DNA of 64,000 nucleotides, from the NCBI GenBank assembly GCA_964344285.1, contig CAYFMM010000003.1:67072-131071 (forward strand), read 5' to 3'. The notes beneath the pieces were generated by a model that did not search any database, was not told where the DNA came from, and saw nothing but the letters and a program-made list of their open reading frames with translations. The stretch is from an uncultured Methanosarcinales archaeon (GTDB taxonomy: Archaea > Nanobdellota > Nanobdellia > Woesearchaeales > GW2011-AR9). The position numbers were made by a program, and so were the translations under genes. How positions within the stretch are numbered: the stretch's first letter is position 1; each line of letters starts with the position of its first letter. Positions 1-64,000 of this stretch are shown one piece after another.

Positions 1-62
1 TTTTAGAAGAATATAAGGCTAAAGCGAAAGACAAGACATATATTAAAAAACATCTTCATAAG

Positions 63-911
63 ATGAGATGGAGAGGAGTTTTCCATAAAGCACTAAAAGA
101 GTTATTGAAAGATAAAAAAATGTCACCATCTTTGACTCTTCATGCATATATTGCAAGAATTATAAATCAACCTAAAGCCCCAGTAATCTTACTTGCAAAA
201 GGATTAAGATTTATTTTAAGAAGACTTTCACTTCGACGTAAAGGATTTTTGATCTCTTTAATTGGTGTGAACGGTACAGGAAAGACAACTATGACAAATG
301 AGTTATTAGATAAACTCAAACCTCTAACTAATTTCATGCATGGACAAAAAGGATATTATTTTGGTTGGGATCCTTTTTTACCATTAACCAGGATTATGTC
401 AAGATCAAAGCCTAAGGCTAGAGATAAAAAACAAGATGATGCTCAAAAATCAAAGAAAGAAAAAGAAATAATTAAGCAAGTTTCAGTTTTCAAGTCAATA
501 TATGTTTTTATTGAGTTTCTTGCAAGGTATTGGTGTAAGATCTATCCAATGTTGCAAAAAGGAAAAGTTGTTGTAACAGACAGATTTTATTATGATCAAT
601 ATGCACAAGGTTTTTTGCATCCTATGGTAAGTGCATTTTTGATGAATTTATTTCCAAAACCAGACAGGTTATATGTGCTTGATGCACCAATCGATGTCAT
701 CTTAATGAGAGATAAGAATACCAATGTACATTCTTCTAGCGTAATCAGAGACAAGAAGCGAGTTGCTCATGAACCTGCGTATCTAGAGTTGCAAAAAAAG
801 AGATACAAGGAGATTAGCAAAATGTTTAAAGGGTGTATAATTCCAACAAACAATAAAAGCAAAAGTGAAGAGATTATAAAAGAGACATGGCAATCAATCG
901 TAAAGAAGTAG
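63..911 (+). CDS. P-loop nucleotide kinase, thymidylate kinase-like
   Basis: Walker A GVNGTGKTT and a TMK-like DRx motif TDRFYYDQYAQG. A Lys-rich insert (KPKARDKKQDDAQKSKKEKE) sits between them. Confidence 0.5.
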   Translation: MRWRGVFHKALKELLKDKKMSPSLTLHAYIARIINQPKAPVILLAKGLRFILRRLSLRRKGFLISLIGVNGTGKTTMTNELLDKLKPLTNFMHGQKGYYFGWDPFLPLTRIMSRSKPKARDKKQDDAQKSKKEKEIIKQVSVFKSIYVFIEFLARYWCKIYPMLQKGKVVVTDRFYYDQYAQGFLHPMVSAFLMNLFPKPDRLYVLDAPIDVILMRDKNTNVHSSSVIRDKKRVAHEPAYLELQKKRYKEISKMFKGCIIPTNNKSKSEEIIKETWQSIVKK

Positions 912-2560
912 AAGATTTTATTGGGAATTGGACAAAGGAAGTTAAAGTAAATAAAAAACCGTTTGATGAAGTATTTCAAATTGATGGATCTCCTTTATGG
1001 TGGTTTTATCATAGAATTTTTGTTACCCATGTATTGCCAAAACCAGTGAATTGTTTTGCAGAGTTATATGAAAATAGAAAATTAAGTCTTAAAAAAAAGA
1101 TATTATTGAAAGCTGGTTCTATTGCCCTCCCTTTTTATTTTAGGCATGTAGAAAAAAAGAAAAGACAATATTTCTTTGAACAAGTAAGAAGATCTAAGAA
1201 TGGAATAAAGAGTAAAGAAGAACAAGAGAACATTAAAAGAGATAAAGAGATTCAAAGAATCTTATTTTTAAGCTATTCAAACCACATTGCACAAGATGGA
1301 ACTATTTTTAGATTACAATCAATTATCAACAAAATAAATGAAAATAAACAAGCTAAAGCAGTACCTATCTTTGCAATTCCATTCTCTCGAGAAGATAAAA
1401 AAATATTACAAGGAAGAAAAACAATATATGATTTTATAACAAAAGAAAATATTTCTCGTGCAAAAAACGATGCAAAGAGATTAAGTGAGAAATGGAACAA
1501 TATTAGTGTGAAAGAAAAACAAGAAATGTTTTCATTTAAAGAAAGGAGTTATTGGAGATATCTAAAATATGGGCTAAATTCTTTTTTTTCAAAGAGAATA
1601 TTGTTTGTTGTTGCACTGTATTATTATACGGCCATTGATATGATTAAAAAAGAGAAAATCCAAAGCGTCCTAATGAGTTCTACAAATGGACTGATTGATA
1701 AAGCAATGCAGGCTGCTGCTGCAAAATCAGGTAAAAAAGTATATGTTGTCCAACATGGAATTGGAGGGTTTACTTTTGATATTAAGACATTGCCAAATAC
1801 AGAGTTGTTGGTATTTAGTGAAAAATTCAAGCAAAATCTTGAAAAGCAGAGAGTTTCCTCCGATAAAATTCATGTTGTAGGGCCTGTTGTGTTTGATAAA
1901 GTTATTAGCTATAAAAAACCAGATTTGAACGGGAACAGAGAAGATAATAGTAATAACAATAATAGTATTAGTAGTAGTAATAACAAGAGTGGTAATGGCG
2001 ATGATGATAACAACAGTAATTGTAAATCTAAAGAGAGATTAGAGATATTTTTTGCAACAACATCAGCAGTTGAAGAAGGTCTTTTAAAAAAAGAAGAATA
2101 TTTCAAAAGAGTAAGAAAGATAATTATACAGCTAAATCAGCTAGATAATGTGTATTTAAAAATTAAATTGCATCCCATGGAAAAGATGCCTGAAGAGTAT
2201 AAAAAAATCTTAAGAGAAGAAGGAGTTAAAGGAGAAGTCATCTCAGACAATAATCGTGATCTTTTTTTTAGAAACCTTGCTACATGTAGTTTCTTTTTGA
2301 ACTTTAACTCAACAGCTTCAGTTGAGGCAATGATTTTAGACAAAGCTGTGATTAATGTTGATATCTTTGGAGAGGGTGCTTCTTTTACACGAGAGAGTGG
2401 CGCTGCAATTGAAGTACGTTTTGATGAAGATATTATGCAAGCTGCCAAAGAAGCATTAAAAGATACTAAAGCCACACAAAGAAAGAGATATGTAACAGAA
2501 ATTTGTGGAGAGGTAGATGGAAAATCTAGTGAGAGGATTGTAAAAATTCTTCTGGAATAA
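887..2560 (+). CDS. GT-B-like glycosyl/glycerophosphotransferase-like protein (TagF/KpsS-like), function uncertain
   Basis: A 557 aa ORF. The C-terminal half has TagF/Capsule_synth-like segments (FFATTS, KLHPMEK). It carries an internal Asn/Ser/Asp-rich low-complexity insert. It lies in the nonulosonic acid cluster. Confidence 0.3.
   Translation: MAINRKEVEDFIGNWTKEVKVNKKPFDEVFQIDGSPLWWFYHRIFVTHVLPKPVNCFAELYENRKLSLKKKILLKAGSIALPFYFRHVEKKKRQYFFEQVRRSKNGIKSKEEQENIKRDKEIQRILFLSYSNHIAQDGTIFRLQSIINKINENKQAKAVPIFAIPFSREDKKILQGRKTIYDFITKENISRAKNDAKRLSEKWNNISVKEKQEMFSFKERSYWRYLKYGLNSFFSKRILFVVALYYYTAIDMIKKEKIQSVLMSSTNGLIDKAMQAAAAKSGKKVYVVQHGIGGFTFDIKTLPNTELLVFSEKFKQNLEKQRVSSDKIHVVGPVVFDKVISYKKPDLNGNREDNSNNNNSISSSNNKSGNGDDDNNSNCKSKERLEIFFATTSAVEEGLLKKEEYFKRVRKIIIQLNQLDNVYLKIKLHPMEKMPEEYKKILREEGVKGEVISDNNRDLFFRNLATCSFFLNFNSTASVEAMILDKAVINVDIFGEGASFTRESGAAIEVRFDEDIMQAAKEALKDTKATQRKRYVTEICGEVDGKSSERIVKILLE
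1921..2030 (+). repeat. coding simple-sequence repeat (AAT/AGT-rich) giving an Asn/Ser/Asp-rich insert
   Basis: The DNA aataataatagtattagtagtagtaataacaag...gatgatgataacaacagtaat encodes NSNNNNSISSSNNKSGNGDDDNNSN inside the ORF 887..2560. Confidence 0.6.
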
Positions 2561-3098
2561 GTACTAAAAAGATTGTTTTTGAATCAAGCGCATAATTTGT
2601 ATGTTCTAAATCTTTTTTCATTGAAGGTGAAATAGGAGAAAAACCTAGATTAGTGAAGAGCTTTAAAGAAACTTGATTTTGTGGAATGATTCTTGCTAAA
2701 AGGTAGGAAATTTTTTCATCATGAAAATAAGTCTTTAATGCTTTAGTAAGAATAGGTTTTGCAAGCCCTTTTCCTCTAAAATGAGGATTAAGGTTAATGC
2801 TTATTTCTGCTACATTTTTTTGGTTTTCTTGTTTTCTTTGTTCTCCTTGGTTTTCTTGATTATCGTAGTCATCTTGGAATTTGTCAAAGCGTATTATGCC
2901 CAATTTTGAATCTTTTTTATCTAAGGCAATATACATAGTTCTTAGATTATTTTGAAGTGATTTTGTAAACCATAAAACGTGGTCTTGAAATTCTACCTTT
3001 CCAGATGGTGAGGCTGCAATTGTGTGTGGATCATTACGCCATAAAAAAATATCTTTTGAATCTTTTTGTTCTGCTTTGCGTAAAGTTATGTTTTCCAT
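2526..3098 (-). CDS. GNAT family N-acetyltransferase (PseH-like)
   Basis: GNAT motif A HFRGKGLAKPIL. Adjacent to the NeuB/PseI-like and GT2 genes. Start placed at the internal Met (MENITLRK) to avoid overlap with the upstream stop. Confidence 0.55.
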   Translation of the reverse strand: MENITLRKAEQKDSKDIFLWRNDPHTIAASPSGKVEFQDHVLWFTKSLQNNLRTMYIALDKKDSKLGIIRFDKFQDDYDNQENQGEQRKQENQKNVAEISINLNPHFRGKGLAKPILTKALKTYFHDEKISYLLARIIPQNQVSLKLFTNLGFSPISPSMKKDLEHTNYALDSKTIFLVLIPEEFLQSSH

Positions 3099-3102
3099 TT
3101 TT

Positions 3103-3882
3103 TTAATATTTTTTAAAATCCAAAAGAGGCCCATATTTGTGTTCTAATTGTTGTTTTCCTTTCTGTACAATTTCTGCGTTTGCAGTGTAAGATGCAGGAT
3201 GGCGGTTGTAAATGTAAAGAGGTTTTGGCACATGAATCCCAGGGAATTCTTGCTGTAGACGAAAGAGCAGATCATATTCTGGAAAAATAAAGTTTTTGTC
3301 CCAAAATCCTTTCTCAAGAAGGATTGATTTTGTGAATAAAATCCCACAAGCAAGAGTGTTAAGAATATTTGATGTGGAGACAATTTTTTGTGATTTATTT
3401 CGTAAATCAACTTCAATATAATCTGCATAGGCAAACCCAGCAGTTGGATTTTTTTGTAATACCTGATAAAGGTCTTGTAGAGTAGAAGCAGTAAATTCAT
3501 CATCACCATCTAAGAAGATAACATATTTACCTCGAGCTAAAGACAACCCAATATGGCCCGATTGAATAGCTCCTTGGTTTTCCTGATTAATAATCGTAAG
3601 AGATTGGTTGTCTTTCAAATTTTTATTTTCAAAAGAAGATAAAAGAACCTTAGTTTGGTCAGTACTCCCATCATTGATAACAATTATTTCATAAGTTAAA
3701 TCTGAAAAAACAACCTGATTTAGTGTGCTTTGTACAGCTTTTACAATAAATGTTGCATTGTTGTAAGTTCTAATAATTATAGAAATAAGAGGAGATTTTG
3801 AGTTATTGTTTATGTTTTCTTTTGCCGTAGATTGCACGTTTATTGTAGATTGCACTTGGATTACCTTTGAACCATCTCCCAT
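3103..3882 (-). CDS. family 2 glycosyltransferase
   Basis: GT2 signatures ISIIIRTYNN, VINDGSTD, and the DxD motif FLDGDDEF. Confidence 0.7.
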   Translation of the reverse strand: MGDGSKVIQVQSTINVQSTAKENINNNSKSPLISIIIRTYNNATFIVKAVQSTLNQVVFSDLTYEIIVINDGSTDQTKVLLSSFENKNLKDNQSLTIINQENQGAIQSGHIGLSLARGKYVIFLDGDDEFTASTLQDLYQVLQKNPTAGFAYADYIEVDLRNKSQKIVSTSNILNTLACGILFTKSILLEKGFWDKNFIFPEYDLLFRLQQEFPGIHVPKPLYIYNRHPASYTANAEIVQKGKQQLEHKYGPLLDFKKY

Positions 3883-4952
3883 GTTAAAGGCGTTCCTTTT
3901 TCAAGATGTTGTGTTGCTTGTTTGCCAATAATTTCTTCATAATATTTAGGCTCTAAGCCTACTGAAGGTCGTACTACGCGAATATTTTTATGTGTAAAGA
4001 CTTCTCCCTCTTTAATTGGTTCTGCTACAAATATTGAACGGCGATATTTTGTATTTTTTTGCTCTTTTTCACTTTGTGGTCCAAAGCGTACAGTTCCAGA
4101 TATTTTCTCTGCACGACGGATTGCTTGAACCATTGTAGTGAATTCTTGAGGTCCAACTGAAAAATCAGCGTCAAAACTGTTACTTTTTTCATCTGCTACG
4201 ATATGTTTTTCAACTACACTAGCGCCCATTAAAACTGCTTGTAAAGGAATTTCTATACCTCCATTATTGTCAGAAAATCCAGTTAAAACACCATAACGCT
4301 GTTTCATGTGAAGCATCGTTACAAGGTTAGAATCTTCTAATTTAGGTTCTCTTGCATATGCAGTTACACAATGTAACAAGATAATTGGACCAGAGTTATT
4401 CTCTTTAAGTGTTTGTACAGCTAAATCTACCTCATCTTGAGTTGCAAAACCTACTGAAATGATTACTGGTTTTCCAGTCTGAGCAACTTTTTTAATTAGA
4501 GGAATATGTGTTGCCTCATAAGAAGCTATTTTGTATAATGGAACATCTAATGTTTCAAGAAAATCTACAGCAGTTTCATCAAACGGTGTAGAAAAAAGGA
4601 CCAAACCTTTTTGATGTGCATATTCTTGTAATTCTTTGTGCCATTCCCACGGAGTGTATGCTTCTTGATACAAAGAATGAAGTGTTTTTTTATGCCAAAA
4701 ATCTGGGTTTTCTGTGTTGTTAATAATAAAGTGTTCATTATCACAGTTTAAAGTAATTGTGTCTGCTGTATAGGTTTGTAGTTTAATTGCATCTGCCCCT
4801 GCATCTGCTGCTACGTCAATTATTTTTTTTGCTTTTGCAAAGTCTTGTTCATGATTTGCTGACATCTCTGCAATAATGAAAGTCGGAGAGCCTTCACCAA
4901 TAGTTCTTGAGCCTTTGGGAGTTTGTATTGTAAATTGAGTTGTATGTTCCAT
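3861..4952 (-). CDS. nonulosonic acid synthase (NeuB/PseI family; pseudaminic or legionaminic acid synthase)
   Basis: NeuB-like N-terminal TIM-barrel region (IIAEMSANHEQDF) and a C-terminal SAF/antifreeze-like domain (GEVFTHKNIRVVRP). Confidence 0.8.
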   Translation of the reverse strand: MEHTTQFTIQTPKGSRTIGEGSPTFIIAEMSANHEQDFAKAKKIIDVAADAGADAIKLQTYTADTITLNCDNEHFIINNTENPDFWHKKTLHSLYQEAYTPWEWHKELQEYAHQKGLVLFSTPFDETAVDFLETLDVPLYKIASYEATHIPLIKKVAQTGKPVIISVGFATQDEVDLAVQTLKENNSGPIILLHCVTAYAREPKLEDSNLVTMLHMKQRYGVLTGFSDNNGGIEIPLQAVLMGASVVEKHIVADEKSNSFDADFSVGPQEFTTMVQAIRRAEKISGTVRFGPQSEKEQKNTKYRRSIFVAEPIKEGEVFTHKNIRVVRPSVGLEPKYYEEIIGKQATQHLEKGTPLTWEMVQR

Positions 4953-5003
4953 TTGATATCTTTTTTAATTATGTTTTTTTAATTTAATAAACCTCATTTG
5001 ATT

Positions 5004-7076
5004 TTATCTTCTCGCAAAAATAGACCTAAATTTTTCCCCTCGAAGCAGGCTTGTTACTGAGTTTTGCTCGATTGCTATTGCAACCTTATCAAGTGCTTTA
5101 TCTGCAGCTACAATAAAAGCATACACGTCTTGTTCAGTATGGGCTAAGCTAAAATTATTTACCCCAAGACTAAGGATTCCATGTTCAATTAAGGTTTGTT
5201 GGTACACTGAGAGTAAGTCTTCTGGTTCTAAGTTTTTGATTTTGTTAAATGTAATGCCACAGTGAGGTGATAACCCATAATAATTAATATGTTGTTGAAG
5301 ATTTTTACGTTCAATTAATTTTTGCATCTCTAAGAGCCAAAGGTCTCCTAAGTGTAGAATATGCTTAAATGACTCTGGGCGTTCTAAGATTTCAATTGTT
5401 TTAAGTGCTGCTACAAGAGGGAGAGTTTCTCCTCCAAATGTTGTTGAAATAAATGCACCATCATCAATGAGCTCCATAATTTCCTTTTTACCAACTACTG
5501 CTGATAATGAAAAACCGTTTGCCATACCTTTACCAAATGCCGCAAGATCAGGAGTTACACCATAATGACCTTGAGCTCCAGCAAGCCCCATCCTAAAGCC
5601 GGATACTACTTCATCAAAGATAAGAACTGCACCATGTTGGTGTGTAAGTTGTTTAACTTTTTCAAGAAAATCATCCTCAGGTCCTGTTCCTTGACAAGGT
5701 TCTAAAATAACGGCTGCAACATTTCCTGGATTATCATCAAATATTTTTTTTAGAGATTGTATATCGTTATATGTAAACTTTTTAGTTAATTCTTTTACCG
5801 CATTGGGCACTCCTAAGTTATTAGTTGTTGTTCCAATATACCAATCATGATAGCCATGATAGCCTGAACAAGCAATGATGTCTTTTTTAGTATGTGCCCT
5901 AGCTAGACGGATAGCAGCAGTTGTAGCATCACTTCCATTTTTAACAAATTTTACCATCTCAGCTGCAGGAATAATTTGTGTAAGTTTTTGAGCTAATTCC
6001 ACCTCTAGAGTTGTAGGCTGTGAGAATGTTACCCCTTTATGTAATTGTTCAATTACTGCTTGATTAATTTCTTGATTATTGTATCCAATTGTAACTGGAC
6101 CTAAACCAAGAATAAAATCAATGTATTTATTGCCATCAACATCCCAAACACAAGCTCCGTGTCCTTTTTCTAAGAAAGCAGGTGCTGCTCCTTCACAGAA
6201 ATATTTGTAACTCTTGCTATATGTTTGTGAAGCACTAGGGATTAATTTTTTTGCTCGCTTTAACCATTGTGTTGAAGTTGTAAATGTTTGTATTAAGTGA
6301 GTAGGTTTTTGTGCAAGAGGTTCTTGTACCTGGGATTCTTGTACAAGAGATTTTTCATAGCCTTCATTTCTTTTAAAATTTTCATTCGTTGGAAGAAGGG
6401 AAGAATTTTTGATTGCATCGTCAATTTGTTGAAAAGTTGGATTGTTGCCAAGAGTTTGTATTATTTTTCGAATAAATTCTAAGTCTTCTGCTTGATCTAC
6501 AGTAATTCTAAGATTTGAATAATTTTGTGGAGAGGTAAGGTTAGCCTTTGAAAAGAATTGATTTTTCCAAATATAGGGAGTTACGTGTTCTCGCTCAGAG
6601 GGCAAAGTTGCTTCGTTCCATGCCTTTGTAAGTGTCTTCATGGTAAATACTTCTACATCCATTCCATCAGGGAATGTAGGGGGATGAACGTTTGAAGTAT
6701 AATCGACTCCTTGCTCTTTATGATGTAATATTACTTGATCTATGATTTCAGGATTGATTAAAGGACAGTCTCCAGTGATTCGTACAATAAGGTCTTGTTC
6801 TTTTGCTTGGACAGTTTGTGCTGCTTGGTAATAACGATCCAAAACGTCATTTTCACTCCCTGTAAACGTAAAAACCCCTAACTCTTTTGCTTTTTGCACT
6901 AAAGGCAAATCTTTATCTTGTGTAGTTGTTGCAAGGATTATTTTATCAACTTGTGTTGCTTGTTGAACTCTTTTTATAACATGTTGAAGTAAAGGTTTTT
7001 TAGCAATCTCAAGAAGCATCTTTCCAGGAAGCCTAGATGAACCCATCCGAGCTTGAATTATTGTTATTACTGTCAT
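5004..7076 (-). CDS. bifunctional acylneuraminate-type cytidylyltransferase / class III (HemL-like) aminotransferase fusion
   Basis: N-terminus MTVITIIQARMGSSRLPGKMLL matches the CMP-nonulosonate cytidylyltransferase (SpsF/PseF/NeuA) family. The C-terminal ~430 aa match PLP-dependent aminotransferase class III (glutamate-1-semialdehyde aminomutase-like). Confidence 0.7.
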   Translation of the reverse strand: MTVITIIQARMGSSRLPGKMLLEIAKKPLLQHVIKRVQQATQVDKIILATTTQDKDLPLVQKAKELGVFTFTGSENDVLDRYYQAAQTVQAKEQDLIVRITGDCPLINPEIIDQVILHHKEQGVDYTSNVHPPTFPDGMDVEVFTMKTLTKAWNEATLPSEREHVTPYIWKNQFFSKANLTSPQNYSNLRITVDQAEDLEFIRKIIQTLGNNPTFQQIDDAIKNSSLLPTNENFKRNEGYEKSLVQESQVQEPLAQKPTHLIQTFTTSTQWLKRAKKLIPSASQTYSKSYKYFCEGAAPAFLEKGHGACVWDVDGNKYIDFILGLGPVTIGYNNQEINQAVIEQLHKGVTFSQPTTLEVELAQKLTQIIPAAEMVKFVKNGSDATTAAIRLARAHTKKDIIACSGYHGYHDWYIGTTTNNLGVPNAVKELTKKFTYNDIQSLKKIFDDNPGNVAAVILEPCQGTGPEDDFLEKVKQLTHQHGAVLIFDEVVSGFRMGLAGAQGHYGVTPDLAAFGKGMANGFSLSAVVGKKEIMELIDDGAFISTTFGGETLPLVAALKTIEILERPESFKHILHLGDLWLLEMQKLIERKNLQQHINYYGLSPHCGITFNKIKNLEPEDLLSVYQQTLIEHGILSLGVNNFSLAHTEQDVYAFIVAADKALDKVAIAIEQNSVTSLLRGEKFRSIFARR

Positions 7077-7177
7077 TTGTAGCTTTTTTGCTAGATTTCA
7101 CCTTTATTAGTTTTGTGATTAAATGGTCGTGTACATAAATGGTCATGTACATAATAGACCTTAAGATACTCTTTATA

Positions 7178-8029
7178 TCAACATGTCTTCCAGTTACTAG
7201 GAATAATAATTTTTTCTGAGTCTTCTTTAAGTGATTGAAGTTGTGCAAATTGCTCTTGAGTTAGTGAAATGTTGGTGGCTGCAATGTTCTCACAGAGATT
7301 TTCAATGGAGTCAACTCCTAAGACAAGGCTGTCAATTTCTTGGTAATGAGATACAAATGCAATACAAAGGCCTGCTACTGTTAGTCCACTATCTTTTGCT
7401 AGGGAATGAATAGTATTGACCTTAGGTTTTATGGGTAAAAAGAATTCTGATAAAGAACTAGGAGGTTTAAAGAAAAGGCCTTGAAGGAAAACGGATCTAA
7501 CATGGACCTCCACACCTTTTTGTTTTAAGCGAGAGAGATATGGTTGGAAACGTTGATCAAAAATATTAAACGGTATTTGAAGAATATCAAAATCAAGATT
7601 GTGTTCAAAAATCCATTCTAATTCTTTTGGGGAGTAAAGAGAAAAGCCAATTTTTTGTACTTTTTGTTGTTTTTTTAGTTGTTGCATTTCTTCCCATAAA
7701 GAAGGATCATTTTTAATTTCATCAAAGTGATGGAATAAGCAGGCGTAAATGGATTCTCTTTGTAAGCGTTGAAGGGAATTGGTAAAAGCTTGTTGAAGAT
7801 TCCAGATATCATCTTTTCCTAATTTGGTAACAATTTTAAAATCTTTAGAGGCAAATTTTCCTAAAAGAGCTTCACTATCCCCATACGCTGATGCTGTATC
7901 TAGTAATGTAATTCCGTTTTGTGCAGCAGTAATAAGAATTTCTTTAACTTCATGCTCTGGGATTTTTCCTCTTGTGTTATTAATCCCATAATCAAGTCCA
8001 AATTGAACTGTTCCAAGTGCGAGTTTCAT
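7178..8029 (-). CDS. aldo/keto reductase family oxidoreductase
   Basis: AKR N-terminal signature MKLALGTVQFGLDYG...LLDTASAYGDSE. Confidence 0.7.
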   Translation of the reverse strand: MKLALGTVQFGLDYGINNTRGKIPEHEVKEILITAAQNGITLLDTASAYGDSEALLGKFASKDFKIVTKLGKDDIWNLQQAFTNSLQRLQRESIYACLFHHFDEIKNDPSLWEEMQQLKKQQKVQKIGFSLYSPKELEWIFEHNLDFDILQIPFNIFDQRFQPYLSRLKQKGVEVHVRSVFLQGLFFKPPSSLSEFFLPIKPKVNTIHSLAKDSGLTVAGLCIAFVSHYQEIDSLVLGVDSIENLCENIAATNISLTQEQFAQLQSLKEDSEKIIIPSNWKTC

Positions 8030-8118
8030 CTTTTATTTTGTTTCACTTTTTATTTTATTAATTGATTAGTCAATTGATTAATCAGTTAGTTAGTGTTAAG
8101 TTAGTTAGTTACGTGCTA

Positions 8119-9267
8119 TTAATTTTGAGTTTTTTGTTGTTTGAAAAATTCCTTGACAGTGGTAATTACAAAATCTTGCTCTGATTCTTGCAATAAAGGA
8201 TAGATTGGTAGGCTAATAATTGTGTGATATAATTTTTCAGCTTGAGGACATAGACCTTTAGGGTAACCTTGTTTTTGATAGAATGGATGTAGATATACTG
8301 GAAGGTAGTGTACCTGGCAACGAATATTTTTATCAGCTAAATAAGTGAATAATTTTTTCCTCATGTCCTCACTAGAAGTTTTAATGACAAAAAGGTGGTA
8401 TGAATTTTTTGTATTACTTGGCTCAGCAAAGTAATTTATTTCAGGCATGTTTTCAAACGCCTCTTGGTAACGCTTTGCAATTTCTCTTCTTTTCTTCACA
8501 AAGGGATCTATTTTTTTGAGTTGATTTAATCCTAAGGCACTTTGGATATCCGTTAATCTATAATTAAAACCTAGTTCGTGCATCTCTTGATGCCATGGTC
8601 CTTCATCAGAGCTTTCTAATACAGTTGGATCTTTAGTTATACCATGGGAACGTAAGCGAAGTAATTTATGATATAATTCGTGATTATTTGTTGTAATCAT
8701 TCCACCTTCTCCAGTAGTGATGTGTTTAACTGGATGAAAGCTAAAGACCGTCATATCTGAGAACTGACAAGAACCAACCTTATGTCCACCATAGATTCCT
8801 CCTAGTGCATGGCAAGCATCTTCTATAACTACTAAGTTATGCTTTTGTGCTATTTCAGATATCTTCTCCATATTTGCACAAAGGCCAGTGTAATGGACAG
8901 GGATTAAAATCTTTGTCTGAGAAGTGATCTTTGATTCTATTTTTGATTCATCAATATTTCCAAATTCATTCACATCAACAAATATAGGTTTTGCCCCACA
9001 ATAAAAGGCACAATTTGCTGACGCTGCAAAAGTCATTGGAGTCGTAATTAATTCATCACCTTCTCCTAAACCTGCTGCAAGGCAAGACAAGTGCAAAGCT
9101 GCCGTTCCGTTTGAGACTGCAACTGCATATTTTGCTCCAACATATTCAGCAAATGCTTGCTCAAATTTTTGCACTGTAGGTCCAGTTGTGAGAAAATCGC
9201 TTTTAAGAGATTCAACTACTTGGTTAATGTCTTTTTCATCAATAGATTGTTTGCCGTAGGGGATCAT
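8119..9267 (-). CDS. DegT/DnrJ/EryC1/StrS family sugar aminotransferase (PseC-like)
   Basis: PLP sugar aminotransferase fold (AVSNGTAALHL; catalytic Lys region FSFHPVKHITTGEGG). Adjacent to the PseB-like dehydratase. Confidence 0.8.
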   Translation of the reverse strand: MIPYGKQSIDEKDINQVVESLKSDFLTTGPTVQKFEQAFAEYVGAKYAVAVSNGTAALHLSCLAAGLGEGDELITTPMTFAASANCAFYCGAKPIFVDVNEFGNIDESKIESKITSQTKILIPVHYTGLCANMEKISEIAQKHNLVVIEDACHALGGIYGGHKVGSCQFSDMTVFSFHPVKHITTGEGGMITTNNHELYHKLLRLRSHGITKDPTVLESSDEGPWHQEMHELGFNYRLTDIQSALGLNQLKKIDPFVKKRREIAKRYQEAFENMPEINYFAEPSNTKNSYHLFVIKTSSEDMRKKLFTYLADKNIRCQVHYLPVYLHPFYQKQGYPKGLCPQAEKLYHTIISLPIYPLLQESEQDFVITTVKEFFKQQKTQN

Positions 9268-9333
9268 TTGAAATTTATTTGAAATTTATTTGAAAGTCAT
9301 TGTAAAGTCTAACAAGGTTAAATTACAAAGCGA
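9268..9333. repeat. short tandem direct repeat (ATTTGAAATTT unit, about 2.5 copies) in the intergenic spacer
   Basis: The sequence ttgaaatttatttgaaatttatttgaaagtc lies between the PseC-like stop and the PseB-like start. Confidence 0.4.
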
Positions 9334-10350
9334 TCATAGTAAATTAAGTTCTGTAAACAAAGTTCTTATTTTCTCTGGAGCAATTACCTCACTATAAGAA
9401 CCATATTCTTGCATCTCTTGCTCAGAAAGTTTTCTACCTTCAAGAACATAACGAGGAGTTGATACTGACTGTTGATATCGTTGAATAGGAGAGGTTATCA
9501 CCAGAAGATTTTGGAATGCATAAGTCCTAGGAATTTCTGAGTTATTAATCATTAATTCATGAATTTTCTCACCTGGCCGAATACCAATAACTTCAACTTC
9601 AGTACTAGCATTATGTTTTTGTTTTAGTACTTCAATTAAGTCTGTTACTTTAAATGCAGGTAAGCGAGGAACAAAGATTTCTCCCCCAACACAGTATTGA
9701 AGTGCATCCATTACTAACTGAACTGCTTGTTGAGGACTAATAATAAAACGAGTCATTCGGTCATCTGTCAAAGGGATTTTTTGTCCCATTTTAATTTTAC
9801 CTTCAAAAAAAGGAATTACAGACCCTGTACTTTCTAAAACATTACCATAACGAACACAAGTAAAGATGGTTTTTTTACTTCCTTTATTAAAATTTGATTC
9901 TGTAAAAATCCTTTCACTTACAAATTTACAAGCACCATATGTGTTTACTGGAGAACAAGCTTTATCGGTTGAGACAAAAATTGCTTTTTCAACATCATTT
10001 TCTAAGCATGCATTTACAACATTTAAAGTTCCAAGAATGTTTGTTTGAATAGACTCAGAAACATTATACTCTAAGATGTCTAAACGTTTGAGAGCTGCTG
10101 CGTGAATAACTATATCAACGCCTTCGATTGCTCTTTTTAGTCTTGGATAATCACGTACATCTCCGATAAGATGACGTAATTTTGAAGAATAACTAAATTT
10201 TTCTTGTACTTTGTGGTGTTTTACTTCATCACGACAGAATAAGCGAATGCTTTGAGGGTCATACTTTAAAATTTCCTCTACGAGTGCTTGGCCTAAAAAC
10301 CCTGTACCGCCAGTGATTAAGACTGTTTTTCCCTTGAAAATATGTTCCAT
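9334..10350 (-). CDS. UDP-N-acetylglucosamine 4,6-dehydratase (PseB/FlaA1/CapD-like SDR)
   Basis: Rossmann motif KTVLITGGTGFLGQ. Length and layout are typical of inverting 4,6-dehydratases. Confidence 0.8.
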   Translation of the reverse strand: MEHIFKGKTVLITGGTGFLGQALVEEILKYDPQSIRLFCRDEVKHHKVQEKFSYSSKLRHLIGDVRDYPRLKRAIEGVDIVIHAAALKRLDILEYNVSESIQTNILGTLNVVNACLENDVEKAIFVSTDKACSPVNTYGACKFVSERIFTESNFNKGSKKTIFTCVRYGNVLESTGSVIPFFEGKIKMGQKIPLTDDRMTRFIISPQQAVQLVMDALQYCVGGEIFVPRLPAFKVTDLIEVLKQKHNASTEVEVIGIRPGEKIHELMINNSEIPRTYAFQNLLVITSPIQRYQQSVSTPRYVLEGRKLSEQEMQEYGSYSEVIAPEKIRTLFTELNLL

Positions 10351-10463
10351 TTTTAGGTTTGGATGCCAAGTTACTGTTTATATATTTTAGGAAACAGAGA
10401 TAAGCAATTATTCATGATCCGTAGTTGAAATATAATTTTGTTTCTTTTAAAATGAAGTCATGA

Positions 10464-10568
10464 ATAGCCAGAGTGCCATTCATCCTCGCAGTATCCTCAA
10501 AAAGCTCTCTGCTTTTTGGGACCCCAAAAATCACATTTTTCAGGGAACTACGAGGCTTTCTGGCTATT
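10464..10568. repeat. inverted repeat bounding a ~105 nt GC-enriched intergenic element (possible small structured RNA or MITE-like element)
   Basis: A perfect 10-nt inverted repeat AATAGCCAGA / TCTGGCTATT with a further near-complementary pair (CCTCGCAG / CTACGAGG) just inside it. It lies in the divergent promoter region between the PseB-like and GT4 genes. Confidence 0.3.
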
Positions 10569-10647
10569 TAATGTAAAGCTTCAAAGAGAAGATTCTTTAA
10601 CAACCTTTTACATAAATTAATTAAAGGGAAGACTTAGCAAAAAGAAG

Positions 10648-11802
10648 ATGAAAATACTTTTAATCAACGCAACTTTTACAAAGAATCTTAAGGAAGCAGC
10701 AAACATTACTACCTTAAATTATGCCAAAGAGCTGATTAGTAGAGGTCATGAAGTAAAAATTGTTGCAGAAAGAAGACAAGGCCTCCCTTCTGAAGAGGTA
10801 TTTCAAGGAGTGCCAGTACATAGGCATAAGAAGGTGAGTACTAAAGCATTTTTTACAAAATTTCTGGGTTTACAGTTAACTGTTAAAGAGATTAAGAAAA
10901 AAGGGTTTAATGCAGAAGTGGTGCACGGTTTTAGTGCATCTACGCTAATGGCATTAAATACAATACTAGCTCATTTTTGGTTTCCAAAAAGCAAGGTATT
11001 TCACACAATTAAATCAGAGTCCAAGGCCACTATTGATAAATATTTTTCATTTGTACTTAATTTTTTAGATGTTGTTACTGTCTCAACTGCAAAGCAAGTA
11101 AAAAGACTTAGGGGCCGTGGAGTAAGAAAAGATAAAATCAAAGTCATCAAGTCACATATTGATACCAAAAAATTTGTTGCAAAAGATAAAGAAACACTAA
11201 AGAAGAGTTATGGTTATGAAGGAAGAAAAATTGTACTTTATTATGGAGCTATGAGAGAAGATAAAGGGACTATGGACTTATTGAAATCAAGCCCATTAGT
11301 AATAAAAGATGAACCTTTAGTGTTGTATATTTTTATTGGGAGATGGAAAGCAGATGACGATGAATTTCATCGGTATGTAAAAGAGCAAAAACTGGAAGAG
11401 AATGTGTTAATTATTACAGAAGACGTAGTGATTGAAGATTATGTGGCAATGGCAGACATAGGTATTTTCCCTTATCAAACACTAACAAGAACAGAAAGCA
11501 ATCCTTCTTGTGTGTTAGAATGCCTTGCTTGTAAGACCCCTGTAATTACGAGTTTCCTTCCAGAATTAAAAGAGATTTTGACAAATGGAAAGAATTGTGT
11601 TATGGTCAGACCACAAGATATTAAGGAATTAGCAAAAGCCACCCTAGATTTGTTGAATGATACACAAAAACAAGAGAGATTAAGAGAAGAAGGAAAAATT
11701 ATTGCAAATGAATTTTCCATTACAAAAAGAACCGATGAATTCTTAGAGATGTACTTAAAAGTAAGAGGCAAAGTAAATAGAAATAAGAACAACTCTGCGT
11801 AA
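10648..11802 (+). CDS. family 4 (GT-B) glycosyltransferase
   Basis: GT4 C-terminal donor-binding region (ESNPSCVLECLACKTPVITS). Confidence 0.65.
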   Translation: MKILLINATFTKNLKEAANITTLNYAKELISRGHEVKIVAERRQGLPSEEVFQGVPVHRHKKVSTKAFFTKFLGLQLTVKEIKKKGFNAEVVHGFSASTLMALNTILAHFWFPKSKVFHTIKSESKATIDKYFSFVLNFLDVVTVSTAKQVKRLRGRGVRKDKIKVIKSHIDTKKFVAKDKETLKKSYGYEGRKIVLYYGAMREDKGTMDLLKSSPLVIKDEPLVLYIFIGRWKADDDEFHRYVKEQKLEENVLIITEDVVIEDYVAMADIGIFPYQTLTRTESNPSCVLECLACKTPVITSFLPELKEILTNGKNCVMVRPQDIKELAKATLDLLNDTQKQERLREEGKIIANEFSITKRTDEFLEMYLKVRGKVNRNKNNSA

Positions 11803-11834
11803 AGTATATAAAGCGTTGTTTTTGTGAAATTAAA

Positions 11835-12518
11835 ATGAATCAGAAAATTACATGGAAAGAGATTAAAGAGTCTAGTAGTAAACATAAAGAAATCGCAATG
11901 CGTATTACCGATTATTTATCTCGACCTTTGACTTATATTATGGTGCGTTGTACTAAGATTACACCCAACCAAGTTTCTATTTTATCGTTTTTATTTGTAC
12001 TCGCAAGTGCATATTTCTTTTTAAAAGGAGGATATACTAATGTCTTAATTGGAGCTATCTTAGCATTTGTGTACAACCTTTTGGATATGGTTGATGGCAT
12101 GATTGCACGTCTACGAGGAATGAGTTCTGTTTTTGGACAGTGGTTGGATGGCGTATTAGGATTTTTGTCTTTTCCCATTACAATTATTGCAATTTCAATT
12201 GGATTGAAAAATTATGTTGCGCTTATTTTAGGAATGATAGCAATTGTAAGCTATCCACTACAGTTTTTATTTGTACATTATTATAAGTCAGATATTCAAA
12301 AGAACAATCAAAAGATGTATATTCCTGGTGCAGGGAAGTTAGAATGGGTTAGATATGCTTATGGAGCAAGTTTCTTTAACTTCTTCTTGCTATTTACTGC
12401 AATTATTGGTAAGCCTGTTTATACTCTTGTATTTTGGGCAACTTTAGGTAATTTGTATTGGGTAGGAATCTTGTATTCACAGTACAGAGCTCTTCGTTTA
12501 GCTGCTCAGAAAAAATAA
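11835..12518 (+). CDS. CDP-alcohol phosphatidyltransferase family membrane protein
   Basis: Motif DMVDGMIARLRG...G...D in a polytopic membrane protein. Confidence 0.55.
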   Translation: MNQKITWKEIKESSSKHKEIAMRITDYLSRPLTYIMVRCTKITPNQVSILSFLFVLASAYFFLKGGYTNVLIGAILAFVYNLLDMVDGMIARLRGMSSVFGQWLDGVLGFLSFPITIIAISIGLKNYVALILGMIAIVSYPLQFLFVHYYKSDIQKNNQKMYIPGAGKLEWVRYAYGASFFNFFLLFTAIIGKPVYTLVFWATLGNLYWVGILYSQYRALRLAAQKK

Positions 12519-12539
12519 AAGAGAGTTAAGAACCTTAAA

Positions 12540-13631
12540 ATGAAAGTTTATTGTAATATTGATACTGATGCAAGAAAATTTGAAGGAAGAACACAACTTG
12601 CAACAAAAGTTACAGCATTCTTAAAAGAGAAAGGATTTGAGTTTACGCAAAATCCCAAAGAAGCAGACTTGTTTCATTTTCATAGTAGCGGAGTTTTTGA
12701 GTCTTATAGAGCTTACCAATTAAAAAAAAAATATGGTAAACCATGTATTTATTCGTTATATTCTAATGTAGTAGCTTCTGCAATTATGCACCCAATTAAT
12801 TTTTGGATTCAAAAGAAATATTTTCAAAAGACAGCGACTAAATTTCTTCCAAGTTACACTGCAGCAATTCCTTTATGGATGCGATCTTTTTTTCTCAATA
12901 AGTTAGATGTTGTAGTAGTTCCCTCAAAGTTTTTACAGCAGAAGTTAGGAAAAAATGCAAGGATAATTCCTTTTGGAGTTGACATTGCAAAGTTTACAAT
13001 TCTTGAAAAAAAAAATGAAGCAGAGAATGCTTTAACTCAAGACAAAGGAGAACAAGAAGAGCAAGAAGAAGTCGCAGGAAGGAAAACAAAAAAAATAAAG
13101 GTAGCTTATTTTGGACATGCTGGAGTGTTTAAAGGATTAAATGATTTTGTAAATGCATCATTTCATTTTGATAAAGACATTGAGACCCATATTTTTATGA
13201 CACAGCGTTTTGATAAAGTTGATAAGTATATTGCAAGGAACTCAAAGATTATTATTCACGGATTTGTAGAAAACATTACCAAGGCGTATAATGATATGGA
13301 CATCGTCTTATTACCTTATAGAACTGAAATAGGAACTGTTGCAAATCCATTAGTATTAATAGAAGCAATGGCGTGTGGAAAAGCAATAGTTACCACTGAT
13401 TTTGATTTCGTAAAAGAAGTAGTAGGTAACTCTGCTACAATAAGCCCAAAATTTTCACCAAAAAAATTAGCTAAAGCAGTAAACACACTTGCAAAAGATT
13501 CTGGATTGCGAGAGGAAATGGGAAAAAAAGCACGTAAGATTGTTGAAGAGAAGTATTCACGAGAAAAGATGTTACAGGGTTATTTGAATCTATATCAAGA
13601 ATTTGCTAAAGAGAAATTAAAAGTTGAATAA
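12540..13631 (+). CDS. family 4 (GT-B) glycosyltransferase
   Basis: GT4 C-terminal motif LIEAMACGKAIVTTD. Confidence 0.65.
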   Translation: MKVYCNIDTDARKFEGRTQLATKVTAFLKEKGFEFTQNPKEADLFHFHSSGVFESYRAYQLKKKYGKPCIYSLYSNVVASAIMHPINFWIQKKYFQKTATKFLPSYTAAIPLWMRSFFLNKLDVVVVPSKFLQQKLGKNARIIPFGVDIAKFTILEKKNEAENALTQDKGEQEEQEEVAGRKTKKIKVAYFGHAGVFKGLNDFVNASFHFDKDIETHIFMTQRFDKVDKYIARNSKIIIHGFVENITKAYNDMDIVLLPYRTEIGTVANPLVLIEAMACGKAIVTTDFDFVKEVVGNSATISPKFSPKKLAKAVNTLAKDSGLREEMGKKARKIVEEKYSREKMLQGYLNLYQEFAKEKLKVE

Positions 13632-13684
13632 GACTTGGGTCAAATTTAATTTGTCAAGTTTAATTTGAGTTAAAATGTGCAAAC

Positions 13685-15055
13685 ATGGAACAAAGAAAAG
13701 CTATGATTGTAGGATTAGTATTGTTTATGTGTGGTGCAGTTATTTTTTATTTTAAAGGAATTGTGTGGGCGGCAGGATACATTCTTTCATTATTCATATT
13801 AGAAGCGATTACATATCTTACCTTAGTGCGTTTGCGTAAAAGATCTCCTTTGTTTATTATGCCCAAAGATAAAGCTCCAGAGCTTTCAAAAAAGGGCTTA
13901 CAAAAATTCTTCAAGCAAGGATATGATTCAAAGTTAGGTTGGATTCGTAAGCCGAATACAAACAAAGAAGAAAAGAGTAGTTTTGGAACCACAGCATATT
14001 TGATTAACCAGAAAGGTGCAAGAAGCAACTTAGAGCATGAAACATTACCCCTAAAAATATCTTGTTATGGCGATTCTTTTACTTTTTGCAGACAGGTTAA
14101 TGATAATCAGACATGGGAATGGTTCCTCTCAGAGCTAACACAAAGCAATGTTGCAAATTTTGGAGTAGGAAATTATGGTATTGACCAAGCACTTTTACGT
14201 TTGAAAAGAGAATATGAAAAGAATCCCACTAAAATTGTTGTGATGGGAGTAGTTCCTTCAACTATTGTTCGAATTTTATCTGTGTGGAAACATTATCATG
14301 AATACGGAAACACATTTGGATTTAAACCTTTTTTTAGAATAGAGAAAGGAAAATTAAAATACTACGCAAATAGAATAGATAATGAAGATAAATTCTTAAC
14401 ATACAAAAAAGAAATACCTTTTTTCAAAAAGCACGATTATTTTTACAAAAATAAGTTTTCTAAAGAATTATTTGAGTTCCCTTTTTTTGTATCTATGCTA
14501 AGTAACCCTATCCGTAATATTCCTTTAATTACTTCATTTTTGCTGTTTAAGAATAATGGAAATAAAAATGGAAATAAGAATGAAAGCAAGGAAGAAAAAG
14601 AGGTGGTTTATGGAAAAGGAAAAAAGCAGAGCGATAAAAAAAGAGATGGAAAAGATGTAATGATACAAAAATTGCAAAAGATTAAAGACAGATTTTTGCA
14701 TCCTGTAAAAGTTTCATTGTTTAGCAAAGACAAACCAGTAGAATTGTTAAAAGCGTTGACTCAAGAATTTTTTTCTTATGCTCAAGAGAAATCATTTACC
14801 CCCATCCTGTTATGGATACCACAAAAAGACGATATAGAATATATTAAGCGTAGAGGTGTGTATTATGAAGATTACATTAAAGAGTTTTCTAAAGAATTTA
14901 CTGTTGTTGATATGACTAAAACATTAGTTAATTCAAATAATGTAGAAAACCTTTTTACAGAAGACTCTAGTGACGGGGGCCATTTAAGTGAAGAAGGTAA
15001 CAAAGTTGTTGCAAATGAGTTGTTTAAGGCAATATCAGCGCTTAAGACGCCGTAG
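13685..15055 (+). CDS. membrane-anchored SGNH/GDSL hydrolase-like protein
   Basis: N-terminal TM helices followed by a GDSL block I (CYGDSFTF). Carries a Lys/Asn-rich insert (KNNGNKNGNKNESKEEKE). Confidence 0.4.
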   Translation: MEQRKAMIVGLVLFMCGAVIFYFKGIVWAAGYILSLFILEAITYLTLVRLRKRSPLFIMPKDKAPELSKKGLQKFFKQGYDSKLGWIRKPNTNKEEKSSFGTTAYLINQKGARSNLEHETLPLKISCYGDSFTFCRQVNDNQTWEWFLSELTQSNVANFGVGNYGIDQALLRLKREYEKNPTKIVVMGVVPSTIVRILSVWKHYHEYGNTFGFKPFFRIEKGKLKYYANRIDNEDKFLTYKKEIPFFKKHDYFYKNKFSKELFEFPFFVSMLSNPIRNIPLITSFLLFKNNGNKNGNKNESKEEKEVVYGKGKKQSDKKRDGKDVMIQKLQKIKDRFLHPVKVSLFSKDKPVELLKALTQEFFSYAQEKSFTPILLWIPQKDDIEYIKRRGVYYEDYIKEFSKEFTVVDMTKTLVNSNNVENLFTEDSSDGGHLSEEGNKVVANELFKAISALKTP

Positions 15056-16519
15056 TTTTTTTTGTATTTCAAACAGGTTGAATGCACCAAAAAGATATGC
15101 AAGTAAAAAATAAAACAAAGTTGCAACAAATCCTGCAATAAAGAATTCCATCCACATATTTAGAGAAATTGAGTTTTGTATAAAATACGCTACTGCAAGA
15201 AAACTTATTCCAGGAAAAACTATTTTTAGCCATTGTTTGATTGGAAATTTCATTTTTAAGATATGGGTAATGTGTCGAGTGGAATCAAGGAGGATGTACA
15301 AATAGCTAGCAGAAGTTGCAAAGGCTGCTCCTTCTATTCCGTAAAAAGGGATAAGAGCAAAATTTAAGCCTACATTGATTAAAACTGCAACAAAAACCAT
15401 CTTTGATACTAATTGCGGCTTTCCCATCCCTAAAAGGATATTGTTATTCATCATTGCGACGATATAAAATAATGTGCCGACCAAAACAATTTGAAAGGTT
15501 ATATCTCCAGATGCATAGGCAGCTCCAAAAAACACGGTGATTAAAAATCTTGCAAAGACAAAAGTAATTCCCAAAAGAGGGATGATTAAGATAAATATGT
15601 AACGGTGAATTAAGCCCACTCCTTCTGCAAGCCTTTGTGTATCATTCTTCGACCACAATTCAGAAGACATAGGAAAAGCAATAGAGCTTACTGCTCTGCC
15701 AAGGAAAAAAAACATTAAGGCTGAAGGGAGAACTGCATTATAAATACCCACATCACTAAGAGAAACAAAGTAGGTTAAAATAATTGTATCTGCATAACCA
15801 ATAATTCTCCCGCCTACTACTGTTGCAAAAGAATGTACGCCAAAAGAAAGGAGTTCTTTAGAACGTAACATAAAGTGAGTCATTTTATGTTTAAATGGAT
15901 TAAATAGTCTAAATGCAAAGGGAAGGTATACAAGAAACATCAAAAAGGCTGAAAAGAAGTAAGCATAGGCTGGTGCAATTTGAAGAGGAGTAATCTTAAC
16001 AAAGAGAAGAATACCAATAAAAACAAAAAGGTTTTTTGCAAGTTCCATTGAAGAATAAAGAAGCATTTTCTGATAGCCTTGAAATATGCCTTTGAGAATT
16101 CTAAAGAAGATACTAAAGAAAACATAGAAAATTAAAATACGTAAAATAGGAATAGAACCAGGGTCTGCAAAGTAGTGAACGGAGAGGAATTTTGAGAAGA
16201 CTATAAAGAGAATTGCAAGGATACAAGAACCCAAAATCTCAAGTGAAAGAACAGACACAATAATTGTCTTAATGGAATTATAATCTTTTTTGGATTGATA
16301 ATGAGACATGTATTTTACAAGAGCTTCTTGTAGCCCTAAATCACGCAAGAATAAGAAGAAAAGAACGAATGTAAGGACAGAATAAAATAATCCAAATTCA
16401 GAAGTGTCAAGAGTCCTAGCTAAGACTAAACGAACTAAATAACCTACAAGAGCTGCAAACATACCCATAATAAACGAAGCTCCTGCTCCCTTGACTGCTT
16501 TTTTAAGATATTGTGCCAC
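15035..16519 (-). CDS. polysaccharide biosynthesis protein / oligosaccharide flippase (Wzx, MOP superfamily)
   Basis: 494 aa with about 12-14 predicted TM helices. The layout is typical of Wzx-like flippases in glycan clusters. Confidence 0.6.
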   Translation of the reverse strand: MAQYLKKAVKGAGASFIMGMFAALVGYLVRLVLARTLDTSEFGLFYSVLTFVLFFLFLRDLGLQEALVKYMSHYQSKKDYNSIKTIIVSVLSLEILGSCILAILFIVFSKFLSVHYFADPGSIPILRILIFYVFFSIFFRILKGIFQGYQKMLLYSSMELAKNLFVFIGILLFVKITPLQIAPAYAYFFSAFLMFLVYLPFAFRLFNPFKHKMTHFMLRSKELLSFGVHSFATVVGGRIIGYADTIILTYFVSLSDVGIYNAVLPSALMFFFLGRAVSSIAFPMSSELWSKNDTQRLAEGVGLIHRYIFILIIPLLGITFVFARFLITVFFGAAYASGDITFQIVLVGTLFYIVAMMNNNILLGMGKPQLVSKMVFVAVLINVGLNFALIPFYGIEGAAFATSASYLYILLDSTRHITHILKMKFPIKQWLKIVFPGISFLAVAYFIQNSISLNMWMEFFIAGFVATLFYFLLAYLFGAFNLFEIQKKLRRLKR

Positions 16520-16632
16520 AAAAAGAAGGCATAGAATCTATTTTTAAAGTTAGTGGTACTAAGTTTTACTAAGAAATTCAAAGCCCATTAAGATTAAAGA
16601 CTTATTTAGTCAAAATTGAACTAAGAGCAAAA

Positions 16633-16887
16633 CTAAGAATTAAAACTACATCCGTTACTAGATATTTTTCCCCCTGCCCCTAGACAGCAGTTTCTAATTT
16701 CTCTGCCCTTGCTACAAAAAGCTTCGCCGTTAGTTTCACACTTTTTTTGGATACAATGTTCAAATCCCTCTTGCCCAATATTTTTCCTTGCGTTAAAAGA
16801 AAAGATGACCATTAGCACTAAAAGTACATAAAGAAAAATTAGAAGTCCTTTTTGCCAGCGAGATAATTCTTTAAACATATGAATCAA
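16633..16887 (-). CDS. small Cys-rich membrane-anchored/secreted protein
   Basis: 84 aa with an N-terminal hydrophobic helix and a C-terminal Cys-rich region (CIQKKCETNGEAFC...NCCLGAGG...GCSF). Confidence 0.3.
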   Translation of the reverse strand: MIHMFKELSRWQKGLLIFLYVLLVLMVIFSFNARKNIGQEGFEHCIQKKCETNGEAFCSKGREIRNCCLGAGGKISSNGCSFNS

Positions 16888-16960
16888 AGCTTTTAATTTT
16901 TTATAAATGTTATGACTGTTCTCATGTTACATTGTTGCAAAAGATTTTTTGGTGCTATTT

Positions 16961-18916
16961 TTAATTTACTTTAAGTACAACAAAACTCCCTTCAGCTTGG
17001 TGTACTGGAGTAAACAAACCAGAATCTAGAAATTCTGTGTAACGTTGTTGTAAGAGAGTTTGTGTCCCATTGATCTCAAATAATGCATTAAAATACTTCA
17101 AGTCCATTAGAGGGTTAACAACAAAATATTCGTACTCATTCTCTTTTAAGAAGGTATAAAGATCATTAGCATCTTGCTCTAGTATCGAAGCACGTATGTC
17201 TTGAACTTCTTGGCACCATTCACAACTATATGCCCCGTATCCTATTGTTAGTTTATCTCGAGGAGAGTACAAAAACACAGGAGTATTATCTGGAATTGAG
17301 TCAAACCATTGGCCATATTGGAAAGGTTCTTGTGCAGACATAAATGAACCTGAAGTTGGCCAGATTGCAGTATTAAGTTCGTACTTTTGTTGAGCAGAAG
17401 TCAATAAAAGCCCTCCAATCACTATAACAAATAATGCAAGTTTTAATACTTTTTCTCGTCTGAAAAATGTAAGAAGTGCATAAAACCCTTCAGCTGCAAC
17501 TAAAGAGATTGGAATTGCCATAAGCATCCAAATACGAAAGGGAGCTCTTGCCACAGACACAGGAAAAGTTTGTCCATTGACACCCCAAAAAGTATAGATT
17601 AACCAAATCAGTGCCACTGCTCGCCACATATTTTTTTCAGTTACGATTGATGTTTTGTATCTAAAGATGAGATAAATCACTCCAAATAATGTCAAAATAG
17701 AGAGCACTATACCTACACCAATAGGATTATTGATCATGTTTTGTCCTTGTGCTACAAAAAAATCGCTAAATGTATACGCTCTAGAACCAGTACCACCTGG
17801 ACGTGTAATTGTTTGAAAAAATGAGACGATGAATTGTACGAGGTTAAAACCAGCTGAACCACCTAAGGCAAGTGTCTCTCCAGCCAGAGTTGTGCCACCC
17901 CCATAATATGCTACAAACTTACTAAAAGAGTATTTGTAGATCATTACACCCCACCAAAGCAAAGAGAGAATAATTCCGCCGGCTAAAGCAGCAAATTCAA
18001 TTTTCTTAAATTTCTTAGAAGTAATAGATGCAACGATAATATAGAGTAAAATTAAGGTTGAAAGTTTGATTGGTTGAGATATATTTTGACTAACCCAAAT
18101 TCCAGCTACCATAATTGCTGCCACATAAGCCCAACGTTTATCCTCAGATATTTTCAAAAACGCATACATTGTTGGAAAGAAAAGTGTGACTACAAGACTA
18201 TGAGCCCAAATAAAGTGGCTTAAGTAAGAAGGGATTACTGCTAAAACAAATGTTGCAAAGAGTGCTTTTTTTGAATCATGCATAAAGATTTTTGCAAAAA
18301 GATAAAAGAAGATAAACCCTAAAGAGATGATCAAGGAGTTAAAAAATTTGAGTGTCCAAGGCAAATCAGGAGCTGTTTGGTGAAGAATTCCCATTAAAAC
18401 GTTATATGCAGGAGGATAAATGTCAATATAGGACAAAACCACATCAATTTCATCAGTGTTAAGCTCAGGATCATATGCATTCTTTTCTACAGCCACATAT
18501 TTAGCACCAACTGAATGACCCCAAGGGTCTTCATTTTCTAAATAAGGATAACCAAATGCGCCTGAAAGATATGTGAATAATGATGCTATAGAGATTAAAA
18601 GAACAAGTAATAACATAACATCTTTTTTTGTTAGTTTAAAACTTTTGAATGTAAAGATTGGTTGTTTTCTTTTAACCTTAGTGTAGAGATCATAAATGGG
18701 GTAAGCCATACTTACTACAAGAAATATTTTCCAATCCAAAGGGATGCGTAAAAAATTAATTAAAACTGAGAGAATTGCAAAGACTCCTAAGCCCAACGAA
18801 ACATTTACAAAAAAGCGTTCTAATTTAGTTATTTGAGGGTTCCACCAAAAGGTTACTGTATGGCCCAGCCCCCATGTGTAAAGGAAGAACAGAAGAATCG
18901 TCACTATGTTTATCAT
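16961..18916 (-). CDS. polytopic GT-C-like membrane glycosyltransferase candidate
   Basis: 651 aa with about 13 TM helices and a ~150 aa C-terminal soluble domain. Overlaps the upstream GT-C gene by about 92 nt, so the start is uncertain. Confidence 0.4.
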   Translation of the reverse strand: MINIVTILLFFLYTWGLGHTVTFWWNPQITKLERFFVNVSLGLGVFAILSVLINFLRIPLDWKIFLVVSMAYPIYDLYTKVKRKQPIFTFKSFKLTKKDVMLLLVLLISIASLFTYLSGAFGYPYLENEDPWGHSVGAKYVAVEKNAYDPELNTDEIDVVLSYIDIYPPAYNVLMGILHQTAPDLPWTLKFFNSLIISLGFIFFYLFAKIFMHDSKKALFATFVLAVIPSYLSHFIWAHSLVVTLFFPTMYAFLKISEDKRWAYVAAIMVAGIWVSQNISQPIKLSTLILLYIIVASITSKKFKKIEFAALAGGIILSLLWWGVMIYKYSFSKFVAYYGGGTTLAGETLALGGSAGFNLVQFIVSFFQTITRPGGTGSRAYTFSDFFVAQGQNMINNPIGVGIVLSILTLFGVIYLIFRYKTSIVTEKNMWRAVALIWLIYTFWGVNGQTFPVSVARAPFRIWMLMAIPISLVAAEGFYALLTFFRREKVLKLALFVIVIGGLLLTSAQQKYELNTAIWPTSGSFMSAQEPFQYGQWFDSIPDNTPVFLYSPRDKLTIGYGAYSCEWCQEVQDIRASILEQDANDLYTFLKENEYEYFVVNPLMDLKYFNALFEINGTQTLLQQRYTEFLDSGLFTPVHQAEGSFVVLKVN

Positions 18917-20588
18917 TGCTTAATTTATGAGATTGCTCATATTTAAATACTTCTATTTGATGTAATGTATGATGACTTACAACTACGAAGTTTTTTTGAA
19001 GTAGGTCTTTATAATAGGTGTCTGTATTCCGCGATAATATAAGCCAGAAGTGTTGTTCATGTTGAAGTGTTGTAAGAAGTTCTTGACTGGCAATTGATTT
19101 TTTGTTTCGTTTACCTTGAGACCAAGTAAGAGGCAATTTTCTATAATCAAAAGATTCTGACATGTAAAAATCCAAAAGGAAGTTGCTAGAAAAACCCCCT
19201 CTATCAAGCAAAATTAAAGGCGGTTTTTGAGTAGATAACGGACCAGAGATAGAATCTGCTGAAGAATAACTTTCTTGGATTAAAGTAGATGCCTTTTGCC
19301 ATTGCGGTTTTGTTGTTTGTTGGTAGTAGGTTACAAGTGCAATTGTGTTAGTTAAAAGAATTGCGATAAGAATAATTATAGCAATTAACTTTGGGTAAGA
19401 AATATTAGATCTTTTAAAAATGGATTTTTTCCCCTCAACATTTTTTATCTTCGAAAATAAAAGAGCAGTAAGAAATTTTGCCATGAGTAAGTAGATTAGA
19501 GGAACAAGAAAATACGAATGCCTAATGAGTGCATAAGAATATATTATTGGGCGACGAATGAGGTTTAATCCAAATATGTTTAAAGAATTAAAAGTGAGAT
19601 AAAGATATAACATAAGAGCGATGAGAATTATTACCAAGGAAGTCCAAGGGAGTGCAGGGTGCTGCAAGAGTGATTTAAAAGAAATTGATTTTTGAAAGTA
19701 GGAGATCATTTTTTTTTTGAGGAGTACGGGAATTAGTGCTACTAATAACAACAATAATACAGGCACAAGCCAAAGAATAGGGCCAAGTTGTGCAAGGAAA
19801 GAAGGCACACCTTTAGCAGTAAGTATTGTAGCTGCTCCATTAATTGAAGTCATAAATTGTGTAATGATTAGGGGCAATAAAGGTAGGCTAAGTAAAACAA
19901 TAAATAGCAAAGAGATAAGCCATTTTTTCCAGGAAATTAATTCTTTAAACCATAAGCTTAGAAGAATAAACAAGAGGAGTAAAGGTCCTGTCATGTAGTT
20001 TGTGTAAAATGCAAGAACCATAGTTATGATAAAAAAAATGTAGTAGAACCATAGTTTTGAGTTAGAAGATTTTGAGTTAGAGGAATTAGAGGAATAAAGT
20101 ATTTTTACAAAGAAATACCCTGCAAGTAAAGTTAAAAAACCATAAAGTGCGTAGAGGCGTGCTTCTTGTGTATAGAGAACTTGTAACATTGAAGTTGCTA
20201 AAAAAAGCGTTGCAAGCAAAGCTGTTGTTGATGCATGTCGTGAGGTTTTTGCAGGAAGTGCTTTTGCTAAATAAAAGATTACAATAATTGCAGCAACCCC
20301 AAAAAGGGCTGAGAGTAAACGTACTGTAAATGTAGAAGTTCCAAACAATTGTATCCAGTAGTGAAGCAACAAATAATGTCCAAGAGGAGCTCCTTCAGTT
20401 GCAGCAACACCCAAGACTAGTTCATCAAAGGACGAAGAAGATGCAATTTGCAAAGAATATGCCTCATCTGTCCAAAGATTCTCTTGATCTAAGTGATATA
20501 AGCGTAAAGTTGTCCCTAATAAAAGAATTAAAATTAAGAGCAAAGTGGTATTTTTAAGATACAATGATAGTTTAGAGTTTGGTTTCAC
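18825..20588 (-). CDS. ArnT/PMT-like GT-C glycosyltransferase (family 39/83-like)
   Basis: N-terminal signature LYHLDQENLWTDEAYSL (the ArnT/PMT DE-motif loop) in a ~13 TM protein with a C-terminal soluble domain. Confidence 0.6.
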   Translation of the reverse strand: MKPNSKLSLYLKNTTLLLILILLLGTTLRLYHLDQENLWTDEAYSLQIASSSSFDELVLGVAATEGAPLGHYLLLHYWIQLFGTSTFTVRLLSALFGVAAIIVIFYLAKALPAKTSRHASTTALLATLFLATSMLQVLYTQEARLYALYGFLTLLAGYFFVKILYSSNSSNSKSSNSKLWFYYIFFIITMVLAFYTNYMTGPLLLLFILLSLWFKELISWKKWLISLLFIVLLSLPLLPLIITQFMTSINGAATILTAKGVPSFLAQLGPILWLVPVLLLLLVALIPVLLKKKMISYFQKSISFKSLLQHPALPWTSLVIILIALMLYLYLTFNSLNIFGLNLIRRPIIYSYALIRHSYFLVPLIYLLMAKFLTALLFSKIKNVEGKKSIFKRSNISYPKLIAIIILIAILLTNTIALVTYYQQTTKPQWQKASTLIQESYSSADSISGPLSTQKPPLILLDRGGFSSNFLLDFYMSESFDYRKLPLTWSQGKRNKKSIASQELLTTLQHEQHFWLILSRNTDTYYKDLLQKNFVVVSHHTLHQIEVFKYEQSHKLSNDKHSDDSSVLPLHMGAGPYSNLLVEPSNN

Positions 20589-20707
20589 TTAGAAAAATAA
20601 ACCATAAAATTCAGGTTATAAATGTTATGAATGTAAAGTGTAAAAAAGACATTGTCACCCTTATTTTGATTCAAAAAACATATAAACGCATGATTATTAG
20701 TCAGACT

Positions 20708-21766
20708 ATGTCTTTTAGTTGGTTGAAATATGTGCTCCAAGCAATGGGGATTGCTATTTTAGTTGTTTTTCTTACAACAATAAGTAAGGAGAATTTAACT
20801 GGAGGTATGAGCAGAATTAACATCTTATTGTTAAGCGGAATTATTATTCTAACGTTATTAAACTTGATTCTTAAAGGATGGAGATGGCAAATTTTGGTAG
20901 GCCTTGTTTCGGGTTCAAAAGTTAAATTACGTTTTTGTGTTTACTCAGTTATTGCTGGAGTTGCAGGAGGAAGTTTTATTCCAGGCAGAATGGAGATGGT
21001 AAAACCCATGCTTTTAAAGACGCATGAACAGATCCCCTTTGCAAAATCAGTTCCAGCAATATTAACAGAGAGAGTTCTTGACTTTGTGATGATTGGAGTT
21101 CTTTTTGTATCGGCTTTAATTCTTGTGCCATTAGATGGATTTTCAGGAAATTCAGTTGTCTCGTTAATTGTTCTCTTAATTATTGCTGTATTGGTATTAC
21201 GCTTTATTCCCCCTCTTTTTTATCAAAAAATTGCAGATTTTTTTTTACAAATTTTACCTATTAAAGGAAGATTAAAAGAGCGAGTGCAGCGATTTTTAAA
21301 ACAGTTTTTTATAACAATGCAAGAGATTCAAAAAAGCAAAAGAGGCACTATTTTGACATCATTGTCTTTAGTTGCAATCTTGTTAGAGATTACTCGTCTT
21401 GTATTTATTTTATATTCATTTGGCCTAAATGTCACACTGCCTTCTGTAGTGCTTGCATTTAGTGCAAGTGTTTTTATTAGTATTCTTAGTCTAATTCCTG
21501 GAGGAGTGGGGATTAGTGAAGTTTCATTGTCAGGCATCTTGCATAATCTTAACCCTACTGCTTCTGGGGGCTTAATTAAGAGTGCAATTATTACAAATCG
21601 CTTTTTTGCATATTATTTGTTAGTGTTAATTGGAGTTGGGTTGATTTTTGGGCTCTCACGCCACAAGAAGCTTATTGAGCAATCTTCTGTGAAGGCAGAT
21701 GAGAAAACCAATAAAGTTGAGGGAGTAGATAATACTAAGATACAAAAGGACCTAAAAGAAGATTAG
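20708..21766 (+). CDS. flippase-like membrane protein (UPF0104 / lysylphosphatidylglycerol synthase TM region family)
   Basis: Polytopic membrane protein immediately upstream of a DPM1/ArnC-like GT2. Start placed at the internal Met MSFSWLKY. Confidence 0.5.
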   Translation: MSFSWLKYVLQAMGIAILVVFLTTISKENLTGGMSRINILLLSGIIILTLLNLILKGWRWQILVGLVSGSKVKLRFCVYSVIAGVAGGSFIPGRMEMVKPMLLKTHEQIPFAKSVPAILTERVLDFVMIGVLFVSALILVPLDGFSGNSVVSLIVLLIIAVLVLRFIPPLFYQKIADFFLQILPIKGRLKERVQRFLKQFFITMQEIQKSKRGTILTSLSLVAILLEITRLVFILYSFGLNVTLPSVVLAFSASVFISILSLIPGGVGISEVSLSGILHNLNPTASGGLIKSAIITNRFFAYYLLVLIGVGLIFGLSRHKKLIEQSSVKADEKTNKVEGVDNTKIQKDLKED

Positions 21767-21829
21767 AACATATGATTTTCTGGTTATTTTTACATAAGCT
21801 TTTTAAACCGAGTAAATGTATATTTTTCT

Positions 21830-22555
21830 ATGAAACGCGTATCTATTGTAATTCCTTGTTATAATGAAGAAGATGGGATCCATCATTTAGCTGCTGAGTT
21901 AAAACCTGTGTTAGAAGAGGTGCAAAAAAAGTATGAGATCGAAGTGATCTTAGTTGATGATGGGAGTAAGGATCAGACTTTTGCAAGACTACAAGAATTT
22001 TTTACTGAAGATTATGCAAAAATTGTGCAGCACGAAAAAAATATGAATCTTGGAGCTGCACTACGTACTGGAATTAGCCACACTACTGGAGATTATGTTG
22101 TAATGATTGATAGTGATTGTAGTTTTCACCCAAGGGTAATTTTAAAATTGTTAGAAAATGTAAATGAAGATACCGACATAGTAAGTGCCACTGGGCTACA
22201 TCCTGAAGGTGGACAGCATGTAGGGACTGGAAAACATAGGTTATTTTTGAGTAAAGCAGTAGCTGGGATGTACCAATTATTATTAGGAAAAAAAGTGTAT
22301 TCACCTACTTCTATGAATAGAGTGTATAAGCGAAAGGTATTGGATAATGTTTCATTTAAAGAGAATGGATTTATGGCAGTTACAGAATTGTTAGTAAAAT
22401 CGTTGTTAAAAGGATATAGTTTTAAGGAAATTCCGTTCACAAATAAGAAAAGACAATTTGGTGTTTCTAAGATGAAATTTTCAAAAACAGCTAAAGAGCA
22501 TTTAGTGTTAATGTCAAGAATTTTAAGATATAGGTTGCAAAAAAATGAATGGTAA
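21830..22555 (+). CDS. GT2 polyprenyl-phosphate sugar synthase (DPM1/ArnC/GtrB-like)
   Basis: VSIVIPCYNEEDGI, ILVDDGSKDQT, and VVMIDSDCS (DXD). Confidence 0.7.
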   Translation: MKRVSIVIPCYNEEDGIHHLAAELKPVLEEVQKKYEIEVILVDDGSKDQTFARLQEFFTEDYAKIVQHEKNMNLGAALRTGISHTTGDYVVMIDSDCSFHPRVILKLLENVNEDTDIVSATGLHPEGGQHVGTGKHRLFLSKAVAGMYQLLLGKKVYSPTSMNRVYKRKVLDNVSFKENGFMAVTELLVKSLLKGYSFKEIPFTNKKRQFGVSKMKFSKTAKEHLVLMSRILRYRLQKNEW

Positions 22556-23291
22556 GAGTTGCTTTGAAGCAGACGATATCGAACAGTTAGGAACAGGAGA
22601 GCTTAGTAGTACTGCCATCATTTCTCCAAGAGCAAGTATTGGGAAAAATTGTAAAATAGGACATTTTGCAGTAATTAACGACAATGTAGAATTGGGAGAT
22701 AACTGTGTTGTCGAAAATAATGTGACTTTAGGCCATCCATTAGGGAACTCTCATTTAGATAAAAATTATGAAAATCCTAAGACTATTATTGGTAAAAATA
22801 GTATTATAAGAACAAATTCTGTAATTTATTGTGGAGTTAGGTTTGCAGAGAATGTTGAAACAGGGACTAATGTTGTAATTAGAGAACACAGTAGCTTTGA
22901 TTCAGGAACATTCATTAGCACACTTGCTCAGGTTCAAAATAATAGCACCGTGGGAAGGAATGTAAATATCAGAACTAATGCGCATATTACAGCTAATATG
23001 ATTATAGAGGACAATGTGTTTGTTGGTGCAGGAGTTGTGACTACGAATGACAATAAACTATTACGCAAAGAGGATAGAACTAGAATTCAAGAAAATCAAG
23101 AACAGGTGGTGTTGCAAGGTCCAGTTCTACGAAAGGGAGCAAGAGTTGGAAGTAATTGTACTATCTTGCCGAATGTTGAAATAGGAGAAGGTTCTATCAT
23201 TGCAGCAGGTTCAGTAGTACGTAAAAGCATTGGAGCACAGAGTATAGCGGGAGGTAATCCTGCAGTAACTATTCGAAAATTACAGGAATGA
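22545..23291 (+). CDS. left-handed beta-helix (hexapeptide repeat) acyl/acetyltransferase
   Basis: Multiple hexapeptide repeats and a C-terminal GGNPA motif. Confidence 0.6.
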   Translation: MNGKSCFEADDIEQLGTGELSSTAIISPRASIGKNCKIGHFAVINDNVELGDNCVVENNVTLGHPLGNSHLDKNYENPKTIIGKNSIIRTNSVIYCGVRFAENVETGTNVVIREHSSFDSGTFISTLAQVQNNSTVGRNVNIRTNAHITANMIIEDNVFVGAGVVTTNDNKLLRKEDRTRIQENQEQVVLQGPVLRKGARVGSNCTILPNVEIGEGSIIAAGSVVRKSIGAQSIAGGNPAVTIRKLQE

Positions 23292-23301
23292 ATAAAAGGG
23301 T

Positions 23302-23721
23302 ATGAGAAGAAACAATATGAATTTTGCTACAGGAGTTGACATAGAGTTAATAGAGCGTTTTGAAAAAATATCATATGAAGAAAAAAGGGCTTTTTATGAT
23401 CGAGTGTTTACGCAACAAGAGCAGGAGTATTGCATAAAAAAAGCAAAACCAAGCCAACATTTTGCTGTACGTTTTTGCGCTAAAGAAGCAGTGATTAAAG
23501 CGTTAGGAGAATTTGGAGAGATTGTTGATGCACGAGAAATTGAGATTATTAAATCAGAGATAAATGTTCCAAAAGTAGTAATTCATAACAAAAGAATTAA
23601 GGAGTTATTCCCAAAATTAAAGGTTAAAATCAGCTTAGCACATGCAGGGGGCAATGCAATTGCCAGTGCATTTTTATACAACGAAGGCTGTAGAGTAAAA
23701 GAAGGGGTCAGAAATGAATAA
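23302..23721 (+). CDS. acpS: holo-[acyl-carrier-protein] synthase (4-prime-phosphopantetheinyl transferase, AcpS-like)
   Basis: GVDIELIERFEK near the N-terminus. Length 139 aa. Confidence 0.6.
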   Translation: MRRNNMNFATGVDIELIERFEKISYEEKRAFYDRVFTQQEQEYCIKKAKPSQHFAVRFCAKEAVIKALGEFGEIVDAREIEIIKSEINVPKVVIHNKRIKELFPKLKVKISLAHAGGNAIASAFLYNEGCRVKEGVRNE

Positions 23722-23959
23722 AGAACAGTTAAAAGAAATTATTGTAAAAGCATTAGGAGTTACAAAGCAGTATAGTATTGAAGAATTTAAAAGATTAAGT
23801 GCCGACGATATTGAATCTTGGGATTCTATTGGACATTTACAGTTAGTCTCAGAGATTGAGAAAATAACAGGAATAGAATTGAGTATAGAAGAAGTTAGTT
23901 TAATGGATAGTGTAAGAAAAATCATTGAGATTTTGCAGGAAAAAAATATATTAGAATAA
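23714..23959 (+). CDS. acyl carrier protein
   Basis: 81 aa acidic protein with a phosphopantetheine attachment context DDIESWDSIGHLQLV (the DSx Ser). Confidence 0.6.
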   Translation: MNKEQLKEIIVKALGVTKQYSIEEFKRLSADDIESWDSIGHLQLVSEIEKITGIELSIEEVSLMDSVRKIIEILQEKNILE

Positions 23960-24006
23960 ATTTTGTGATATAAAGAAGGAGATTTGAGTAAATAAAATTT
24001 GAGAAA

Positions 24007-25551
24007 ATGAATGTAGTCAACTATTTGTTTGAAAATTCGTGGAAATCTGAGAAAAACGTAATTTTAGGCAGAGATGAAGAGATCACGTATAAAGAACTGA
24101 GTAGAAGGGTATTTGGGACTGCAAGGTTTTTGCAAGAGAAAATTGAAGAAAAAAGAACCGAGAATAAAAAAGATAAACCTCACGTAATTGTAATGGCCAA
24201 GAATTCTACTTTTTTTATAGAATCATATCTAGGAACAATACTTGCTGGAGCAATTTGTGTGCCAGTCGATATTAAGGCTTCTAAGAATAAGCTTGAAGAA
24301 ATTTTAAGGATAACAAATGCCAAACACTTATTTGTGAGTAAAAAGTGCATGCAAAGAGTTCAAGATTTTTTTTCAAAGCAGGAGTTAGAAGAGAGAAAAA
24401 TCATACTTATTGAAGAAAATGATTTAGAGAGTGAACTTAGTAAAAGTTCACATATAGATTATCAAAGAGATTTTTTTCCAACTGTGTATAATGCTAATGA
24501 TGAAGAGACAGCAGTGATTATTTTCACTTCAGGTTCTGAAGGCAAACAAAAGGGAGTGATGTTAAGCCATAGAAATATTATTGCAAACACAGACTCAATT
24601 GTTAAGTACTTAAAATTGAGTGAAAAAGATGTAATGGAAGTAGTGTTACCGTTCTACTACTGTTATGGGACTTCGCTATTGCATACGCATCTTCGTGTAG
24701 GTGCAGGATTGGTATTAAACAATAAATTTTTTCTTCCTGGTACAGTTATTGAAGATTTGAATAAGTATAAGTGTACCGGTTTTGCAGGAGTTCCAAGTAC
24801 ATTTCAAATCCTGTTGCGAGTTGCAAAAATAGACAAACATACATTTCCTTTTCTACGTTATATGACGCAAGCGGGAGGGAAATTGCCAGAAGAAATGATT
24901 AAGGAGATGATAAAAGCAATTAATCCTGCACAGTTTATTGTAATGTATGGGCAAACTGAAGCAACGGCAAGATTATCGTATCTTCCTGCAGAGTATAATC
25001 TATCAAAACTAGGTTCTATTGGTAAGGGAATTCCAGGCGTACAATTAGAGGTATTGAGTGAAGAAGGGAAACAAATTAAGGTTGGCGAGAAAGGAGAATT
25101 AGTTGCTTTTGGAGATAATGTAATGCAAGGATATTTTAAAGATATAGAGTTGACTGCAAAAATATTGCGAGAGGGAAAATTATATACAGGAGATCTTGCT
25201 ACAGTAGACGAAGAAGGGTTTATTTATATTGTAGGAAGAGGAAAACAAATTCTCAAAGTGGGAGGAAATAGAGTCTCTCCAAAAGAAATTGAAAATGTGA
25301 TTTGTATGATGCCTGAGGTTGTAAGTTGTGCTGTAATTGGAAAAGAGGATGCAATATTGGGAGAAGCAATCAAAACGTTTGTTGTATTACAAAAAGAAGC
25401 TAAAGAGAAGATTTTTGCAGAGGATATAAAAGCGTGGTGTAAAGAGAAGTTAGAGACATATAAAATTCCAAAAGAGATAATGATTGTTGAGAGTCTTCCA
25501 ACAAATAGTTATGGAAAAGTAATGATTGAAGAGTTAAAAAGATTAAAATGA
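24007..25551 (+). CDS. AMP-dependent synthetase/ligase (acyl-CoA / acyl-ACP ligase)
   Basis: AMP-binding motif IIFTSGSEGKQKGVMLSHRN and the C-terminal GDL...Y...GR region. Confidence 0.75.
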   Translation: MNVVNYLFENSWKSEKNVILGRDEEITYKELSRRVFGTARFLQEKIEEKRTENKKDKPHVIVMAKNSTFFIESYLGTILAGAICVPVDIKASKNKLEEILRITNAKHLFVSKKCMQRVQDFFSKQELEERKIILIEENDLESELSKSSHIDYQRDFFPTVYNANDEETAVIIFTSGSEGKQKGVMLSHRNIIANTDSIVKYLKLSEKDVMEVVLPFYYCYGTSLLHTHLRVGAGLVLNNKFFLPGTVIEDLNKYKCTGFAGVPSTFQILLRVAKIDKHTFPFLRYMTQAGGKLPEEMIKEMIKAINPAQFIVMYGQTEATARLSYLPAEYNLSKLGSIGKGIPGVQLEVLSEEGKQIKVGEKGELVAFGDNVMQGYFKDIELTAKILREGKLYTGDLATVDEEGFIYIVGRGKQILKVGGNRVSPKEIENVICMMPEVVSCAVIGKEDAILGEAIKTFVVLQKEAKEKIFAEDIKAWCKEKLETYKIPKEIMIVESLPTNSYGKVMIEELKRLK

Positions 25552-26645
25552 CTGCCACAAAAAAGGTAATTACAATACTTGGAACACGCCCAGAGATCAT
25601 CAAATTATCTCCCGTAATCCCATTATTAAAAGAGGAGTTTGAACACTTAATTGTACACACAGGACAACATTATTCAGCAAATTTAGATCATGTTTTTTTT
25701 GAAGAATTGCAACTACCAAAGCCAGATTATAATTTACATATTGGGTCTGGCGCTCAAGGATATCAGACTGGCAAGATGATGATTGAGTTGGAGAAGATTT
25801 TTGCAAAAGAAAAACCAGATGCAGTCGTTGTACAAGGAGATACAAATACAGCTCCTGCAGTGGCATTAACAGCTGTGAAAATGCACATCCCAATTATGCA
25901 TATTGAATCAGGCTCAAGATCATTTAAGCGAGAAATGCCAGAAGAGATTAATAGAGTAATTGCAGATCAACTTGCAGATGTCTTATTTGCAAATGATGAG
26001 ATTTGCAAAAAGAATTTACGTCAAGAAGGGATTGATGAAGAAAAGATTAAGATTGTTGGAAATACCGCAGTCGATGCACTTGAAAGGAATAAAAAATTAG
26101 CAGATGATGGGATTTTGCAAAGATTAGCTGTGAGTAAAAAAGAATATATTTTAACTACAGTGCATAGAGCAGAAAATACACAAGAGAAAAATTTACGAGA
26201 GATTATTGAAGCACTAAATGAGATTGCTGAAAAGAAAAAAATTATTTTTCCTATGCATCCGCGTACGAAAAATGCGGTGGAGAAGTATGGAATTGAAGTT
26301 TCAAAGAGAATTGTTGTTCTTGAACCAGTAGGGTTTTTAGAATTTATTGCACTAATGGACAACGCATTATTTGTGGTGACTGATTCTGGAGGAATTCAAA
26401 GAGAATGTGCAGGTTTAAATGTGCCATGTTTAGTTGTGCGTAATGAGACGGAAGCAAAAGATGTTTTTGAAGCTGGAAAAACAATATTGATAGGAAATAA
26501 GAAGGAGGGGATAGTAAGTAAGGTTGCAGAATTAATTGAGTCTCCAGAAAAGATCATAGAGATTGAAAATAAGCCTTATGTTACAAAGGAAAATATTTCA
26601 GAGAATATTGTTAAAGAGATTGCTCGTTTTTTAGAGTTAAGGTAG
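25548..26645 (+). CDS. UDP-N-acetylglucosamine 2-epimerase (non-hydrolysing, WecB-like)
   Basis: ILGTRPEIIKLSPV...HTGQH and the later VQGDTNT motif. Confidence 0.8.
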   Translation: MTATKKVITILGTRPEIIKLSPVIPLLKEEFEHLIVHTGQHYSANLDHVFFEELQLPKPDYNLHIGSGAQGYQTGKMMIELEKIFAKEKPDAVVVQGDTNTAPAVALTAVKMHIPIMHIESGSRSFKREMPEEINRVIADQLADVLFANDEICKKNLRQEGIDEEKIKIVGNTAVDALERNKKLADDGILQRLAVSKKEYILTTVHRAENTQEKNLREIIEALNEIAEKKKIIFPMHPRTKNAVEKYGIEVSKRIVVLEPVGFLEFIALMDNALFVVTDSGGIQRECAGLNVPCLVVRNETEAKDVFEAGKTILIGNKKEGIVSKVAELIESPEKIIEIENKPYVTKENISENIVKEIARFLELR

Positions 26646-26724
26646 ATGATTAGGTTGGAATGATAGGTGAATCATAGTTTCTTGTTAAACAAAGTTTATA
26701 AAGCGATTAATAGCCATTCTAGGC

Positions 26725-27807
26725 ATGATTCCAGTAGCAAAACCAATACTTGGAAAAGAGGAACAAGAGGCGGTACAAGAGGTTCTTTGTTCAGGCATGA
26801 TTGCACAAGGAGATAAGGTTACAGAGTTTGAAAAGGCTTTTGCAGAGTTTACAGGAGTTAAACATGCAATCGCAACCTCTAATGGAACTACTGCTTTACA
26901 TGTAGCATTATTGGCGCATGGGATTAAAGCAGGCGATGAGGTAATAACTACTTCGTTTTCTTTTATTGCAACAGGCAGCGCAATTAAAATGGTTGGCGCT
27001 ACACCTGTGTTTATTGATATTTCTAAAGATGGGTTTATGATTGACGTTGAAAAAATTGAAGCAGCAATTACACCAAGAACCAAAGCAATTTTGCCAGTTC
27101 ATCTATTTGGCGAGATTTGTGAGATGCAAAAGATAATGGAAATTGCACAAAAGCATAATCTTATTGTAATTGAAGATGCGTGCCAAGCTCATGGAGCAGA
27201 ACTGAGTGAGAAAAAAGCAGGTTCATTTGGTACTGGTTGTTTCTCATTTTATCCTACAAAGAACATGACAACAGGCGAAGGTGGAATGGTTACAGCAAAT
27301 GATGATGTTATTGCAGCAAAAGTGCGAAAGAAAATCAACCATGGTTCTGTGCAACGATATTATCATGACGAAGTAGGATATAATTTTAGGATGACAAATA
27401 TTGCTGCAGCTATTGGGCTTGCTCAACTTCAAAAAATAGAAGGGTTTACAGCACAAAGAAGAGAAAATGCTGCTAAATTACAGAATATGCTTTTTGCAAA
27501 GCAAGGGATTGTTCTACCTAAGGGAGTAGAAGATAAAAAACATGTATTTCACCAATATACAATTAGAGTTACTAAAGAATATGAGAAAAGTCGAGAAGAA
27601 GTAATGAAATATTTACAAGAACAAGGCGTAGGGTGTGCTGTGTATTATCCTGTGCCAATCCATAAGCAAGAAGCGTTTGCTAAGCAGAATAATCTTTCTT
27701 TACCAAATACCGAAAGAGTTGCAAAAGAAGTACTCTCTTTACCTGTGCATCCAGGACTACGTGAAGAAGATTTTAAGAGAATGCAAGAGGTGTTTAAAGC
27801 ACTATGA
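26725..27807 (+). CDS. DegT/DnrJ/EryC1/StrS family sugar aminotransferase
   Basis: PLP aminotransferase motifs ATSNGTTALHVAL and FSFYPTKNMTTGEGG. Confidence 0.8.
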   Translation: MIPVAKPILGKEEQEAVQEVLCSGMIAQGDKVTEFEKAFAEFTGVKHAIATSNGTTALHVALLAHGIKAGDEVITTSFSFIATGSAIKMVGATPVFIDISKDGFMIDVEKIEAAITPRTKAILPVHLFGEICEMQKIMEIAQKHNLIVIEDACQAHGAELSEKKAGSFGTGCFSFYPTKNMTTGEGGMVTANDDVIAAKVRKKINHGSVQRYYHDEVGYNFRMTNIAAAIGLAQLQKIEGFTAQRRENAAKLQNMLFAKQGIVLPKGVEDKKHVFHQYTIRVTKEYEKSREEVMKYLQEQGVGCAVYYPVPIHKQEAFAKQNNLSLPNTERVAKEVLSLPVHPGLREEDFKRMQEVFKAL

Positions 27808-28775
27808 TGAAAATAGCTGTAATTGGAGTTGGTTCAATGGGGCAAAACCATGCAAGAGTATTGTTTAATTTAGATGAAGCACAATTAGCTGCTGTTGCAG
27901 ATATGGACATAATATCCGCACAAAAGATTGCACAAAAATATAATGTAAAAGCGTACAAAGATTACAAAGAGATGCTTGACTTAGAGGAAATTGATGCAGT
28001 ATCTATTGCAGTGCCTACAAGGTTTCATAAAGATGTTGCTATTTATGCCCTAGAAAAAGGTAAGCATGTGTTGTTAGAAAAACCAATTGCATCAAATGAA
28101 GTAGAAGCTCAAGAGATTATTGCTTGTGCAAGAAGAAATAATTGTAAATTAATGATTGGCCATATTGAAAGGTTTAATCCAGCAATTCAAGAGCTTAAAA
28201 AAAGAGTAGAAGAGCTAGGAGAAATTTACAAAATTGATGTGCAAAGAATTGGTTCATTTCCTGCAAGAATTGCAGATGTAGGTGTGATTGTTGATTTATC
28301 TGTGCATGATATTGATATTGTAAATTACTTATTAAATTCAAGAATTAAACGGATTTATGCAGAAAAACAGCAGAAGTTACATGCATCACACGAAGATTCT
28401 GTAACTGCATTAATCACATATACAAACGATGTGTTAGCAGTATTAAACATTAATTACTTATCTCCCACTAAAACAAGGTTGTTAAAAGTGTTTGGAAAAA
28501 AAGGTATGTTTTTAGTAAATTATCTAGAACAAGAATTATTCTTTTATGAAAATTCTGGATTTTCAAGTACTGATTGGAATTCTGTACGTGAAGGAGATAT
28601 GCACAAGATTACGATTGCAAAAAAAGAGCCTTTGGTTGCAGAAATTGAGGCGTTTGTGAGATGTATTAGAGAAAATTGTGAACCTGATGTTAATGGAGAA
28701 CATGGATTAGAGGTGTTAAAAACTGCTCAAACAATCCATAAGTCAGCATATGAAAATAAAATTATTGAGTTGTGA
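27804..28775 (+). CDS. Gfo/Idh/MocA family NAD-dependent sugar oxidoreductase (WbpB-like)
   Basis: N-terminal Rossmann motif MKIAVIGVGSMGQNH and the LLEKP motif. Confidence 0.75.
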   Translation: MMKIAVIGVGSMGQNHARVLFNLDEAQLAAVADMDIISAQKIAQKYNVKAYKDYKEMLDLEEIDAVSIAVPTRFHKDVAIYALEKGKHVLLEKPIASNEVEAQEIIACARRNNCKLMIGHIERFNPAIQELKKRVEELGEIYKIDVQRIGSFPARIADVGVIVDLSVHDIDIVNYLLNSRIKRIYAEKQQKLHASHEDSVTALITYTNDVLAVLNINYLSPTKTRLLKVFGKKGMFLVNYLEQELFFYENSGFSSTDWNSVREGDMHKITIAKKEPLVAEIEAFVRCIRENCEPDVNGEHGLEVLKTAQTIHKSAYENKIIEL

Positions 28776-28790
28776 TAGGTGTTGTAAAAA

Positions 28791-29702
28791 GTGAGTAAAT
28801 TGGAGATTAACAAAATGAAAGATATAATTATTACAATACCAGCGTTTAATGAGCAAAAAACATTACCAGGTGTGATAAAAGCAATTATTGCAGTCATGCA
28901 AAAATCTACATATGCTAAACGATATCAAATTCTTGTAGTTGATGATGGCAGTGCAGATGATACAATACAAGTTGCAAAAAAAGCAGGAGCGATCGTTGTA
29001 GGAAAAAAACATCGAGGACTTGCACAAACTTTTCGTAGTGAGATGGAAGAATGTTTGAAAAGAAAAGCAAAGATTATTGTACATACAGATGCTGATGGTC
29101 AATATAACCCCGCTCATATCCCTGAGTTAATTGCAAAGGTAGAACAAGGATATGATTTAGTGCTTGGAAGTAGATTTTTAATCAACAGAAAACATAGGAT
29201 GCCACTACTAAAAAAATTAGGCAATATTGCATTTGCAAAAGTTATCGGTTCTTTACTTGGACAAAAGATCACAGATACTACCACCGGATTTAGAGGATTT
29301 AATGCTGCAATTGCAAGTGAAATTTCGTATATCAATACATTTACATATACACAAGAACAGATTATTAAGGCAGTTAAACAAGGGTTTAAGGTTACTGAGA
29401 TCCCAATTACAATTAAGAAAACACGAGAGAGTAGATTGTTTAATAGCCCGATCCAATATGCGTTACGGGCATGGATTAATATTTTACGAATTTATAGAGA
29501 TTATCAACCACTATCATTCTTTGGCAGAATTGGGATTGGGTTTTTCTCAGTTGGTTTTGTCATTGGGTTGTGGTTGTTGTATCGGTTTGTAACTTTAGGA
29601 TATGTTGGGCGGGTACCTTCACAGATTTTAAGTGTACTGCTAATGCTAGTTGGAATGCAAATTGTATTATTTGGGTTTCTTGCTGATATGAGCAAACAAT
29701 GA
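28791..29702 (+). CDS. GT2 polyprenyl-phosphate glycosyltransferase with C-terminal TM anchor (DPM1/GtrB-like)
   Basis: IITIPAFNEQKTL, VVDDGSADDT, and C-terminal TM helices (GIGFFSVGFVIGLWLLY). Confidence 0.65.
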   Translation: MSKLEINKMKDIIITIPAFNEQKTLPGVIKAIIAVMQKSTYAKRYQILVVDDGSADDTIQVAKKAGAIVVGKKHRGLAQTFRSEMEECLKRKAKIIVHTDADGQYNPAHIPELIAKVEQGYDLVLGSRFLINRKHRMPLLKKLGNIAFAKVIGSLLGQKITDTTTGFRGFNAAIASEISYINTFTYTQEQIIKAVKQGFKVTEIPITIKKTRESRLFNSPIQYALRAWINILRIYRDYQPLSFFGRIGIGFFSVGFVIGLWLLYRFVTLGYVGRVPSQILSVLLMLVGMQIVLFGFLADMSKQ

Positions 29703-29741
29703 ATCCTACGACTCTAGATTCATTAAGTTTAAAAAGTAAAA

Positions 29742-32700
29742 ATGCACGAAAATAGTATGAATAAGGATGGGGTTTTGGGAGGAAAAAAGCTACGTATTGC
29801 GTATTGTGGAGTAGTTGGAGATTTGTTTCATTACGGTCATTTACAAAGTTTACTCTTTGCAAAGTCTATTTCTGACGTTAGTATTTGCGGAGTGTTTACA
29901 GATGAAGTTGTAGAGACATATAGAGAAAAACCAATTGCAAATTTTCAAGAGAGGTTACCTATTTTTCAGAATTTACGCTGTGTAGATAGAGTAATGATCC
30001 AAAATGAAAGAGACCCTACAGATAATTTGAAACGGATTCATGAGGAGTTCCCTGATGCAGAGATTATCTTAGTACATGGCGATGATTTAAGTTACGTGCA
30101 CGGCTCAGATTATGTAAAAGAGATTGGAGGAAGAGTTGCAAAGCACCCTTATTACCAACGCCTTTCAACATTTAAGATTATTAACACATTACTTGAGCGT
30201 AAAGATAAAATCAAAGATATAAAATCACTCTCTTCTTACATCACAGATAAAGAAGACCTTGATGAAGAAGCAAAGCGAGGAAACAAGTTTATTATTTCAT
30301 CAAAGGCCGATACGTTAAAGGCGCTAAAACCATTATTAAAGAAGAGTAAGGTTGAAGGGTTGTATAGTTTTTCTGTACAAGAATGGGAAAATAGACAAGC
30401 AGAGATCATACAAGCAATACAAACAACTTTTGGCAATACTTTACTTGTTGTAAGAAATTCAGTGATTAAAGAACATATTTCTGCTAAATTTGATGATAAT
30501 TCATTCCCTTATTTTACAAAAATAGACAGTGAGAATAAAGAAGAAATAATCTCAAGTGTACAGGAGATCATTAGTGCATATGAACAAAATCTTGAAGAGA
30601 CACGACAGCAACAAATTTTAATTCAACCATCAGTAGAAGTAATGATTAAAGGAAATGCATATCCTTCAACCTCTGGGAAATATCTTTTATTGAACTGTGA
30701 TTATTTTTCCCAAGGAAAAAGAGTTAGAAATGAAACATTTAGAATTAGTCCAAAAGATAAAGAGATCCCTACTCTTATTGGTAAGGCAAAAGAAGCCATT
30801 GAGGAAATTCAAAGCCTCATTCCCAATATGAAATTGGACGTTAATTTTGCTATCTCTAAAGAGGGAGAGGTGTACATTTTTGACGTTAACTTATTGTCTG
30901 ATCTATTTGTGCATGGCTGGGGAGGAACAACCTCAATCCAGTCATTAGAATGCCATACACTTCGTTATGTTGATTTTCCAAAGAGAATTGGCAATGCTAT
31001 TGACCGAAGAATTTTTTGTGAGATTCGTAAAAAACATCACACTGTATATTTTGACAAAAAGGATGTAGAAAGATGGAATAATGAAGGAATAATATTGCTA
31101 GAGGCAAGAGAAAGAGAAAGAATAATCAAAGATAATTTAGAACAAATTGAAAGATTTTTTTCATTTTATGTAGATCATAAAAATACAAACTTTGCTAAGA
31201 AAACGGACCAAGAATTGTCTGTAGTTTATAGTGAACTGTTAAATCTTGTGATGGAAAATGGTTCATTTTTCCCTTACTCTAGAGAGGAAACTGTAAAGCC
31301 CATTAAAGATAAAGTTATGGAATTATTAAAAGGAGTACACAATCCACAAAAAATATTACAAAAATTAACTACTCCAGTTGAAGAAGATTTATTCTTACGA
31401 GAGCAAAAAGAACGTTTGGTCGCATTTAAAGATGGAAGCAAAGAGGGATTGATGCATTATGCCACACTTCATCCTTGGCGTTTTATCAATACGTATTCAT
31501 CAGAAGCCATTTATGAATTTTTAAGGCAAGAGCAACAGGAGACAAATCTGCAAGATTTGCAGCAAGAGATTACACAAAAAGAAGAAGAAAATAGAGAACG
31601 TAGAATTGAACAAGAGAAATTGTTTAAGGAGATTGATAATCATGAGCTGCAAGAATTATGTATGTTTTTACAGAAGATTGCAGTTGTAAGATTAGAGAAT
31701 AAAAATATTTGGGCAGGGTATGAGTATTTATTCTTAGGATTATTTGAAGAGATAGCATCTAGATTAGAGTTAAGTATTGAAGACTTCTTATACACCTATA
31801 GGATTGAAGAGATTAAAGAGTTTTTAATTGAAGGAAGAAAGCTTTCTTTAGAAGATATTACAAGAAGATTAAAATATTTTAATTTAGAAATTTTTCCACA
31901 TAGAACTATTGTAGGATATAAATTAAAGTACGGAAAAGAGTTAGAACATCAACAGCAAAAAGAAGGAGTTTTAGTAGGGGAAGCAGGAAACTTAGGCAAA
32001 GTAGTAGGAAGGGCATTAGTGGTTACAGACGATAGCATTAGCTCTTTGATGAAACTAAAAAAAGAAATGACTTCTGAGGACATTTATATCACAACTATGA
32101 CTCATCCTGCCATGGTTTCCTTATTACATAAGGCAAAAGGAATTGTAACTGACGAAGGAGGGATCACTTCACACGCAGCCATTATCTCAAGAGAAATGGA
32201 TATCCCTTGTTTGGTAGGAACACGTGTAGCCACAAGATATTTTAAAACAGGAGACATTATCGAATTAGATTCTTATAATAAAAAAGTTAAGAAAGTTGAG
32301 GGAATTGATTTAGCTACCTATAATGCACAATTGTCTCCAAAGCAAGAGGAAGAAGAATGTGATATCTCCGTATTAGAGATTACAAAACCAAAAATTGACA
32401 AAAGTATTCCATACACCTTATCCTTTAGTGAGCTTTTGGGCAAGGGGAATCTTGTTGGAGGGAAGGGAGCAAACTTAGGGATTTGTTTTGCTAACCATAC
32501 TGTGCCCGATGGTTTTAGTATTACTCGAAGATTGTATGATGAAATATTAGGTCAGTTTTTGGGAGAAAGGGAATTCCTAAGGATTGATTTAGAGAGTGAT
32601 GCAAAATTATTAGAAACTGTTAGAGAATTTATCAAAGATTATAAGTTTCCAGAAGAGTTAGTACAAGAGGTTGAAACAAGATTATCTTCATTAAGAGGAA

Positions 32701-33302
32701 AACAATTTGCGGTACGAAGTTCTGCTTCATGTGAGGATTCTGCGCAAAATAGCTTTGCTGGTCAGTTCAGTAGTTATTTAGGAGTTAAAAAAGAAGGCGT
32801 AATTGATGCAGTAAAAGATTGTTTATGTTCTGCATTCATGGAAAATGTGTTTTCATATATTGCATTAAGCAAATTAAGTTTAGAACATTTTTTTATGAGC
32901 GTTGTTGTACAAAAATTTGTTGAGAGCGAAAAGTCAGGAGTTCTATTCTCGCAAAACCCAAGTGATCCATTGATTGAAGGGTTTTGGATTGATGCAAATT
33001 TTGGCGTAGGAGAATCAGTAGTTTCTGGAGAAGTTAAACCAGACCAATACTTTGTGCATGCAATGGGCGTTGATATGAAAATTTCAGATGAGAAGGAAGC
33101 TTATTCTTATGCTTCTGGAAATCTATCTTCAGAAAGAAAAGAGGGAAGAGTTCTAGAGGATTCTGAAATTCAAGAGTTAGTTGATTTAGGAAAGAGATTA
33201 AAAGATTATTATGACAAAGAGATAGAATGTGAATGGGCTTATTTTGAGAATAAGTTACATTTGCTACAAGTCAGACCGATTACGGTAATAAGAGAGGAGT
33301 AA
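29742..33302 (+). CDS. multidomain enzyme: TagD-like cytidylyltransferase + central domain of unknown function + PEP-utilizing phosphohistidine swivel domain + PPDK_N ATP-binding (ATP-grasp) domain
   Basis: N-terminal HxGH motif (CGVVGDLFHYGHLQS, glycerol-3-phosphate cytidylyltransferase-like). Phosphohistidine motif GGITSHAAIISREMDIPCLVG near residue 800. C-terminal PEP synthase/PPDK N-terminal nucleotide-binding domain (LVGGKGANLG...FAVRSSASCEDS). Domain order is permuted relative to PEP synthase. Confidence 0.6.
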   Translation: MHENSMNKDGVLGGKKLRIAYCGVVGDLFHYGHLQSLLFAKSISDVSICGVFTDEVVETYREKPIANFQERLPIFQNLRCVDRVMIQNERDPTDNLKRIHEEFPDAEIILVHGDDLSYVHGSDYVKEIGGRVAKHPYYQRLSTFKIINTLLERKDKIKDIKSLSSYITDKEDLDEEAKRGNKFIISSKADTLKALKPLLKKSKVEGLYSFSVQEWENRQAEIIQAIQTTFGNTLLVVRNSVIKEHISAKFDDNSFPYFTKIDSENKEEIISSVQEIISAYEQNLEETRQQQILIQPSVEVMIKGNAYPSTSGKYLLLNCDYFSQGKRVRNETFRISPKDKEIPTLIGKAKEAIEEIQSLIPNMKLDVNFAISKEGEVYIFDVNLLSDLFVHGWGGTTSIQSLECHTLRYVDFPKRIGNAIDRRIFCEIRKKHHTVYFDKKDVERWNNEGIILLEARERERIIKDNLEQIERFFSFYVDHKNTNFAKKTDQELSVVYSELLNLVMENGSFFPYSREETVKPIKDKVMELLKGVHNPQKILQKLTTPVEEDLFLREQKERLVAFKDGSKEGLMHYATLHPWRFINTYSSEAIYEFLRQEQQETNLQDLQQEITQKEEENRERRIEQEKLFKEIDNHELQELCMFLQKIAVVRLENKNIWAGYEYLFLGLFEEIASRLELSIEDFLYTYRIEEIKEFLIEGRKLSLEDITRRLKYFNLEIFPHRTIVGYKLKYGKELEHQQQKEGVLVGEAGNLGKVVGRALVVTDDSISSLMKLKKEMTSEDIYITTMTHPAMVSLLHKAKGIVTDEGGITSHAAIISREMDIPCLVGTRVATRYFKTGDIIELDSYNKKVKKVEGIDLATYNAQLSPKQEEEECDISVLEITKPKIDKSIPYTLSFSELLGKGNLVGGKGANLGICFANHTVPDGFSITRRLYDEILGQFLGEREFLRIDLESDAKLLETVREFIKDYKFPEELVQEVETRLSSLRGKQFAVRSSASCEDSAQNSFAGQFSSYLGVKKEGVIDAVKDCLCSAFMENVFSYIALSKLSLEHFFMSVVVQKFVESEKSGVLFSQNPSDPLIEGFWIDANFGVGESVVSGEVKPDQYFVHAMGVDMKISDEKEAYSYASGNLSSERKEGRVLEDSEIQELVDLGKRLKDYYDKEIECEWAYFENKLHLLQVRPITVIREE

Positions 33303-33328
33303 AAAAGTTAAAAGAAAAATATTAAAAT

Positions 33329-34081
33329 TTAAAGAAACCCTAATTCATTTAATTCTTTTTCCAGCTTGGCAACATAAGCTGCATTTGCTGTGCCGTCACG
33401 TAGAACTCGGTCATCAAAGTGGATTGCAGTCATGCCGTGGTGCTGTGCCCACTCACAATTACCTCTGCTATTATCAATGAATACACTTTGGCCTTTGGCA
33501 ACATCTGCTTTATCTGCAGCAACATCGTACTGTTTTGCATCTGCACCTTTTTTCAAGGTTCCAACATCTGCATCAGCAGAAATAACCATCGGATCGAATC
33601 TTTCTGATAGGCCATATTTAGCATCTACTGCTTGCATTCTATCTCCCGGATTATCAGTAATCATTCCAACAGCATAACCTGCATCCTTAACTCTTGTTGC
33701 AAGGTCTAACATTGGTTCATTCATTTTCGTAGCTTCAAAACCAGCTTGGACATCTTCGTATGTGATGCCTGGGTTAACACCGTATAGGGATTGCACTTTT
33801 GTATTGAAATCGTCCAACATTCCAGAGTGCATTATTTGTCCTTCCTCTAAGGGATGCATAAAACGTGCTTTTCCATCATCGTCAGCATACGTCCCTTGAT
33901 AGAATGTATCAAAGTTAACGCCTAGTTGTTCTTGTAGTCCTTTTTGTTCATATACATGCTTCCAAGTTGTGATGGAACCTTGTGTATCCATGGCAACAAC
34001 ACCATCAAAGTCCAAGAATAATGCTTTTGGATCTGACACGTTTGCTGGTTTGTAAATTGTTATATTTCCGTTACTGTTCAT
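33329..34081 (-). CDS. HAD superfamily hydrolase (phosphatase-like)
   Basis: Motif I LFLDFDGVVAMD. GC content is visibly higher than the surrounding genes. Confidence 0.5.
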   Translation of the reverse strand: MNSNGNITIYKPANVSDPKALFLDFDGVVAMDTQGSITTWKHVYEQKGLQEQLGVNFDTFYQGTYADDDGKARFMHPLEEGQIMHSGMLDDFNTKVQSLYGVNPGITYEDVQAGFEATKMNEPMLDLATRVKDAGYAVGMITDNPGDRMQAVDAKYGLSERFDPMVISADADVGTLKKGADAKQYDVAADKADVAKGQSVFIDNSRGNCEWAQHHGMTAIHFDDRVLRDGTANAAYVAKLEKELNELGFL

Positions 34082-34120
34082 AGTAAATTCTCTCCTTGAA
34101 TTGTTTTGTTTGGCATGGTA

Positions 34121-34136
34121 TTTTAAGGTATATAAA
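34121..34136 (+). promoter_or_regulatory. candidate archaeal TATA box (TTTTAAGGTATATAAA)
   Basis: A strong TATA-like octamer directly abuts the first in-frame ATG of the following ORF. This suggests the true start is the downstream Met at 34211. It lies in a divergent intergenic region. Confidence 0.3.
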
Positions 34137-34210
34137 TGTTATGGTCTAGTAATCACTTCCAAGGAGTTCCTAAAGAAAGTTTTTTAAAATATGTCTCTTT
34201 TGAGCGACGT

Positions 34211-35491
34211 ATGCCTATAGGCACAATCATGTATGTTAATGAACCTGGCGACCCTTTAAACAGAAGTAAACTATGGGGACTCACTCGTCAAGCAGATGTG
34301 CTATTCTTTGCGTTTTCCCATAGAGGTTTAGTAGATGTTTTTGAGGAAGGTTGGAACAATTTTGTGGAAAATCCCCATAAATTACAAGGACCTATGTTAG
34401 ATGAATTAGTACAAGGAGGGATCCCTAAAGACCAGCTATTCCTTGGACAAGTCGCACGAGTACAACATCAAGATATAGGGGAAAAAACAAAAGTTGTGTT
34501 AGAACGAGTTACTTCTGAATTTCCCAGACAAGAAATGGCAGAATTGTTAGAAAATTCTCGAAGACCTTTCATTGAAGGTGAAATTGAAAAAGGCGTTCAA
34601 AATTTTGGAAGATATTGTAGTTTACTCGGCTCACAAATAGTAGCACGTAATAGAGCAATGGCTACACAGATACAAGCGCAAGAAGGGCGAGTTCTTACTG
34701 TTGTAAGCGACTCTATGAGCACAGTTTGGGAGAATATAAGAGAGGTAGAATTACATAGAAACCTGCCCAAACAACCAGCATCTCCTTGGCAAAGAGTGGT
34801 TCCATTTTATGAAGGTAAAGAGGATGATGTTGAACTGCGAGATGTATTCTTACGAATTATGGGTGCAGATACGATTTATAGTCTTGCTGAGAAAATAGAG
34901 CCTATAGCACGAGTTGCAGTTGCATCTCACTACGCAAATATTTTGTCTCAAGACCAAATCATTGGACTTAGAGATTACACAGATACTTGTCTTAGAACCC
35001 ATGCAGCAAATCCAGTTATTGCATTAATTGCTCCTGAACCAAAAGGGCAAGAGATTCTTGATTCTTATCTTGCAAGTCAAGGAGTAACATCTGTTTATGA
35101 TACACAGGAGGAGCAAGGACTGAACGATATGGATATGGATAGAAGTGAAAAAGCAAGGATAGTTATGGATGAGATGACGTCCATAGCAAAATATGTCCAA
35201 TCTGAAGGATATGATGCAGAGAGAACATTTGCACTTATAAAAATTCATGAACTTCGTCGAGGTTTTGAATTTGGAGGTGATCCGTTCGATATGGATATGT
35301 CTCTTACAATGATGCGACATAATGCAGGATATCGTCAATCAATGCGAGAGATTAGTCTGCTTGATGGTGGAATTGGATATAATATGTTAGAAAGACTTGC
35401 AACAGACACAGGATTTAGAAATGAGATGATGAGTACCTATAAAAGCCAAGTTCTCCCTGAACTGCAACGACAAAGAGCAAGTCTTTCGTAG
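34211..35491 (+). CDS. hypothetical protein (no recognisable motif), in the higher-GC block
   Basis: Long ORF with Lys-poor, Asp/Glu/Arg-rich composition unlike the rest of the window. Start set at the internal Met MPIGTIMYV. Confidence 0.5.
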   Translation: MPIGTIMYVNEPGDPLNRSKLWGLTRQADVLFFAFSHRGLVDVFEEGWNNFVENPHKLQGPMLDELVQGGIPKDQLFLGQVARVQHQDIGEKTKVVLERVTSEFPRQEMAELLENSRRPFIEGEIEKGVQNFGRYCSLLGSQIVARNRAMATQIQAQEGRVLTVVSDSMSTVWENIREVELHRNLPKQPASPWQRVVPFYEGKEDDVELRDVFLRIMGADTIYSLAEKIEPIARVAVASHYANILSQDQIIGLRDYTDTCLRTHAANPVIALIAPEPKGQEILDSYLASQGVTSVYDTQEEQGLNDMDMDRSEKARIVMDEMTSIAKYVQSEGYDAERTFALIKIHELRRGFEFGGDPFDMDMSLTMMRHNAGYRQSMREISLLDGGIGYNMLERLATDTGFRNEMMSTYKSQVLPELQRQRASLS

Positions 35492-35578
35492 TAAAGGTCA
35501 ATTTCGAAGAGTCTTTCACAACACTTATAAAACAAATTTTCTGTCGAGAGCATAAAACAAAGCGAGGTTTACCATACA

Positions 35579-36382
35579 ATGAAAGTAATTATTTTAGCAG
35601 CAGGAAGAGGTTCTAGATTAAGCAAGTACACAGAGGTTTTACCAAAAGGCATGTTGCCATTAGCAGGCAAGCCGTTGCTTCAAAGACAGATTGAAACATT
35701 ACGCAAAACAGGGATTACTGACATTTCAGTTGTGCGAGGATATAATAAAGACAAAATTAGTTTTGATGATGTGAAATATTATGAGAGTCCACAATGGGCA
35801 AGTACTGGACCAGTTGTATCATTATTTTGTGCAGAAAAAGAATTTGATGGATCAGATGATATTTTAGTGTCATACGCAGATTCAATTCAAGAACCACGAA
35901 TTTTAAAACAAATTATGGAAGAACGATTCCCATTAAGTAAGGCAATTGACACTGATTACAAAGATTATTGGACAGCACGAAATGGATCATGGAAAGAAGA
36001 TTCTGAGTCATGTACTCTTCGAGAGAATGGGTCTATTGTCGAGATAGGAGAAGATGGTGTAACAGACGAAGCAAGGCTACATGGAAGAGACGCAAGTTTA
36101 ACTTTTATCTCCAAAGAAATGGCTCCAAAAGTGCTTGAATTATACAAAAAAATGGCACAAGAACATTGGGACACTCCAATCGTTGATGGAAAAGGCGTAA
36201 GTCAGTTTAATATGACAAATTTATTACAGTCTTGGATTGATAATGGGTGGACTGTGATGGCTAATAAAATTCAACGTGGTTGGATGGAATTTGATACAAA
36301 CGCAGATTATGAAAATGCATTAGCATGGCATAAATCTGGTAAAATCAAAGAATTTATTGATTTAGACTTAACACAAGAATAA
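35579..36382 (+). CDS. nucleotidyltransferase (LicC-like CTP:phospho-alcohol / sugar-phosphate cytidylyltransferase family)
   Basis: N-terminus MKVIILAAGRGSRLSKYTEVLPKGMLPLAGKPLL matches the NTP_transferase signature (GxGxRL...PK). Confidence 0.6.
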   Translation: MKVIILAAGRGSRLSKYTEVLPKGMLPLAGKPLLQRQIETLRKTGITDISVVRGYNKDKISFDDVKYYESPQWASTGPVVSLFCAEKEFDGSDDILVSYADSIQEPRILKQIMEERFPLSKAIDTDYKDYWTARNGSWKEDSESCTLRENGSIVEIGEDGVTDEARLHGRDASLTFISKEMAPKVLELYKKMAQEHWDTPIVDGKGVSQFNMTNLLQSWIDNGWTVMANKIQRGWMEFDTNADYENALAWHKSGKIKEFIDLDLTQE

Positions 36383-36467
36383 AATTTTATTTTTTTGCTT
36401 TTCTTAATTTTTATCTTAATATGATGATACATAAGTTTAATAAAGTGAATAGAGTTATTTTCTTTTT

Positions 36468-37205
36468 ATGAAAGTTGGATTTACATGTAGACAAACTATA
36501 ATGGAAGGTCGTGGAAACATGACCGAAGTAGAAGGAGAATATATGCAATATTATCCCCGTTTTGGTATTTACCTTGTACTTCTTACACCAGAGATGTTAG
36601 ATATTGAAGGCAATCCTGATTTTTTAGAAAAACAGATTAAAGAATTAGGAATTGAAGGGTTTATCATTGGAGGAGGAAATGGAGTTGATCCAAAGCTATG
36701 GGGAGAAGAAAAAGAATACGAAAATAGATGGTCGGATCCTCGACAAAGATTAAATGAATGGGTATTAGACTACGCAACAAAAAACAAAATGCCGGTATTA
36801 GGAGTTTGTACAGGACTACATGCAATGAATGTTTTTTATGAAGGAAAATTAGTGCAAAACATTCCTGGACAGACAGAGAGCACAATAATTCATTCTCCTG
36901 GTAATGGAAACCCACATACGCCGCACGAAATTACGTTGTCAGGGAAGGCTGTAGAATATTTTGGGTCTGATGTAGTACAAGTCAATTCATATCATAGCCA
37001 AGGAATTGTAGGAGATATGGTAGGTAAAGGGTTGCAACCCTGGGCAAGTTGTGCGGACGACACTGTAGAAGCTGTATACCATACAGAATTACCTATGGCA
37101 GGAATTACCTGGCACCCAGAGCGTGATTATGCGTCTCCAGACAAAGTATTTAATGAGAAATTAGTAAAAGCCTTTGTGAACAGAGAATTATTTTGGAAGA
37201 AGTAA
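36468..37205 (+). CDS. class I glutamine amidotransferase-like / peptidase C26 (gamma-glutamyl hydrolase, PuuD-like)
   Basis: Nucleophile elbow LGVCTGLH and a C-terminal His region (GITWHPE). Confidence 0.55.
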   Translation: MKVGFTCRQTIMEGRGNMTEVEGEYMQYYPRFGIYLVLLTPEMLDIEGNPDFLEKQIKELGIEGFIIGGGNGVDPKLWGEEKEYENRWSDPRQRLNEWVLDYATKNKMPVLGVCTGLHAMNVFYEGKLVQNIPGQTESTIIHSPGNGNPHTPHEITLSGKAVEYFGSDVVQVNSYHSQGIVGDMVGKGLQPWASCADDTVEAVYHTELPMAGITWHPERDYASPDKVFNEKLVKAFVNRELFWKK

Positions 37206-37288
37206 AGGAACACTTAATCGTTTTATTAATTTATAATTTTTTATTTTTGATTTGCGTATTATAAGAAAAGAGTAAAAAAGAAAATAAA

Positions 37289-38251
37289 TTATTCTGCAAT
37301 CTGCACGTATTTTCCAAGTGCTTGAGTATTTTGAACTTGGTAGTTATCAGGCAAACCTGATCTATTACCTTCTCCTACCAAAGAAGCATCCGTTCTTCGC
37401 CATTTAAATTCAGGAGCAAAAAGACCAGATCCTTTATCTACTTCAAATACCATCTCTAAAGTCCCTGCTTGTGGCATTGGATTTCCATCATACAAATCTA
37501 CCGCATTGTTCCCTACTCCTGAACCATCAACTACTCTTGCAATAGCATCAATGTTAAAGTCATGAGTGGCACCCCGTGCTACTCTTGTTGGCCCACGGGA
37601 AACTTCCCCTAGAAAATGATTTAATGCTCGGTCTGCAAGATCTTGAGGGTGTTCTTCTACCCGAGGATCATTTCTATCAAATGCTACGTCAGCTTGATAT
37701 GCAAATGTTCTTATCAAACCATGCTTTGCATATTCTGCTTTTACATCAGGCTGTCCTGATTCTACAAAGAGTTGATGTCCTGAAGGATCATCAACAAGAG
37801 TTCCTTCTTGGTTGTAAGCTTTGAAATTTGCCTCCCTAAGAGGTTTTCCTGATTCCCAATCAAAGCGATTAAATTCTGCTGAAGTCTGAGGTTTTAGGTT
37901 TCCTAATATGTGTACTTTTCTAAACTGATCAGGTTCAAGGCCAAGTCTCCCATAAAGTTGGAATAACATACCTGTTCCAGAGTAATGTGTTGTCTGTTCT
38001 GCTCTTTTAACATCGGAAGGCCCTAAATAGATTTTATCTCCCTCATTTAATTCTGGGATATATGCTTCAAATCCACGTGCCTCAGCATTTTCCATTCCTT
38101 CTCTTGAGATTGGTGCTTCTCTTCCAAAACTCTCTCCTGCTCCAGACCAACCCGCCTTTTCATCTCTTGTTTGCGCTTGTTGACCTGGTGTTGTAAAATC
38201 TCTTGGTTCATGTCGTTCAAACGCGACGACAACTTCTTCAAAATTTGTCAT
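37289..38251 (-). CDS. hypothetical protein, in the higher-GC block
   Basis: About 320 aa ORF with Gly/Asp/Ala/Arg-rich, Lys-poor composition. No recognisable motif. Start set at the internal Met MTNFEEV. Confidence 0.45.
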   Translation of the reverse strand: MTNFEEVVVAFERHEPRDFTTPGQQAQTRDEKAGWSGAGESFGREAPISREGMENAEARGFEAYIPELNEGDKIYLGPSDVKRAEQTTHYSGTGMLFQLYGRLGLEPDQFRKVHILGNLKPQTSAEFNRFDWESGKPLREANFKAYNQEGTLVDDPSGHQLFVESGQPDVKAEYAKHGLIRTFAYQADVAFDRNDPRVEEHPQDLADRALNHFLGEVSRGPTRVARGATHDFNIDAIARVVDGSGVGNNAVDLYDGNPMPQAGTLEMVFEVDKGSGLFAPEFKWRRTDASLVGEGNRSGLPDNYQVQNTQALGKYVQIAE

Positions 38252-38456
38252 AATAATCAATCCTCCATTGAGTATATGGAGAAAGCACAAAATTGTCGAA
38301 CAAAATGTTGTGCTTTCTAATCTAGCTCAGGCAACAAGAATGTTTGAACATTTATTGCCTTCACTATACTAAGAAACAAGAATTTTTACTTTATAAAAGT
38401 AATGGCAAGGAATTAATCCACAATACTTATATACACTAAACCAAGAAACAAGCATA

Positions 38457-39278
38457 ATGAATCCATTCAAAATCATACGTACATATGGGATTAAAAGTAT
38501 TATTCAAAATATTTTCTCGTTAATGATTAGTGATGTTCATGTAGTGTCATTTGAGAAATGTGGCAGGACATGGCTTCGAGTGATGATTGCAAAGTTAATT
38601 GCAAAAAAACTAAAGAAAAAGAGATTAAATTTAGATACACAATTTATGACGTTAGGAAAAGCATTTCCAAATATTGTATTTTCACATGCAGGAGGAAATC
38701 AACTAAATAACAAGATTAATTTTAAGAAACTTTTCAAGAATAAAAAAATTATTTTTTTGGTACGTGATCCTAGAGATTTGATTGTGTCATTATATCACGA
38801 GTATACAAAGCGAAGAAAAATTTATGCAGGAAGTATTGCAGATTTTATACACGACAAGAAATATGGCATACACGCTCCAATTAAGTTTATGAATTATTGG
38901 GCAAAGGAAATGGAAAAAAGACCCCAAGATTTTTTATTAATTAGATTTGAAGATTTAAAAGATAATACGCAAAAAGAATTGCAACGGATTGTTGATTTTT
39001 TAGGTGTTAAAATCAACCAAGATATAATCCAAAAAGCAGTTGATTTTGGTTCTATGGAAAATATGCGCAGATTAGAACAAAGTAATGTTCTTAAAGATGC
39101 AAGACTAGCTCCTGTAGATAAAAAAGATCCTAATTCATACAAAGTTCGCAAAGGTAAAAAAGGAGGTTTTAAAGAGGAATTATCCTCCAAAGATATTGCT
39201 TTTGTAGAGGATTATATTAGAGATCATCTTACATTAAATCTAGAGTATTCAAAGAAATCCGACACCTCCGCAGACTAG
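38457..39278 (+). CDS. sulfotransferase family protein (PAPS-dependent)
   Basis: 5-prime PSB-like motif FEKCGRTWL and 3-prime PB motif FLVRDPRDLIVSLYH. Confidence 0.65.
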   Translation: MNPFKIIRTYGIKSIIQNIFSLMISDVHVVSFEKCGRTWLRVMIAKLIAKKLKKKRLNLDTQFMTLGKAFPNIVFSHAGGNQLNNKINFKKLFKNKKIIFLVRDPRDLIVSLYHEYTKRRKIYAGSIADFIHDKKYGIHAPIKFMNYWAKEMEKRPQDFLLIRFEDLKDNTQKELQRIVDFLGVKINQDIIQKAVDFGSMENMRRLEQSNVLKDARLAPVDKKDPNSYKVRKGKKGGFKEELSSKDIAFVEDYIRDHLTLNLEYSKKSDTSAD

Positions 39279-39415
39279 TGCATACCAGCTTGACCGGATT
39301 TCTGACGTTGCTCTTTTCCAAAAGATGATTAACTTGTATTTACATCTCGTGGCAAGAGCAACTTCTAGAAGATAGTACCATTACCTTTATAAGGGGAAAT
39401 TTTGCCATATTCTAC

Positions 39416-40210
39416 ATGAATTATTCTCGTGAGTTAGAACTTGCAAAGCAAGCTGCTGTAGAGGCTGGAAAGAGAGTTATGGAATATTATGATTCCAATA
39501 ATGCTAGTGTATATTCTAAAGAAGATAAAAGTCCTTGCACGGCAGCAGACCTTGCAGCAAATGAAATTATTGTTAAAAAAATTAAAGAAGAATTTTCAGA
39601 AGATGGAATTTTAACCGAGGAAGCAAAAGACGACTTAACTCGATTACAAAGAAGTAGAGTCTGGGTTATTGATCCATTAGATGGAACAAAAGAATTTATT
39701 TCACATAATGGAGAATTTACAGTAAATATTGCATTGGTTGAGAACAATGAACCTGTAATTGGCGTTATCTATGTTCCTGCACTAAAAGAATTATTTTATG
39801 GTTCTAAGGAGGGGAGTTTTGTAGAAAAAGACGGAGTTGTGCAAAAATTACAAGTTTCAACACGTTCAAATTTGAATGAAATGATCTTGGTAAAAAGTAG
39901 ATCTCATAGTTCTGCAAAAGAGGCACAATTAGAAACTCAATTTGCAGAGACTAAAGTGAGTGGAAGTTCTCTAAAAGGGTGTCGCATTGCTCAAGGTAGA
40001 GCTGATGTGTATTATAGATTTGGCCCAACTCATGAATGGGATATTTGCGCTATGAGTTGTATTCTTGCGTTTGCAGGAGGAGTTATGACTACTTTAGAAG
40101 GGAAATCTTTAAGATTCAACCAAGAGCAGACACTAATACAAGGTTTTGTAACATCAAACAATACAATTCATGAAAAGTTAGTAAATCTTAGCGAGGTACA
40201 AAATGGATAG
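39416..40210 (+). CDS. cysQ: 3-prime(2-prime),5-prime-bisphosphate nucleotidase (CysQ / inositol monophosphatase family)
   Basis: IMPase motifs WVIDPLDGTKEF and the later WDICA. Confidence 0.7.
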   Translation: MNYSRELELAKQAAVEAGKRVMEYYDSNNASVYSKEDKSPCTAADLAANEIIVKKIKEEFSEDGILTEEAKDDLTRLQRSRVWVIDPLDGTKEFISHNGEFTVNIALVENNEPVIGVIYVPALKELFYGSKEGSFVEKDGVVQKLQVSTRSNLNEMILVKSRSHSSAKEAQLETQFAETKVSGSSLKGCRIAQGRADVYYRFGPTHEWDICAMSCILAFAGGVMTTLEGKSLRFNQEQTLIQGFVTSNNTIHEKLVNLSEVQNG

Positions 40211-41006
40211 ATTAGATATGTTAGAAGCTCAGGCGATTTATGTTTTGCGAGAAGCATACAAGAAATTTGGAAAGTTAGGCATGTTATGGTCTATGGGAAA
40301 AGATTCAACTGTAATGTTATGGCTTGCAAAAAAAGCATTTTTAGGACATGTGCCTTTTCCGTGCATCCATATTGATACAACTTTCAAGTTTCCAGCAATG
40401 TACGAATATCGAAGTAAGATAGCAAAAGAATGGAATCTTAACTTGCTAATTGGAAAGAATGAAGAAGCACTCGCAAATGGTGTAAATTATGATAATTATC
40501 CTGCTCTTAAGGTTTGTGAAGAACTAAAAACAAATGCATTAAAGCAATTTGTTGAAAAGAATAAGTTTGAAGGTTTAATTTTAGCAATTAGATCAGATGA
40601 AGAGGGTTCACGTTCTAAAGAAAGGTTTTTTAGTAAAAGGAACGCTGATTTTGAATGGGATTATACTGACCAACCTCCTGAATTGTGGGATCAATTTAAT
40701 ACAGATTATAATAAAGAAGAACATATTAGAGTACATCCTATTTTGCATTGGACAGAACTTGATGTGTGGGAATATGTTAAACGGGAGAAAATTCCTTTAA
40801 TTGATTTATACTATGCAAAAGATGGGAAGAGATATAGAAGCTTAGGGTGTATGCCAATTACTCATCCAATCGATTCAAATGCACAAACTGTTGATGAAAT
40901 TATCGAAGAATTAAAACAAACAAAGGTCTCAGAAAGAGAGGGTAGAGGTCAAGATAAAGAAGATAAGTATGCACTACAAAAGTTAAGAGCAAAGGGGTAT
41001 ATGTAA
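40203..41006 (+). CDS. cysD: sulfate adenylyltransferase subunit 2
   Basis: PAPS-reductase-fold motif LWSMGKDSTVMLWLAKKAF. 8-nt overlap with the cysQ-like gene. Confidence 0.85.
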   Translation: MDRLDMLEAQAIYVLREAYKKFGKLGMLWSMGKDSTVMLWLAKKAFLGHVPFPCIHIDTTFKFPAMYEYRSKIAKEWNLNLLIGKNEEALANGVNYDNYPALKVCEELKTNALKQFVEKNKFEGLILAIRSDEEGSRSKERFFSKRNADFEWDYTDQPPELWDQFNTDYNKEEHIRVHPILHWTELDVWEYVKREKIPLIDLYYAKDGKRYRSLGCMPITHPIDSNAQTVDEIIEELKQTKVSEREGRGQDKEDKYALQKLRAKGYM

Positions 41007-41007
41007 A

Positions 41008-41214
41008 ATGGTTACAGAAAAAAAGAAACGAAGTATTGCAAAGGCGCTGAGTTGGAGAGTTACAGCAACATTAATTACAACAGTTCTTGTTTTTATATTT
41101 ACAGGTCAGTTTACATTAGCAATCTCAGTGGGGGTTGTTGAAGTCTTATTGAAAATGCTAGCGTATTATGCGCATGAACGTTCATGGGACAAAATTAACT
41201 GGGGGAGATTTTAA
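41008..41214 (+). CDS. small two-helix membrane protein (DUF2061-like) inside the cys operon
   Basis: 68 aa with two hydrophobic helices, tightly packed between cysD and cysN with overlapping stop and start. Confidence 0.4.
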
Positions 41215-43085
41215 TGGATAAGGCACTCAAATTTGTTGTAGTAGGTCACGTAGATCATGGAAAATCAACATTAATTGGTAGACTATTAGCAGATACAAAC
41301 TCAGTCATGGATGGTGTTTTAACAAAAGTAAAAAATACATGTCAGGAGAAAGGCATTGAATTTGAGTATGCATTTTTGCTAGATGCATTTCAAGAAGAAC
41401 AAGAACAAGGGATTACAATTGATACTACAAAGATTGAATTTTCAACAGATAAAAGAGATTACACTATTATTGATGCTCCAGGACATAAGGAATTTCTAAA
41501 AAACATGGTTAGCGGTGCTTCTAGTGCAGAAGCTGCATTATTAATTATTGATGCTAAAGAAGGTGTAAGAGAGCAATCAAAAAAACATGCATATATTTTG
41601 TCCTTAATTGGGGTAAAACAAATTTATGTGATTATTAATAAAATTGACTTAGTTCAATATTCTCAAGAACGCTTTAACGAAGTGAAATTTGAGATGGATG
41701 CATATTTACGCAAGCTTGGAATAGAAGCTCAAAAATTCATCCCTATTTCTGCTAAGTTAGGAGATAATGTTGCGATGAGTTCCTCTAATCTTGCATGGTA
41801 TCAAGGAGAAACTGTTTTAGCTGCAATTGATAATTTTACAAAGAGTGAAGAGATGCATGACAAACCATTACGAGTTCCTGTGCAGGATGTGTATAAATTT
41901 GATGCACGTAGAATTATTGCAGGAAGAGTAGAAAGCGGTTCAATTAAAATTGGAGATAAAATCACGTTATATCCCTCATTAAATACTACAACAGTTAAGT
42001 CTATTGAAGAATGGAAAGTTCAGACTGAGAGTAATCAAAAGAAAGCTGGAGATTGTGTAGGGTTAACGTTTAATGATGAATTCTTTTTGCAAAGAGGCGA
42101 GGTTATTGCAAGAGCTGATGAAAAACCAAGAGTACGCAATTTATTGCATTGTAATTTTTTCTGGATGGGTAAAGAAGATCTTGCCATTGGTAAAAAGTAT
42201 AAATTAAAGCTTAATACACAAGAAGTAGAATGCGAGATCCACACAATTAATAGTGTTGTTGACTCCAATACTCTTGAAAAAATTCCCGGTAAGCATTCGT
42301 TATCTAAGAATGATGTAGGAAATTTAGTTATTAAAACAAAACAACCAGTTGTATTTGATGCATTTTCTGAGATTCCAACTACAGGAAGATTTGTGCTCGT
42401 AGATAATAATATTGTGTGTGGCGGAGGTATCATTGAGAATACAAGTAATGAATTGCAACAACGTGAAGTTGTAGAAACTAAAAGTGAATTAGTATCTCCA
42501 AAACAAGGTATGGTGTCTAATCTTGAGAGAGAAAAACGCCAAGGCCACCGAGGAAAAGTAGTGTGGATTACAGGACTTTTAGGAAGCGGAAAGGAAAAAA
42601 TTGCCCAATATGTTGAGCGAGAGTTGTTTGATAAAAGGATGGGCGTGTATTACCTTGATGCAGGAAATATTCGTTTTGGGTTGAGTTCCAACCTAGATTA
42701 TAGTGAGGAATCTCGTAAAGAGCATGTGCGAAGGATTGCTGAAACTGCAAACTTATTTGTGCAAGCAGGATTAATAGTTGTAGTTTCTGTTGTAAGCCCA
42801 TATAAAGAACATCGGGCCCTTGCAAGACAACTTATTGGAGAGAATAATTTCATGGAAGTATTTGTTGATGCTCCAATAGAAGTATGTAAGCAAAATAACC
42901 CACATGGCATTTATTCTTCTGCAGATCAAGGAAAGATCTCAAGTGTTCCTGGAGTCAATTTCCCTTATGAAAGATCAGATTATTTGATTTATACATTAGG
43001 GATTAACTCTAGTGAGGATAATTTGCAAGAAAAAGCAAAACAATTAGTAGATTTAGTTTGTAAAGATGTTACCAAACAAGATTAA
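41214..43085 (+). CDS. cysN: sulfate adenylyltransferase subunit 1 (GTPase) fused to a C-terminal APS-kinase-like domain
   Basis: EF-Tu-like GTPase motifs [12 protein letters not shown] and DAPGH. The C-terminal ~180 aa are APS kinase-like, but the P-loop reads GLLGSGKE (no Ser/Thr after GK). Confidence 0.85.
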
Positions 43086-43671
43086 TGCAACAAACATAAC
43101 GTGGCACAAAGAGGCTGTTACAAGAGAAGATCGCAGGACACTTCTTGGAGTTAAAAACAAGGTAGTGTGGTTTACTGGACTTTCAGGTTCAGGAAAATCC
43201 ACGTTAGCAAGAGAAGTTGAAAAAGGTTTACATCAGCAAGGTGTCTTGTGTTATGTGTTGGATGGCGATAATATTAGACATGGATTAAATCAAGATTTAG
43301 GTTTTTCTAAAGAAGAACGAGATGAAAACATTAGAAGAATTGCAGAAGTGAGCAAATTACTATACGAAGCTGGTGTTGTTGTATTAGTAAGTTTTATTAG
43401 CCCTTATAGAAAAATGCGTGATTTTGCAAGAAACTTAATTGGAGAAGATTTTGTTGAAGTGTTTGTTGATTGCCCTATTGAAGAATGTCAAAAAAGAGAT
43501 GTTAAAGGATTATATCAAAAAGCGTTGGCAGGGGAGATTACAGGATTTACAGGAGTTGATGATCCATATGAAAAACCAGAGAATGCCCAGATTACAGTTG
43601 AGACTTCTAAACTTTCTATTTCCAAGGCAAAGGACAAAATAGTTAGTTATCTGCTTTCTTTAAACGCATAA
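43066..43671 (+). CDS. cysC: adenylylsulfate (APS) kinase
   Basis: Canonical P-loop [16 protein letters not shown] and downstream APS kinase motifs. Confidence 0.85.
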
Positions 43672-44350
43672 ATTGAGAGATTAATTTTCTACAGAGTTCT
43701 AAGAAGAAAAAGAGTGCATAAATGAGAAGCGTGTAGTGTGCATATCCAAATAGTACTCCCCAAAACATAAAGTTAAAGATATATTCTAGGCGTAAGAATG
43801 CAAAGATGTTGTAAAGAAAATTTTTTTGATTTACAAGTAAGGAACCTTGCAGACAATGAGCTACTTTTTCTTGTTGTTCTTGTGAACCATACCACTGAGG
43901 GTTTAAGGTGAGTGCTTTATTGAGCAAGAAACTAAAAACAGCTATTGCACCAGCAAGTAAGTAGAGTGGATTTTGCTGGATTTTATATACACCAATAGTC
44001 AAGCTTACAAGTAGCGTAGGGTTTGCAATGTAATGACCGATATAATCAAGATAAATTCCGTTTAAAGAAAATATTTTTTTGTATCTTGCAACAATACCGT
44101 CTGTACAATCAATGATAAAGAATGCTTGGAAGAAAAATAGGCCTAAAACCATTTTGTGCCACTGCCCCGTTGCTAGGAATAGAGCAGAGACAATTTGGCC
44201 AAGAATCCAAATTACTGTTATTTGATTTGGCGTAAGCCTTGTCTTTACAAGAAGCTTAGCAGGATAAAACCCAAGATGATCTACCAAGCGGTAGAAGATG
44301 TCTCTTCGGTTACTTGAGGCAACTTGTTTAAGCTCTTTAATTGTAGGCAT
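43643..44350 (-). CDS. CDP-alcohol phosphatidyltransferase family membrane protein
   Basis: Motif DCTDGIVARYK...G.YLDYIGH within a polytopic membrane protein. Confidence 0.55.
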   Translation of the reverse strand: MPTIKELKQVASSNRRDIFYRLVDHLGFYPAKLLVKTRLTPNQITVIWILGQIVSALFLATGQWHKMVLGLFFFQAFFIIDCTDGIVARYKKIFSLNGIYLDYIGHYIANPTLLVSLTIGVYKIQQNPLYLLAGAIAVFSFLLNKALTLNPQWYGSQEQQEKVAHCLQGSLLVNQKNFLYNIFAFLRLEYIFNFMFWGVLFGYAHYTLLIYALFFFLELCRKLISQFMRLKKADN

Positions 44351-44379
44351 CTACCCTTTAAGATATAATGCGGTTATAA

Positions 44380-45528
44380 ATGTTTCCGAAGATTGTTCTC
44401 ATTTGTATACGCCATCACAATAGATTAAATACAATCTTATTTCCAGAAGTTTTAAAAGCAGAGTTGAGCTCAAGAGAAGATATGAATATTGCAATTGATA
44501 TTTGGCACCCTTCAGACATCCATTTTTTTAAGAATTTTATTGCAATTATGAAGGAAAAGGGCCACAAGATTCTTGTTACTTCAAGAAAAAAAGATATCAT
44601 TACAGATTTATTAGATAGTTATAAGATCGAACATGTTGTTGCTAGTAGAAAAGGAGAAGGATTCTTTGGCTTGGCTCGAGAGTTGTTAGAACATAATTAC
44701 AAGTTATTCAAAGCAGCAAGAAAATTTAAACCAGATATTTTTCTAGCATTTGGGGGGATGAGTATCTCTCATGTGGGAACATTAATGAGAAAGCCTTCAA
44801 TTAGTTTTTATGATACCGAACATGCAAGCTTAATCAAGTTTGTTACACTTCCGTTTATTACAAAAGTATGTACTCCAGAATGTTATTTAGATAATTATGG
44901 GAAAAAACAAATTCGGTTTAAGGCATATAAGGAGATGGCACATTTAACGCCAAAATATTTTACTCCAGACCCGTCTATTTTAGAAACACTTGGTGTAAAA
45001 AAAGGAGAACCTTATTTTTTAATTCGCTATATTTCATGGAATGCAAGTCATGATATTGGAGTAAATGGATTATCAGATCAGGCAAAAATTAAGTTAGTGG
45101 AGATGTTAGAAAAACATGGCAAGGTGTTTGTGTCTGCTGAAGAGAATATTATTCCAAAAGAGATTGCAGATAGGGTGATTAAGATAGATCCTAAAAAGTA
45201 TTTTGACATATTGCATTTTGCAAAGATGGTAATTACAGAAGGTGAGACTACTGCAACAGAAGCTGTATTATTAGGGACTCCTGCTGTATACGCAAACCCT
45301 CTACTTACAGGAGTGATGAAAGAACAAATTGAAAAGTACAAGATTGTAGAACACGCAGTAGGGCAAAAAGCCGTGTTTGCTAAAGTTCAAGAGATGTTAG
45401 AAAATAAGGGTTTGCAAGAGAATCTTGAGAAAAAAAGAGATCAGTTACTTGCAGATAAAATTGATTTGACAAAATGGATGGTAGAATATGTAAGTTCTTT
45501 TGACGTACGTATTAAGTCAAGTGAGTGA
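44380..45528 (+). CDS. GT-B-like protein of uncertain function (resembles archaeal DUF354-type glycosyltransferase-like proteins)
   Basis: 382 aa with Rossmann-like alternation (IAIDIWHPSDIHFF...ILVTSRKKD). No definitive motif. Confidence 0.3.
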   Translation: MFPKIVLICIRHHNRLNTILFPEVLKAELSSREDMNIAIDIWHPSDIHFFKNFIAIMKEKGHKILVTSRKKDIITDLLDSYKIEHVVASRKGEGFFGLARELLEHNYKLFKAARKFKPDIFLAFGGMSISHVGTLMRKPSISFYDTEHASLIKFVTLPFITKVCTPECYLDNYGKKQIRFKAYKEMAHLTPKYFTPDPSILETLGVKKGEPYFLIRYISWNASHDIGVNGLSDQAKIKLVEMLEKHGKVFVSAEENIIPKEIADRVIKIDPKKYFDILHFAKMVITEGETTATEAVLLGTPAVYANPLLTGVMKEQIEKYKIVEHAVGQKAVFAKVQEMLENKGLQENLEKKRDQLLADKIDLTKWMVEYVSSFDVRIKSSE

Positions 45529-45674
45529 GTAGCGCCCATCGAGGTGCATTACGTGCTAGATGGAAACTAAGTAAAAAGACGTAATAAGGGGCACCGTGCC
45601 CTGCTCACAGGAACGGACTTAATATTACCTTTTGACAAAAGTCATAAATAATGCGAATTAGAATTGGAAGAGAT

Positions 45675-46232
45675 TTATTTCCCAGAGCAAAGTTTAAGCA
45701 ACATTTTCTTACGTGTGTGATTAATTGAATCCAAAAGTTCTGTTGAGTTTACAGATTCATTTTTTGCAATAAATTCATCAATTGTTGTAATTTGTTTTGC
45801 AGGGTTACCTGCAACAATTGTATTTTTGGGTACTGATTTTGTGACTACAGAACCAGCTCCCACAATAGCATTTGGGCCAATTGTTACACCTGGCAAGATG
45901 ATAGAATCAGTTCCAATAAAAGAATTATCATGAATTGTAATACGTCCTAATTTAGGATTTAATTTTTTTTTCAAGCCTTTGCTAAGCATATGAATTGAAC
46001 CATCATGTGTTAAAAGTCGTACTCCTCTTGTTAGCCAAACATTATTACCTAGAGAGATTAATTCTGGTTCACTGCCAAAAAAAATATTGCGGGCAACAGA
46101 GCAATTTTTGCCGATACTCTTAATAAGTTTCATCTTTCTAATCAAATTAGCTCGCTTTGTATTACTCATTACAAGAGAGATTCTAATTAGTTTGAGCATC
46201 TTTTTTAGCCTTCTAAGAGTGTATTTAATCAT
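45675..46232 (-). CDS. hexapeptide-repeat O-acetyltransferase (maltose/galactoside acetyltransferase-like)
   Basis: LbH repeats and a C-terminal IVAGNPAKQI. Start placed at the internal Met MIKYTLRRL, because the long N-terminal extension in the ORF track is hydrophobic and overlaps the divergent gene. Confidence 0.6.
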   Translation of the reverse strand: MIKYTLRRLKKMLKLIRISLVMSNTKRANLIRKMKLIKSIGKNCSVARNIFFGSEPELISLGNNVWLTRGVRLLTHDGSIHMLSKGLKKKLNPKLGRITIHDNSFIGTDSIILPGVTIGPNAIVGAGSVVTKSVPKNTIVAGNPAKQITTIDEFIAKNESVNSTELLDSINHTRKKMLLKLCSGK

Positions 46233-46358
46233 ACCACAGATAAGAGACAATTTCTTTTTAAAGATTATGGAGGGAATAGGCTTCATCTGGGAAGGAGTAA
46301 TATCCCTTAAATTATAGGGAATTAAGACGTAAAAAACACAAATAATAAAAATGCAGAG

Positions 46359-46880
46359 TTGAGAGTAAGTAATATGCGAAAAGAAGAACAACATTTACGT
46401 AAAATTAATCTTGGTTGCGGCACTGATTATAGAGAAGGGTTTATCAATGTAGAAAATAGCCCATTTGTCAAAAAAGACGTTGAATGTGACTTAAATAAAT
46501 ATCCTTATCCTTTTGATGATGAGAGTATTGATGAAGTACATGCATATGCAGTAATGGAAAATTTAGACGATATAGTCAAGTTTATGGATGAAGTTTATCG
46601 GATATTAAAGCCAGGAGGGATGTTAAAGTTTAGATCTGCTTTAGCATTTACATATGTTGATGCAAAAGATCCCACTCACAAACAGCATTTTATCCCCGGA
46701 ACGTTTAATTTATGGCTCAAGGGATTTAATGATCAAAAGATTAGTAAAACTCAATTTAAAGGAAAGTTATGGGTAACAATTCCTTTCTTTCATAAACTAC
46801 GTTTTCCAGCAAGCCTACATATTTTAAATTCTTTTGTTAACAACATTTTTACGGGGATCGAAGGAGAATTTATCAAATAA
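46359..46880 (+). CDS. class I SAM-dependent methyltransferase
   Basis: Motif I INLGCGTDY and motif post-I LKPGGMLKF. Confidence 0.6.
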   Translation: MRVSNMRKEEQHLRKINLGCGTDYREGFINVENSPFVKKDVECDLNKYPYPFDDESIDEVHAYAVMENLDDIVKFMDEVYRILKPGGMLKFRSALAFTYVDAKDPTHKQHFIPGTFNLWLKGFNDQKISKTQFKGKLWVTIPFFHKLRFPASLHILNSFVNNIFTGIEGEFIK

Positions 46881-46918
46881 AGTGTATAGAGTTTAAAGAG
46901 ATTTAGAAAGATTAAATA

Positions 46919-47860
46919 TTGACAATGAAGAAAACTAATCTGTTTATTGTAGGAGCGCCAAAATCTGGCACAACAACAATGTTTGAGTTGTTAAAGCAAC
47001 ATCCGGATATTTTTGCACCAGAGAATCGTGAGCCTAATTTTTTTTGTCAAGATATTAACAGATCTGTGTTAAAATATCAGAAGGTACGTTTTTACAATCG
47101 TTGGTTTTATAGAACATATGTTGAGAAATTAGAAGAATACAAAAATATTTTTAATAAATGGGGAGATGAGAAATATGCACTAGATGGGTCATCAGGGAGA
47201 TATTTATATTCTAAAGAAGCTGCACAAGAGATTGCAGAATTTAATTCTGATGCTAAGGTTTTAATTATGATTCGTAACCCCATTGACTTTTTACGTTCCC
47301 TACATTCACATTTTGTTACGCATTTTAGCGAGGACATTGTTGATTTTAAAAAAGCTCTTGAAGCTGAGAAAGAGCGTAAACAAGGAAGAAAAATTCCAAA
47401 AGGTTCTAAGTGTCCTGCACAACAGTTTTATTCAGAGATCTCAAAGTTTAGTGAACAGATTACACGTTTTAAGAAATATTTCCCAGAAGAGCAAGTTAAG
47501 ATTATTATTTTAGATGATTTTAAAGATGATATGCAAAAAGTTTTCCAAGAAGTTCTTGATTTTTTAGGTATTAATGTCACACAAGAAATCAATTATGAGA
47601 TTAAGAATGTGAATAAAAAAGTAAGTTCAAAGTGGATGGGTAAATTTCTTGTTACATATCCTTTTGTTTGGAAGTTTTGTAAGAAGATCCTTCCAATAAG
47701 TGTATATCAAAAAATCCGTAATAAAGTTATTAAGCCACAAAAAAGAGAAAAATTAGACGTTGATTTTAGAAAAGAATTAGAGCAAAGGTTTAAAGAAGAA
47801 GTTGAAAGTTTGAGCAAGATTACAAAAAGAGATTTACTTTCACTTTGGGGTTTTACATAG
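46919..47860 (+). CDS. sulfotransferase family protein (PAPS-dependent)
   Basis: 5-prime PSB motif VGAPKSGTTTM and 3-prime PB region MIRNPIDFLRSLHSH. Confidence 0.7.
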   Translation: MTMKKTNLFIVGAPKSGTTTMFELLKQHPDIFAPENREPNFFCQDINRSVLKYQKVRFYNRWFYRTYVEKLEEYKNIFNKWGDEKYALDGSSGRYLYSKEAAQEIAEFNSDAKVLIMIRNPIDFLRSLHSHFVTHFSEDIVDFKKALEAEKERKQGRKIPKGSKCPAQQFYSEISKFSEQITRFKKYFPEEQVKIIILDDFKDDMQKVFQEVLDFLGINVTQEINYEIKNVNKKVSSKWMGKFLVTYPFVWKFCKKILPISVYQKIRNKVIKPQKREKLDVDFRKELEQRFKEEVESLSKITKRDLLSLWGFT

Positions 47861-47931
47861 TTAGAATGTCATGAATTAGACAATAACTTGATTCTTCCCA
47901 AAAATGAATCAAGAAGATTTGCTTATTTTAC

Positions 47932-49263
47932 TTAATTTCTGCCAATACCATAATAGGTAAAGCCTTGCTGTTTTACATGAGAAGGGTTAAAGATATTTCT
48001 ACCATCAAAGACTACCTGGTGCTGCATTTGTTTTGCTAATTCTGCAAAGTTAATATTTCTAAACTCATCCCACTCTGTTGCAAGAATTAATGCAGAGCTT
48101 TGCTCAGCTGCTTTTTGAACTGTTGTGTGGTAATGAAGATTTTCTGTGTTAGGGAAGGCTAGTTTAATTTCTTCCATTGCAACAGGATCATAAACATGAA
48201 CAGCTGCACCTTGTTGTAACAAGTGTTTGATTAAATGCAGAGATGGAGCTTGGCGTATATCACTTGTTTTTGGTTTAAAGGATAAACCTAAAAGAGTAAA
48301 TCTTTTGCCTTGTAAGTTATGGTTAAAGTGTAGATTTATTTTATCTACAAGAATTTTTTTTTGACGTTCATTTAAGGAGTGTACTTCTTGTAATAATGTA
48401 GCGTTATACCCTTTCTCTTTGGCAGTTTGAATTAATGCTTGAACATCTTTTGGAAAGCAACTTCCCCCATAACCTATGCCTGCGTTCAAGAATTTAGGAC
48501 TAATTCTGTAGTCCATTCCAAGGCCTGTGGCAACTGTTTTAATGTCTGCACCTATTTTGTCAGCGATATTTGCAATTTCATTAATGAAACTAATTTTTGT
48601 TGCTAAGAAAGCATTGTTTGCATATTTCATTAACTCAGAGGTCTGCCAGTCAGTTTCAAGAATATTCATGTAAGGCCTTATGAACCCAGAATAAAGATCA
48701 TGCATAACTGCAAAAGCTTTTTGTGATTTTGCTCCAACTACAATCTTATCTGGGTGAGAAAAGTCATGCACTGCACTTCCTTCTTTAAGAAACTCAGGAT
48801 TTGATACCACATCAACGACAATATCTTTTGTAACATCTTCTCGCTGTTGTAGTTTTGCTAAGATGATCTCTTGACATTTTTGTGCTGTTCCTGCTGGAAC
48901 TGTGCTTTTGTTGATTAAGACTGTATATCCTTTTGCGTATTGGGCAATAGTTTCTGCTACAGTATATACAAAAGTTAAATCTGCAGAACCATCTTGCTTG
49001 CTTGGCGTACCTACACAATTAAAAATAACATCACTTTGTTTAATTACATCTGGTGCCTTTGTAGTAAATTGTAATCTTCCTTTTGCAACATTTCTTGTTA
49101 CAACGTCACGAAGCCCTGGTTCATAAAAAGGGATTCTTCCTTCTCGAAGGAGGTGAATTTTTTGTTCATCAATATCAACACAAACAACATTATGTCCTAA
49201 ATCAGCAAGACATGCTCCTGTGACAAGTCCCACGTATCCTGTGCCAAAACAACTAATGTTCAT
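47932..49263 (-). CDS. UDP-sugar 6-dehydrogenase (UDP-glucose/GDP-mannose dehydrogenase family; WbpA/WecC-like)
   Basis: N-terminal Rossmann motif ISCFGTGYVGLVTGACLA and the catalytic Cys region GGSCFPKD. Confidence 0.85.
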   Translation of the reverse strand: MNISCFGTGYVGLVTGACLADLGHNVVCVDIDEQKIHLLREGRIPFYEPGLRDVVTRNVAKGRLQFTTKAPDVIKQSDVIFNCVGTPSKQDGSADLTFVYTVAETIAQYAKGYTVLINKSTVPAGTAQKCQEIILAKLQQREDVTKDIVVDVVSNPEFLKEGSAVHDFSHPDKIVVGAKSQKAFAVMHDLYSGFIRPYMNILETDWQTSELMKYANNAFLATKISFINEIANIADKIGADIKTVATGLGMDYRISPKFLNAGIGYGGSCFPKDVQALIQTAKEKGYNATLLQEVHSLNERQKKILVDKINLHFNHNLQGKRFTLLGLSFKPKTSDIRQAPSLHLIKHLLQQGAAVHVYDPVAMEEIKLAFPNTENLHYHTTVQKAAEQSSALILATEWDEFRNINFAELAKQMQHQVVFDGRNIFNPSHVKQQGFTYYGIGRN

Positions 49264-50009
49264 TGTTCCTCCTTAGAAGTTTGTTCAAACAAGCTTCTTG
49301 CTTCTTCTAGTTTTTCAAAGCTACCTATGTCAAACCAGTATTCATCAAAAATAAAGCCGTGTACTTCTGTGTTTTTTGTAAGATGGATAATTAAGTCACC
49401 AGGGTTGTCAAATATTTGTTGTTGTAAAATAGATTCTATATTATGTAAGTCACTTTTAGAAAAAATGTAGCAGAGGGTACTAGCAAGTGTGCTTTTAGGG
49501 TTAGTGGGTTTTTCTTCAAAGTCAATTATTTTTGTTCCTTTTAAAATCCCTACTCCAAATTTATTACGTACTTCATCAGGATGTTTTAAGTCGCAAAAAG
49601 CAACTATAGAAGTTTGTTGTTGTTTGAAATAATCAGTGAATGATTGTAAAGAAAACCCAAAGAGATTATCTCCGCCAATGACTAAGAGGTCATCATCAAT
49701 TTGTAATTGTTTTATGGCAAAATTAATATCTCCTACTGCCCCAAGTCTATTTTCATTAGAAGTTGTTTGATCGTTAAGAAGTGTAATTGGAGTTGTAAAA
49801 GAAGAAGTTTCTTTCCATTGTATAAAATCAGCATGAAACTTTTCATTTGTGACAACGATTGCTTCTGTAATTTCATGAGAAGCGTCTATTTTTTCCATAA
49901 TATGGTCAAGTATTGGTTTATTTCCTACTTTTAAAAGAGGTTTTGCTGTTTTTTCTGTTAAAGGGTACAATCTTGTGGCAAAACCAGCGCAGAGCACTAA
50001 TACTTTCAT
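49260..50009 (-). CDS. sugar-phosphate nucleotidyltransferase
   Basis: MKVLVLCAGFATRLYPLTEKTAKPLL matches the NTP_transferase signature. Confidence 0.7.
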   Translation of the reverse strand: MKVLVLCAGFATRLYPLTEKTAKPLLKVGNKPILDHIMEKIDASHEITEAIVVTNEKFHADFIQWKETSSFTTPITLLNDQTTSNENRLGAVGDINFAIKQLQIDDDLLVIGGDNLFGFSLQSFTDYFKQQQTSIVAFCDLKHPDEVRNKFGVGILKGTKIIDFEEKPTNPKSTLASTLCYIFSKSDLHNIESILQQQIFDNPGDLIIHLTKNTEVHGFIFDEYWFDIGSFEKLEEARSLFEQTSKEEQ

Positions 50010-50103
50010 GACTAAAAACGAAATAAAATCGCTTTAAAAGGGTTATGGAAGAAGAGAATATTTACTGGAAAAGCCTTATAAAAATAAGCTAAAAATAGTT
50101 ATT

Positions 50104-50916
50104 ATGAATAAATTTCCTTTTGCATGGAAGGTTTCTCACAATAGACGAGAATCATACCTTCTTGGAACAAGTCATAAACCATATGGACCCGAAGTAGTTA
50201 CTGCAGGAACTGAGTTAGTTGACAAAGTAGATTGCCTTTTAGTGGAAGGTAACAAACACAATCTTATTGAGGAACCGTCCATAGTCTCGCCTCGCCCAAT
50301 GTTGGATGTGCTAGACACAAAGAGGTACAATGAACTCCACGCCTTATTACATTCTCTATTGTGCAACCACAGCAAAAGAGATATCAACGAAACAGTAACA
50401 TATCTAGAAAGATTACATTTGTGGGCTATTCCCTTAATTATAAGTACATATCAAGCAGAAGCTCAAAAATCAAACGCACGAAAAAGAGAGGTTGTTCTTG
50501 ATGAAGTACTTAAGAACCATGGAGAAAGACAAGGAAAGGATATAATCACCCTTGATGATACTTCAAAATATTGTAAAATAATGTCTGACTTAACCATAGG
50601 TGCACAGTATGCTTTATTCGTCTCTACTCTTCAACATAAATCCCAAGATGATGAAAAGGCAGAAGCAGACAGTTATTTAGACGGAGATCTTTCTAAGTTA
50701 GCAAATTTATTCCAAGGAGAAGTTGAGTCTGAATACAAAAGAGTTGTTCTTGAGGGGAGAAATAAATCTTGGATGAAAAAAATTAATGATGAAATGAAAA
50801 AGCGTTCTGTGGCAGTAGTTGTAGGAGCTGCGCATATGGTTGGAAAAAATGGTCTTGTAAACCTCTTAAGAGGTAAAGGAAAAAAAGTGGAAAGAATAGA
50901 GTACGTTAGAACATAA
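50104..50916 (+). CDS. TraB/GumN family protein
   Basis: N-terminal LLGTSH motif and C-terminal AAHMVG. Confidence 0.45.
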   Translation: MNKFPFAWKVSHNRRESYLLGTSHKPYGPEVVTAGTELVDKVDCLLVEGNKHNLIEEPSIVSPRPMLDVLDTKRYNELHALLHSLLCNHSKRDINETVTYLERLHLWAIPLIISTYQAEAQKSNARKREVVLDEVLKNHGERQGKDIITLDDTSKYCKIMSDLTIGAQYALFVSTLQHKSQDDEKAEADSYLDGDLSKLANLFQGEVESEYKRVVLEGRNKSWMKKINDEMKKRSVAVVVGAAHMVGKNGLVNLLRGKGKKVERIEYVRT

Positions 50917-50971
50917 CAAAACTCAAAACCTATAACAAACAAAGACCTAGATTACTAAAATAATAAAGAAA

Positions 50972-51086
50972 AGGTGGACAGCTAACCAAGTTTCCCGCGT
51001 AATGCAGTACACCAAGGAACGGAAGCGCGCTTAACTTCTGTGTTCGAAAAGGGAACAGGTGAACCACGCCCCTATGGCCGTCCAAT
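50972..51086 (-). rRNA. rrf: 5S ribosomal RNA (boundaries approximate)
   Basis: The minus strand reads TGGACGGCCATAGGGGCGTGGTTCACCTGTTCCCTTTTCGAACACAGAAGTTAAGCGCGC...GCTGTCCACC. This carries the universal 5S loop C and helix III motif (CCGAACAC.GAAGTTAAGC). The 5-prime GGACGGC pairs with the 3-prime GCTGTCC as helix I. It is a GC-rich island in AT-rich surroundings. Confidence 0.75.
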
Positions 51087-51180
51087 AAGCTTATTTATAC
51101 AGGTTATTTATAAAGTTTTCCACCCTAAATACGTTATTTCCTTCACAATCCTTATTAAGAGAGATTCTCTTTTAGAGAAT

Positions 51181-51936
51181 ATGAATTACTTACACAAAAA
51201 GGTGATTATTGCTGACGTTGATGAGACTATTTGCGAGAGTTGCCAAGTAATTTCAGATGAGATGGCAACAAAGATAAATAGTTTAATTGCACAAGGGTTT
51301 ATAGTTGCATTTGTAAGTGGCACTCACCAATCAGAGCTAAAACGTATGATCTCAAATCAAATTAAAGGAGAACACCACATTTTAGCAAATACTGGCACAC
51401 ATTATTGTGTTATGAATAATGAAACTGAAAAAGAGATACATAATGAAGTGTTTTCTACTAAAGAAAAAGAAGAAATTTTGTCTGCAATCGCACAAGTTGT
51501 GCAAAAATTTTCTTTAGTTCCTCTTACATCTGCAAAGGACCAAATTCAAGATCGCGGCTCACAAATTACGTTAGTAGCATTAGGTAGAAATGCTCCTATT
51601 GAGATTAAAAAAGCATATGATCCAGATGGCAAAAAACGTTTAGAAATGTTACCTTTGTTTGAAAATTTGTTGAATCATGAAGAAAAGAAGTATGAAATCA
51701 AGGTAGCAGGAACAACATCAATCGACATCACAAGAAAAGGGATTGATAAAGAATGGGCAATTCGAAAGTTTGTAAATTATTATGAGATTTCCTTCTCAGA
51801 CATATTATTTTTTGGCGATAAAATTTATCCTGGAGGAAATGATTATCCTGCCAGTAAAATAGTTGATTGTATTAGTGTTAAAAATCCTAATGAGACTCTT
51901 AAAAGGCTATATGAAATATTTCCAAAAAGCGTTTAA
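51181..51936 (+). CDS. HAD superfamily hydrolase
   Basis: Motif I IIADVDETI. The ORF-track start at 51040 would overlap the 5S rRNA, so the start is placed at Met 51181 (MNYLHKK). Confidence 0.5.
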   Translation: MNYLHKKVIIADVDETICESCQVISDEMATKINSLIAQGFIVAFVSGTHQSELKRMISNQIKGEHHILANTGTHYCVMNNETEKEIHNEVFSTKEKEEILSAIAQVVQKFSLVPLTSAKDQIQDRGSQITLVALGRNAPIEIKKAYDPDGKKRLEMLPLFENLLNHEEKKYEIKVAGTTSIDITRKGIDKEWAIRKFVNYYEISFSDILFFGDKIYPGGNDYPASKIVDCISVKNPNETLKRLYEIFPKSV

Positions 51937-51938
51937 TT

Positions 51939-52427
51939 TCAACGAATTTTAGGTCTTGCTTCTTGATGTTGGTATCCTTCAATAATCGCTTCAATTCTTT
52001 CTCCTTTTTTTTCTTCATTTGAACCTTGTCCGAAAATTAACGTAAATAACCCTCTTTCTCCCTGATATATTTTATCTTGTTTTGTTGCTACCCAAATTCT
52101 TCCATTAAACACCAAATCAAGTCCTTCAAACCCATCAGCCATTTCTCTATTCTGATAGATCGAGAGATTGCCGTTAAATAAAACGCCTGGTTGTTTAGCA
52201 GCAGAATAAGGCGTGGCTGGGGTATTGATTGTAGCTAAATATTTAGCAGCATTTGCATCAACGACATACGGACCAAAAGTTTCATGGACTCTTTCGATTC
52301 CAAATGATTTTGTAAGAATAGTTGGCTTACAACCTACAGGAAGTTCATTTACACGACCTGACCTTGTTGGAGTCTCCCAAGGATAAAGGTAGGAATCATA
52401 AAGAAATATCTTTTCTTGCTCAGCCAT
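51939..52427 (-). CDS. hypothetical protein
   Basis: 162 aa ORF with ordinary composition. No motif recognised. Confidence 0.4.
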   Translation of the reverse strand: MAEQEKIFLYDSYLYPWETPTRSGRVNELPVGCKPTILTKSFGIERVHETFGPYVVDANAAKYLATINTPATPYSAAKQPGVLFNGNLSIYQNREMADGFEGLDLVFNGRIWVATKQDKIYQGERGLFTLIFGQGSNEEKKGERIEAIIEGYQHQEARPKIR

Positions 52428-52485
52428 CGCTTTTATGATGAGACTTCTGTTTATAATAATTCTTGTCTTTCAGTACACAAAACTT

Positions 52486-53232
52486 TCATTTAGCATTTGC
52501 CCAGAGAATTTCAAAAATCTTTTTTTTGTCTTCTGCAAGCACTTTATCCTTAACTAATAACCCCCAAAGATCTTGACGAATAAGTTTGATAGTAGCAATT
52601 TTATCTCCATAAATAAAAGTAACAGAGTTTATCTCAAATTTTTCTAATGAGCGAGTTTGTCTATGTTCCAGTTTATCTTTAGCACGTAGTTTTTTAGTGG
52701 AAGAAGACCTCTCTTGAATAACTCTAGTTTTCAATCCTAATTTGCTTCTTTGTTGGATATAGTGAGGAAAATAGTAGATAAAAATATCAAATATTTTTGA
52801 AGTTGAGATAACATCAATTTGATTTTTAGTAGATAGAATATCACTTAAAATCGTTTCTACACCTGCTTTCCCCTCATACATTTCAGTAGTTGGTTTTTCA
52901 ATTTTTGTTTTTTGTAATAGTTCTAATTGGTCCATTACAGAGAGGAGCTTCTTTTTTTTATCATCTAAAATTGTAACTAAACGCTTTGGTTCAACTACTT
53001 CATAATGAGCTGTTTTGTTTTTAACAACTTTAGAAGCAATTCCTTTTTCAAGAAATGATTTTAAGATATCGTATGTGGTGGAACGGTTGAGGTCTGACTT
53101 TTCAGAAATCCTTGTTGCTGTGGTATTCCCTAATTCTAAAGAGGCAAGGTAAATTTTAACTTCCTTAGGAGATAGACCATAAGAAGCTAATGCTTCTTGA
53201 ATAGTAAGATGTTGCATAGACATATCAAACAA
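52486..53232 (-). CDS. TrmB family transcriptional regulator
   Basis: N-terminal wHTH (LSPKEVKIYLASLELGNTTATRISEKSDLNRSTTYDILKSFLEKG) and a C-terminal TrmB-like domain. Confidence 0.65.
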   Translation of the reverse strand: MFDMSMQHLTIQEALASYGLSPKEVKIYLASLELGNTTATRISEKSDLNRSTTYDILKSFLEKGIASKVVKNKTAHYEVVEPKRLVTILDDKKKKLLSVMDQLELLQKTKIEKPTTEMYEGKAGVETILSDILSTKNQIDVISTSKIFDIFIYYFPHYIQQRSKLGLKTRVIQERSSSTKKLRAKDKLEHRQTRSLEKFEINSVTFIYGDKIATIKLIRQDLWGLLVKDKVLAEDKKKIFEILWANAK

Positions 53233-53306
53233 AAGAAGTTTATTAAATTGTCGGTTAAAAAAACCAACAAAGGTTTAAATATTGTTCTCACTGATAAGTT
53301 ATTAAG

Positions 53307-54068
53307 ATGGAACCTACAATTATTGCTGGCCCTTGTGCCGTCGAAAGTAAAGAGCAGATATTAGACTTAGCACATACCCTTAAAGGCATAGGAGTCAAAT
53401 ACCTACGTGGAGGAGCATACAAACCTCGAACCTCCCCCGAAAGTTTTCAAGGATTAAAAGAAAAAGGGCTACAATACCTTGCTGAGGCAAAAGCAAAAAC
53501 AGGACTTAAAGTAGTTACAGAGGTGGTTTCTATAGATGATATTGAGAGAATTGCTGAGGTTGCAGATGTATTGCAAATTGGAAGTAGAAATATGCACAAT
53601 TATGATTTATTAACACAAATTGGAAAAAGAGCACCCAGTAAGACAGTTCTCTTAAAAAGAGGGATGCAAGCTACAAAACAAGAAGTATTAGGAGCTATTG
53701 GATATTTACGGAGTAACGGACATTTAGGAAGATTATATGTCTGTGAAAGAGGGATAAGAACATTTGCTAATGGAGAATATGATCGATTCACAATGGACAC
53801 ATCATTGATAGCAGATCTAAAGCAGGACCCTAAGTTTGAATATGAGGTTATTGTTGACCCTAGTCATCCTGCTGGAAGAAATGAGTTAGTAGCACCATTA
53901 GCATATGCAGGAATTGCTGCAGGAGGAGATGGTTTAATTATTGAAGTAAAACGTGATAATGATGCACCTCTTTCTGACGCGAAACAAGCAATTACAATAG
54001 AACAATTAAAGGAGATTATGCATAGAGCTTCAGGAATTTATAAAATTGTAAAAGGAGACACTCAATAA
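53307..54068 (+). CDS. 3-deoxy-7-phosphoheptulonate (DAHP) synthase class I-beta / KDO8P synthase family aldolase
   Basis: Strong resemblance to short archaeal DAHP synthases: IIAGPCAVES, LRGGAYKPRTSP, and DPSH. Confidence 0.75.
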   Translation: MEPTIIAGPCAVESKEQILDLAHTLKGIGVKYLRGGAYKPRTSPESFQGLKEKGLQYLAEAKAKTGLKVVTEVVSIDDIERIAEVADVLQIGSRNMHNYDLLTQIGKRAPSKTVLLKRGMQATKQEVLGAIGYLRSNGHLGRLYVCERGIRTFANGEYDRFTMDTSLIADLKQDPKFEYEVIVDPSHPAGRNELVAPLAYAGIAAGGDGLIIEVKRDNDAPLSDAKQAITIEQLKEIMHRASGIYKIVKGDTQ

Positions 54069-54655
54069 TGATTGTCACACAAAATCTTCATACTGATAGA
54101 TTAGAAAAGAAGTATGGCATAGTTCACGCTGAAGTAATAGAGCACACAGCAAGAAGAAGACAATGTAAGATTATAGACGCTAATGGAAAACTACAGACGT
54201 ATGCTATTACATTTTTTGAAGATTCTCTTAATGAACCAGAAATAGAGGAAAGGATTCGCCAAGGAGGATTGATTGGTAAGACTTTGCGAGAAAAGGGATA
54301 TGAAATTCGCAAAAGTAAATTGGACGAGTATAACTTGCCCCTCTCAAAAAGAATCCAAGAGATGTTTAAAGTCTCAAAAGGAAGGAGCAGAGTTAAGATT
54401 TATGATTTTTATGCTATGAAAGAAAAACCATTGTTGTATGGTACGATAGTAGAAATTTATTCACCTGAACAAGAGGAGTCTAAAAAAATTCAGGCTTCAA
54501 ACATGGCATCTAAAATCCTACGGAAATATGGATTTACAAACCAAGAGATTTGGGAAGCGTTAGGGAATGGAAAGATCTTAGAAAGTTTAGAAACTAAGAC
54601 TGAATCAGAATATCATATCTCCCAGATTAGAAAAGAGATCCAAGGGTTAATTTAA
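54068..54655 (+). CDS. hypothetical protein co-transcribed with the DAHP/KDO8P-synthase-family gene
   Basis: Start ATG overlaps the upstream stop (TAATGA). No motif recognised. Confidence 0.45.
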   Translation: MIVTQNLHTDRLEKKYGIVHAEVIEHTARRRQCKIIDANGKLQTYAITFFEDSLNEPEIEERIRQGGLIGKTLREKGYEIRKSKLDEYNLPLSKRIQEMFKVSKGRSRVKIYDFYAMKEKPLLYGTIVEIYSPEQEESKKIQASNMASKILRKYGFTNQEIWEALGNGKILESLETKTESEYHISQIRKEIQGLI

Positions 54656-54715
54656 ATTTTCAATCACACACATATCACCACAATAGATATAAACAGCCAC
54701 TTCTTCCTAAATTAG

Positions 54716-55624
54716 ATGGATGAAGAAATTATTGCCAAATTGCTCAAAGCGGGAAAAGTTGCAGGGCAAGTGCGACGTGAGGGTGCTCTAAAACTTTCTA
54801 AAGTAGGAGTTTCATATAAGGAAGTCCTAGACTATTGTGAAGAGCGAATCATAAAACTTGGTGGAGAAATTGCGTGGGCTCAAATGGCAATTAACGATGT
54901 GGCAGCACACGATTGTCCAACTGATGAAGACACTAAAGTGACAGAAGAAGGGGACGTTGTAAAGATTGATATTGGCGTGCATCAAGACGGATGGATTGCA
55001 GATAATGCAATGACTGTTGAAGTAGGCAGTAACAAGAACAATGATTTGATAAAAGCATCTCAAAACGCATTAAAATCAGCAATTAAACTTGTTCGTCCAG
55101 GAACTCAACTGCGAGAGTTGGGAGCAGCACAGGCATCTGAGGCAGAAGCAATGGGTTTTAAGACTGTGCGAAATTTATGTGGACATTCTATTGATCAGTA
55201 TAAGGTACATGCAGGAACAACAATTCCTAGTTTTGATAATAAGTCTAAAGTAGAATTACAAGAAGGAATGCAAATTGCAATTGAGCCGTTTGTTACAAAT
55301 GGAGTTGGACTCATTAAAGAAAAAGGGCCTGCAACTATTTTTATGGCACGACCAAATAGTAGAGCAAGAGGACCTGCTGCTCGCAAAATTTTAGAATTTG
55401 TAAAACCAAGAAATGGACTGCCGTTTCATACACGAGAGGTAACTAGGGCGCTTGGTAAAGGCACATTTGCTCTGGGGATGAGAGAGTTAAAACAAAGCGG
55501 AATTGTAACAGGTTATCCCCCACTTGCAGAGGTTGAAAGGGGCATAGTTGCACAACACGAACATTCAATGATTGTCAAAGATAAACCAATAGTGTATACA
55601 AGACATGAAGAAGATCAGTGGTAA
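54716..55624 (+). CDS. map: methionine aminopeptidase, type 2 (archaeal form)
   Basis: Pita-bread fold metal ligands (DIGVH, CGHSIDQY, EPF) and archaeal-type length (~300 aa). Confidence 0.8.
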   Translation: MDEEIIAKLLKAGKVAGQVRREGALKLSKVGVSYKEVLDYCEERIIKLGGEIAWAQMAINDVAAHDCPTDEDTKVTEEGDVVKIDIGVHQDGWIADNAMTVEVGSNKNNDLIKASQNALKSAIKLVRPGTQLRELGAAQASEAEAMGFKTVRNLCGHSIDQYKVHAGTTIPSFDNKSKVELQEGMQIAIEPFVTNGVGLIKEKGPATIFMARPNSRARGPAARKILEFVKPRNGLPFHTREVTRALGKGTFALGMRELKQSGIVTGYPPLAEVERGIVAQHEHSMIVKDKPIVYTRHEEDQW

Positions 55625-55637
55625 ACTCAAAATTATT

Positions 55638-55808
55638 TTATTTCTCTCCATTTAATCTAGGTAAGACTTGATATGCAAATAATGCTCCTGCAATAATAAT
55701 TCCCCAAAAGATTAGACTTCCAATTTTGCCAAGCGCAAATAATATTAGATTTAAAATCATAACTAAAAGAATTAAAAAACTAAGATATCTAATGATGTGT
55801 GGATTCAT
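55638..55808 (-). CDS. small hydrophobic peptide (two predicted TM helices)
   Basis: A ~56 aa ORF (MNPHIIRYLSFLILLVMILNLILFALGKIGSLIFWGIIIAGALFAYQ...) absent from the ORF track (below its size cutoff). It lies downstream of the antitoxin-like gene on the same strand. Confidence 0.25.
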   Translation of the reverse strand: MNPHIIRYLSFLILLVMILNLILFALGKIGSLIFWGIIIAGALFAYQVLPRLNGEK

Positions 55809-55908
55809 TTTTTAAATTGACCTAACTCTTTGTATATATTTTTGCGATGACCCAAGCCTAAGACTAATAGTTTTTTCTTAAATTTAATATCAAAAATAAG
55901 GGTGTAAA

Positions 55909-56103
55909 TCACTGTAAAACATCCTTTTCTGTTAAGAATTCTCCAGACTCAATTCTACTTAATGCTTCTTTAATTTCTTGCATCTCTTCTTTGTCATTTA
56001 AAAGAGTTACCGTTTCCCTTAACCGTTCCATGTATTCTTGCATATCTTCATACTCCTCTTTAGAAAGGCTAATCATTTCTTCATCTCGAGTTATTGTTTG
56101 CAT
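55909..56103 (-). CDS. Phd/YefM-like antitoxin-fold small protein
   Basis: 64 aa acidic protein. ISLSKEEYEDMQEYMERL ... IESGEFLTEKDV resembles the Phd/YefM pattern (hydrophobic-acidic core ending in a G-x-x-x-T/S). Confidence 0.4.
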   Translation of the reverse strand: MQTITRDEEMISLSKEEYEDMQEYMERLRETVTLLNDKEEMQEIKEALSRIESGEFLTEKDVLQ

Positions 56104-56134
56104 AGAAAAGTAAAGTAAAAGAATTTTTATAAAT

Positions 56135-57403
56135 CTATCGCACTATTTTTACTACTTCTTTTATTCCCAGCAATTGTTCATCACCTGTTTGCATATCCCG
56201 TAACATTACTTTCTTTTTTGCAAGTTCGTCTTCGCCAAGGATAATTGCATAAGGAATACCTAAAGCGTTTGCGTATTGTAAGTTTTTGCTAACTCCTTTT
56301 TTTCCAATTACAATGTCTGCTGGGATTTTTGCATCACGCAGCGTTGCTACGATTTCTAAAGATTCATTAAGAGTTCCAAGGGGTACTACTAAAACTTGAG
56401 TTGGAGTTTGCTTTGCTTTTTCTCCTTTTAGTCTAAGAGCATCCATTATTGTTTCAATTCCATACGAAATTCCAATTGCAGGAACTACTCTGCCACCTCC
56501 TAAAAAAGAACCAATGATATTATCGTAGCGTCCACCACCAGCAATAGAAGAGGTAATGGATTTATCTTTAAGGAACGCTTCTGTAACAGTGCCTGTGTAA
56601 TATGCTAAACCTCGTGCTAAGGAGATATCAAATTCTACGTTGTTAATGCCAAGCTGGTTTAGATAGGTAAAGACTTCAGTGAGCTCTTGAATGCCTTCTT
56701 GAGCAGTTTTATTTTGTACTTTTTCTTGGAGTTGTGTAAGAGATGTTTTTTCATCTATGAACTCAAAGATCTTTTTTGCATTTTTGATTTTGCGCTCTTC
56801 TAATTCTTTTAAGACCCCTTTTTGACCAATTTTTTCTAATTTGTCAATTGCAATAATTGCATTTTCTTTGTCTTTAATACCACATTCTTCTAAAATCCCA
56901 TTGAGAATTTTTCGATTGTTTACTTTGATTACTGCATCAAGATTGAGTTTAGAAAAACCAGTGCTAAGAACTGCTAGACATTGTGCATCTGCAAGCATGG
57001 ATGGTGTTCCAATAATATCTGCATCCATTTGCCAAAATTCCCTATATCTACCTAGTTTGATTGGGCCATCTCTGTAAACACGACCTACAGCGTAGCGCTT
57101 AAAGGGCATTTTTAAGGTTGGATTCATTGCCACATATCTTGCAAGCGGTACTGTTAAATCAAAGCGTAAAGCTAGTTTACGTTTTCCCTGGTCTGTTAGT
57201 TTAAATGTTTCTTTCATTGCATCAGAGTCTTCTCCAGCTGCAAATTTTGCAGCAAGGGTTTCATAGCGCTCAATAATTGGTGTTTCAAGTGGCGCAAATC
57301 CATAGAGTTCAAAGACCTCTTGCAATGTGTTAATTACTTTATTTTTGAGTAGTTTATCTTCGGGGTTAATGTCCCGGGTTCCTTTTGCGTTTTGTAATTT
57401 CAT
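56135..57403 (-). CDS. hisS: histidyl-tRNA synthetase
   Basis: Class II aaRS motifs with the HisRS N-terminus (KGTRDINPED...) and a C-terminal anticodon-binding domain. Confidence 0.85.
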   Translation of the reverse strand: MKLQNAKGTRDINPEDKLLKNKVINTLQEVFELYGFAPLETPIIERYETLAAKFAAGEDSDAMKETFKLTDQGKRKLALRFDLTVPLARYVAMNPTLKMPFKRYAVGRVYRDGPIKLGRYREFWQMDADIIGTPSMLADAQCLAVLSTGFSKLNLDAVIKVNNRKILNGILEECGIKDKENAIIAIDKLEKIGQKGVLKELEERKIKNAKKIFEFIDEKTSLTQLQEKVQNKTAQEGIQELTEVFTYLNQLGINNVEFDISLARGLAYYTGTVTEAFLKDKSITSSIAGGGRYDNIIGSFLGGGRVVPAIGISYGIETIMDALRLKGEKAKQTPTQVLVVPLGTLNESLEIVATLRDAKIPADIVIGKKGVSKNLQYANALGIPYAIILGEDELAKKKVMLRDMQTGDEQLLGIKEVVKIVR

Positions 57404-57440
57404 GTTGTATTCCTCGTTAATGATTTATTGTTTATTAAGT

Positions 57441-57659
57441 TTACTTGTAATTTCCATACAAAGTATATGTGCGTTGATTATTGCCATAGTATTCTATGAT
57501 CATACTAGGAATTGTTTGAAGATAGTCTTCTTGTTCTGCTGTTAGACCATCATTATCTAAGTAACGTTGTTCTTCAATAATTCTGAGTAAAAAAGAGTTA
57601 TTAACAATGAACACCTTGGCTAGTTTTGCTGTCGCTACCTTGACTACCTCTTTGTTCAC
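57441..57659 (-). CDS. hypothetical small protein
   Basis: 72 aa ORF immediately upstream of hisS on the same strand. No motif recognised. Confidence 0.3.
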   Translation of the reverse strand: MNKEVVKVATAKLAKVFIVNNSFLLRIIEEQRYLDNDGLTAEQEDYLQTIPSMIIEYYGNNQRTYTLYGNYK

Positions 57660-57714
57660 TTACTTTTTGTTCAATTCCTTTTTTTGTCATGTTTGTATAT
57701 CTCCCTGTTTAGAG

Positions 57715-57765
57715 TCCAGACGACTAGGCCTGCGAGAGAGGCTCGAACTCCCATTTCCAGATATC
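57715..57765 (-). ncRNA. tRNA-like 3-prime fragment (T-arm plus acceptor 3-prime strand) within a structured intergenic region
   Basis: The minus strand reads GGGAG-TTCGAGC-CTCTC (a T-stem/loop with the TTCRANN loop) followed by TCGCAGG-C. No matching 5-prime half was found nearby. An 8-bp hairpin (CAGAAAAG...CTTTTCTG, 57808-57829) lies next to it. Confidence 0.25.
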
Positions 57766-58080
57766 GATTTCAAAAAAGAATTCACAGTCTAGTGTCTTAC
57801 CTTTACGCACAGAAAAGAGGATACTTTTCTGGCGTCCCAGAAAAATCGTTGTTTTTCTCAGGAGACGATCGCAAGCATAAAAAATGTGGGGACAAACGTC
57901 CTAACGATGATGGTTAGACGTAGAACTAGCTGTTTGTTTTTTGTAATTTAGAATAATAGACTGACAACTAGAAATATCACTAACAGTGAATACACTCAAC
58001 TCTGGTTTGTGTTGTCATAAGGTATCAAAAAGAGTATTCCTATTTAAATTTTTGTAATAAATGTAGTTACAATTATACTC

Positions 58081-58404
58081 TCATAATTTCACAAAAGTTT
58101 CTGAGATAGTAACTCTGAAAAGATTCATTTTACTAAACTTTGAGGCCGTTTCTTCGCTTCCTTGAGGGAACGTAAATGTAATCTCTCTGCCTTTAAGTTT
58201 TTTAAAATGAAGATCTTTTTGGTCACTTGAGAAAAAAGAGTATTCTAACTCTTCATTTATTAAACTATGTGATTTGCCACCAATCATTTTTAATTTTCCT
58301 TTTTTAAACTTGGATCCGTTAAAAGTTCTAGTTTCAATATCTGTAAGCAAGAAGAAACGGTCATTGCTAGACCTCTGAAGTCTACCTTTTACAATTAATT
58401 CCAT
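58081..58404 (-). CDS. hypothetical protein
   Basis: 107 aa ORF. No motif recognised. Confidence 0.35.
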   Translation of the reverse strand: MELIVKGRLQRSSNDRFFLLTDIETRTFNGSKFKKGKLKMIGGKSHSLINEELEYSFFSSDQKDLHFKKLKGREITFTFPQGSEETASKFSKMNLFRVTISETFVKL

Positions 58405-58460
58405 AAAGGAGTTAAATGTACTAGTATTTATTATCTTTTCTATTTTTGAGAAGAGTAAAG

Positions 58461-58537
58461 TGGGGCGACCGGGGGGAATCGAACCCCCTCCTGAAGCTCC
58501 ACAGGCTTCTATGCTAAACCGTTACACCACGGTCGCC
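58461..58537 (-). tRNA. tRNA-His (anticodon GUG) with genome-encoded G-1 and 3-prime CCA
   Basis: The minus strand reads GGCGACCGUGGUGUAACGGUUUAGCAUAGAAGCCUGUGGAGCUUCAGGAGGGGGUUCGAUUCCCCCCGGUCGCCCCA. It has an 8-bp acceptor stem including G-1:C73, anticodon loop CUGUGGA, and T-loop UUCGAUU. Confidence 0.85.
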
Positions 58538-58600
58538 AAGATAAATAGCTCAAACAGTATTTCCTTTAAAAATTCTTCTGTTTAAGGACCGTTATTTAAG

Positions 58601-60076
58601 CTATATCATCAACACATTCTGTTTCCTAATAATTGAAACTTTAACCCAATTTGTATAACCTAAAAACTCTCCTCCTGCTTGAAGAGCAAAAGGGGTTTGA
58701 CTCTCAATTATCCACTTTTTCCCATGTAAAGAAATTAAGGGAGCTGCTTCTATGCCTAACTGAGATAATAACATCGTCCAAAGGCGTAGAGCCTTATTCC
58801 AAAAAGAAGAGTGTGTATTAACAGTTGCCAAGCCATAAATCATATTATTATTTGTTTTAACTTCTTCTAATAAAGAACGCAGCCCATAGCCGATATAAGG
58901 GATTTTGCTAATGATTAAGTTTGAGCAATTCCCATATTCATGTTTTTTGTCGTCTATTTGTAAAGAAATATCAAAGTCAATTGATTTACCAAAAGCAACT
59001 GTACTTCCTGCATTCCAATAGTCAGCAAAGTTATGGTGCTTCATCCCCTCACTATGTTTGATTACTTCTGCATCAATTCCAATGCTTGCAAAAAGAGTTT
59101 GTGTTTTTTTTGTCTGATTTGCTGCCTGCCATTCAATTTCCATTATATCAAGAGGAATTTCTTTAAATTGAAAGCGTGAGCGTAGATATTCGAATTTTTT
59201 GCCTTTGTAAAAATAGGAGTAAAATGCGTTTCCAGCTCCAAGAGGAAAAAAGCCAAGCGGTTTTTGTTGTAATACAGGTTGATTAAGCGCTCCCTCAAAT
59301 GAACCATCACCGCCTGCAATAATCACTTGATCAGCATCTTTGATTTTTTCCTTTATCCCTGCAAAGATATCTCCTTTTTTAGGCAAGTAAATTACTTTTG
59401 CATTTCTTCTACGAGCAAATTTTTGTAGTAACTTTCTTCTGTATTTTTCTTTATATCCTCCTGATTTTCGATTTGCAAGAATAACTATTTTTTCTTTTTC
59501 AATTTTTTTGCCTACCTCGATTCTAGAGCGATATCCCTTGGTATATGCTATGACATAGTAAAAGATAGAAACTATTGCAAGAAGAGCTGCAAGTAGTGTG
59601 AAAAAAAAGAGTGCAATCTGATCAAAATGTACCCATAAGATATTGTGTGTACCTGCATAGAATCTGTATGTTTTAAGGACTAAAACAAAGACAACAATGA
59701 ATTGTGAAAGTGTAATTACTTTGCCATAAATATCTCCTTTAAGGACTACATAATCTCGTGAAGCTCGTAAGCGAATATAACCAACAATAATGTCTCGAAT
59801 TACAAACAGGGCAAGCAGTGAGAATGGAAAAAAACCACGTAGCGTAAACACTAAGAGCAGTACAAGAATTACTAATTTATCTGAGAACGGGTGAAAAAAG
59901 GAATGAATACGATCTTTTTTATGAATAGTGATCCTAGCAAGAACGTCTATTAAAGTAAACACCAGCAGTAAAACAAAGGTGAGTGTTGTTCCAAAGACTG
60001 TATCCAAATACATACCATAAACCATTAATGTGAGTAGAATTAAATGCAAAAATGCAATAAAGTTCGTTATCTTCAT
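58601..60076 (-). CDS. membrane-anchored lipid kinase: N-terminal polytopic domain (CDP-alcohol phosphotransferase-like) fused to a DAGK_cat (YegS/sphingosine kinase-like) catalytic domain
   Basis: About 180 aa with 5-6 TM helices (DVLARI...FSDKLV). The soluble domain carries IVILANRKSGG and IIAGGDGSFEGA (GGDG motif). Confidence 0.55.
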   Translation of the reverse strand: MKITNFIAFLHLILLTLMVYGMYLDTVFGTTLTFVLLLVFTLIDVLARITIHKKDRIHSFFHPFSDKLVILVLLLVFTLRGFFPFSLLALFVIRDIIVGYIRLRASRDYVVLKGDIYGKVITLSQFIVVFVLVLKTYRFYAGTHNILWVHFDQIALFFFTLLAALLAIVSIFYYVIAYTKGYRSRIEVGKKIEKEKIVILANRKSGGYKEKYRRKLLQKFARRRNAKVIYLPKKGDIFAGIKEKIKDADQVIIAGGDGSFEGALNQPVLQQKPLGFFPLGAGNAFYSYFYKGKKFEYLRSRFQFKEIPLDIMEIEWQAANQTKKTQTLFASIGIDAEVIKHSEGMKHHNFADYWNAGSTVAFGKSIDFDISLQIDDKKHEYGNCSNLIISKIPYIGYGLRSLLEEVKTNNNMIYGLATVNTHSSFWNKALRLWTMLLSQLGIEAAPLISLHGKKWIIESQTPFALQAGGEFLGYTNWVKVSIIRKQNVLMI

Positions 60077-60108
60077 AGAAGTTAGAACTCAAAGATAGTT
60101 TAAAAGAT

Positions 60109-60690
60109 TTATCTCTTTAATCCGTAAAGAACCCTACCATTTTCTGATCTCCCAGTTGAACCAAAGACACTAGTTATCGGCTTCTTTTTTCCGTTACTAA
60201 TTCTTGCATTTTCTCTAAAGGATCTAGCATATGCTACATTTGTAAACCCCTCTCTTAGCAGATCGCTGTTTCTAAAAAGATTCCCTTCCGTAAACTTTCT
60301 TGAAAAAATTCCTTCTACAGCACGTAATAGATCCGAATCTTCTTGACCACCCTTTGCAACGGTATAGGCGTTTCTTTTTTCAACCCACAAACCTGCATCA
60401 TTCATTCCGTAGAAAGCATTAGATTCAATTACATAACCTTCTGCTGTTTGGACTACTTGTTGTAACGTTATGCCTAAAGGACCTCCTTTTTTAGAAAACC
60501 TAGTTTGTCCATCTCTTGTTAGTCTTGCGTCTTCATTAATAGCATCTAAAGTAAGATAATCAACTGGAACTCCCATCAAATTGAAGTTAGGAATACCAAG
60601 CAAATGAAGTCTAATCTCTTTTCTATCTTTATCATATGCAACAGAGTCTAAAAGATCTAATTTTTTTACCATCTCAATTTCCGCTACCAT
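60109..60690 (-). CDS. hypothetical protein
   Basis: 193 aa ORF immediately downstream of the thermosome gene. No motif recognised. Confidence 0.4.
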   Translation of the reverse strand: MVAEIEMVKKLDLLDSVAYDKDRKEIRLHLLGIPNFNLMGVPVDYLTLDAINEDARLTRDGQTRFSKKGGPLGITLQQVVQTAEGYVIESNAFYGMNDAGLWVEKRNAYTVAKGGQEDSDLLRAVEGIFSRKFTEGNLFRNSDLLREGFTNVAYARSFRENARISNGKKKPITSVFGSTGRSENGRVLYGLKR

Positions 60691-60691
60691 T

Positions 60692-62254
60692 TTATTCCTT
60701 TCCTCGCCTCAAAATTACATCATCTATCCGTAAAATCATTTCTGCTACGTGTGTTGCACTTGAAAGGGCTTGTGTTTTGACTTTTAATGGTTCAATAACA
60801 CCTTCTTGCCATGCATCCATTACATTTCCAGTAAAAACGTTAATCCCTGGCCACATTAGATCTTTTGAGGAGTGTAGGCTTGTTAAAACATTAATTGGAT
60901 CTAATCCTGCATTTTCTGCTAATGTTCGAGGGATTACTTCTAATGCTTTTGCATATGCTTGAACTGCTAGTTGTTCTCTTCCTGCAAGAGTTTGAGCGTA
61001 TTGTGTGAGTTGTTTTGTAAGTTTCATTTCAACAGCTCCTGCTCCAGCTACTACAAAGCCGTCTTTAAGTGCTGCTGCAATGTCACCTAGAGCATCAACA
61101 ATTGCCCGTTTGATTTCTTCTACAATGTGAGGAGTTCCTCCTTTTACAAGAATTGTGAGTGCTTTAGGATTATAACATTGTTCAACAAGAATCATTTCTT
61201 CATCTGCAATTTTTTCTTCTTTTACAGAACCCGCGTTTCCAATATCACTTGGAAGAATTTCTTTAAGATTGCTCACAATTGATGCCCCTGTTGCTTTTGC
61301 AAGCATTTCCATATCACTTTTACGAACTCGTCTAACTGCAAGAATTCCTGCTTTTGTAAGATAGTGTTGAGCAACTTCATCAATTCCTCTTTGACAAAAG
61401 ACTACGTTTGCATTTGTTGCAATAACTGCATCAACCATTTGCTTTAGGGTTCGTTCTTCTTGCTCTAAAAAGGCATTTAGTTGGGAAGGGTCTGTGATTT
61501 GAATTTTTGCATCAATGTCTGTATTTTTAATTTCTAAAGGTGTGTCGATAAGAAGGATTTTTGCATTTTCAACATATTGAGGCATGGAAGGGTGAACACG
61601 CTCTTTATCAAGAGCAATTCCTTTAAGAAGAGAACTATTTTCAACAGCGTCTCCTACAAGAGTAATGACTTTAATATTATCTTTTTGTAGCTGTTCTTGT
61701 CCTGGAGATGCAATTGTCAAAACCGCTTGTAATAATAAGTCTGCAAGGTGTGCTTTATTTGCCTCAGCCCCTTTTCCAGTCATGGCAGTAATTGCAATAT
61801 TTAAAAGAAGGTCATTATGATTAATACTTACTGGTTGTGCAATTTGTCTAAGAATCTTTTGTGACTCTGTTTCTGCTAACCTATACCCTTTAGCTAGTAC
61901 AGTAGGGTGAATATTTTGATCAAGTAGTTGTTCTGCTTGTTTAAGTAATTCTCCTGCTATAATTACAGCAGTTGTTGTTCCATCTCCAACAACGTCTTCT
62001 TGTGTTTTTGCAATCTCAACAACCATTTTTGCTGCTGGATGCTCAATTTGCATCTCTGTAAGAATTGTAACACCATCATTTGTAACAATAACATCGCCAG
62101 CTTCATCAACAAGCATTTTGTCCATTCCTTTTGGCCCTAGTGTTGTGCGTACTGCTTGTGCTACTGCTTTTGCTGCTAAAATATTATTATGTTGTGCCTC
62201 TTGTCCTGATTCTTTTGTTGTATTGTCTGATGTAATTGTAGACATAAAAACCAC
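60692..62254 (-). CDS. ths: thermosome subunit (group II chaperonin)
   Basis: [10 protein letters not shown] and [12 protein letters not shown]-binding motifs, GDGTTT, and 520 aa length. Confidence 0.9.
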
Positions 62255-62366
62255 CCAGCCTCTTGGAGAGAAGTATTTTTTTAAAGATTGTGGTGCTGAA
62301 GTGAGTCGTCTCTTTTTAGTGATTAATTAAGAAACATTTAAAAATATGATTTAGAAATAAGATCTG

Positions 62367-63044
62367 ATGTCAGATTTAGATAAAGCAATAGCAGAAATAG
62401 GACCAAATCAAATTAGAAGATATATTGGCGATGACAAAAAAGATTTAGGTTCTATTAGAGCAGCATATGTAGAAAGTGGATATAACCCTACAGCAGTAGA
62501 TCTTGCTTTAGCACCTTTGCGGTTACATGAAGCACAAACAGGATTAGAAAGTACCATAGAAAGAAAAGCTGCTGAATTGGAAGCGAATTTAAGTTCAGTA
62601 TATGGAACATTAATTACTGCCTTAGGAGATAGAAAAGGTTCTTACCGGATTGGAGTTGAGTCTAGACCGGATCAAGGTTATGATTCTTCAGCTAGCTTTA
62701 TAATCAAGCCCAAAAAGGGACGGTTTGATACTCCAAGAGTTAAAATAGATTTCAGTGAAAGAGGACAGGGATGGGATTCACCAGAATGTAGTATGTTTCA
62801 AGTTAATTTAGCAGAAAGAAATTGGTATCAAAAAAAGAGGAAGGGCAATGGTTTAGACATTGAAGTCTCTTTACAGGGAGAAGAACCATTTTCCCTTCGT
62901 GGAATAGTTCAAAACTGCTTAGACGAAAAAAGGCCAAGAATCTTTTACCAATTATCACAACTCCCAGATGCAGCTCTAAGAGTTATTGAAAGAGAGCAAG
63001 AAAGACTCAAAAATGATGTCCAATTCTTAGAAAGATTAGACTAA
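62367..63044 (+). CDS. hypothetical protein
   Basis: 225 aa ORF. No motif recognised. Confidence 0.45.
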   Translation: MSDLDKAIAEIGPNQIRRYIGDDKKDLGSIRAAYVESGYNPTAVDLALAPLRLHEAQTGLESTIERKAAELEANLSSVYGTLITALGDRKGSYRIGVESRPDQGYDSSASFIIKPKKGRFDTPRVKIDFSERGQGWDSPECSMFQVNLAERNWYQKKRKGNGLDIEVSLQGEEPFSLRGIVQNCLDEKRPRIFYQLSQLPDAALRVIEREQERLKNDVQFLERLD

Positions 63045-63060
63045 GTAAGAGGTTAGAAAC

Positions 63061-63870
63061 TCAACTATACCCTTTAATCGGACTTCTATATTTGCCATAT
63101 CCTTCTGGAGAGATCATTAAACCTTCTTGCGCTGCAATGGTTTGCACGCCTGTAATGCGTTGAATCTCACGTGCTTGATGTAGTGGATCTGCACGTAACA
63201 TATCTAAAGAAAAATGAGTCAAAATTGCAAGTCTTGGGCGTACATGAGAGATGATTTTAATTGCACCCTCAGAATCTAATTCTTTGCCTTTTCCCTTATC
63301 TCCCGGATAAGGTACTTTTAGTACAAGAACATCAGTGCCAACCAGTGATTGTAATAGTTCATCTGTTACTGCCGTATCCCCAGCGTAACTTAAAGTAAAT
63401 TTTGGACAATAGAACTTAAAGCCAACAGCTGTTTCATCATGATGATATGAAGCAGGAAGAGCGTTAATTTCTACGATATCAACACCGACTTTATGATCTT
63501 TTTCTAAAGGGATTACTTTTTCAAGAAACTGCCGATGATGTTGAGTTAAAAAAGGATGGTTATGTTCAGTTTGCTGTAAAACAGACTTACTTCCTAATAC
63601 AATCCCACGTTGTTCTAAGCCGGAATGAGTCATTGCATCTACAACAATATTAAGATCATTACAGTTCATAATATTATTATTTGAGACTAAAACTGCCGTA
63701 TTGTGATGGACGTTTACACCGTATTCTTGGGCCTTGTTCATTGTACCTGGTCCAGGGTCTACGTGAAATTGTAAGTCACCTACCTTAAGTACAAAACCAC
63801 CTGCACTTCTAAGTTGTCGATTAACAACACCAGTTGAGCCTGCAGTTCCTAAGAATACGATTTGAGTCAT
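63061..63870 (-). CDS. metallo-beta-lactamase-fold protein (variant motif)
   Basis: N-terminal IVFLGTAGS and later His/Asp clusters (FHVDPGPG, HSG, HH) suggest an MBL-like fold with a non-canonical HxHxDH motif. Confidence 0.4.
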   Translation of the reverse strand: MTQIVFLGTAGSTGVVNRQLRSAGGFVLKVGDLQFHVDPGPGTMNKAQEYGVNVHHNTAVLVSNNNIMNCNDLNIVVDAMTHSGLEQRGIVLGSKSVLQQTEHNHPFLTQHHRQFLEKVIPLEKDHKVGVDIVEINALPASYHHDETAVGFKFYCPKFTLSYAGDTAVTDELLQSLVGTDVLVLKVPYPGDKGKGKELDSEGAIKIISHVRPRLAILTHFSLDMLRADPLHQAREIQRITGVQTIAAQEGLMISPEGYGKYRSPIKGYS

Positions 63871-64000
63871 GAAGAAATATACTAAAAAAGGGTTAATAAA
63901 GATTGTTGTTGTGGGAAGATAGGATTAGAGTTAATGTGTGGTATAAAGTCCTAAAGCATTAGTTGAAGAAGCAATGTAAATACCACTATCGGGCTTTTTG

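Follow-up and report, generated by a model that had tools for sequence, protein, structure and literature searches.

The five open reading frames at positions 33329-38290 of the window (the 64,000-nucleotide stretch of archaeal DNA analysed here) probably form the central part of a surface-decoration cluster that DPANN (Woesearchaeota-like) archaea have inherited vertically rather than an imported cassette, and the product of this cluster would, judging from homology, be a CDP-activated phosphoramidate. All five frames that an earlier note had described in this block (a LicC-type protein, a HAD protein with the motif FLDFDGVV, a C26-like hydrolase and proteins of 451 and ~320 aa) are present. 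The window also encodes a thermosome (735 bits) and a type II MetAP, which indicates an archaeal host, and the nearest related loci (numbered with L below) belong to metagenome-assembled Woesearchaeota and Nanoarchaeia genomes. The surrounding 3-50 kb form a glycan island, and this setting, together with the LicC-like nucleotidyltransferase, bears out the broader proposal of the note that the block serves a pathway for a nucleotide-activated phospho-group donor in surface-glycan or lipid decoration. The relevant features are as follows.

13685..15055, +, homologue of the 'u422' family with N-terminal membrane helix and GDS(F) motif (HMM of 10 u422 proteins, E=5e-152)
28815..29702, +, GT2 glycosyltransferase (Pfam Glycos_transf_2)
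29742..33302, +, multidomain PEP-utilising kinase, 1186 aa (Pfam CTP_transf_like, PEP-utilizers, PPDK_N), outside the coordinates of the earlier note
 aa ~20-150, HIGH-type cytidylyltransferase domain
 aa 177-383, ATP-grasp part, PRK05849-type-like
 aa ~384-795 (~410 aa), unrecognised central domain
 aa 778-852, phospho-histidine swivel domain
 aa 903-1185, second complete PPDK_N ATP-grasp domain
33329-34081, -, HAD-IA-type phosphatase, 250 aa, DxD motif FLDFDGVV (Pfam Hydrolase 31 bits, HAD_2 24.6 bits, both over cut-off)
34136-35491, +, orphan ORF, 451 aa
35579-36382, +, LicC-like nucleotidyltransferase, 267 aa (NTP_transf_3 E=5.8e-17)
36468-37205, +, Peptidase_C26/GATase, gamma-glutamyl hydrolase of class-I glutamine-amidotransferase fold, 245 aa (Pfam Peptidase_C26 106.8 bits, E=1.7e-30)
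37289-38251, -, conserved 320-aa protein with homologues at the syntenic position
38457..39278, +, sulfotransferase-domain protein, right neighbour of the block (Pfam Sulfotransfer_1 E=4.3e-24)
39416..43671, +, PAPS-type activated-nucleotide genes, CysQ to stand-alone APS kinase:
 39416-40210, +, CysQ (NCBIfam CysQ 216 bits)
 40203-41006, +, CysD (NCBIfam 356 bits)
 listed between CysD and the CysN-APS kinase fusion, +, DUF2061
 41214-43085, +, CysN-APS kinase fusion (NCBIfam CysN 360 bits)
 43066-43671, +, stand-alone APS kinase (PRK03846 262 bits)
43643..44350, -, CDP-alcohol phosphatidyltransferase-family membrane protein (Pfam CDP-OH_P_transf E=2.2e-7)

The kinase, nucleotidyltransferase and C26 trio

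The cluster resembles a Campylobacter pathway that supplies activated phosphoramidate for the decoration of surface sugars. In Campylobacter, Cj1415-Cj1418 convert glutamine, ATP and CTP to CDP-phosphoramidate 3'-phosphate (PMC11800397). By position and family, the nucleotidyltransferase of the block is the likely counterpart of Cj1416 (phosphoglutamine cytidylyltransferase). Its family profile gives LicC as the best PDB match (1jyk, E=2.5e-15), the motif GWMEFDTN-DYE is invariant, and its homologues, with identities of 70-85% within the Woesearchaeota clade and of 38-46% in the other DPANN and CPR loci, adjoin a C26 gene in every case. The C26 protein, in turn, is the putative counterpart of Cj1417 (gamma-glutamyl-CDP-amidate hydrolase). 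Its best NCBIfam model is NF045546, which carries that same name, at 53.7 bits, far under the cut-off of 250 bits, followed by PuuD at 38.4 bits; NF045546 was likewise the best model for every related C26 protein tested (76-112 bits), and Cys114, His216 and Glu218 are invariant.

In a set of 36 non-redundant loci, each with a nucleotidyltransferase of at least 38% identity to that of the window, C26 is encoded no more than 5 kb away from this gene in every case (within 1 kb in 35). A kinase gene is found at a distance of up to 3.3 kb in 30 of them, and truncated kinase ends occur at a contig edge in two others. The three genes are adjacent in ~32 of the 36, the loci coming from proteobacterial plasmids as well as from DPANN archaea and CPR bacteria. 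In cultured Vibrio and Azospirillum, where the trio is plasmid-borne, its neighbours include genes for APS kinase, a histidine phosphatase, a SAM methyltransferase and sulfotransferase-domain proteins. An APS-kinase-like gene occurs within ~5 kb in 17/36 loci, short APS-kinase-like and CysQ-like genes often adjoin the trio, and so does the u422 family in many DPANN/CPR loci (L007, L012, L014, L015, L020, L022, L027, L052).

In L005, L010 and L011, orthologues of the window kinase (50-55% identity) immediately precede the nucleotidyltransferase gene. By its domain matches, the window kinase is a divergent variant and not a PRK05849 equivalog. It reaches 133.9 bits with NCBIfam PRK05849, where the cut-off is 501, and an HMM built from 16 PRK05849-type kinases matches it at aa 177-383 and 796-852 only. 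Its central domain found no PDB match and no hhalign match, and bears no similarity to the central domain of PRK05849-type kinases. Because this domain is the expected substrate-binding part, a glutamine acceptor is without homology support for the window kinase; and because the kinase is divergent, both in its unrecognised central domain and in having one more ATP-grasp domain, we can only infer the product of the cluster. The phosphoramidate model does not account for the second nucleotidyltransferase domain or the second ATP-grasp domain.

Gene order, accessory genes and an orphan frame

Four of the five block genes, the exception being the 451-aa ORF, occupy conserved positions in related Woesearchaeota/Nanoarchaeia contigs, where the usual order is GT2, PEP-utilising kinase, (HAD), nucleotidyltransferase, C26, 320-aa protein, CDP-alcohol phosphotransferase. 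L005 has GT2, kinase, nucleotidyltransferase, C26, the 320-aa homologue (-) and the CDP-alcohol phosphotransferase (-); L039 has nucleotidyltransferase, C26, a 294-aa homologue (-) and the CDP-alcohol phosphotransferase (-); L003 and L040 have HAD (-), then nucleotidyltransferase and C26. The GT2 gene is the conserved left neighbour (64-66% identical to the same-position genes in L005 and L010), and in archaeal loci the cluster ends on the right with the conserved CDP-alcohol phosphotransferase (54-58% identity in L003, L005, L010, L039 and L043; 25-30% in L007 and L015). L005 is without the PAPS-type genes, and there the 320-aa gene abuts the CDP-alcohol phosphotransferase. Sulfotransferase homologues are present in the related clusters L039, L043 and L010.

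The HAD protein, which also resembles TIGR02247 (43 bits), is an accessory gene of the window sub-clade: its homologues in L003 (47%) and L040 (44%) have the identical place and orientation, with the kinase on one side and the nucleotidyltransferase on the other, and a homologue in L011 (27% identity) lies downstream. The earlier note had also suggested that its two unknown proteins were pathway enzymes; the 320-aa protein is indeed a conserved cluster member, whereas the 451-aa one is a true orphan. Alignment with its homologues places the start of the 320-aa protein at the ATG at 38251 and not at the TTG at 38290. Syntenic homologues occur in L003, L005 and L006 (33%, E~1e-41) and in L039, and remoter ones adjoin the trio in L051, L015 and L017. 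Its invariant residues (R13, H14, S79, R83, A84, T87, H230) fit the pattern RH...SPLxRAxxT...SHxPN, and weak, sub-threshold but concordant matches were obtained to Pfam His_Phos_1 (E=0.0087, one member of the family), to SixA-like 3f2i (E=1.4) and by hhalign (E=0.0024, 12% probability). The protein thus probably belongs to the histidine phosphatase superfamily, of which it would be a divergent member.

Within the operon, the 451-aa ORF is an inserted orphan specific to this lineage. Nothing but its self-match was retrieved from 5.8 billion clusters or by a full HMMER scan of 1.84 billion representative proteins, and no match was obtained in Pfam, NCBIfam, PHROGs and PADLOC or in any of ~55 related loci. 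Its single-sequence AF2 model was unusable (pLDDT 34). It is conceivable, and we would give this tentative credence, that the ORF encodes no functional pathway enzyme and instead represents either a lineage-specific gene of very recent origin or an insert that is selfish or in decay. This would accord with the failure to find homologues anywhere and with the way in which the ORF, in the window genome only, separates HAD from the nucleotidyltransferase in an otherwise tight operon (HAD directly adjoins the nucleotidyltransferase in L003 and L040, with a gap of ~110 bp, and the genes of L005 overlap). However, the frame is intact and genome-typical in codon use (GC3 0.237), the estimated chance of a 451-codon open frame at such a composition is ~4e-14, and the ORF is co-oriented with the downstream pathway genes. 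Identical copies also occur in assemblies from two sequencing runs of the same project, and the ORF is therefore no assembly artefact.

Composition and origin of the block

As a description, 'G+C-richer and Lys/Ile-poor' was right. The block has 37.8% GC vs 33.9% in the rest of the window, tops all 5-kb windows at ~3.4 SD over the mean and deviates more than any other of them in tetranucleotide content too (z=4.3); the shift is real yet modest. Compared with the other 51 ORFs, the GC excess is confined to codon positions 1 and 2 (GC12, Mann-Whitney p=0.002), with FYMINK residues depleted (p=0.003) and GARP residues enriched (p=0.009) in the block proteins, whereas neither GC3 (p=0.38) nor synonymous codon usage (p=0.42) differs. 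The shift is one of amino-acid content and not a codon-usage anomaly. The block is, moreover, heterogeneous: the nucleotidyltransferase lies near background (GC12 z=+0.6, Lys 8.2%) and the 320-aa ORF is the sole clear GC12 outlier (z=+3.0). The L003 and L005 orthologues have the amino-acid bias in common, and the higher GC reflects protein families that are Gly/Ala/Arg/Asp/Glu-rich and Lys/Ile-poor, the orthologues being alike in this respect. Four-fold sites between orthologues are saturated (chance identity) in all genes, including the nucleotidyltransferase, the protein identity of which is 82-84%.

These observations leave very little room for the view of the earlier note that the block is a recently acquired 5-kb cassette making a CDP-activated phospho-alcohol of the phosphocholine/phosphoethanolamine type for glycan decoration. 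That view could draw on the compositional maximum, on a 15-nt perfect inverted pair that brackets the block, on LicC as the best solved relative of the nucleotidyltransferase family and on the HIGH-type domain of the kinase, which resembles ethanolamine-phosphate/choline-phosphate cytidylyltransferases (3elb E=2.7e-10). It is largely refuted by the synteny, since HAD, nucleotidyltransferase, C26 and the 320-aa gene keep their position and orientation among related contigs (L003, L005, L039, L040) within the same GT2, kinase and CDP-alcohol phosphotransferase flanks. Recent import is likewise unsupported because the same amino-acid bias marks the orthologues and because saturation has been reached at their synonymous sites; in GC3 and synonymous codon use the block does not stand out from the genome background, and no tRNA, integrase or direct repeats were found at the borders. 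As to the product, the block proteins include neither a choline/ethanolamine kinase nor LicD, and a phospho-alcohol would leave the constant C26 partner and the PEP-utilising kinase unexplained, whereas both partners would be expected of the phosphoramidate route of Cj1416-Cj1418, to which they point. Alternatively, the amino-acid bias could be the fossil of an ancient transfer of the nucleotidyltransferase, C26, HAD and 320-aa genes from a higher-GC organism, ameliorated at synonymous sites only, which we regard as unlikely and which would be compatible with the phosphoramidate functional model. GC12 is raised and GC3 is not, the contig of one clade member, L004, has 43% GC (GC3 of nucleotidyltransferase and C26 0.55-0.59), and the nucleotidyltransferase tree has bacterial CPR sequences nested within archaeal ones, so that the module does move between domains. 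However, GC12 is equally high in conserved housekeeping genes of the window such as MetAP and thermosome, and protein constraint alone can therefore account for the bias; the kinase gene of the same module has background composition, and no donor lineage was identified.

Proposed pathway and comparison with Campylobacter

On the basis of homology and gene order, the phosphoramidate cluster that we favor would operate as follows. The 1186-aa PEP-utilising enzyme would use ATP to phosphorylate a small acceptor via its phospho-histidine swivel domain. The nucleotidyltransferase and/or the kinase-fused cytidylyltransferase domain would transfer CMP from CTP onto the phosphorylated product, giving a CDP-linked gamma-glutamyl compound from which C26 (Cys114, His216, Glu218) would cleave off glutamate to yield the CDP-activated phosphoramidate. 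This donor could be 3'-phosphorylated by either neighbouring APS-kinase domain, as with Cj1415, or serve directly as a substrate of the conserved membrane protein of the CDP-alcohol phosphotransferase family, and the phosphoramidate group would end on a glycan or lipid. HAD and the 320-aa protein, as sub-clade accessories, would probably strip phosphate off an intermediate or by-product.

The same cluster architecture might perceivably serve another chemistry, although we consider this somewhat unlikely. The kinase of the window clade would then use a different acceptor, and another CDP-linked, gamma-glutamyl-masked head group would be installed by the CDP-alcohol phosphotransferase on an archaeal lipid or polyprenol-linked glycan, with the phosphatases trimming the product. 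In favor of this reading, the kinase has an unrecognisable central domain, the CDP-alcohol phosphotransferase is a conserved neighbour in archaeal loci only, and the window clade lacks a PRK05541-type kinase and has gained HAD and histidine-phosphatase-like genes; its nucleotidyltransferase also sits on a long separate branch (neighbour-joining, no bootstrap support). Nevertheless, the nucleotidyltransferase (43% identity) and C26 (37%) are clearly homologous to those beside bona fide PRK05849 kinases, the CDP-amidate hydrolase is still the best model for C26, and a kept gamma-glutamyl hydrolase argues for kept glutamine/glutamate chemistry.

We take PRK05849 to be the Cj1418 family and PRK05541 to be the Cj1415 family. 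The window is without a PRK05541-type kinase, and its stand-alone APS kinase resembles a true CysC; since CysD, CysN and sulfotransferases are present as well, the APS kinases of the window may serve sulfation only. The window kinase also departs from PRK05849-type kinases in its dissimilar central domain and extra ATP-grasp domain. Kinases of its relatives are full PRK05849 members (891 bits in L025 and 872 bits in L007; cut-off 501), the short kinases of these relatives match PRK05541 best (154-155 bits vs a cut-off of 127), and the trio and APS-kinase-like genes of the related loci together make up the gene set of Cj1415-Cj1418.

Composition and gene order of the block

The block at 33329-38290 consists of five ORFs, which lie where the earlier note had placed them:

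33329-34081, minus strand: HAD hydrolase, clear Pfam family match
34136-35491, plus strand: 451-aa ORF, no Pfam or NCBIfam match
35579-36382, plus strand: NTP_transf_3 nucleotidyltransferase, clear Pfam family match
36468-37205, plus strand: Peptidase_C26/GATase protein, clear Pfam family match
37289-38251, minus strand: 320-aa ORF, no Pfam or NCBIfam match

The HAD protein belongs to the HAD superfamily phosphatases, with the DxD nucleophile motif FLDFDGVV and Pfam scores of 31.0 bits for Hydrolase (cut-off 26.4) and 24.6 bits for HAD_2 (cut-off 23.8).

The description of this stretch as rich in G+C also stands: its GC content is 37.8%, against 33.9% elsewhere in the window, which is the highest of all 5-kb windows, and its tetranucleotide content is the most deviant of them (z=4.3). 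Only codon positions 1 and 2 show the excess (Mann-Whitney p=0.002); in the encoded proteins FYMINK residues are low (p=0.003) and GARP residues high (p=0.009), and neither GC3 (p=0.38) nor synonymous codon usage, taken as a distance (p=0.42), deviates from that of the 51 other ORFs in the window. Given normal GC3 and synonymous usage, we therefore attribute the excess to an amino-acid signal and not to foreign codon usage. Gene by gene, the nucleotidyltransferase is near background and the sole strong outlier is the 320-aa ORF. For annotation practice this means that a GC bump should not be read as recent transfer if only codon positions 1 and 2 contribute to it.

About 55 related loci were gathered from contig contexts, by tblastn, and by two collection scans with nucleotidyltransferase alignments. 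The nearest named relatives of the window genes come from Woesearchaeota and Nanoarchaeia genomes assembled from metagenomes; homologues of the C26 protein are 66-71% identical on four small contigs and 37% identical in a groundwater Nanoarchaeota genome. In L005, the closest syntenic contig, the order is GT2, a 1208-aa kinase, the nucleotidyltransferase, C26, a 329-aa gene (-) and a CDP-alcohol phosphotransferase (-), with overlap among the first three pathway genes; GT2 is itself closely preceded by a reverse transcriptase (RVT_1) gene at 310-1398 of that contig. In the window, but not in L005, PAPS genes (sulfotransferase, CysQ, CysD, DUF2061, CysN-CysC and CysC) separate the 320-aa gene from the CDP-alcohol phosphotransferase. 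Two further loci, L003 and L040, have a HAD homologue (47% and 44% identical) that, as in the window, immediately precedes the nucleotidyltransferase and is encoded on the minus strand. L003, L005 and L006 have genes of 325 or 329 aa that share 33% identity with the 320-aa ORF (E about 1e-41), a 294-aa homologue fills the same slot in L039, and more distant homologues adjoin the trio of PEP-utilising kinase, LicC-like nucleotidyltransferase and C26 hydrolase in L051, L015 and L017. Four of the five block genes, plus flanking genes, are kept in place among relatives: L003, L005, L039 and L040 between them carry HAD, nucleotidyltransferase, C26 and the 320-aa gene at the same site, and only the 451-aa ORF is missing.

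The block had been read as a horizontally acquired cassette, and a recent acquisition is not borne out by uniform GC3 and codon use, by borders free of mobility marks, or by the synteny of four genes out of five. In L003 and L005 the orthologues are likewise low in Lys and Ile, high in GC1 and GC2, and ordinary in GC3. When the window is compared with either locus, identity at conserved four-fold sites is 0.15-0.43 in every gene, against a chance expectation of 0.30-0.32; the nucleotidyltransferase is 82-84% identical in protein sequence, yet its four-fold sites are at chance level. Because these sites are saturated, we reject recent transfer of the nucleotidyltransferase among relatives. No tRNA gene lies at the block borders; the only one in the window, for tRNA-His (58461-58536, minus strand), and a stand-alone 5S rRNA gene (50973-51085, minus strand) are both away from the block. 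No recombinase was found among the 28 window ORFs scanned against Pfam, and the block edges, where direct repeats had been suggested as a check, hold no convincing ones, only short matches at chance level and one inverted pair. This perfect 15-nt pair, GATTATTATGACAAA, brackets the block at 33204-33218 (+) and 38244-38258 (-) and has only these two copies in the window, where 0.04 are expected for the word. Both arms fall within coding sequence: the first closes the kinase gene, and the second covers the start codon of the 320-aa gene. With a rough estimate of about 0.1 for any such pair in 6 kb, it is probably due to chance; we reject it, like the other border repeats, as a mark of mobility.

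We conclude from these comparisons that the block is not a recent insertion and that its composition is a property of its protein families. It is conceivable that an ancient transfer was followed by amelioration at synonymous sites. At a deeper level the module does move between lineages: in a neighbour-joining tree of the nucleotidyltransferase, built without bootstrap support, CPR bacterial sequences nest among archaeal ones, and one clade member, L004, sits in a contig of 43% GC.

The 320-aa and 451-aa proteins

The family of the 320-aa protein has at least six members, and R13, H14, S79, R83, A84, T87 and H230 are invariant in six of them. In the resulting pattern, RH...SPLxRAxxT...SHxPN, we see the catalytic signature of histidine phosphatases of branch 1. 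The same family and motif are indicated by four independent matches, each of them sub-threshold: Pfam His_Phos_1 (E=0.0087, one member), the SixA-like structure 3f2i (E=1.4), hhalign against GpmA, GpmB and SixA sequences (E=0.0024, 12% probability), and the histidine phosphatase of Azospirillum (E=0.053). On balance we favour placing the protein, by motif and profile, in the branch-1 histidine phosphatase superfamily, if with some reserve. A word-indexed search with this protein returned only itself, and a metagenome scan with a 3-sequence alignment of the family returned nothing; the homologues came from tblastn and HMM search of syntenic loci. Synteny thus recovered real homologues that a word-indexed search had missed, which is of some consequence for annotation practice.

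The 451-aa ORF is the sole block gene absent from every related locus. No homologue was found among 5.8 billion clusters or in a full HMMER pass over 1.84 billion representatives, and no recognisable motif was detected in it. Neither this protein nor the 320-aa one matched PHROGs or PADLOC, and AF2 models made without an alignment were unusable (pLDDT 34 for the 451-aa and 30 for the 320-aa protein). The ORF is intact, has genome-like codon usage, shares the orientation of the downstream genes and was recovered in both of two assemblies. The window sequence is present in ENA and Logan assemblies of ERR2281800 and ERR2281801, as well as in a 182-kb NCBI contig. We regard the ORF as a genuine orphan that sits as an insert between the HAD and nucleotidyltransferase genes. 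Two candidate identities, the 'missing' central domain of the upstream kinase described below and a relative of the membrane-anchored u422 family, were rejected for want of any signal.

A predicted phosphoramidate-donor cluster

The trio is constant in its neighbourhood. Neighbours were counted in 36 non-redundant loci, chosen for a nucleotidyltransferase with 38% or more identity to that of the window. All 36 have a C26 gene within 5 kb, and in 35 it is found within 1 kb; 30 have a kinase within 3.3 kb, and two more have one truncated at the contig end (about 32 of 36). In 17 of the 36 there is also an APS-kinase-like gene at a distance of up to about 5 kb, and CysQ-like genes are frequent. 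The nucleotidyltransferase is LicC-like (NTP_transf_3) by family and stands beside kinase and hydrolase genes, and it is predicted to use CTP. Among NCBIfam models, the window C26 protein scores best on NF045546 (gamma-glutamyl-CDP-amidate hydrolase), at 53.7 bits against a cut-off of 250; its relatives reach 76-112 bits, and the triad Cys114, His216 and Glu218 is invariant. Short kinases adjacent to the trio in CPR and other relative loci have PRK05541 as their best model.

We take Cj1415-Cj1418 of Campylobacter jejuni to represent the same four families, namely PEP-utilising kinase, LicC-like nucleotidyltransferase, C26 hydrolase and APS-kinase homologue, an equivalence that is in part our assumption. 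In C. jejuni, L-glutamine kinase (Cj1418), phosphoglutamine cytidylyltransferase (Cj1416), gamma-glutamyl-CDP-amidate hydrolase (Cj1417) and cytidine diphosphoramidate kinase (Cj1415) (PMC11800397; PMC6429109) start from glutamine, ATP and CTP and yield CDP-phosphoramidate 3'-phosphate, which donates the group for the O-methyl phosphoramidate (MeOPN) modification of the capsule (PMC11800397). The PDB sequence set searched contains none of these MeOPN enzymes. The window cluster would work most like this donor pathway, in a form short of demonstrated equivalog-level membership, and it is related to trios of PRK05849, C26 and LicC-like proteins that occur widely across DPANN, CPR and some Proteobacteria. 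The earlier proposal of decoration with an activated phospho-group is supported, by a nucleotidyltransferase that is LicC-like and by the glycan island around it.

The kinase of the window is unusual. The 1186-aa protein encoded just upstream of the block (29742-33302, plus strand) contains a HIGH-type cytidylyltransferase, a PEP-utilisers phospho-histidine domain and a PPDK_N domain by Pfam, and it reaches only 133.9 bits on NCBIfam PRK05849 (cut-off 501), presumably the family that contains Cj1418; kinases of relatives are full members (891 bits in L025 and 872 bits in L007). Similarity to PRK05849-type enzymes is limited to the ATP-grasp part (aa 177-383) and the His domain (aa 796-852). 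A central domain of about 410 aa, conserved within a variant clade formed by the window, L005, L010 and L011, had no match in the PDB, nor by hhalign against PRK05849-type kinases, and homology therefore does not establish the acceptor of the kinase. A second complete PPDK_N domain occupies aa 903-1185, such that two ATP-grasp domains flank a single phospho-histidine domain, an architecture common to L005, L010 and L011. A scan of genome contigs with the 1186-aa protein found nothing. In the 966-aa kinase of Vibrio alfacsensis (L059, 6455-9355) an N-terminal piece resembles NTP_transf (E=6e-6), in place of which DPANN kinases carry the HIGH-type cytidylyltransferase; these are two independent fusions of a nucleotidyltransferase to the kinase.

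A complete PAPS set (CysDN, CysC and CysQ) lies directly downstream of the block, and its members score as genuine sulfate-activation enzymes. Two APS-kinase domains 5-7 kb downstream, beside CysD and CysN, have PRK03846 (CysC) as their best model (262 and 173 bits). They lie in tandem at 41214-43671, as the C-terminus of a CysN fusion and a stand-alone 201-aa CysC, whose genes overlap by 20 nt. One of these redundant domains could act on a different nucleotide, and it is speculation that the PAPS genes have a part in phosphoramidate transfer. The same trio is found on plasmids of V. alfacsensis (pYa108) and Azospirillum lipoferum (AZO_p6), annotated generically by PGAP, with cysDN, an APS-kinase fusion, a SAM methyltransferase, sulfotransferase-domain proteins and a histidine phosphatase family protein as neighbours. 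In Azospirillum the company consists of the APS-kinase fusion, the SAM methyltransferase, two sulfotransferase-domain proteins and the histidine phosphatase; no ATP sulfurylase is annotated in the 16-kb section inspected, the plasmid gene tables being incomplete. The Azospirillum context suggests a possible role for sulfotransferase-fold proteins in transferring the group from a PAPS-like donor.

The wider surroundings, from about 3000 to 50000, form a surface-glycan island with several GT2 genes, a DegT aminotransferase, a UDP-GlcNAc 2-epimerase-like gene, an acyl-AMP ligase with phosphopantetheinyl transferase, LPG_synthase_TM, DUF354, a small methyltransferase (46374-46880) and a second sulfotransferase (46925-47860). 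The window comes from an archaeal metagenome contig; among its genes are those for a thermosome (735 bits) and for methionine aminopeptidase of type II. A u422 homologue is present at 13685-15055 (+) (E=5e-152); this family of membrane-anchored proteins of 420-430 aa, marked by a GDS(F) motif, directly adjoins the trio in many loci of DPANN and CPR, has only a marginal Pfam match (Lipase_GDSL_2, E=0.15) and is a candidate transferase or esterase. In L004 a 1472-aa protein rich in Asn-x-Ser/Thr sites (1-4416), probably a surface protein, adjoins the pair of nucleotidyltransferase and C26 genes; a kinase gene is lacking from that contig, which carries a pyruvate-kinase/ATP-sulfurylase fusion and an Exo_endo_phos gene.

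Organisms of the DPANN and CPR groups are thought to depend on cell-surface contact with their hosts. Comparison of the window with about 50 related loci suggests that a gene set for donor synthesis is widespread in these uncultivated archaea and bacteria, to which the clade of the window contributes new accessory proteins and a multidomain kinase of unusual make-up. On the plasmids of culturable Vibrio and Azospirillum the prediction is directly testable. It is possible, though we think it rather unlikely as a whole, that Woesearchaeota-type DPANN own a distinct, undescribed version of the P-N donor pathway, with a three-in-one enzyme that unites a cytidylyltransferase, a kinase whose substrate domain is novel and a second ATP-grasp, a new histidine phosphatase branch, and delivery by a CDP-alcohol phosphotransferase-family enzyme or a sulfotransferase-fold enzyme using a PAPS-like donor, instead of Campylobacter-type transferases. 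If this were true, phosphoramidate-decorated (and sulfated) surface glycans or lipids would be common in ultra-small archaea and CPR, and the 451-aa orphan would be a newly arisen component. A 2019 review lists phosphoramidate (P-N) modification of surface sugars as identified only in Campylobacter (PMC6429109), and in the literature searched only one preprint predicts it in an archaeal setting, from a cluster with the PRK05849, C26 and LicC-like trio in Borg elements (bioRxiv 10.1101/2024.11.05.622173).

Comparison with known systems

With the Campylobacter MeOPN pathway the window cluster shares an adjacent PEP-utilising kinase with a phospho-histidine domain, a LicC-like nucleotidyltransferase, a C26 protein with a Cys-His-Glu triad, APS-kinase homologues nearby, and a setting in a surface-polysaccharide locus. 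It differs in its archaeal host, in scores that all lie below NCBIfam equivalog cut-offs, and in a kinase of 1186 aa that is fused to a HIGH-type cytidylyltransferase, contains a second ATP-grasp and has an unrelated central domain. It is without a PRK05541-type kinase, and it has as extras the HAD gene, the histidine-phosphatase-like gene, the conserved CDP-alcohol phosphotransferase and the orphan.

The trios of DPANN, CPR and Proteobacteria, the Borg cluster included, have the same adjacency, with 38-46% identity in the nucleotidyltransferase and 28-37% in C26, and frequent CysQ-like or APS-kinase-like neighbours. Their kinase is canonical, at about 790 aa, or about 950 aa long with a fused cytidylyltransferase, whereas the window clade has a replaced central domain and an added C-terminal PPDK_N; the u422 gene, moreover, is 18 kb off in the window and not adjacent.

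LicC of Streptococcus pneumoniae (1jyk) is the closest solved relative of the nucleotidyltransferase family, and in the lic pathway, too, a CDP-activated phospho-group decorates a glycan. However, no Pfam family for a LicA/APH-fold choline or ethanolamine kinase or a LicD-type transferase occurs among the five block and 23 flanking proteins scanned, which tells against the phosphocholine-like product that had been considered, and C26 and PEP-utilising kinase play no role in lic. PuuD shares its fold and catalytic triad with the window C26 protein (6vtv, E=1.8e-7; family profile, E=6.6e-22), but the context holds no polyamine genes, and NF045546 outscores the PuuD model in every family member tested. 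As to the PAPS systems, the 3'-phospho-CDP-amidate that serves as the Campylobacter donor is a structural analogue of PAPS, and the linkage of PAPS genes to the trio recurs in L003, L004, L010, L039 and L043 as well as in Vibrio and Azospirillum.

Follow-up and report, generated by a model that had tools for sequence, protein, structure and literature searches.

The window, the whole 64-kb stretch of DNA that was analysed, contains a sulfate-activation cassette at 38457-43671 with the gene order ST1, CysQ, CysD, DUF2061, CysN-APS-kinase-like fusion, and CysC. A second sulfotransferase, ST2, lies further downstream. Gene calls were checked with Pfam and NCBIfam, and the curated cut-offs of NCBIfam were used. 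The features are as follows:

15035..16519, - strand: Wzx/MATE-like polysaccharide flippase (Polysacc_synt, E 3e-29)
38457..39278, + strand: ST1, PAPS-dependent sulfotransferase, 273 aa (Pfam Sulfotransfer_1, E 4e-24)
39416..40210, + strand: CysQ-like 3'(2'),5'-bisphosphate nucleotidase, PAP to AMP and Pi (Inositol_P, E 9e-57)
40203..41006, + strand: CysD, small (catalytic) subunit of ATP sulfurylase (PRK05253, 356.5 bits against a cut-off of 195)
41008..41214, + strand: DUF2061 protein, 68 aa, two predicted TM helices, between cysD and cysN (PF09834)
41214..42488, + strand: GTPase part of the CysN fusion, about residues 1-425 (TIGR02034, 360.5 bits against 336.1)
42489..43085, + strand: psiAPSK, the APS-kinase-like domain at the CysN C-terminus (PF01583 at residues 446-587)
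43066..43671, + strand: CysC, canonical APS kinase (TIGR00455, 253 bits against 138.7)
43643..44350, - strand: divergent CDP-alcohol phosphotransferase, 4 TM segments (PF01066, E 2e-7)
44380..45528, + strand: DUF354 protein (PF04007, E 1.5e-21; weak matches to surface-carbohydrate biosynthesis models)
45675..46199, - strand: hexapeptide-repeat acetyltransferase, 174 aa as called (Hexapep, E 8e-11; WbbJ/NeuD-like matches)
46374..46880, + strand: small class-I SAM methyltransferase (Methyltransf_11, E 3e-10)
46925..47860, + strand: ST2, PAPS-dependent sulfotransferase, 311 aa (Sulfotransfer_3/1, E 1e-13; PDB 3rnl, E 1e-27)
47932-49263, - strand: UDP-glucose 6-dehydrogenase, downstream of ST2 (UDPG_MGDP_dh domains; TuaD/AglM models)
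49260-50009, - strand: sugar-1-P nucleotidyltransferase, downstream of ST2 (NTP_transferase, E 1e-33)

Every gene named by the first-pass annotation was recovered at its coordinates with Pfam and NCBIfam. ST1, however, opens the cluster ahead of cysQ instead of closing it, and the DUF2061 gene, absent from that description, separates cysD from cysN. The cassette genes are closely packed and overlap, cysQ and cysD by 8 nt, and the 3' end of cysN (whole gene 41214-43085) and cysC by 20 nt. All five PAPS-metabolism genes score above or near the curated family cut-offs; CysQ, with 216.4 bits to TIGR01331, is just under its cut-off of 228.8 and far ahead of other NCBIfam matches. The catalytic motifs are intact in CysQ (DPLDGT and WD), CysD (the PP-loop SMGKDS), CysN (G1 GHVDHGKS, G3 DAPG, and G4 NKID), and CysC, which retains all its motifs (19 residues not spelled out here, and VKGLY). 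The DUF2061 gene occupies the same slot between cysD and cysN in the Woesearchaeota locus L089. Further downstream, the DUF354 protein is likely a GT-B-type glycan enzyme, judging by its family matches, and the ORF of the hexapeptide acetyltransferase runs on to 46394, beyond the called gene.

ST1 resembles cytosolic SULTs, with PDB matches to SULT1C2 and others. It has the PAPS motifs K34/G36/T38, R103-D104-P105...S111, and R231-K-G233, whose numbered residues are invariant in 25 homologues. Its AlphaFold (AF2) model has a pLDDT of 90.8 and gives SULT matches in Foldseek at TM 0.6-0.69. The neighbours of ST1 in sequence and fold are small-molecule SULTs, StaL/Teg, and the CurM sulfotransferase, and its acceptor is therefore not necessarily a sugar. 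ST2, whose true ATG is at 46925, has the PAPS motifs GAPKSGTT, REPNFF, and RNPIDFLRS, with G10, G15, K35, E36, R117, P119, S125, and H127 near-invariant among homologues. It also matches 3-OST in the PDB sequence search, and its AF2 model (pLDDT 92.4) finds 3rnl at the top in Foldseek, followed by 3-OST-1/3/5 and NDST1. As modelled, ST2 resembles a carbohydrate-type (heparan-sulfate-OST/NDST-like) sulfotransferase, and its nearest characterised structural relatives are carbohydrate sulfotransferases. The models of both proteins match PAPS-dependent sulfotransferases only. The Sulfotransfer domains proposed earlier are thus confirmed. In both proteins the 5'-PSB and 3'-PB motifs are retained, together with the sulfotransferase fold, and the earlier proviso that PAPS-binding residues might be missing is not borne out. 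No TM segments are predicted in ST1 or ST2, and a phmmer search of all window ORFs of at least 60 aa with ST1 and ST2 found no further sulfotransferases.

CysN is fused to an APS-kinase-like domain, as first annotated, but this domain is degenerate. Compared with M. tuberculosis CysC (4bzp), GKS is replaced by GKE, LDGD by LDAG (Asp480 to Gly), and the lid Lys562 by His, so that equivalents of Ser458 (P-loop), Asp480 (catalytic), and Lys562 (lid) are absent; the roles of these residues are taken from M. tuberculosis CysC (PMC4373884). psiAPSK is predicted to be non-catalytic, and the loss of the P-loop Ser, catalytic Asp, and lid Lys would account for the presence of a separate CysC. Among the 120 fused proteins closest to this one, 85 have a psiAPSK that is likewise degenerate, and this form of the domain defines a clade with members in both DPANN archaea and Clostridia. 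Triple fusions CysN-psiAPSK-APSK exist (P0251-3), and a stand-alone cysC adjoins the psiAPSK-type cysN in the window, L088, and Clostridium L093; among all loci examined the exception is L089, which has cysQ-D-N without cysC or a sulfotransferase within 10 kb. psiAPSK therefore seems never to substitute for the kinase. It also matches PDB 1i2d/1m8p, the ATP sulfurylase of Penicillium chrysogenum, at E 1e-20. This fungal enzyme likewise has a non-catalytic APS-kinase-fold domain fused to a sulfate-activating enzyme and a separate true APS kinase, and its APS-kinase-like domain is allosteric and PAPS-binding. The two differ in that the fungal protein forms a Sat-type homo-oligomer, whereas here the domain sits on CysN, the GTPase subunit of the heterodimeric form of the enzyme.

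The contig carries a thermosome (735 bits), a type II MetAP, and the r-proteins L31e, S19e, and L35Ae. The best named matches of the thermosome are all Woesearchaeota or Nanoarchaeota, and by these sequences the host is assigned to a DPANN (Woesearchaeota-like) archaeon, an uncultured MAG. Together with glycan genes across 1-50 kb, comprising NeuB, PseB-like, DegT, GT2/GT4, a Wzx-like flippase, epimerases, and UGDH, the markers bear out the description of the region as an archaeal glycan island. The UDP-glucose 6-dehydrogenase and sugar-1-P nucleotidyltransferase (47932..50009) are predicted to supply a hexuronic acid precursor. No AglB/STT3 was recognised within the 64-kb window, so that the glycoconjugate may be an N-glycan, a polysaccharide, or a glycolipid. 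A sulfate transporter was also absent from the window.

Among 80 distant loci of the ST1 family, most of them bacterial, just 2 have a PAPS gene within 10 kb, whereas one is nearby in all close archaeal ST1-orthologue loci, L083 having a PRK05541-type kinase only. The clustering of ST1 with PAPS genes is therefore not due to chance. L085 has the order ST1, pyruvate-kinase-Sat fusion (PK-Sat), CysC-CysQ, flippase, and second sulfotransferase, while L087 has PK-Sat and CysC and, further along, ST1 and CysQ; the linkage of sulfotransferase, PAPS genes, and CysQ is thus kept in archaeal loci where PK-Sat replaces CysDN. L088 (Nanoarchaeia) contains cysQ-cysD-cysN-cysC adjoining an ST2 orthologue. 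L004 (Methanosarcinales) contains ST1 and CysQ and, at some distance, CysC-CysQ, plus a GT4, a carbamoyltransferase, and a methyltransferase. CysC-CysQ fusions accordingly lie beside ST1 orthologues in L085 and L004. ST1 orthologues abut glycosyltransferases and flippases, the latter in L083, L085, and L039. The cassette that was first reported as notable is real, but its design is less singular than that description suggested, since several DPANN MAGs and one from Methanosarcinales share it and it is established in bacteria.

The locus most probably represents a dedicated, self-contained sulfation module for surface glycans in a DPANN archaeon, with a probability of about 0.75. A set for making and recycling PAPS lies in a glycan island and is flanked by two sulfotransferases; therefore, surface glycans are most likely sulfated. 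CysD, driven by the CysN GTPase, would convert sulfate and ATP to APS, and the separate CysC, whose gene is translationally coupled to cysN, would convert APS to PAPS. The most likely role of the presumably dead psiAPSK is to anchor CysC on the CysDN complex, APS kinases being dimers, or else to sense APS/PAPS. The soluble cytoplasmic ST1 (SULT-like) and ST2 (heparan-sulfate-OST-like) would then use PAPS to sulfate two different positions of lipid- or nucleotide-linked glycan precursors built by the surrounding island. Transfer would precede export, with the Wzx/MATE-like flippase at 15035..16519 moving a precursor already modified in the cytoplasm. The inhibitory by-product PAP would be converted to AMP by CysQ.

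Ordinary assimilatory sulfate reduction, with PAPS from CysDN and CysC passing to reductases encoded elsewhere and the sulfotransferases as incidental neighbours, is highly improbable. CysD, CysN, and CysC are classical assimilation enzymes, the CysN-psiAPSK proteins nearest to it outside the archaea come from Clostridia and lie in a reductive context (cysC, cysD, an AprA-like flavoprotein, and ferredoxin), and cysDN and cysC of MGIIb archaea were interpreted as assimilatory (PMC6864105). The reductase search covered about 74 kb of the genome; in agreement with the first-pass annotation, it found no PAPS/APS or sulfite reductase (cysH, sir, or asr) in the scanned window ORFs of at least 100 aa or the 10 kb downstream. 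Moreover, two sulfotransferases bracket an operon that includes CysQ, within a 50-kb glycan island, and the PAPS genes of relatives stay with sulfotransferases despite the swap of ATP sulfurylase to the Sat fusion and the CysC-CysQ fusion beside ST1 orthologues. These features support the earlier claim that sulfate is activated for transfer and not for assimilation. An acceptor other than a glycan is also unlikely; here PAPS would serve sulfation, but at least ST1 would act on the head group of a lipid or on a small metabolite. The small-molecule neighbours of ST1 favour this, as do two CDP-alcohol phosphotransferases, an LPG_synthase_TM protein, an acyl-CoA ligase, and a holo-ACP synthase in the island, and sulfated glycolipids are known in haloarchaea. 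However, the great majority of the surrounding genes serve glycan assembly and include a Wzx-type flippase, ST2 belongs to the carbohydrate sulfotransferases by type, and ST1 orthologues are themselves abutted by glycosyltransferases and flippases.

Near the cassette lies a phosphoramidate-pathway-like module of BIG (PPDK-like kinase and cytidylyltransferase), an NTP_transf_3 protein, and a Peptidase_C26 hydrolase. In a very unlikely reading, this module would make CDP-amidate, as for the MeOPN of Campylobacter, and ST1 would belong to such a pathway, along with the APS-kinase-like genes at some of the related loci; the sulfotransferase-fold ST1 would then take the PAPS analogue 3'-phospho-CDP-amidate as its donor. 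Cj1415-Cj1418 of Campylobacter jejuni similarly combine a PPDK-like kinase, cytidylyltransferase, C26-type hydrolase, and APS-kinase-family kinase in a surface-polysaccharide locus, and the donor there, CDP-phosphoramidate 3'-phosphate, is a PAPS analogue (PMC11800397). The domains of BIG (ECT/Fom1-like cytidylyltransferase, PEP-utilizers, and PPDK_N) resemble those under which the glutamine kinase Cj1418 was formerly annotated (PMC10971088). The best NCBIfam match of the C26 protein is gamma-glutamyl-CDP-amidate hydrolase, at 53.7 bits in the window and 104.9 bits for the L083 orthologue, but every MeOPN-model score is far under the cut-off of 250. BIG accompanies the ST1 orthologue in L083 and L085, orthologues of the C26 and NTP proteins occur in L083 only, and L087 has weaker NTP-transferase relatives. 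The CDP-alcohol phosphotransferase is a conserved neighbour in L083 (247 bits), L085, and L087, although it could use a CDP-linked donor without ST1. In L083, no ATP sulfurylase lies within 10 kb, and the kinase overlapping ST1 fits PRK05541 (172 bits) over TIGR00455 (84 bits); Cj1415 is presumed to belong to PRK05541. Against this, ST1 directly precedes cysQ-cysD-cysN-cysC in the window, which has a full sulfate-activation set and, in place of a distinct Cj1415-type kinase, the canonical APS kinase as its only predicted-active one. In L085 and L087, ST1 adjoins ATP sulfurylase, which is sulfate-specific.

The proposed dedicated sulfation of surface glycans has counterparts in archaea and bacteria. 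The low-salt N-glycan of Haloferax volcanii (Agl5-Agl15) undergoes Agl7-dependent sulfation of DolP-hexose before flipping (PMC3892788). As proposed here, an archaeal glycan is sulfated on a lipid carrier in the cytoplasm by a gene product of the glycosylation cluster, but the Haloferax cluster is not reported to contain genes for PAPS synthesis. Archaeal polysaccharide sulfotransferases are described in a review as still uncharacterised (PMC11625862). Vibrio sp. KMM 8419 has second copies of cysN, cysD, and cysC and several sulfotransferases inside a CPS cluster, with a chemically proven CPS structure, and such embedded genes were regarded by its authors as a hallmark of sulfated polysaccharide synthesis (PMC11641403). 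The embedding is shared, but the Vibrio system is a bacterial one that exports through an ABC transporter (Kps), and cysQ is not reported from its cluster, whereas the archaeal locus has a predicted Wzx-type export, a PAP phosphatase, and CysN with a pseudo-kinase. In Sinorhizobium meliloti, NodPQ, dedicated CysD/CysN(-CysC) homologues, provide PAPS for the co-encoded sulfotransferase NodH (PMC6192434), and the sulfated surface polysaccharides of Mesorhizobium loti are nodPQ-dependent (PMC1780047). Both designs, as proposed for the archaeal one, pair dedicated PAPS synthesis with a sulfotransferase that decorates a glycoconjugate and do not feed cysteine synthesis. In contrast, the CysC domain of NodQ is active, while the archaeal fused domain is degenerate and requires a separate CysC. 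Rhizobia additionally carry a housekeeping CysDN. The archaeal cassette also adds CysQ and the DUF2061 membrane peptide, its two sulfotransferases belong to different subfamilies, and it lies on the chromosome of a DPANN archaeon. It can be regarded as an archaeal member of the NodPQ/NodH-type design already known from bacteria.

The gene content of the window was taken from an ORF listing and profile searches. The sulfation operon and its downstream flank contain the following features, in order:

38457-39278, + strand: ST1, a SULT-like sulfotransferase (Sulfotransfer_1, E 4e-24)
39416-40210, + strand: cysQ-like gene (Inositol_P, E 9e-57; TIGR01331 CysQ, 216.4 bits against a cut-off of 228.8)
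40203-41006, + strand: cysD (PRK05253, 356.5 bits against a cut-off of 195), overlapping cysQ by 8 nt
41008-41214, + strand: DUF2061 gene, 68 aa, two predicted TM helices
41214-43085, + strand: cysN with a fused APS-kinase domain (TIGR02034, 360.5 bits against a cut-off of 336.1)
43066-43671, + strand: cysC (TIGR00455, 253 bits against a cut-off of 138.7), overlapping cysN by 20 nt
after cysC, in order: CDP-alcohol phosphotransferase (- strand, divergent), DUF354 protein, hexapeptide acetyltransferase (- strand), small Methyltransf_11 protein
46925-47860: ST2, a sulfotransferase of the Sulfotransfer_3 family (heparan-sulfate OST/NDST-like), with its real start at the ATG at 46925
beyond ST2: UDP-glucose dehydrogenase and sugar-1-phosphate nucleotidyltransferase

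The first-pass annotation had described a PAPS sulfation module with two sulfotransferases, and every gene it named is present where it had been placed. The gene order needs correction, as the first sulfotransferase, which had been put last in the operon, is its first gene, and the DUF2061 gene between cysD and cysN had been overlooked. The gap between ST1 and cysQ is 137 nt long and contains a TATA-like TTTATAA box; judged by eye only, the start codons of both ST1 and cysQ have a TATA-like box some 25-30 nt ahead of them. A DUF2061 gene of this size, with two predicted TM helices, also stands between cysD and cysN in a second Woesearchaeota-like genome (locus L089, 9798-10004), and it could be a membrane anchor of the sulfate-activating complex.

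ST1 has the 5'-phosphosulfate loop FEKCGRTW, which aligns with YPKAGTTW of SULT1C2, the 3'-phosphate motif VRDPRDLIVS, and the C-terminal RKGxxG motif as VRKGKKGG. Across about 25 aligned homologues, G36, T38, R103, D104, P105, S111, and R231 are invariant, and K34 and G233 are near-invariant. H77 (FSHAG) occurs in most close homologues and is the probable catalytic histidine, though it is not cleanly aligned, the phmmer alignment being offset from the SULT "KTH" histidine. The ST1 sequence can be aligned to cytosolic SULTs, plant SOTs, and StaL/Teg. Its AF2 model (pLDDT 90.8, pTM 0.88) retrieves sulfotransferases in all of the best 50 Foldseek PDB matches, nearly all of them of the cytosolic SULT/SOT type (probability 1.0, TM 0.59-0.69).

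Among PDB entries, ST2 is closest to 3rnl, a sulfotransferase of Alicyclobacillus (E 1e-27); it also matches heparan-sulfate 3-OSTs and NDST. Its 5'-PSB loop is GAPKSGTT and its 3'-PB motif is RNPIDFLRS. In an alignment of 40 homologues, drawn from a family that has over 22,000 cluster representatives, there is no variation at G10 and R117 and hardly any at G15, P119, S125, K35, and E36. The last two belong to REPNFF, which aligns with the catalytic-Glu motif AEPHFF of 3-OST-3; the Glu of (K/R)EPxFF is catalytic in 3-OSTs, such as Glu90 in 3-OST-1. The ST2 model (pLDDT 92.4) matches 3rnl in Foldseek (E 3e-15), followed only by carbohydrate sulfotransferases (3-OST-1/3/5, NDST1), and by its fold ST2 is a predicted PAPS-dependent sulfotransferase. 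The identity between ST1 and ST2 is only about 24% over 121 residues, so the two represent separate sulfotransferase subfamilies. Neither has a predicted TM segment, and no third sulfotransferase was found in the window. Loss of the PAPS-binding residues had been named beforehand as evidence against the sulfation reading; the motifs are kept in both proteins, and both models have the sulfotransferase fold.

CysD and CysN represent the heterodimeric, GTP-dependent type of ATP sulfurylase. The CysD protein contains the PP-loop SMGKDS, and the G1, G3, and G4 GTPase motifs of CysN are intact ([12 protein letters not shown] and NKID). CysQ, a candidate 3'(2'),5'-bisphosphate nucleotidase, has the DPLDGT and WD motifs of Li+-sensitive phosphatases, and its TIGR01331 score, though slightly under the cut-off, greatly exceeds those for HisN (158 bits) and SuhB (70 bits). 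A role as PAP phosphatase is supported by CysC-CysQ Rosetta-stone fusions in the related loci L085 and L004. The stand-alone CysC keeps the P-loop, LDGD, and the lid Lys ([19 protein letters not shown] and VKGLY). The kinase domain fused to CysN (psiAPSK, residues ~446-587) differs from M. tuberculosis CysC at these sites, with GKS changed to GKE, LDGD to LDAG, and the lid KGLY to HGIY. Three residues of the M. tuberculosis enzyme have assigned roles (PMC4373884): Asp480 as the proposed catalytic base, which is essential in the mouse enzyme, Lys562 in stabilising the transition state, and Ser458 in binding the β-phosphate. From these substitutions it is concluded that psiAPSK has an APS-kinase fold but is a putative pseudo-kinase, which would explain the canonical cysC directly after cysN. 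The proposal that the fused domain makes cysC redundant was rejected, as its catalytic residues are missing.

The catalytic Asp is absent from 85 of the 120 best CysN-APSK proteins, including all the closest, among which are Nanoarchaeia, Woesearchaeota, Clostridium, and Natranaerovirga entries. The other 35 are canonical (GLSGAGKST and [10 protein letters not shown]). In three relatives, CysN, psiAPSK, and a true APSK are joined in one protein (824-837 aa), and a psiAPSK-type cysN has a separate cysC beside it in L088 (Nanoarchaeia) and in one locus of Clostridium. The degenerate-domain CysN clade (proteins P0251-P0303 and others), which lacks the catalytic Asp, the P-loop Ser, and the lid Lys, is large. 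No description of such a degenerate domain on CysN was found in the literature searched. APS kinases are dimers, and the kinase-like domain of fungal ATP sulfurylase is an APS/PAPS-binding sensor. By analogy, the simplest reading is that psiAPSK would either dock CysC onto CysDN, as the dimeric state of APS kinases suggests, or sense APS/PAPS. As a docking or allosteric partner, the CysN pseudo-kinase may couple CysC to CysDN, and this would be novel in itself.

The description of the surroundings as an archaeal glycan island was correct. Archaeal markers in the window include a thermosome subunit (735 bits), a type II methionine aminopeptidase, and a TrmB regulator, and the window also carries a lone 5S rRNA and tRNA-His. 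The same contig has the r-proteins L31e, S19e, and L35Ae and a Cbf5-like pseudouridine synthase within the next 10 kb downstream. The best thermosome matches with names are all Woesearchaeota, Nanoarchaeota, or Nanoarchaeia, except one record labelled Staskawiczbacteria, and the identity is at most 71%. The host is accordingly placed among the DPANN archaea, in a lineage that has been little sampled. A bacterial contaminant contig was rejected, as the contig that carries the island has flanking housekeeping genes of archaeal type and the GC content is uniform (0.30-0.37). The island and the features observed in and beside it are:

1-50 kb: one large glycan island with NeuB, a PseB-like dehydratase, two DegT aminotransferases, a CMP-transferase fusion, GT2 and GT4 glycosyltransferases, a Wzx-like flippase, two UDP-GlcNAc 2-epimerase homologues, and acetyltransferases
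3861-10350, - strand: complete-looking nonulosonic (pseudaminic/legionaminic-type) acid gene set with NeuB+SAF, a 690-aa CMP-transferase/class-III aminotransferase fusion, an aldo-keto reductase, a DegT aminotransferase, and a PseB-like dehydratase
16961-18916 and 18825-20588, both - strand: proteins of 651 and 587 aa, about nine predicted TM segments each, without a Pfam match
23302-23721: holo-ACP synthase
24007-25551: acyl-CoA/AMP-forming ligase
50973-51085, - strand: isolated 5S rRNA, not in an rRNA operon
51040-51936, + strand: HAD/PMM-like ORF with a GTG start, its 5' end overlapped by the 5S rRNA
58601-60076, - strand: 491-aa fusion of a PgsA-like CDP-alcohol phosphatidyltransferase and a diacylglycerol/lipid-kinase catalytic domain, just outside the island and beside tRNA-His

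The sialic-acid-like sugar may be on the same glycan as the sulfate. No AglB was recognised. The two nine-TM proteins adjoin an LPG_synthase_TM protein. In L085 their place is taken by a PMT_2 (GT-C) protein, which makes them candidates for the polymerase, ligase, or transferase of the island glycan. At the place equivalent to the acyl ligase region, L085 has thiolase and short-chain dehydrogenase genes, and the acyl genes of the window hint at an acylated sugar. The true start of the HAD/PMM-like ORF is probably further downstream than 51040.

Close ST1 orthologues (47-53% identity) lie in syntenic islands with PAPS genes alongside each. The related loci with ST1-type genes contain:

L085 (same sequencing project): ST1, a fusion of pyruvate kinase and Sat (PK-Sat), a CysC-CysQ fusion, a flippase, and a second ST1-like sulfotransferase
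L087: PK-Sat and a canonical CysC, then, further along, ST1 and CysQ
L083: an APS-kinase-family gene overlapping ST1
L004 (Methanosarcinales MAG): an ST1-like gene, CysQ, and a CysC-CysQ fusion, with GT4, carbamoyltransferase, and methyltransferase genes

The PK-Sat fusion has 758 aa (L085, 10871-13147; L087, 2-1585), and the fusion of APS kinase with the CysQ PAP phosphatase has 423-432 aa (L085, 13179-14450; L004, 14545-15843). The ST2 orthologue (215 bits) of L088, from a Nanoarchaeia genome, is convergent to cysQ-cysD-cysN-cysC. In the Woesearchaeota locus L089, genes for heptose, a glycosyltransferase, a flippase, and NeuB lie next to cysQ-cysD-DUF2061-cysN; neither cysC nor a sulfotransferase lies within 10 kb, and the cassette is thus not always complete locally. 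A search of genome contigs with a profile of the ST1 alignment listed matches with 31-41% identity, mostly bacterial. Of the best 80 such distant loci of the ST1 family, just 2 have a PAPS gene within 10 kb. Such distant loci are mostly bacterial, and bacterial genomes usually keep their cys genes elsewhere. Functional coupling of the sulfotransferase with the PAPS genes is indicated by three signs that are classical in comparative genomics: the retention of the sulfotransferase where the ATP sulfurylase has been swapped non-orthologously, the CysC-CysQ Rosetta-stone fusions, and the presence of a PAP phosphatase. PAPS-synthesis, sulfotransferase, and glycan genes are co-located, their linkage is kept in relatives, and the locus is a probable dedicated glycoconjugate-sulfation cassette of the NodPQ/NodH type.

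Instead of sulfation, the operon could serve assimilation only, for which PAPS/APS reductase and sulfite reductase are the relevant genes. The first-pass annotation reported no sulfite or APS reductase, and none of these was found among the ORFs scanned in the window or 10 kb downstream (about 74 kb inspected); no sulfate transporter was recognised in the window. The position of the operon and its behaviour in relatives leave a purely assimilatory role very little probability. A different donor for ST1 is suggested by a module just upstream of the ST1 operon:

29742-33302: BIG, an 1186-aa protein with an ECT/Fom1-like cytidylyltransferase domain, PEP-utilizers, and PPDK_N
33329-34081, - strand: HAD protein
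34136-35491: ORF without an assigned family
35579-36382: NTP_transf_3 protein
36468-37205: Peptidase_C26 protein (C26), with gamma-glutamyl-CDP-amidate hydrolase as its best NCBIfam match, well below the cut-off

On NF045546, C26 scores 53.7 bits and its L083 orthologue 104.9 bits, both against a cut-off of 250. Together with an APS-kinase-family kinase, the candidate enzymes of this module would be of the types that make up the MeOPN donor pathway of Campylobacter (Cj1415-1418), which are gamma-glutamyl-CDP-amidate hydrolase, glutamine kinase, phosphoglutamine cytidylyltransferase, and CDP-amidate kinase; no separate Cj1415-type kinase was found in the window. The product of the Campylobacter O-methyl-phosphoramidate pathway is CDP-phosphoramidate 3'-phosphate (PMC11800397), which is an analogue of PAPS. 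Similar genes are reported from Methanoperedens Borgs (bioRxiv 10.1101/2024.11.05.622173). Both L083 and L085 have BIG and the CDP-alcohol phosphotransferase together with the ST1 orthologue, orthologues of C26 and the NTP_transf_3 protein were found only in L083, and L087 keeps the CDP-alcohol phosphotransferase and has no BIG orthologue. The APS-kinase-family gene that overlaps the ST1 orthologue in L083 (9507-10004, 165 aa) reaches 172 bits with PRK05541 but only 84 with the canonical apsK model, and none of the genes within 10 kb of it encodes an ATP sulfurylase. PRK05541 is taken here to include Cj1415, and the L083 kinase may be a Cj1415-type (CDP-amidate) kinase. The adjoining module and the L083 kinase raise the possibility that ST1-type enzymes use a cytidine donor instead of PAPS. 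This has a low probability, as ST1 of the window directly adjoins a complete sulfate-activation operon and its orthologues in L085 and L087 adjoin ATP sulfurylase, all of which point to sulfate. It is likewise improbable that the island installs two anionic decorations from parallel 3'-phospho-nucleotide donors, with ST1-type enzymes transferring 3'-phospho-CDP-amidate from the Cj1416-1418-like module and an APS-kinase-family kinase. If true, a sulfotransferase fold would have been co-opted to transfer phosphoramidate, and the archaeon would activate sulfate for its surface alone. Separately, L087 contains a 548-aa fusion of PEP-mutase and NTP_transf_3 (13971-15617, - strand) with radical-SAM/B12 enzymes nearby, which suggests a phosphonate decoration in this relative; a similar fusion is reported on Borgs.

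In the preferred reading, sulfation of a surface glycan, CysD and CysN would make APS and CysC would convert it to PAPS. ST1 and ST2 would each place sulfate at a position of their own on lipid- or nucleotide-linked precursors in the cytoplasm, PAP would be removed by CysQ, and the product would be exported by the Wzx-type flippase (15035-16519). Agl7 of Haloferax volcanii is a genetic precedent, in which a lipid-linked sugar is sulfated in the cytoplasm prior to flipping (PMC3892788). The UDP-glucose dehydrogenase adjoining ST2 and the heparan-sulfate-type fold of ST2 allow the guess that the glycan is sulfated and contains hexuronate or hexosamine.

Chemical evidence of sulfated glycans exists for a few archaea (Halobacterium, Haloferax, and Thermoplasma). 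No relevant description of DPANN sulfotransferases was found in the literature searched, and a 2024 review lists archaeal polysaccharide sulfotransferases as uncharacterised, including Woese- and Pacearchaeota candidates (PMC11625862). The locus and its relatives give two concrete, directly assayable candidate sulfotransferases with their own PAPS supply and PAP removal. In a DPANN metagenomics paper (PMC8091004), genes for sulfate adenylyltransferase were assigned to the sulfur cycle or to assimilation. The reading of such genes in DPANN MAGs changes, as here they look like genes for surface decoration. These organisms have very small genomes and a host-attached life, and a coat with sulfate and nonulosonates could be relevant to their contact with the host. 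The widespread CysN pseudo-APS-kinase clade, the PK-Sat and CysC-CysQ fusions, and the phosphoramidate-pathway-like module are testable by-products.

The first-pass rating of the cassette as notable was somewhat high, as the design is known in bacteria and recurs in archaeal MAGs; the finding itself is solid and testable, and its surprise is moderate. The NodPQ/NodH system (PMC6192434) is functionally the same design, and so is the sulfated-CPS cluster of Vibrio KMM 8419, whose authors regard co-located cysNDC and sulfotransferases as a hallmark of sulfated polysaccharide synthesis (PMC11641403). Unlike these two systems, the window cassette is archaeal (DPANN), includes CysQ and DUF2061, has a pseudo-kinase-bearing CysN with a separate CysC, and comprises two sulfotransferase subfamilies.

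Follow-up and report, generated by a model that had tools for sequence, protein, structure and literature searches.

Gene organization of the locus

The window, i.e., the whole 64,000-nucleotide stretch of contig CAYFMM010000003.1 analyzed here, carries the following genes for the synthesis, consumption and recycling of PAPS, together with a small membrane protein gene:

38457..39278, + strand: sulfotransferase (PAPS consumer), upstream in the cluster; Pfam Sulfotransfer_1, E 4.3e-24
39416..40210, + strand: CysQ-type 3'(2'),5'-bisphosphate nucleotidase, which removes PAP; Pfam Inositol_P, E 8.6e-57
40203..41006, + strand: CysD, catalytic subunit of the heterodimeric ATP sulfurylase; Pfam PAPS_reduct, E 2.4e-38; NF003587, 356.5 against 195
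41008..41214, + strand: DUF2061 predicted membrane protein, 68 aa; Pfam PF09834, E 1.4e-19
41214..43085, + strand: CysN with an APS-kinase-like domain, 623 aa; from ORF translation, Pfam and NCBIfam
41214..42443, + strand: CysN GTPase body (aa 1-410) with intact G motifs, read from the translation; Pfam GTP_EFTU and GTP-eEF1A_C; TIGR02034 above cutoff
43066..43671, + strand: stand-alone canonical CysC, 201 aa, GFTG present; Pfam APS_kinase, E 1.6e-68; TIGR00455, 253 against 138.7
46919..47860, + strand: second sulfotransferase in the cluster; Pfam Sulfotransfer_1 and Sulfotransfer_3

The 623-residue protein comprises GTP_EFTU (aa 4-208), GTP-eEF1A_C (aa 315-408) and APS_kinase (aa 446-587) domains, so that its preliminary description as a CysN with a C-terminal APS-kinase-like domain is borne out by the ORF and the match to PF01583. 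Its identity as the CysN subunit of a heterodimeric ATP sulfurylase is indicated by a score above the cutoff of the NCBIfam CysN model TIGR02034 (360.5 against 336.1), by the G1-G4 motifs, including NKID, and by the adjoining cysD. It fails the model for the bifunctional, NodQ-type CysN/CysC (NF004035), where it scores 573 bits and the cutoff is 715. In such a protein a competent kinase domain would make a separate CysC needless; here the kinase domain has lost the catalytic residues, and a canonical CysC is encoded directly downstream, cysN and cysC overlapping by 20 nt. That the next gene is a separate, canonical APS kinase, as had been noted earlier, agrees both with its score against TIGR00455 and with its P-loop, 43177-43203 translating to GLSGSGKST (aa 38-46).

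The DUF2061 gene has a stop codon that overlaps the cysN ATG (TAATG); it occupies the equivalent position in locus L040 and is fused to an APS kinase in locus L043. The nucleotidase scores slightly below the cutoff of the NCBIfam model bisphos_cysQ (216 bits against 228.8). No APS or PAPS reductase was seen among the scanned ORFs of the window, and this, together with the two sulfotransferases and CysQ, indicates that PAPS is the end product. If the reading given below is right, the cluster represents a complete PAPS synthesis and recycling operon in a DPANN-type archaeon, and its position within a surface-glycan island would imply sulfated envelope glycans. The domain of life was independently deduced from a thermosome and a type II MetAP.

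Sequence and structure features of the fused kinase-like domain

The roles and the reference numbering of active site residues were taken from the crystal structures of Mycobacterium tuberculosis CysC, in which Ser457 is a Mg2+ ligand, Asp480 the proposed catalytic base and Lys562 the transition-state lysine, with Arg559 stacking on the ATP adenine (PMC4373884). In the residue numbering of the window protein, the corresponding features of the fused domain are:

42549..42974, + strand: degenerate APS-kinase-like domain (aa 446-587); Pfam PF01583, E 1.9e-48; AF2 pLDDT 91.8; Foldseek TM 0.86-0.89
42573..42599, + strand: degenerate Walker A, GLLGSGKEK (aa 454-462); Lys460 kept, Mg-ligand Ser replaced by Glu461 and the next Ser/Thr by Lys462
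42654..42674, + strand: LDAGNIR replacing LDGDNIR; Asp482 kept, catalytic-base Asp replaced by Gly484, APS-binding Arg487 kept
42885..42953, + strand: lid segment; Cys558 kept, ATP-stacking Arg replaced by Asn561, lid Lys by His564 and APS-stacking Phe by Val578

The preliminary description had drawn attention to GLLGSGKE in place of the GLSGSGKS[T] of a typical Walker A motif, and the translation confirms this reading: Glu461 and Lys462 stand where the pattern G-x-x-G-x-G-K-[ST]-[ST] has Ser457 and Ser458. The degeneracy goes beyond the P-loop and is hence more extensive than stated there. The LDGD(N) loop, whose second aspartate is the catalytic base, reads LDAGN, and the lid motif is NNPHGIY where RDPKGLY would be expected, with His564 and Asn561 in the positions of the lid lysine and the adenine-stacking arginine. 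In sum, relative to M. tuberculosis CysC the changes are S457->E, S458->K, D480->G, R559->N, K562->H and F576->V; unchanged residues are K456, D478, R483, R497 and C556, with a conservative Tyr in place of F492. The APS pocket, composed of two phosphosulfate-binding arginines and two adenine-stacking aromatic residues, accordingly retains Arg487, Arg501 and Tyr496, and its second aromatic residue, Phe576, has become Val578.

Alignment with a characterized APS kinase, which had been proposed as a check, therefore finds a domain without the Mg2+-ligand Ser, the catalytic-base Asp, the lid Lys and the ATP-stacking Arg. The retention of all catalytic residues, named beforehand as the result that would speak against a dead domain, was not found in the alignment to M. 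tuberculosis CysC. These four losses support the earlier suggestion of a catalytically dead domain, and we consider it very probable that the domain has no kinase activity.

The affiliation of the domain with the APS kinase family is clear from the match to PF01583 and from its score against TIGR00455 (170.6 against a cutoff of 138.7). Further, the AF2 model has a pTM of 0.88, and its best structural matches in Foldseek are active APS kinases (3UIE/4FXP, TM 0.86-0.89).

Conservation and phyletic spread of the degenerate clade

Among the top 120 homologues, sampled by similarity to the window protein, the degenerate pattern is common to 77 (hereinafter the clade), and its pairing with a canonical APS kinase is seen in Clostridia, Melainabacteria and DPANN archaea alike. 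An artefact of sequencing or a frameshift was rejected, since the identical protein is found in independent NCBI, ENA and Logan assemblies and the 77 homologues carry the same pattern of substitutions. In neighbor-joining trees from Kimura-corrected distances (200 bootstraps), the clade splits from all canonical kinases in 200/200 replicates. It is a small part of the family: in an exhaustive search of 50%-identity representatives, the best 150 matches are mostly canonical kinases, with about 10 degenerate ones. A metagenome scan with the window's domain yielded no more than five matches, all weak and confined to residues 1-43. In the literature searched, which covered few subscription journals, a degenerate kinase domain on CysN was not described.

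Inspection of the alignments shows that P-loop residues G453, G455 and K456 are kept in all 77 members. Position 457 is never Ser (Asn in 62, Glu in 8), position 458 is Glu in 67, and the catalytic Asp480 is present in none. R483 and F492 are each kept in 76 of the 77, and the sulfate-binding Arg497 in only 12, being mostly Ala in the larger Clostridium/Melainabacteria subclade, where the lid is also missing (67 of the 77). The canonical APS/PAPS pocket is consequently not preserved across the whole clade.

Members of the clade share a mean pairwise identity of 0.60 in the pseudo-kinase domain, as compared with 0.61 in CysN domains II-III and 0.71 in the G domain. These values indicate purifying selection. 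Additionally, an alignment of 24 degenerate domains contains 21 invariant columns.

Co-occurrence with a canonical APS kinase

Of 34 informative loci with a degenerate CysN, 31 also have a canonical APS kinase, either as a gene of that cluster or as a third domain of the fusion. The genome scan, for which nine Clostridium-type sequences were used, samples the Clostridium/Melainabacteria subclade and not the window's own. No CysC was found within 10 kb of the degenerate CysN in loci L040 and L042, or in about 7 kb upstream and 10 kb downstream of it in locus L020. As a control, three closely related, Verrucomicrobia-like loci with a canonical CysNC were examined, and none has an extra kinase within 10 kb.

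The gene arrangements vary. As in the window, cysN and cysC overlap or abut in loci L038 and L047. In Clostridia, cysC lies 5-6 kb from cysN and does not adjoin it: in the single Clostridium degenerate-fusion locus with Pfam-annotated neighbors (L036), the order is cysC, an AprA-like gene, ferredoxin, cysD and the degenerate fusion, and in the remaining Clostridium loci cysC is likewise upstream of cysD and the fusion. Natural triple fusions, in which CysN is followed by the pseudo-kinase and then by a kinase domain, are represented by three proteins of 824-837 aa (P0002-P0004).

Functional interpretation

We favor the view, with a probability of roughly 0.55, that a catalytically dead but still ligand-binding module, with a part in regulation or assembly, is fused to this CysN, and that the kinase activity comes from CysC. 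The latter part had been proposed in the preliminary description and is supported, at the level of gene content, by the nearly constant co-occurrence of a canonical CysC with the degenerate CysN. In this scheme, APS would be made by CysD and CysN and turned into PAPS for the neighboring sulfotransferases by the separate, probably translationally coupled CysC, with PAP then being cleared by CysQ. The fused domain retains the APS-kinase fold, the backbone and the lysine of the P-loop and, of the APS/PAPS pocket, the larger part (Arg487, Tyr496, Arg501 and Ser528-Pro529), and it has lost the residues needed for productive Mg-ATP binding and phosphoryl transfer. It would most likely serve as a non-catalytic PAPS/APS-sensing and assembly module on the G-protein subunit, through which the product level could be fed back onto the sulfurylase, the same job as that of the independently evolved fungal domain (see below). 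That the retained function is one of ligand sensing or regulation is, in our estimate, about as likely as not. The Glu beside the P-loop Lys might disfavor binding of the 3'-phosphate and to that extent counts against PAPS sensing. Further, the incomplete conservation of the canonical pocket, with Arg497 and the lid mostly gone in the Clostridium/Melainabacteria subclade, weakens a universal PAPS-sensor model and favors a structural role in that subclade.

A pure scaffold or tether without any ligand function, which dimerizes CysD-CysN units or docks CysC in a pseudo-kinase/kinase heterodimer for the direct hand-over of APS, is a genuine contender, albeit one to which we give the lesser credence. 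The natural triple fusions are a Rosetta-stone hint of physical association, and cysN and cysC overlap or abut in the window and in two further loci. Helices alpha2 and alpha3 form the dimer interface of APS kinases (PMC4373884), and it is in these very helices that the clade has its most invariant residues (E..RR..E, R..A). The Clostridium-type subclade, without Arg497 and the lid, also fits such a role. An AF2 model of the tandem in P0002 reaches a pTM of 0.74 even though the linker, of about 37 residues, is disordered; this is suggestive only, as this predicted arrangement has a mean pLDDT of 69, with two of five models poor and an alignment of three sequences. However, a scaffold leaves unexplained why the P-loop Gly/Gly/Lys is universal in the clade and why the APS-phosphate-binding Arg483 and the stacking Phe492 are lost in no more than one member each; the distance of cysC from cysN in Clostridia is also at odds with it. 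The view of the preliminary description, that the domain may be a dead kinase with a regulatory or a scaffolding role and that CysC would provide the activity, agrees with every sequence-level test made here, and these tests do not tell the two roles apart.

The reverse supposition, that the domain is an active APS kinase with a non-canonical arrangement and the organism therefore redundant for APS phosphorylation, can appeal to the intact fold, to the retention of Lys460, Asp482 and both APS-binding arginines and to the score above the TIGR00455 cutoff. We rejected it as highly improbable: none of the four residues that ligate Mg2+, act as catalytic base, stabilize the transition state (Lys) and stack on the ATP adenine (Arg) remains; the catalytic Asp, mutation of whose equivalent in mouse APS kinase is reported to abolish activity (PMC4373884), is absent throughout the clade; and a dedicated canonical kinase is maintained alongside in most informative loci. 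That the domain is instead a functionless, decaying relic of a once bifunctional CysNC would accord with further decay elsewhere, namely the missing lid of the Clostridium-type subclade and the Victivallales CysN proteins, in which only an approximately 80-aa remnant of the kinase domain is left. Yet about 60% identity has been held across Bacillota, Melainabacteria and DPANN archaea, equal to that of CysN domains II-III, and the invariant columns and the conservation of the replacement residues themselves (GK-N/E-E), along with the confidently predicted fold, leave neutral decay scarcely credible, and it was likewise rejected.

In a further reading, the pseudo-kinase might pair with CysC (or with the third domain), taking the place of one protomer of the kinase homodimer, such that occupancy by PAPS or APS gates GTPase and sulfurylase turnover. 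We regard this model as doubtful; if true, it would couple the G-protein-driven sulfurylase to the kinase by a logic undescribed for CysDN and shared by Clostridia, Melainabacteria and DPANN archaea.

The database labels of the clade proteins vary between 'bifunctional CysN/CysC', 'adenylyl-sulfate kinase' and 'GTP-binding protein', and the proteins are often mislabelled as bifunctional. If the domain is indeed dead, it would be an error to count these proteins as APS kinases in metabolic reconstructions, with consequences wherever a separate cysC is absent.

Comparison with known systems

A counterpart in gene order is the Clostridium acetobutylicum sulfur operon CA_C0102-CA_C0110 (CymR regulon), the core of whose order recurs in the Clostridium degenerate-fusion loci. 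This operon serves sulfate assimilation and not sulfation, and the likeness noted here is one of gene order; the literature found does not mention a degenerate kinase domain. The CysNC/NodQ proteins (M. tuberculosis Rv1286 and Sinorhizobium NodQ) have their domains in the same order as the window protein, the APS-kinase domain coming after the CysN GTPase, and their CysD gene also lies upstream (PMC1780047; PMC4373884). In contrast to the window protein, which has lost the catalytic residues and falls short of NF004035, their kinase domains are active, with the lid Lys present, and need no separate CysC. The two-domain APS kinase of Thiobacillus denitrificans (3CR8), one domain of which is described as a non-catalytic relic put to another use (PMC3734648), is the reverse case: its kinase is canonical (GLSGAGKST, LDGD) and the sulfurylase-like domain is inactive.

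Pseudo-enzyme domains are already known from the Sat-type fungal sulfurylase. Like the window CysN, the Penicillium chrysogenum ATP sulfurylase (1I2D/1M8P) bears an APS-kinase fold at the C-terminus of a sulfate-activating enzyme, and this allosteric domain lacks kinase activity, PAPS being the allosteric effector that it binds (PMC3734648; PMC3779200). It matches the model of the window domain with a TM of 0.86. A residue-by-residue comparison with 1I2D residues 396-573 shows that the analogy drawn in the preliminary description holds at this level. In the fungal domain, Asp stands in place of Ser457, Ser in place of Arg559 and Arg in place of Lys562, and the P-loop Lys as well as the APS-site Arg/Arg/Phe are unchanged; the window domain likewise retains the P-loop Lys and the APS-site Arg/Arg/aromatic set, has an acidic residue for the Mg-binding Ser (Glu in place of the fungal Asp) and has replaced Arg559 and Lys562. 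By its residues, it therefore presents the fungal combination of a kinase fold, a disabled ATP/Mg site and a predicted APS/PAPS pocket that is retained.

The two differ in that Asp480 and Phe576 are present and Asp478 is lost in the fungal domain, the reverse of the window domain, and in that the fungal domain resides on a homo-oligomeric Sat-type sulfurylase, non-homologous to CysD/CysN, and the window domain on a GTPase subunit. The window domain is 27-28% identical to the fungal domain, as opposed to 37-40% to active kinases. In the neighbor-joining trees, the fungal domain lies outside the CysN-linked degenerate clade in 200/200 bootstraps and groups with the Sat-fused kinase of T. denitrificans in 198/200, so that the two have independent origins. 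The best reading is that the dead domain and the PAPS-binding allosteric domain of the fungal enzyme arose by convergence. If so, Clostridium would offer a tractable system for testing CysDN regulation, and the acquisition of such a conserved domain by the non-homologous, GTPase-driven CysDN would suggest a recurrent solution for product sensing or kinase docking.

Domain architecture and operonic context of the fused CysN

The 623-aa CysN, which is identical in the NCBI, ENA and Logan assemblies, combines by Pfam an EF-Tu-type GTPase (aa 4-208), an eEF1A-like C-terminal domain (315-408) and an APS_kinase domain (446-587, E 1.9e-48; hereafter the fused domain). Against NCBIfam, the protein scores above the cutoff of the CysN model (360.5 vs 336.1) and below that of the bifunctional CysN/CysC model (573 vs 715). 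Its C-terminal part still exceeds the domain cutoff for apsK (170.6 vs 138.7), which explains why pipelines label such proteins kinases. Direct translation reads the P-loop of the fused domain as GLLGSGKEK (42573-42599) and that of the stand-alone CysC as GLSGSGKST (43177-43203); the preliminary description, a CysN-fused domain with a degenerate P-loop followed by a canonical CysC, was thus correct as written.

Sulfate-activation cluster of the window
38457-39278, +, sulfotransferase, upstream in the cluster
39416-40210, +, CysQ
40203-41006, +, CysD
41008-41214, +, DUF2061 predicted membrane protein, 68 aa, between cysD and cysN
41214-43085, +, CysN, 623 aa
43066-43671, +, CysC, 201 aa, overlapping cysN by 20 nt
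downstream of CysC, CDP-alcohol phosphatidyltransferase, DUF354 protein, hexapeptide transferase and methyltransferase
46919-47860, +, second sulfotransferase, downstream of CysC
downstream of CysC, UDP-glucose dehydrogenase

No APS or PAPS reductase was seen among the window ORFs scanned. The cluster holds CysQ as well as two sulfotransferases, and this gene content evidently points to PAPS production for sulfation rather than cysteine synthesis. The stop codon of the DUF2061 gene overlaps the cysN ATG, a Woesearchaeota locus (L040, 9798-10004) has this gene in the same position, and in another locus (L043, 790-1521; of the EGE type described below) DUF2061 forms the N-terminal part of a fusion with a canonical APS kinase. 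This placement and fusion suggest a membrane anchor for the sulfate-activation machinery.

The operon and both sulfotransferases lie in a surface-glycan biosynthesis island (window 1-50 kb) encoding NeuB, cytidylyltransferases and CMP-sugar synthetase fusions, two DegT aminotransferases, a flippase, GT1, GT2 and GT4 glycosyltransferases, epimerases including UDP-GlcNAc 2-epimerases, and UDP-Glc dehydrogenase, a combination that hints at sulfated envelope glycans in a DPANN-type archaeon. The nearest named CysN homologues come from Woesearchaeota and Nanoarchaeia MAGs, and the genes of the window include those for a type II methionine aminopeptidase, a TrmB-family regulator and a thermosome subunit, which scores 735 bits against a cutoff of 450. 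An unlinked 5S rRNA, and a tRNA-His close to the histidyl-tRNA synthetase, are likewise present (5S rRNA, tRNA-His, histidyl-tRNA synthetase and thermosome region: 50973-51085, 58461-58536, 56135-57403 and 60692-62254, all on the minus strand). Together, these features identify the window as archaeal and probably DPANN.

Unusual fusions and ORFs without a Pfam match
5004-7076, -, 690-aa fusion of a CTP_transf_3 cytidylyltransferase with a class-III aminotransferase
16961-18916, -, 651-aa ORF without Pfam match
29742-33302, +, 1186-aa protein with a cytidylyltransferase-like N-terminus, a PPDK_N ATP-binding domain at the C-terminus and, in addition, a PEP-utilising mobile domain; about 650 residues in between lack a Pfam match, an unusual fusion within the island
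34136-35491, +, 451-aa ORF without Pfam match
37289-38290, -, 333-aa ORF without Pfam match, next to the sulfotransferase-PAPS operon, immediately upstream and on the other strand

Loss of catalytic residues in the fused domain

Alignments to solved kinases show that degeneracy extends well beyond the P-loop.

Residues of M. tuberculosis CysC, with roles from its crystal structures (PMC4373884), and their equivalents in the fused domain (window CysN numbering)
K456 (touches β and γ phosphates): K460, kept
S457 (Mg2+ ligand): E461, lost
S458 (binds β phosphate): K462, lost
D478 (holds Mg-bound water): D482, kept
G479: A483, changed
D480 (proposed catalytic base; equivalent essential in the mouse enzyme): G484, lost
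R483 (with R497, holds phosphosulfate): R487, kept
F492 (with F576, sandwiches APS adenine): Y496, conservative
R497: R501, kept
S524-P525: S528-P529, kept
C556 (lid hinge): C558, kept
R559 (stacks on ATP adenine): N561, lost
K562 (lid; stabilises transition state): H564, lost
F576: V578, lost

At all of these positions, the downstream CysC is canonical. In the fused domain, the full catalytic set is not retained in any functional arrangement: judged from its residues, the ATP/Mg and phosphoryl-transfer machinery appears to have been dismantled, with most of the APS/PAPS pocket and the P-loop backbone surviving.

A conserved clade of degenerate domains

Among the 120 best matches to the full-length CysN, the second domain is degenerate in 77, 35 are canonical CysNC fusions and seven form an intermediate group. 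Across the 77, the P-loop Gly/Gly/Lys is invariant and Arg483 and Phe492 (M. tuberculosis numbering) are each kept in 76, while Asp480 is retained in none, Ser457 is always absent (Asn in 62, Glu in 8), position 458 is Glu in 67 and the lid is deleted in 67. Arg497 persists in only 12, mainly an archaeal-type subgroup that includes the window. The intermediate EGE group (P0014, P0016, P0018, P0019, P0021, P0028, P0036; L043 2804-4693) keeps GKTT in the P-loop, with DGD changed to EGE, the lid Lys to His (Gln in P0028) and the stacking Phe to Val. The separate DUF2061-fused APS kinase encoded at L043, the sole EGE locus examined, indicates that this group is probably inactive as well.

In neighbor-joining trees, the degenerate and EGE domains split from all canonical kinases in 200/200 bootstraps, and the degenerate set without EGE in 134/200. 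Within the degenerate class, pairwise identity averages 0.71 in the G domain and 0.61 in domains II-III; the degenerate kinase domain, at 0.60, is thus constrained like the working parts of CysN. The AF2 model of the fused domain is confident (pLDDT 91.8, pTM 0.88); Foldseek ranks active APS kinases first (TM 0.86-0.89), with a TM of 0.86 for the allosteric domain of fungal sulfurylase. In a library of 50%-identity representatives, about 5,500 proteins match the fused domain at E<1e-10, and about 10 of the best 150 are degenerate, making the clade a small branch of the APS-kinase family.

A further stage of degeneration is represented by L032-L035 (L032, L034 and L035 being Victivallales MAGs and L033 an unclassified bacterial MAG), in which the APS-kinase domain of a CysN of about 620 aa is reduced to a remnant of some 80 residues, where neither a P-loop Lys nor DGD can be recognised. 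Public names within the degenerate clade are inconsistent (P0006, P0008, P0035, P0048, P0060, P0077): 'bifunctional enzyme CysN/CysC' (JGI), 'adenylyl-sulfate kinase' (NCBI, archaeal MAGs) and 'GTP-binding protein' (NCBI, Clostridium), of which the first two probably over-assign kinase function.

Association with a canonical kinase

A Clostridium-type alignment of the degenerate domain, used to scan species-representative genomes, recovered 29 loci with a degenerate-type CysN, in Clostridium species, Asaccharospora, Sarcina, Bacillota MAGs, Melainabacteria/Gastranaerophilales and one gammaproteobacterial MAG, plus four (Victivallales and an unclassified MAG) with the short remnant only. When each locus was scored with an APS-kinase HMM and its catalytic columns read, a separate canonical kinase (GKST, DGD, lid K) was found in the same cluster in 25 of the 26 loci with usable flanks, L020 having none; outside the 26 are L005 and L024, which end at contig ends, and L016, whose cysN is fragmented. 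L016 (8543-10498; Clostridium sp. Marseille-Q2269) looks like a decaying locus: cysN is split over three short ORFs, the degenerate kinase part alone being intact, and neither cysD nor cysC was detected nearby.

In the window subclade, L038 (a Nanoarchaeia MAG), L046 and L047 share the order cysQ-cysD-cysN(psi)-cysC, psi denoting the degenerate domain, with or without a sulfotransferase. Natural triple fusions that join CysN, the degenerate kinase and a canonical kinase (CysN-psi-kinase; P0002-P0004, 824-837 aa) are found on an archaeal contig (L002, 8001-10514); the triple-fusion linker keeps the N-terminal W-H segment that starts the window's stand-alone CysC. No nearby cysC was found at L040 or at L042, the latter having a CysH-like gene ahead of cysD. 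With the window and the Clostridium locus L036 included, a real kinase is encoded alongside the degenerate fusion in 31 of the 34 informative loci, and the two are often fused or translationally coupled. Three canonical CysNC loci, a thin control of related Verrucomicrobia-type loci, read cysH-cysD-cysNC with no extra kinase within 10 kb.

Functional implications

These computed features describe a CysD/CysN sulfurylase whose GTPase subunit bears a folded, conserved and catalytically stripped APS-kinase domain. Because four catalytic residues are lost, the base is found in 0/77 and the partner is maintained, kinase activity very probably resides in CysC only; residual kinase activity and neutral decay of the fused domain are both unlikely. 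As its retained function we favor, with a probability of about 0.5, a ligand-sensing regulatory and assembly module, since a pure scaffold needs no invariant P-loop Gly/Lys with Arg483 and Phe492, and since the window subclade also keeps Arg501 and the lid.

The main rival, under which the dead domain would serve as a scaffold or heterodimer partner that docks CysC, is a tentative possibility: it draws on the triple fusions, the conserved dimer-interface helices and, weakly, an AF2 model of the natural two-kinase tandem in P0002 (pTM 0.74, mean pLDDT 69), and taken alone leaves the retained ligand-site residues without a need. Sensing and scaffolding are compatible roles; the fungal domain is described as having both. 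Within the reach of sequence, structure prediction and comparative genomics, the evidence supports the preliminary proposal of a dead fused domain with a regulatory or scaffolding role, CysC being the kinase.

Comparison with known systems

NodQ/CysNC (PMC1780047) has the same architecture as the window CysN, which, however, fails that family's model cutoff and the catalytic-residue tests. L036, the sole Clostridium locus with Pfam-annotated neighbors (cysC, AprA-like flavoprotein, ferredoxin, cysD, cysN(psi)), corresponds in gene order to the core of the published C. acetobutylicum CA_C0102-0110 operon, whose last gene carries no annotation beyond GTPase/sulfurylase subunit (PMC4845359). The literature searched, which includes few subscription journals, yielded no account of such a degenerate domain attached to CysN, although one may have been published. 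The finding corrects annotations and offers a clean biochemical hypothesis without overturning current understanding. Beyond the window, the degenerate fusion forms a conserved clade that spans three distant lineages and is consistently accompanied by its genomic partner.

The closest functional parallel is the allosteric domain of fungal sulfurylase, which has no kinase activity and mediates inhibition by PAPS (PMC3734648, PMC3779200). In a residue-by-residue comparison, its sequence (GYMNSGKDA, LLGD, SDKRGIY; confirmed against 1I2D/1M8P) shares with the fused domain the pattern of an ATP/Mg site that is disabled and an APS/PAPS site that is retained. However, it is attached to an enzyme non-homologous to CysN, groups with the T. 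denitrificans Sat-fused kinase (198/200 bootstraps) and falls outside the CysN-linked degenerate clade (200/200). Hence, the fused domain may work like the fungal allosteric domain without belonging to that lineage, and would be an independently evolved pseudo-kinase domain on the G-protein subunit of a sulfate-activating enzyme.
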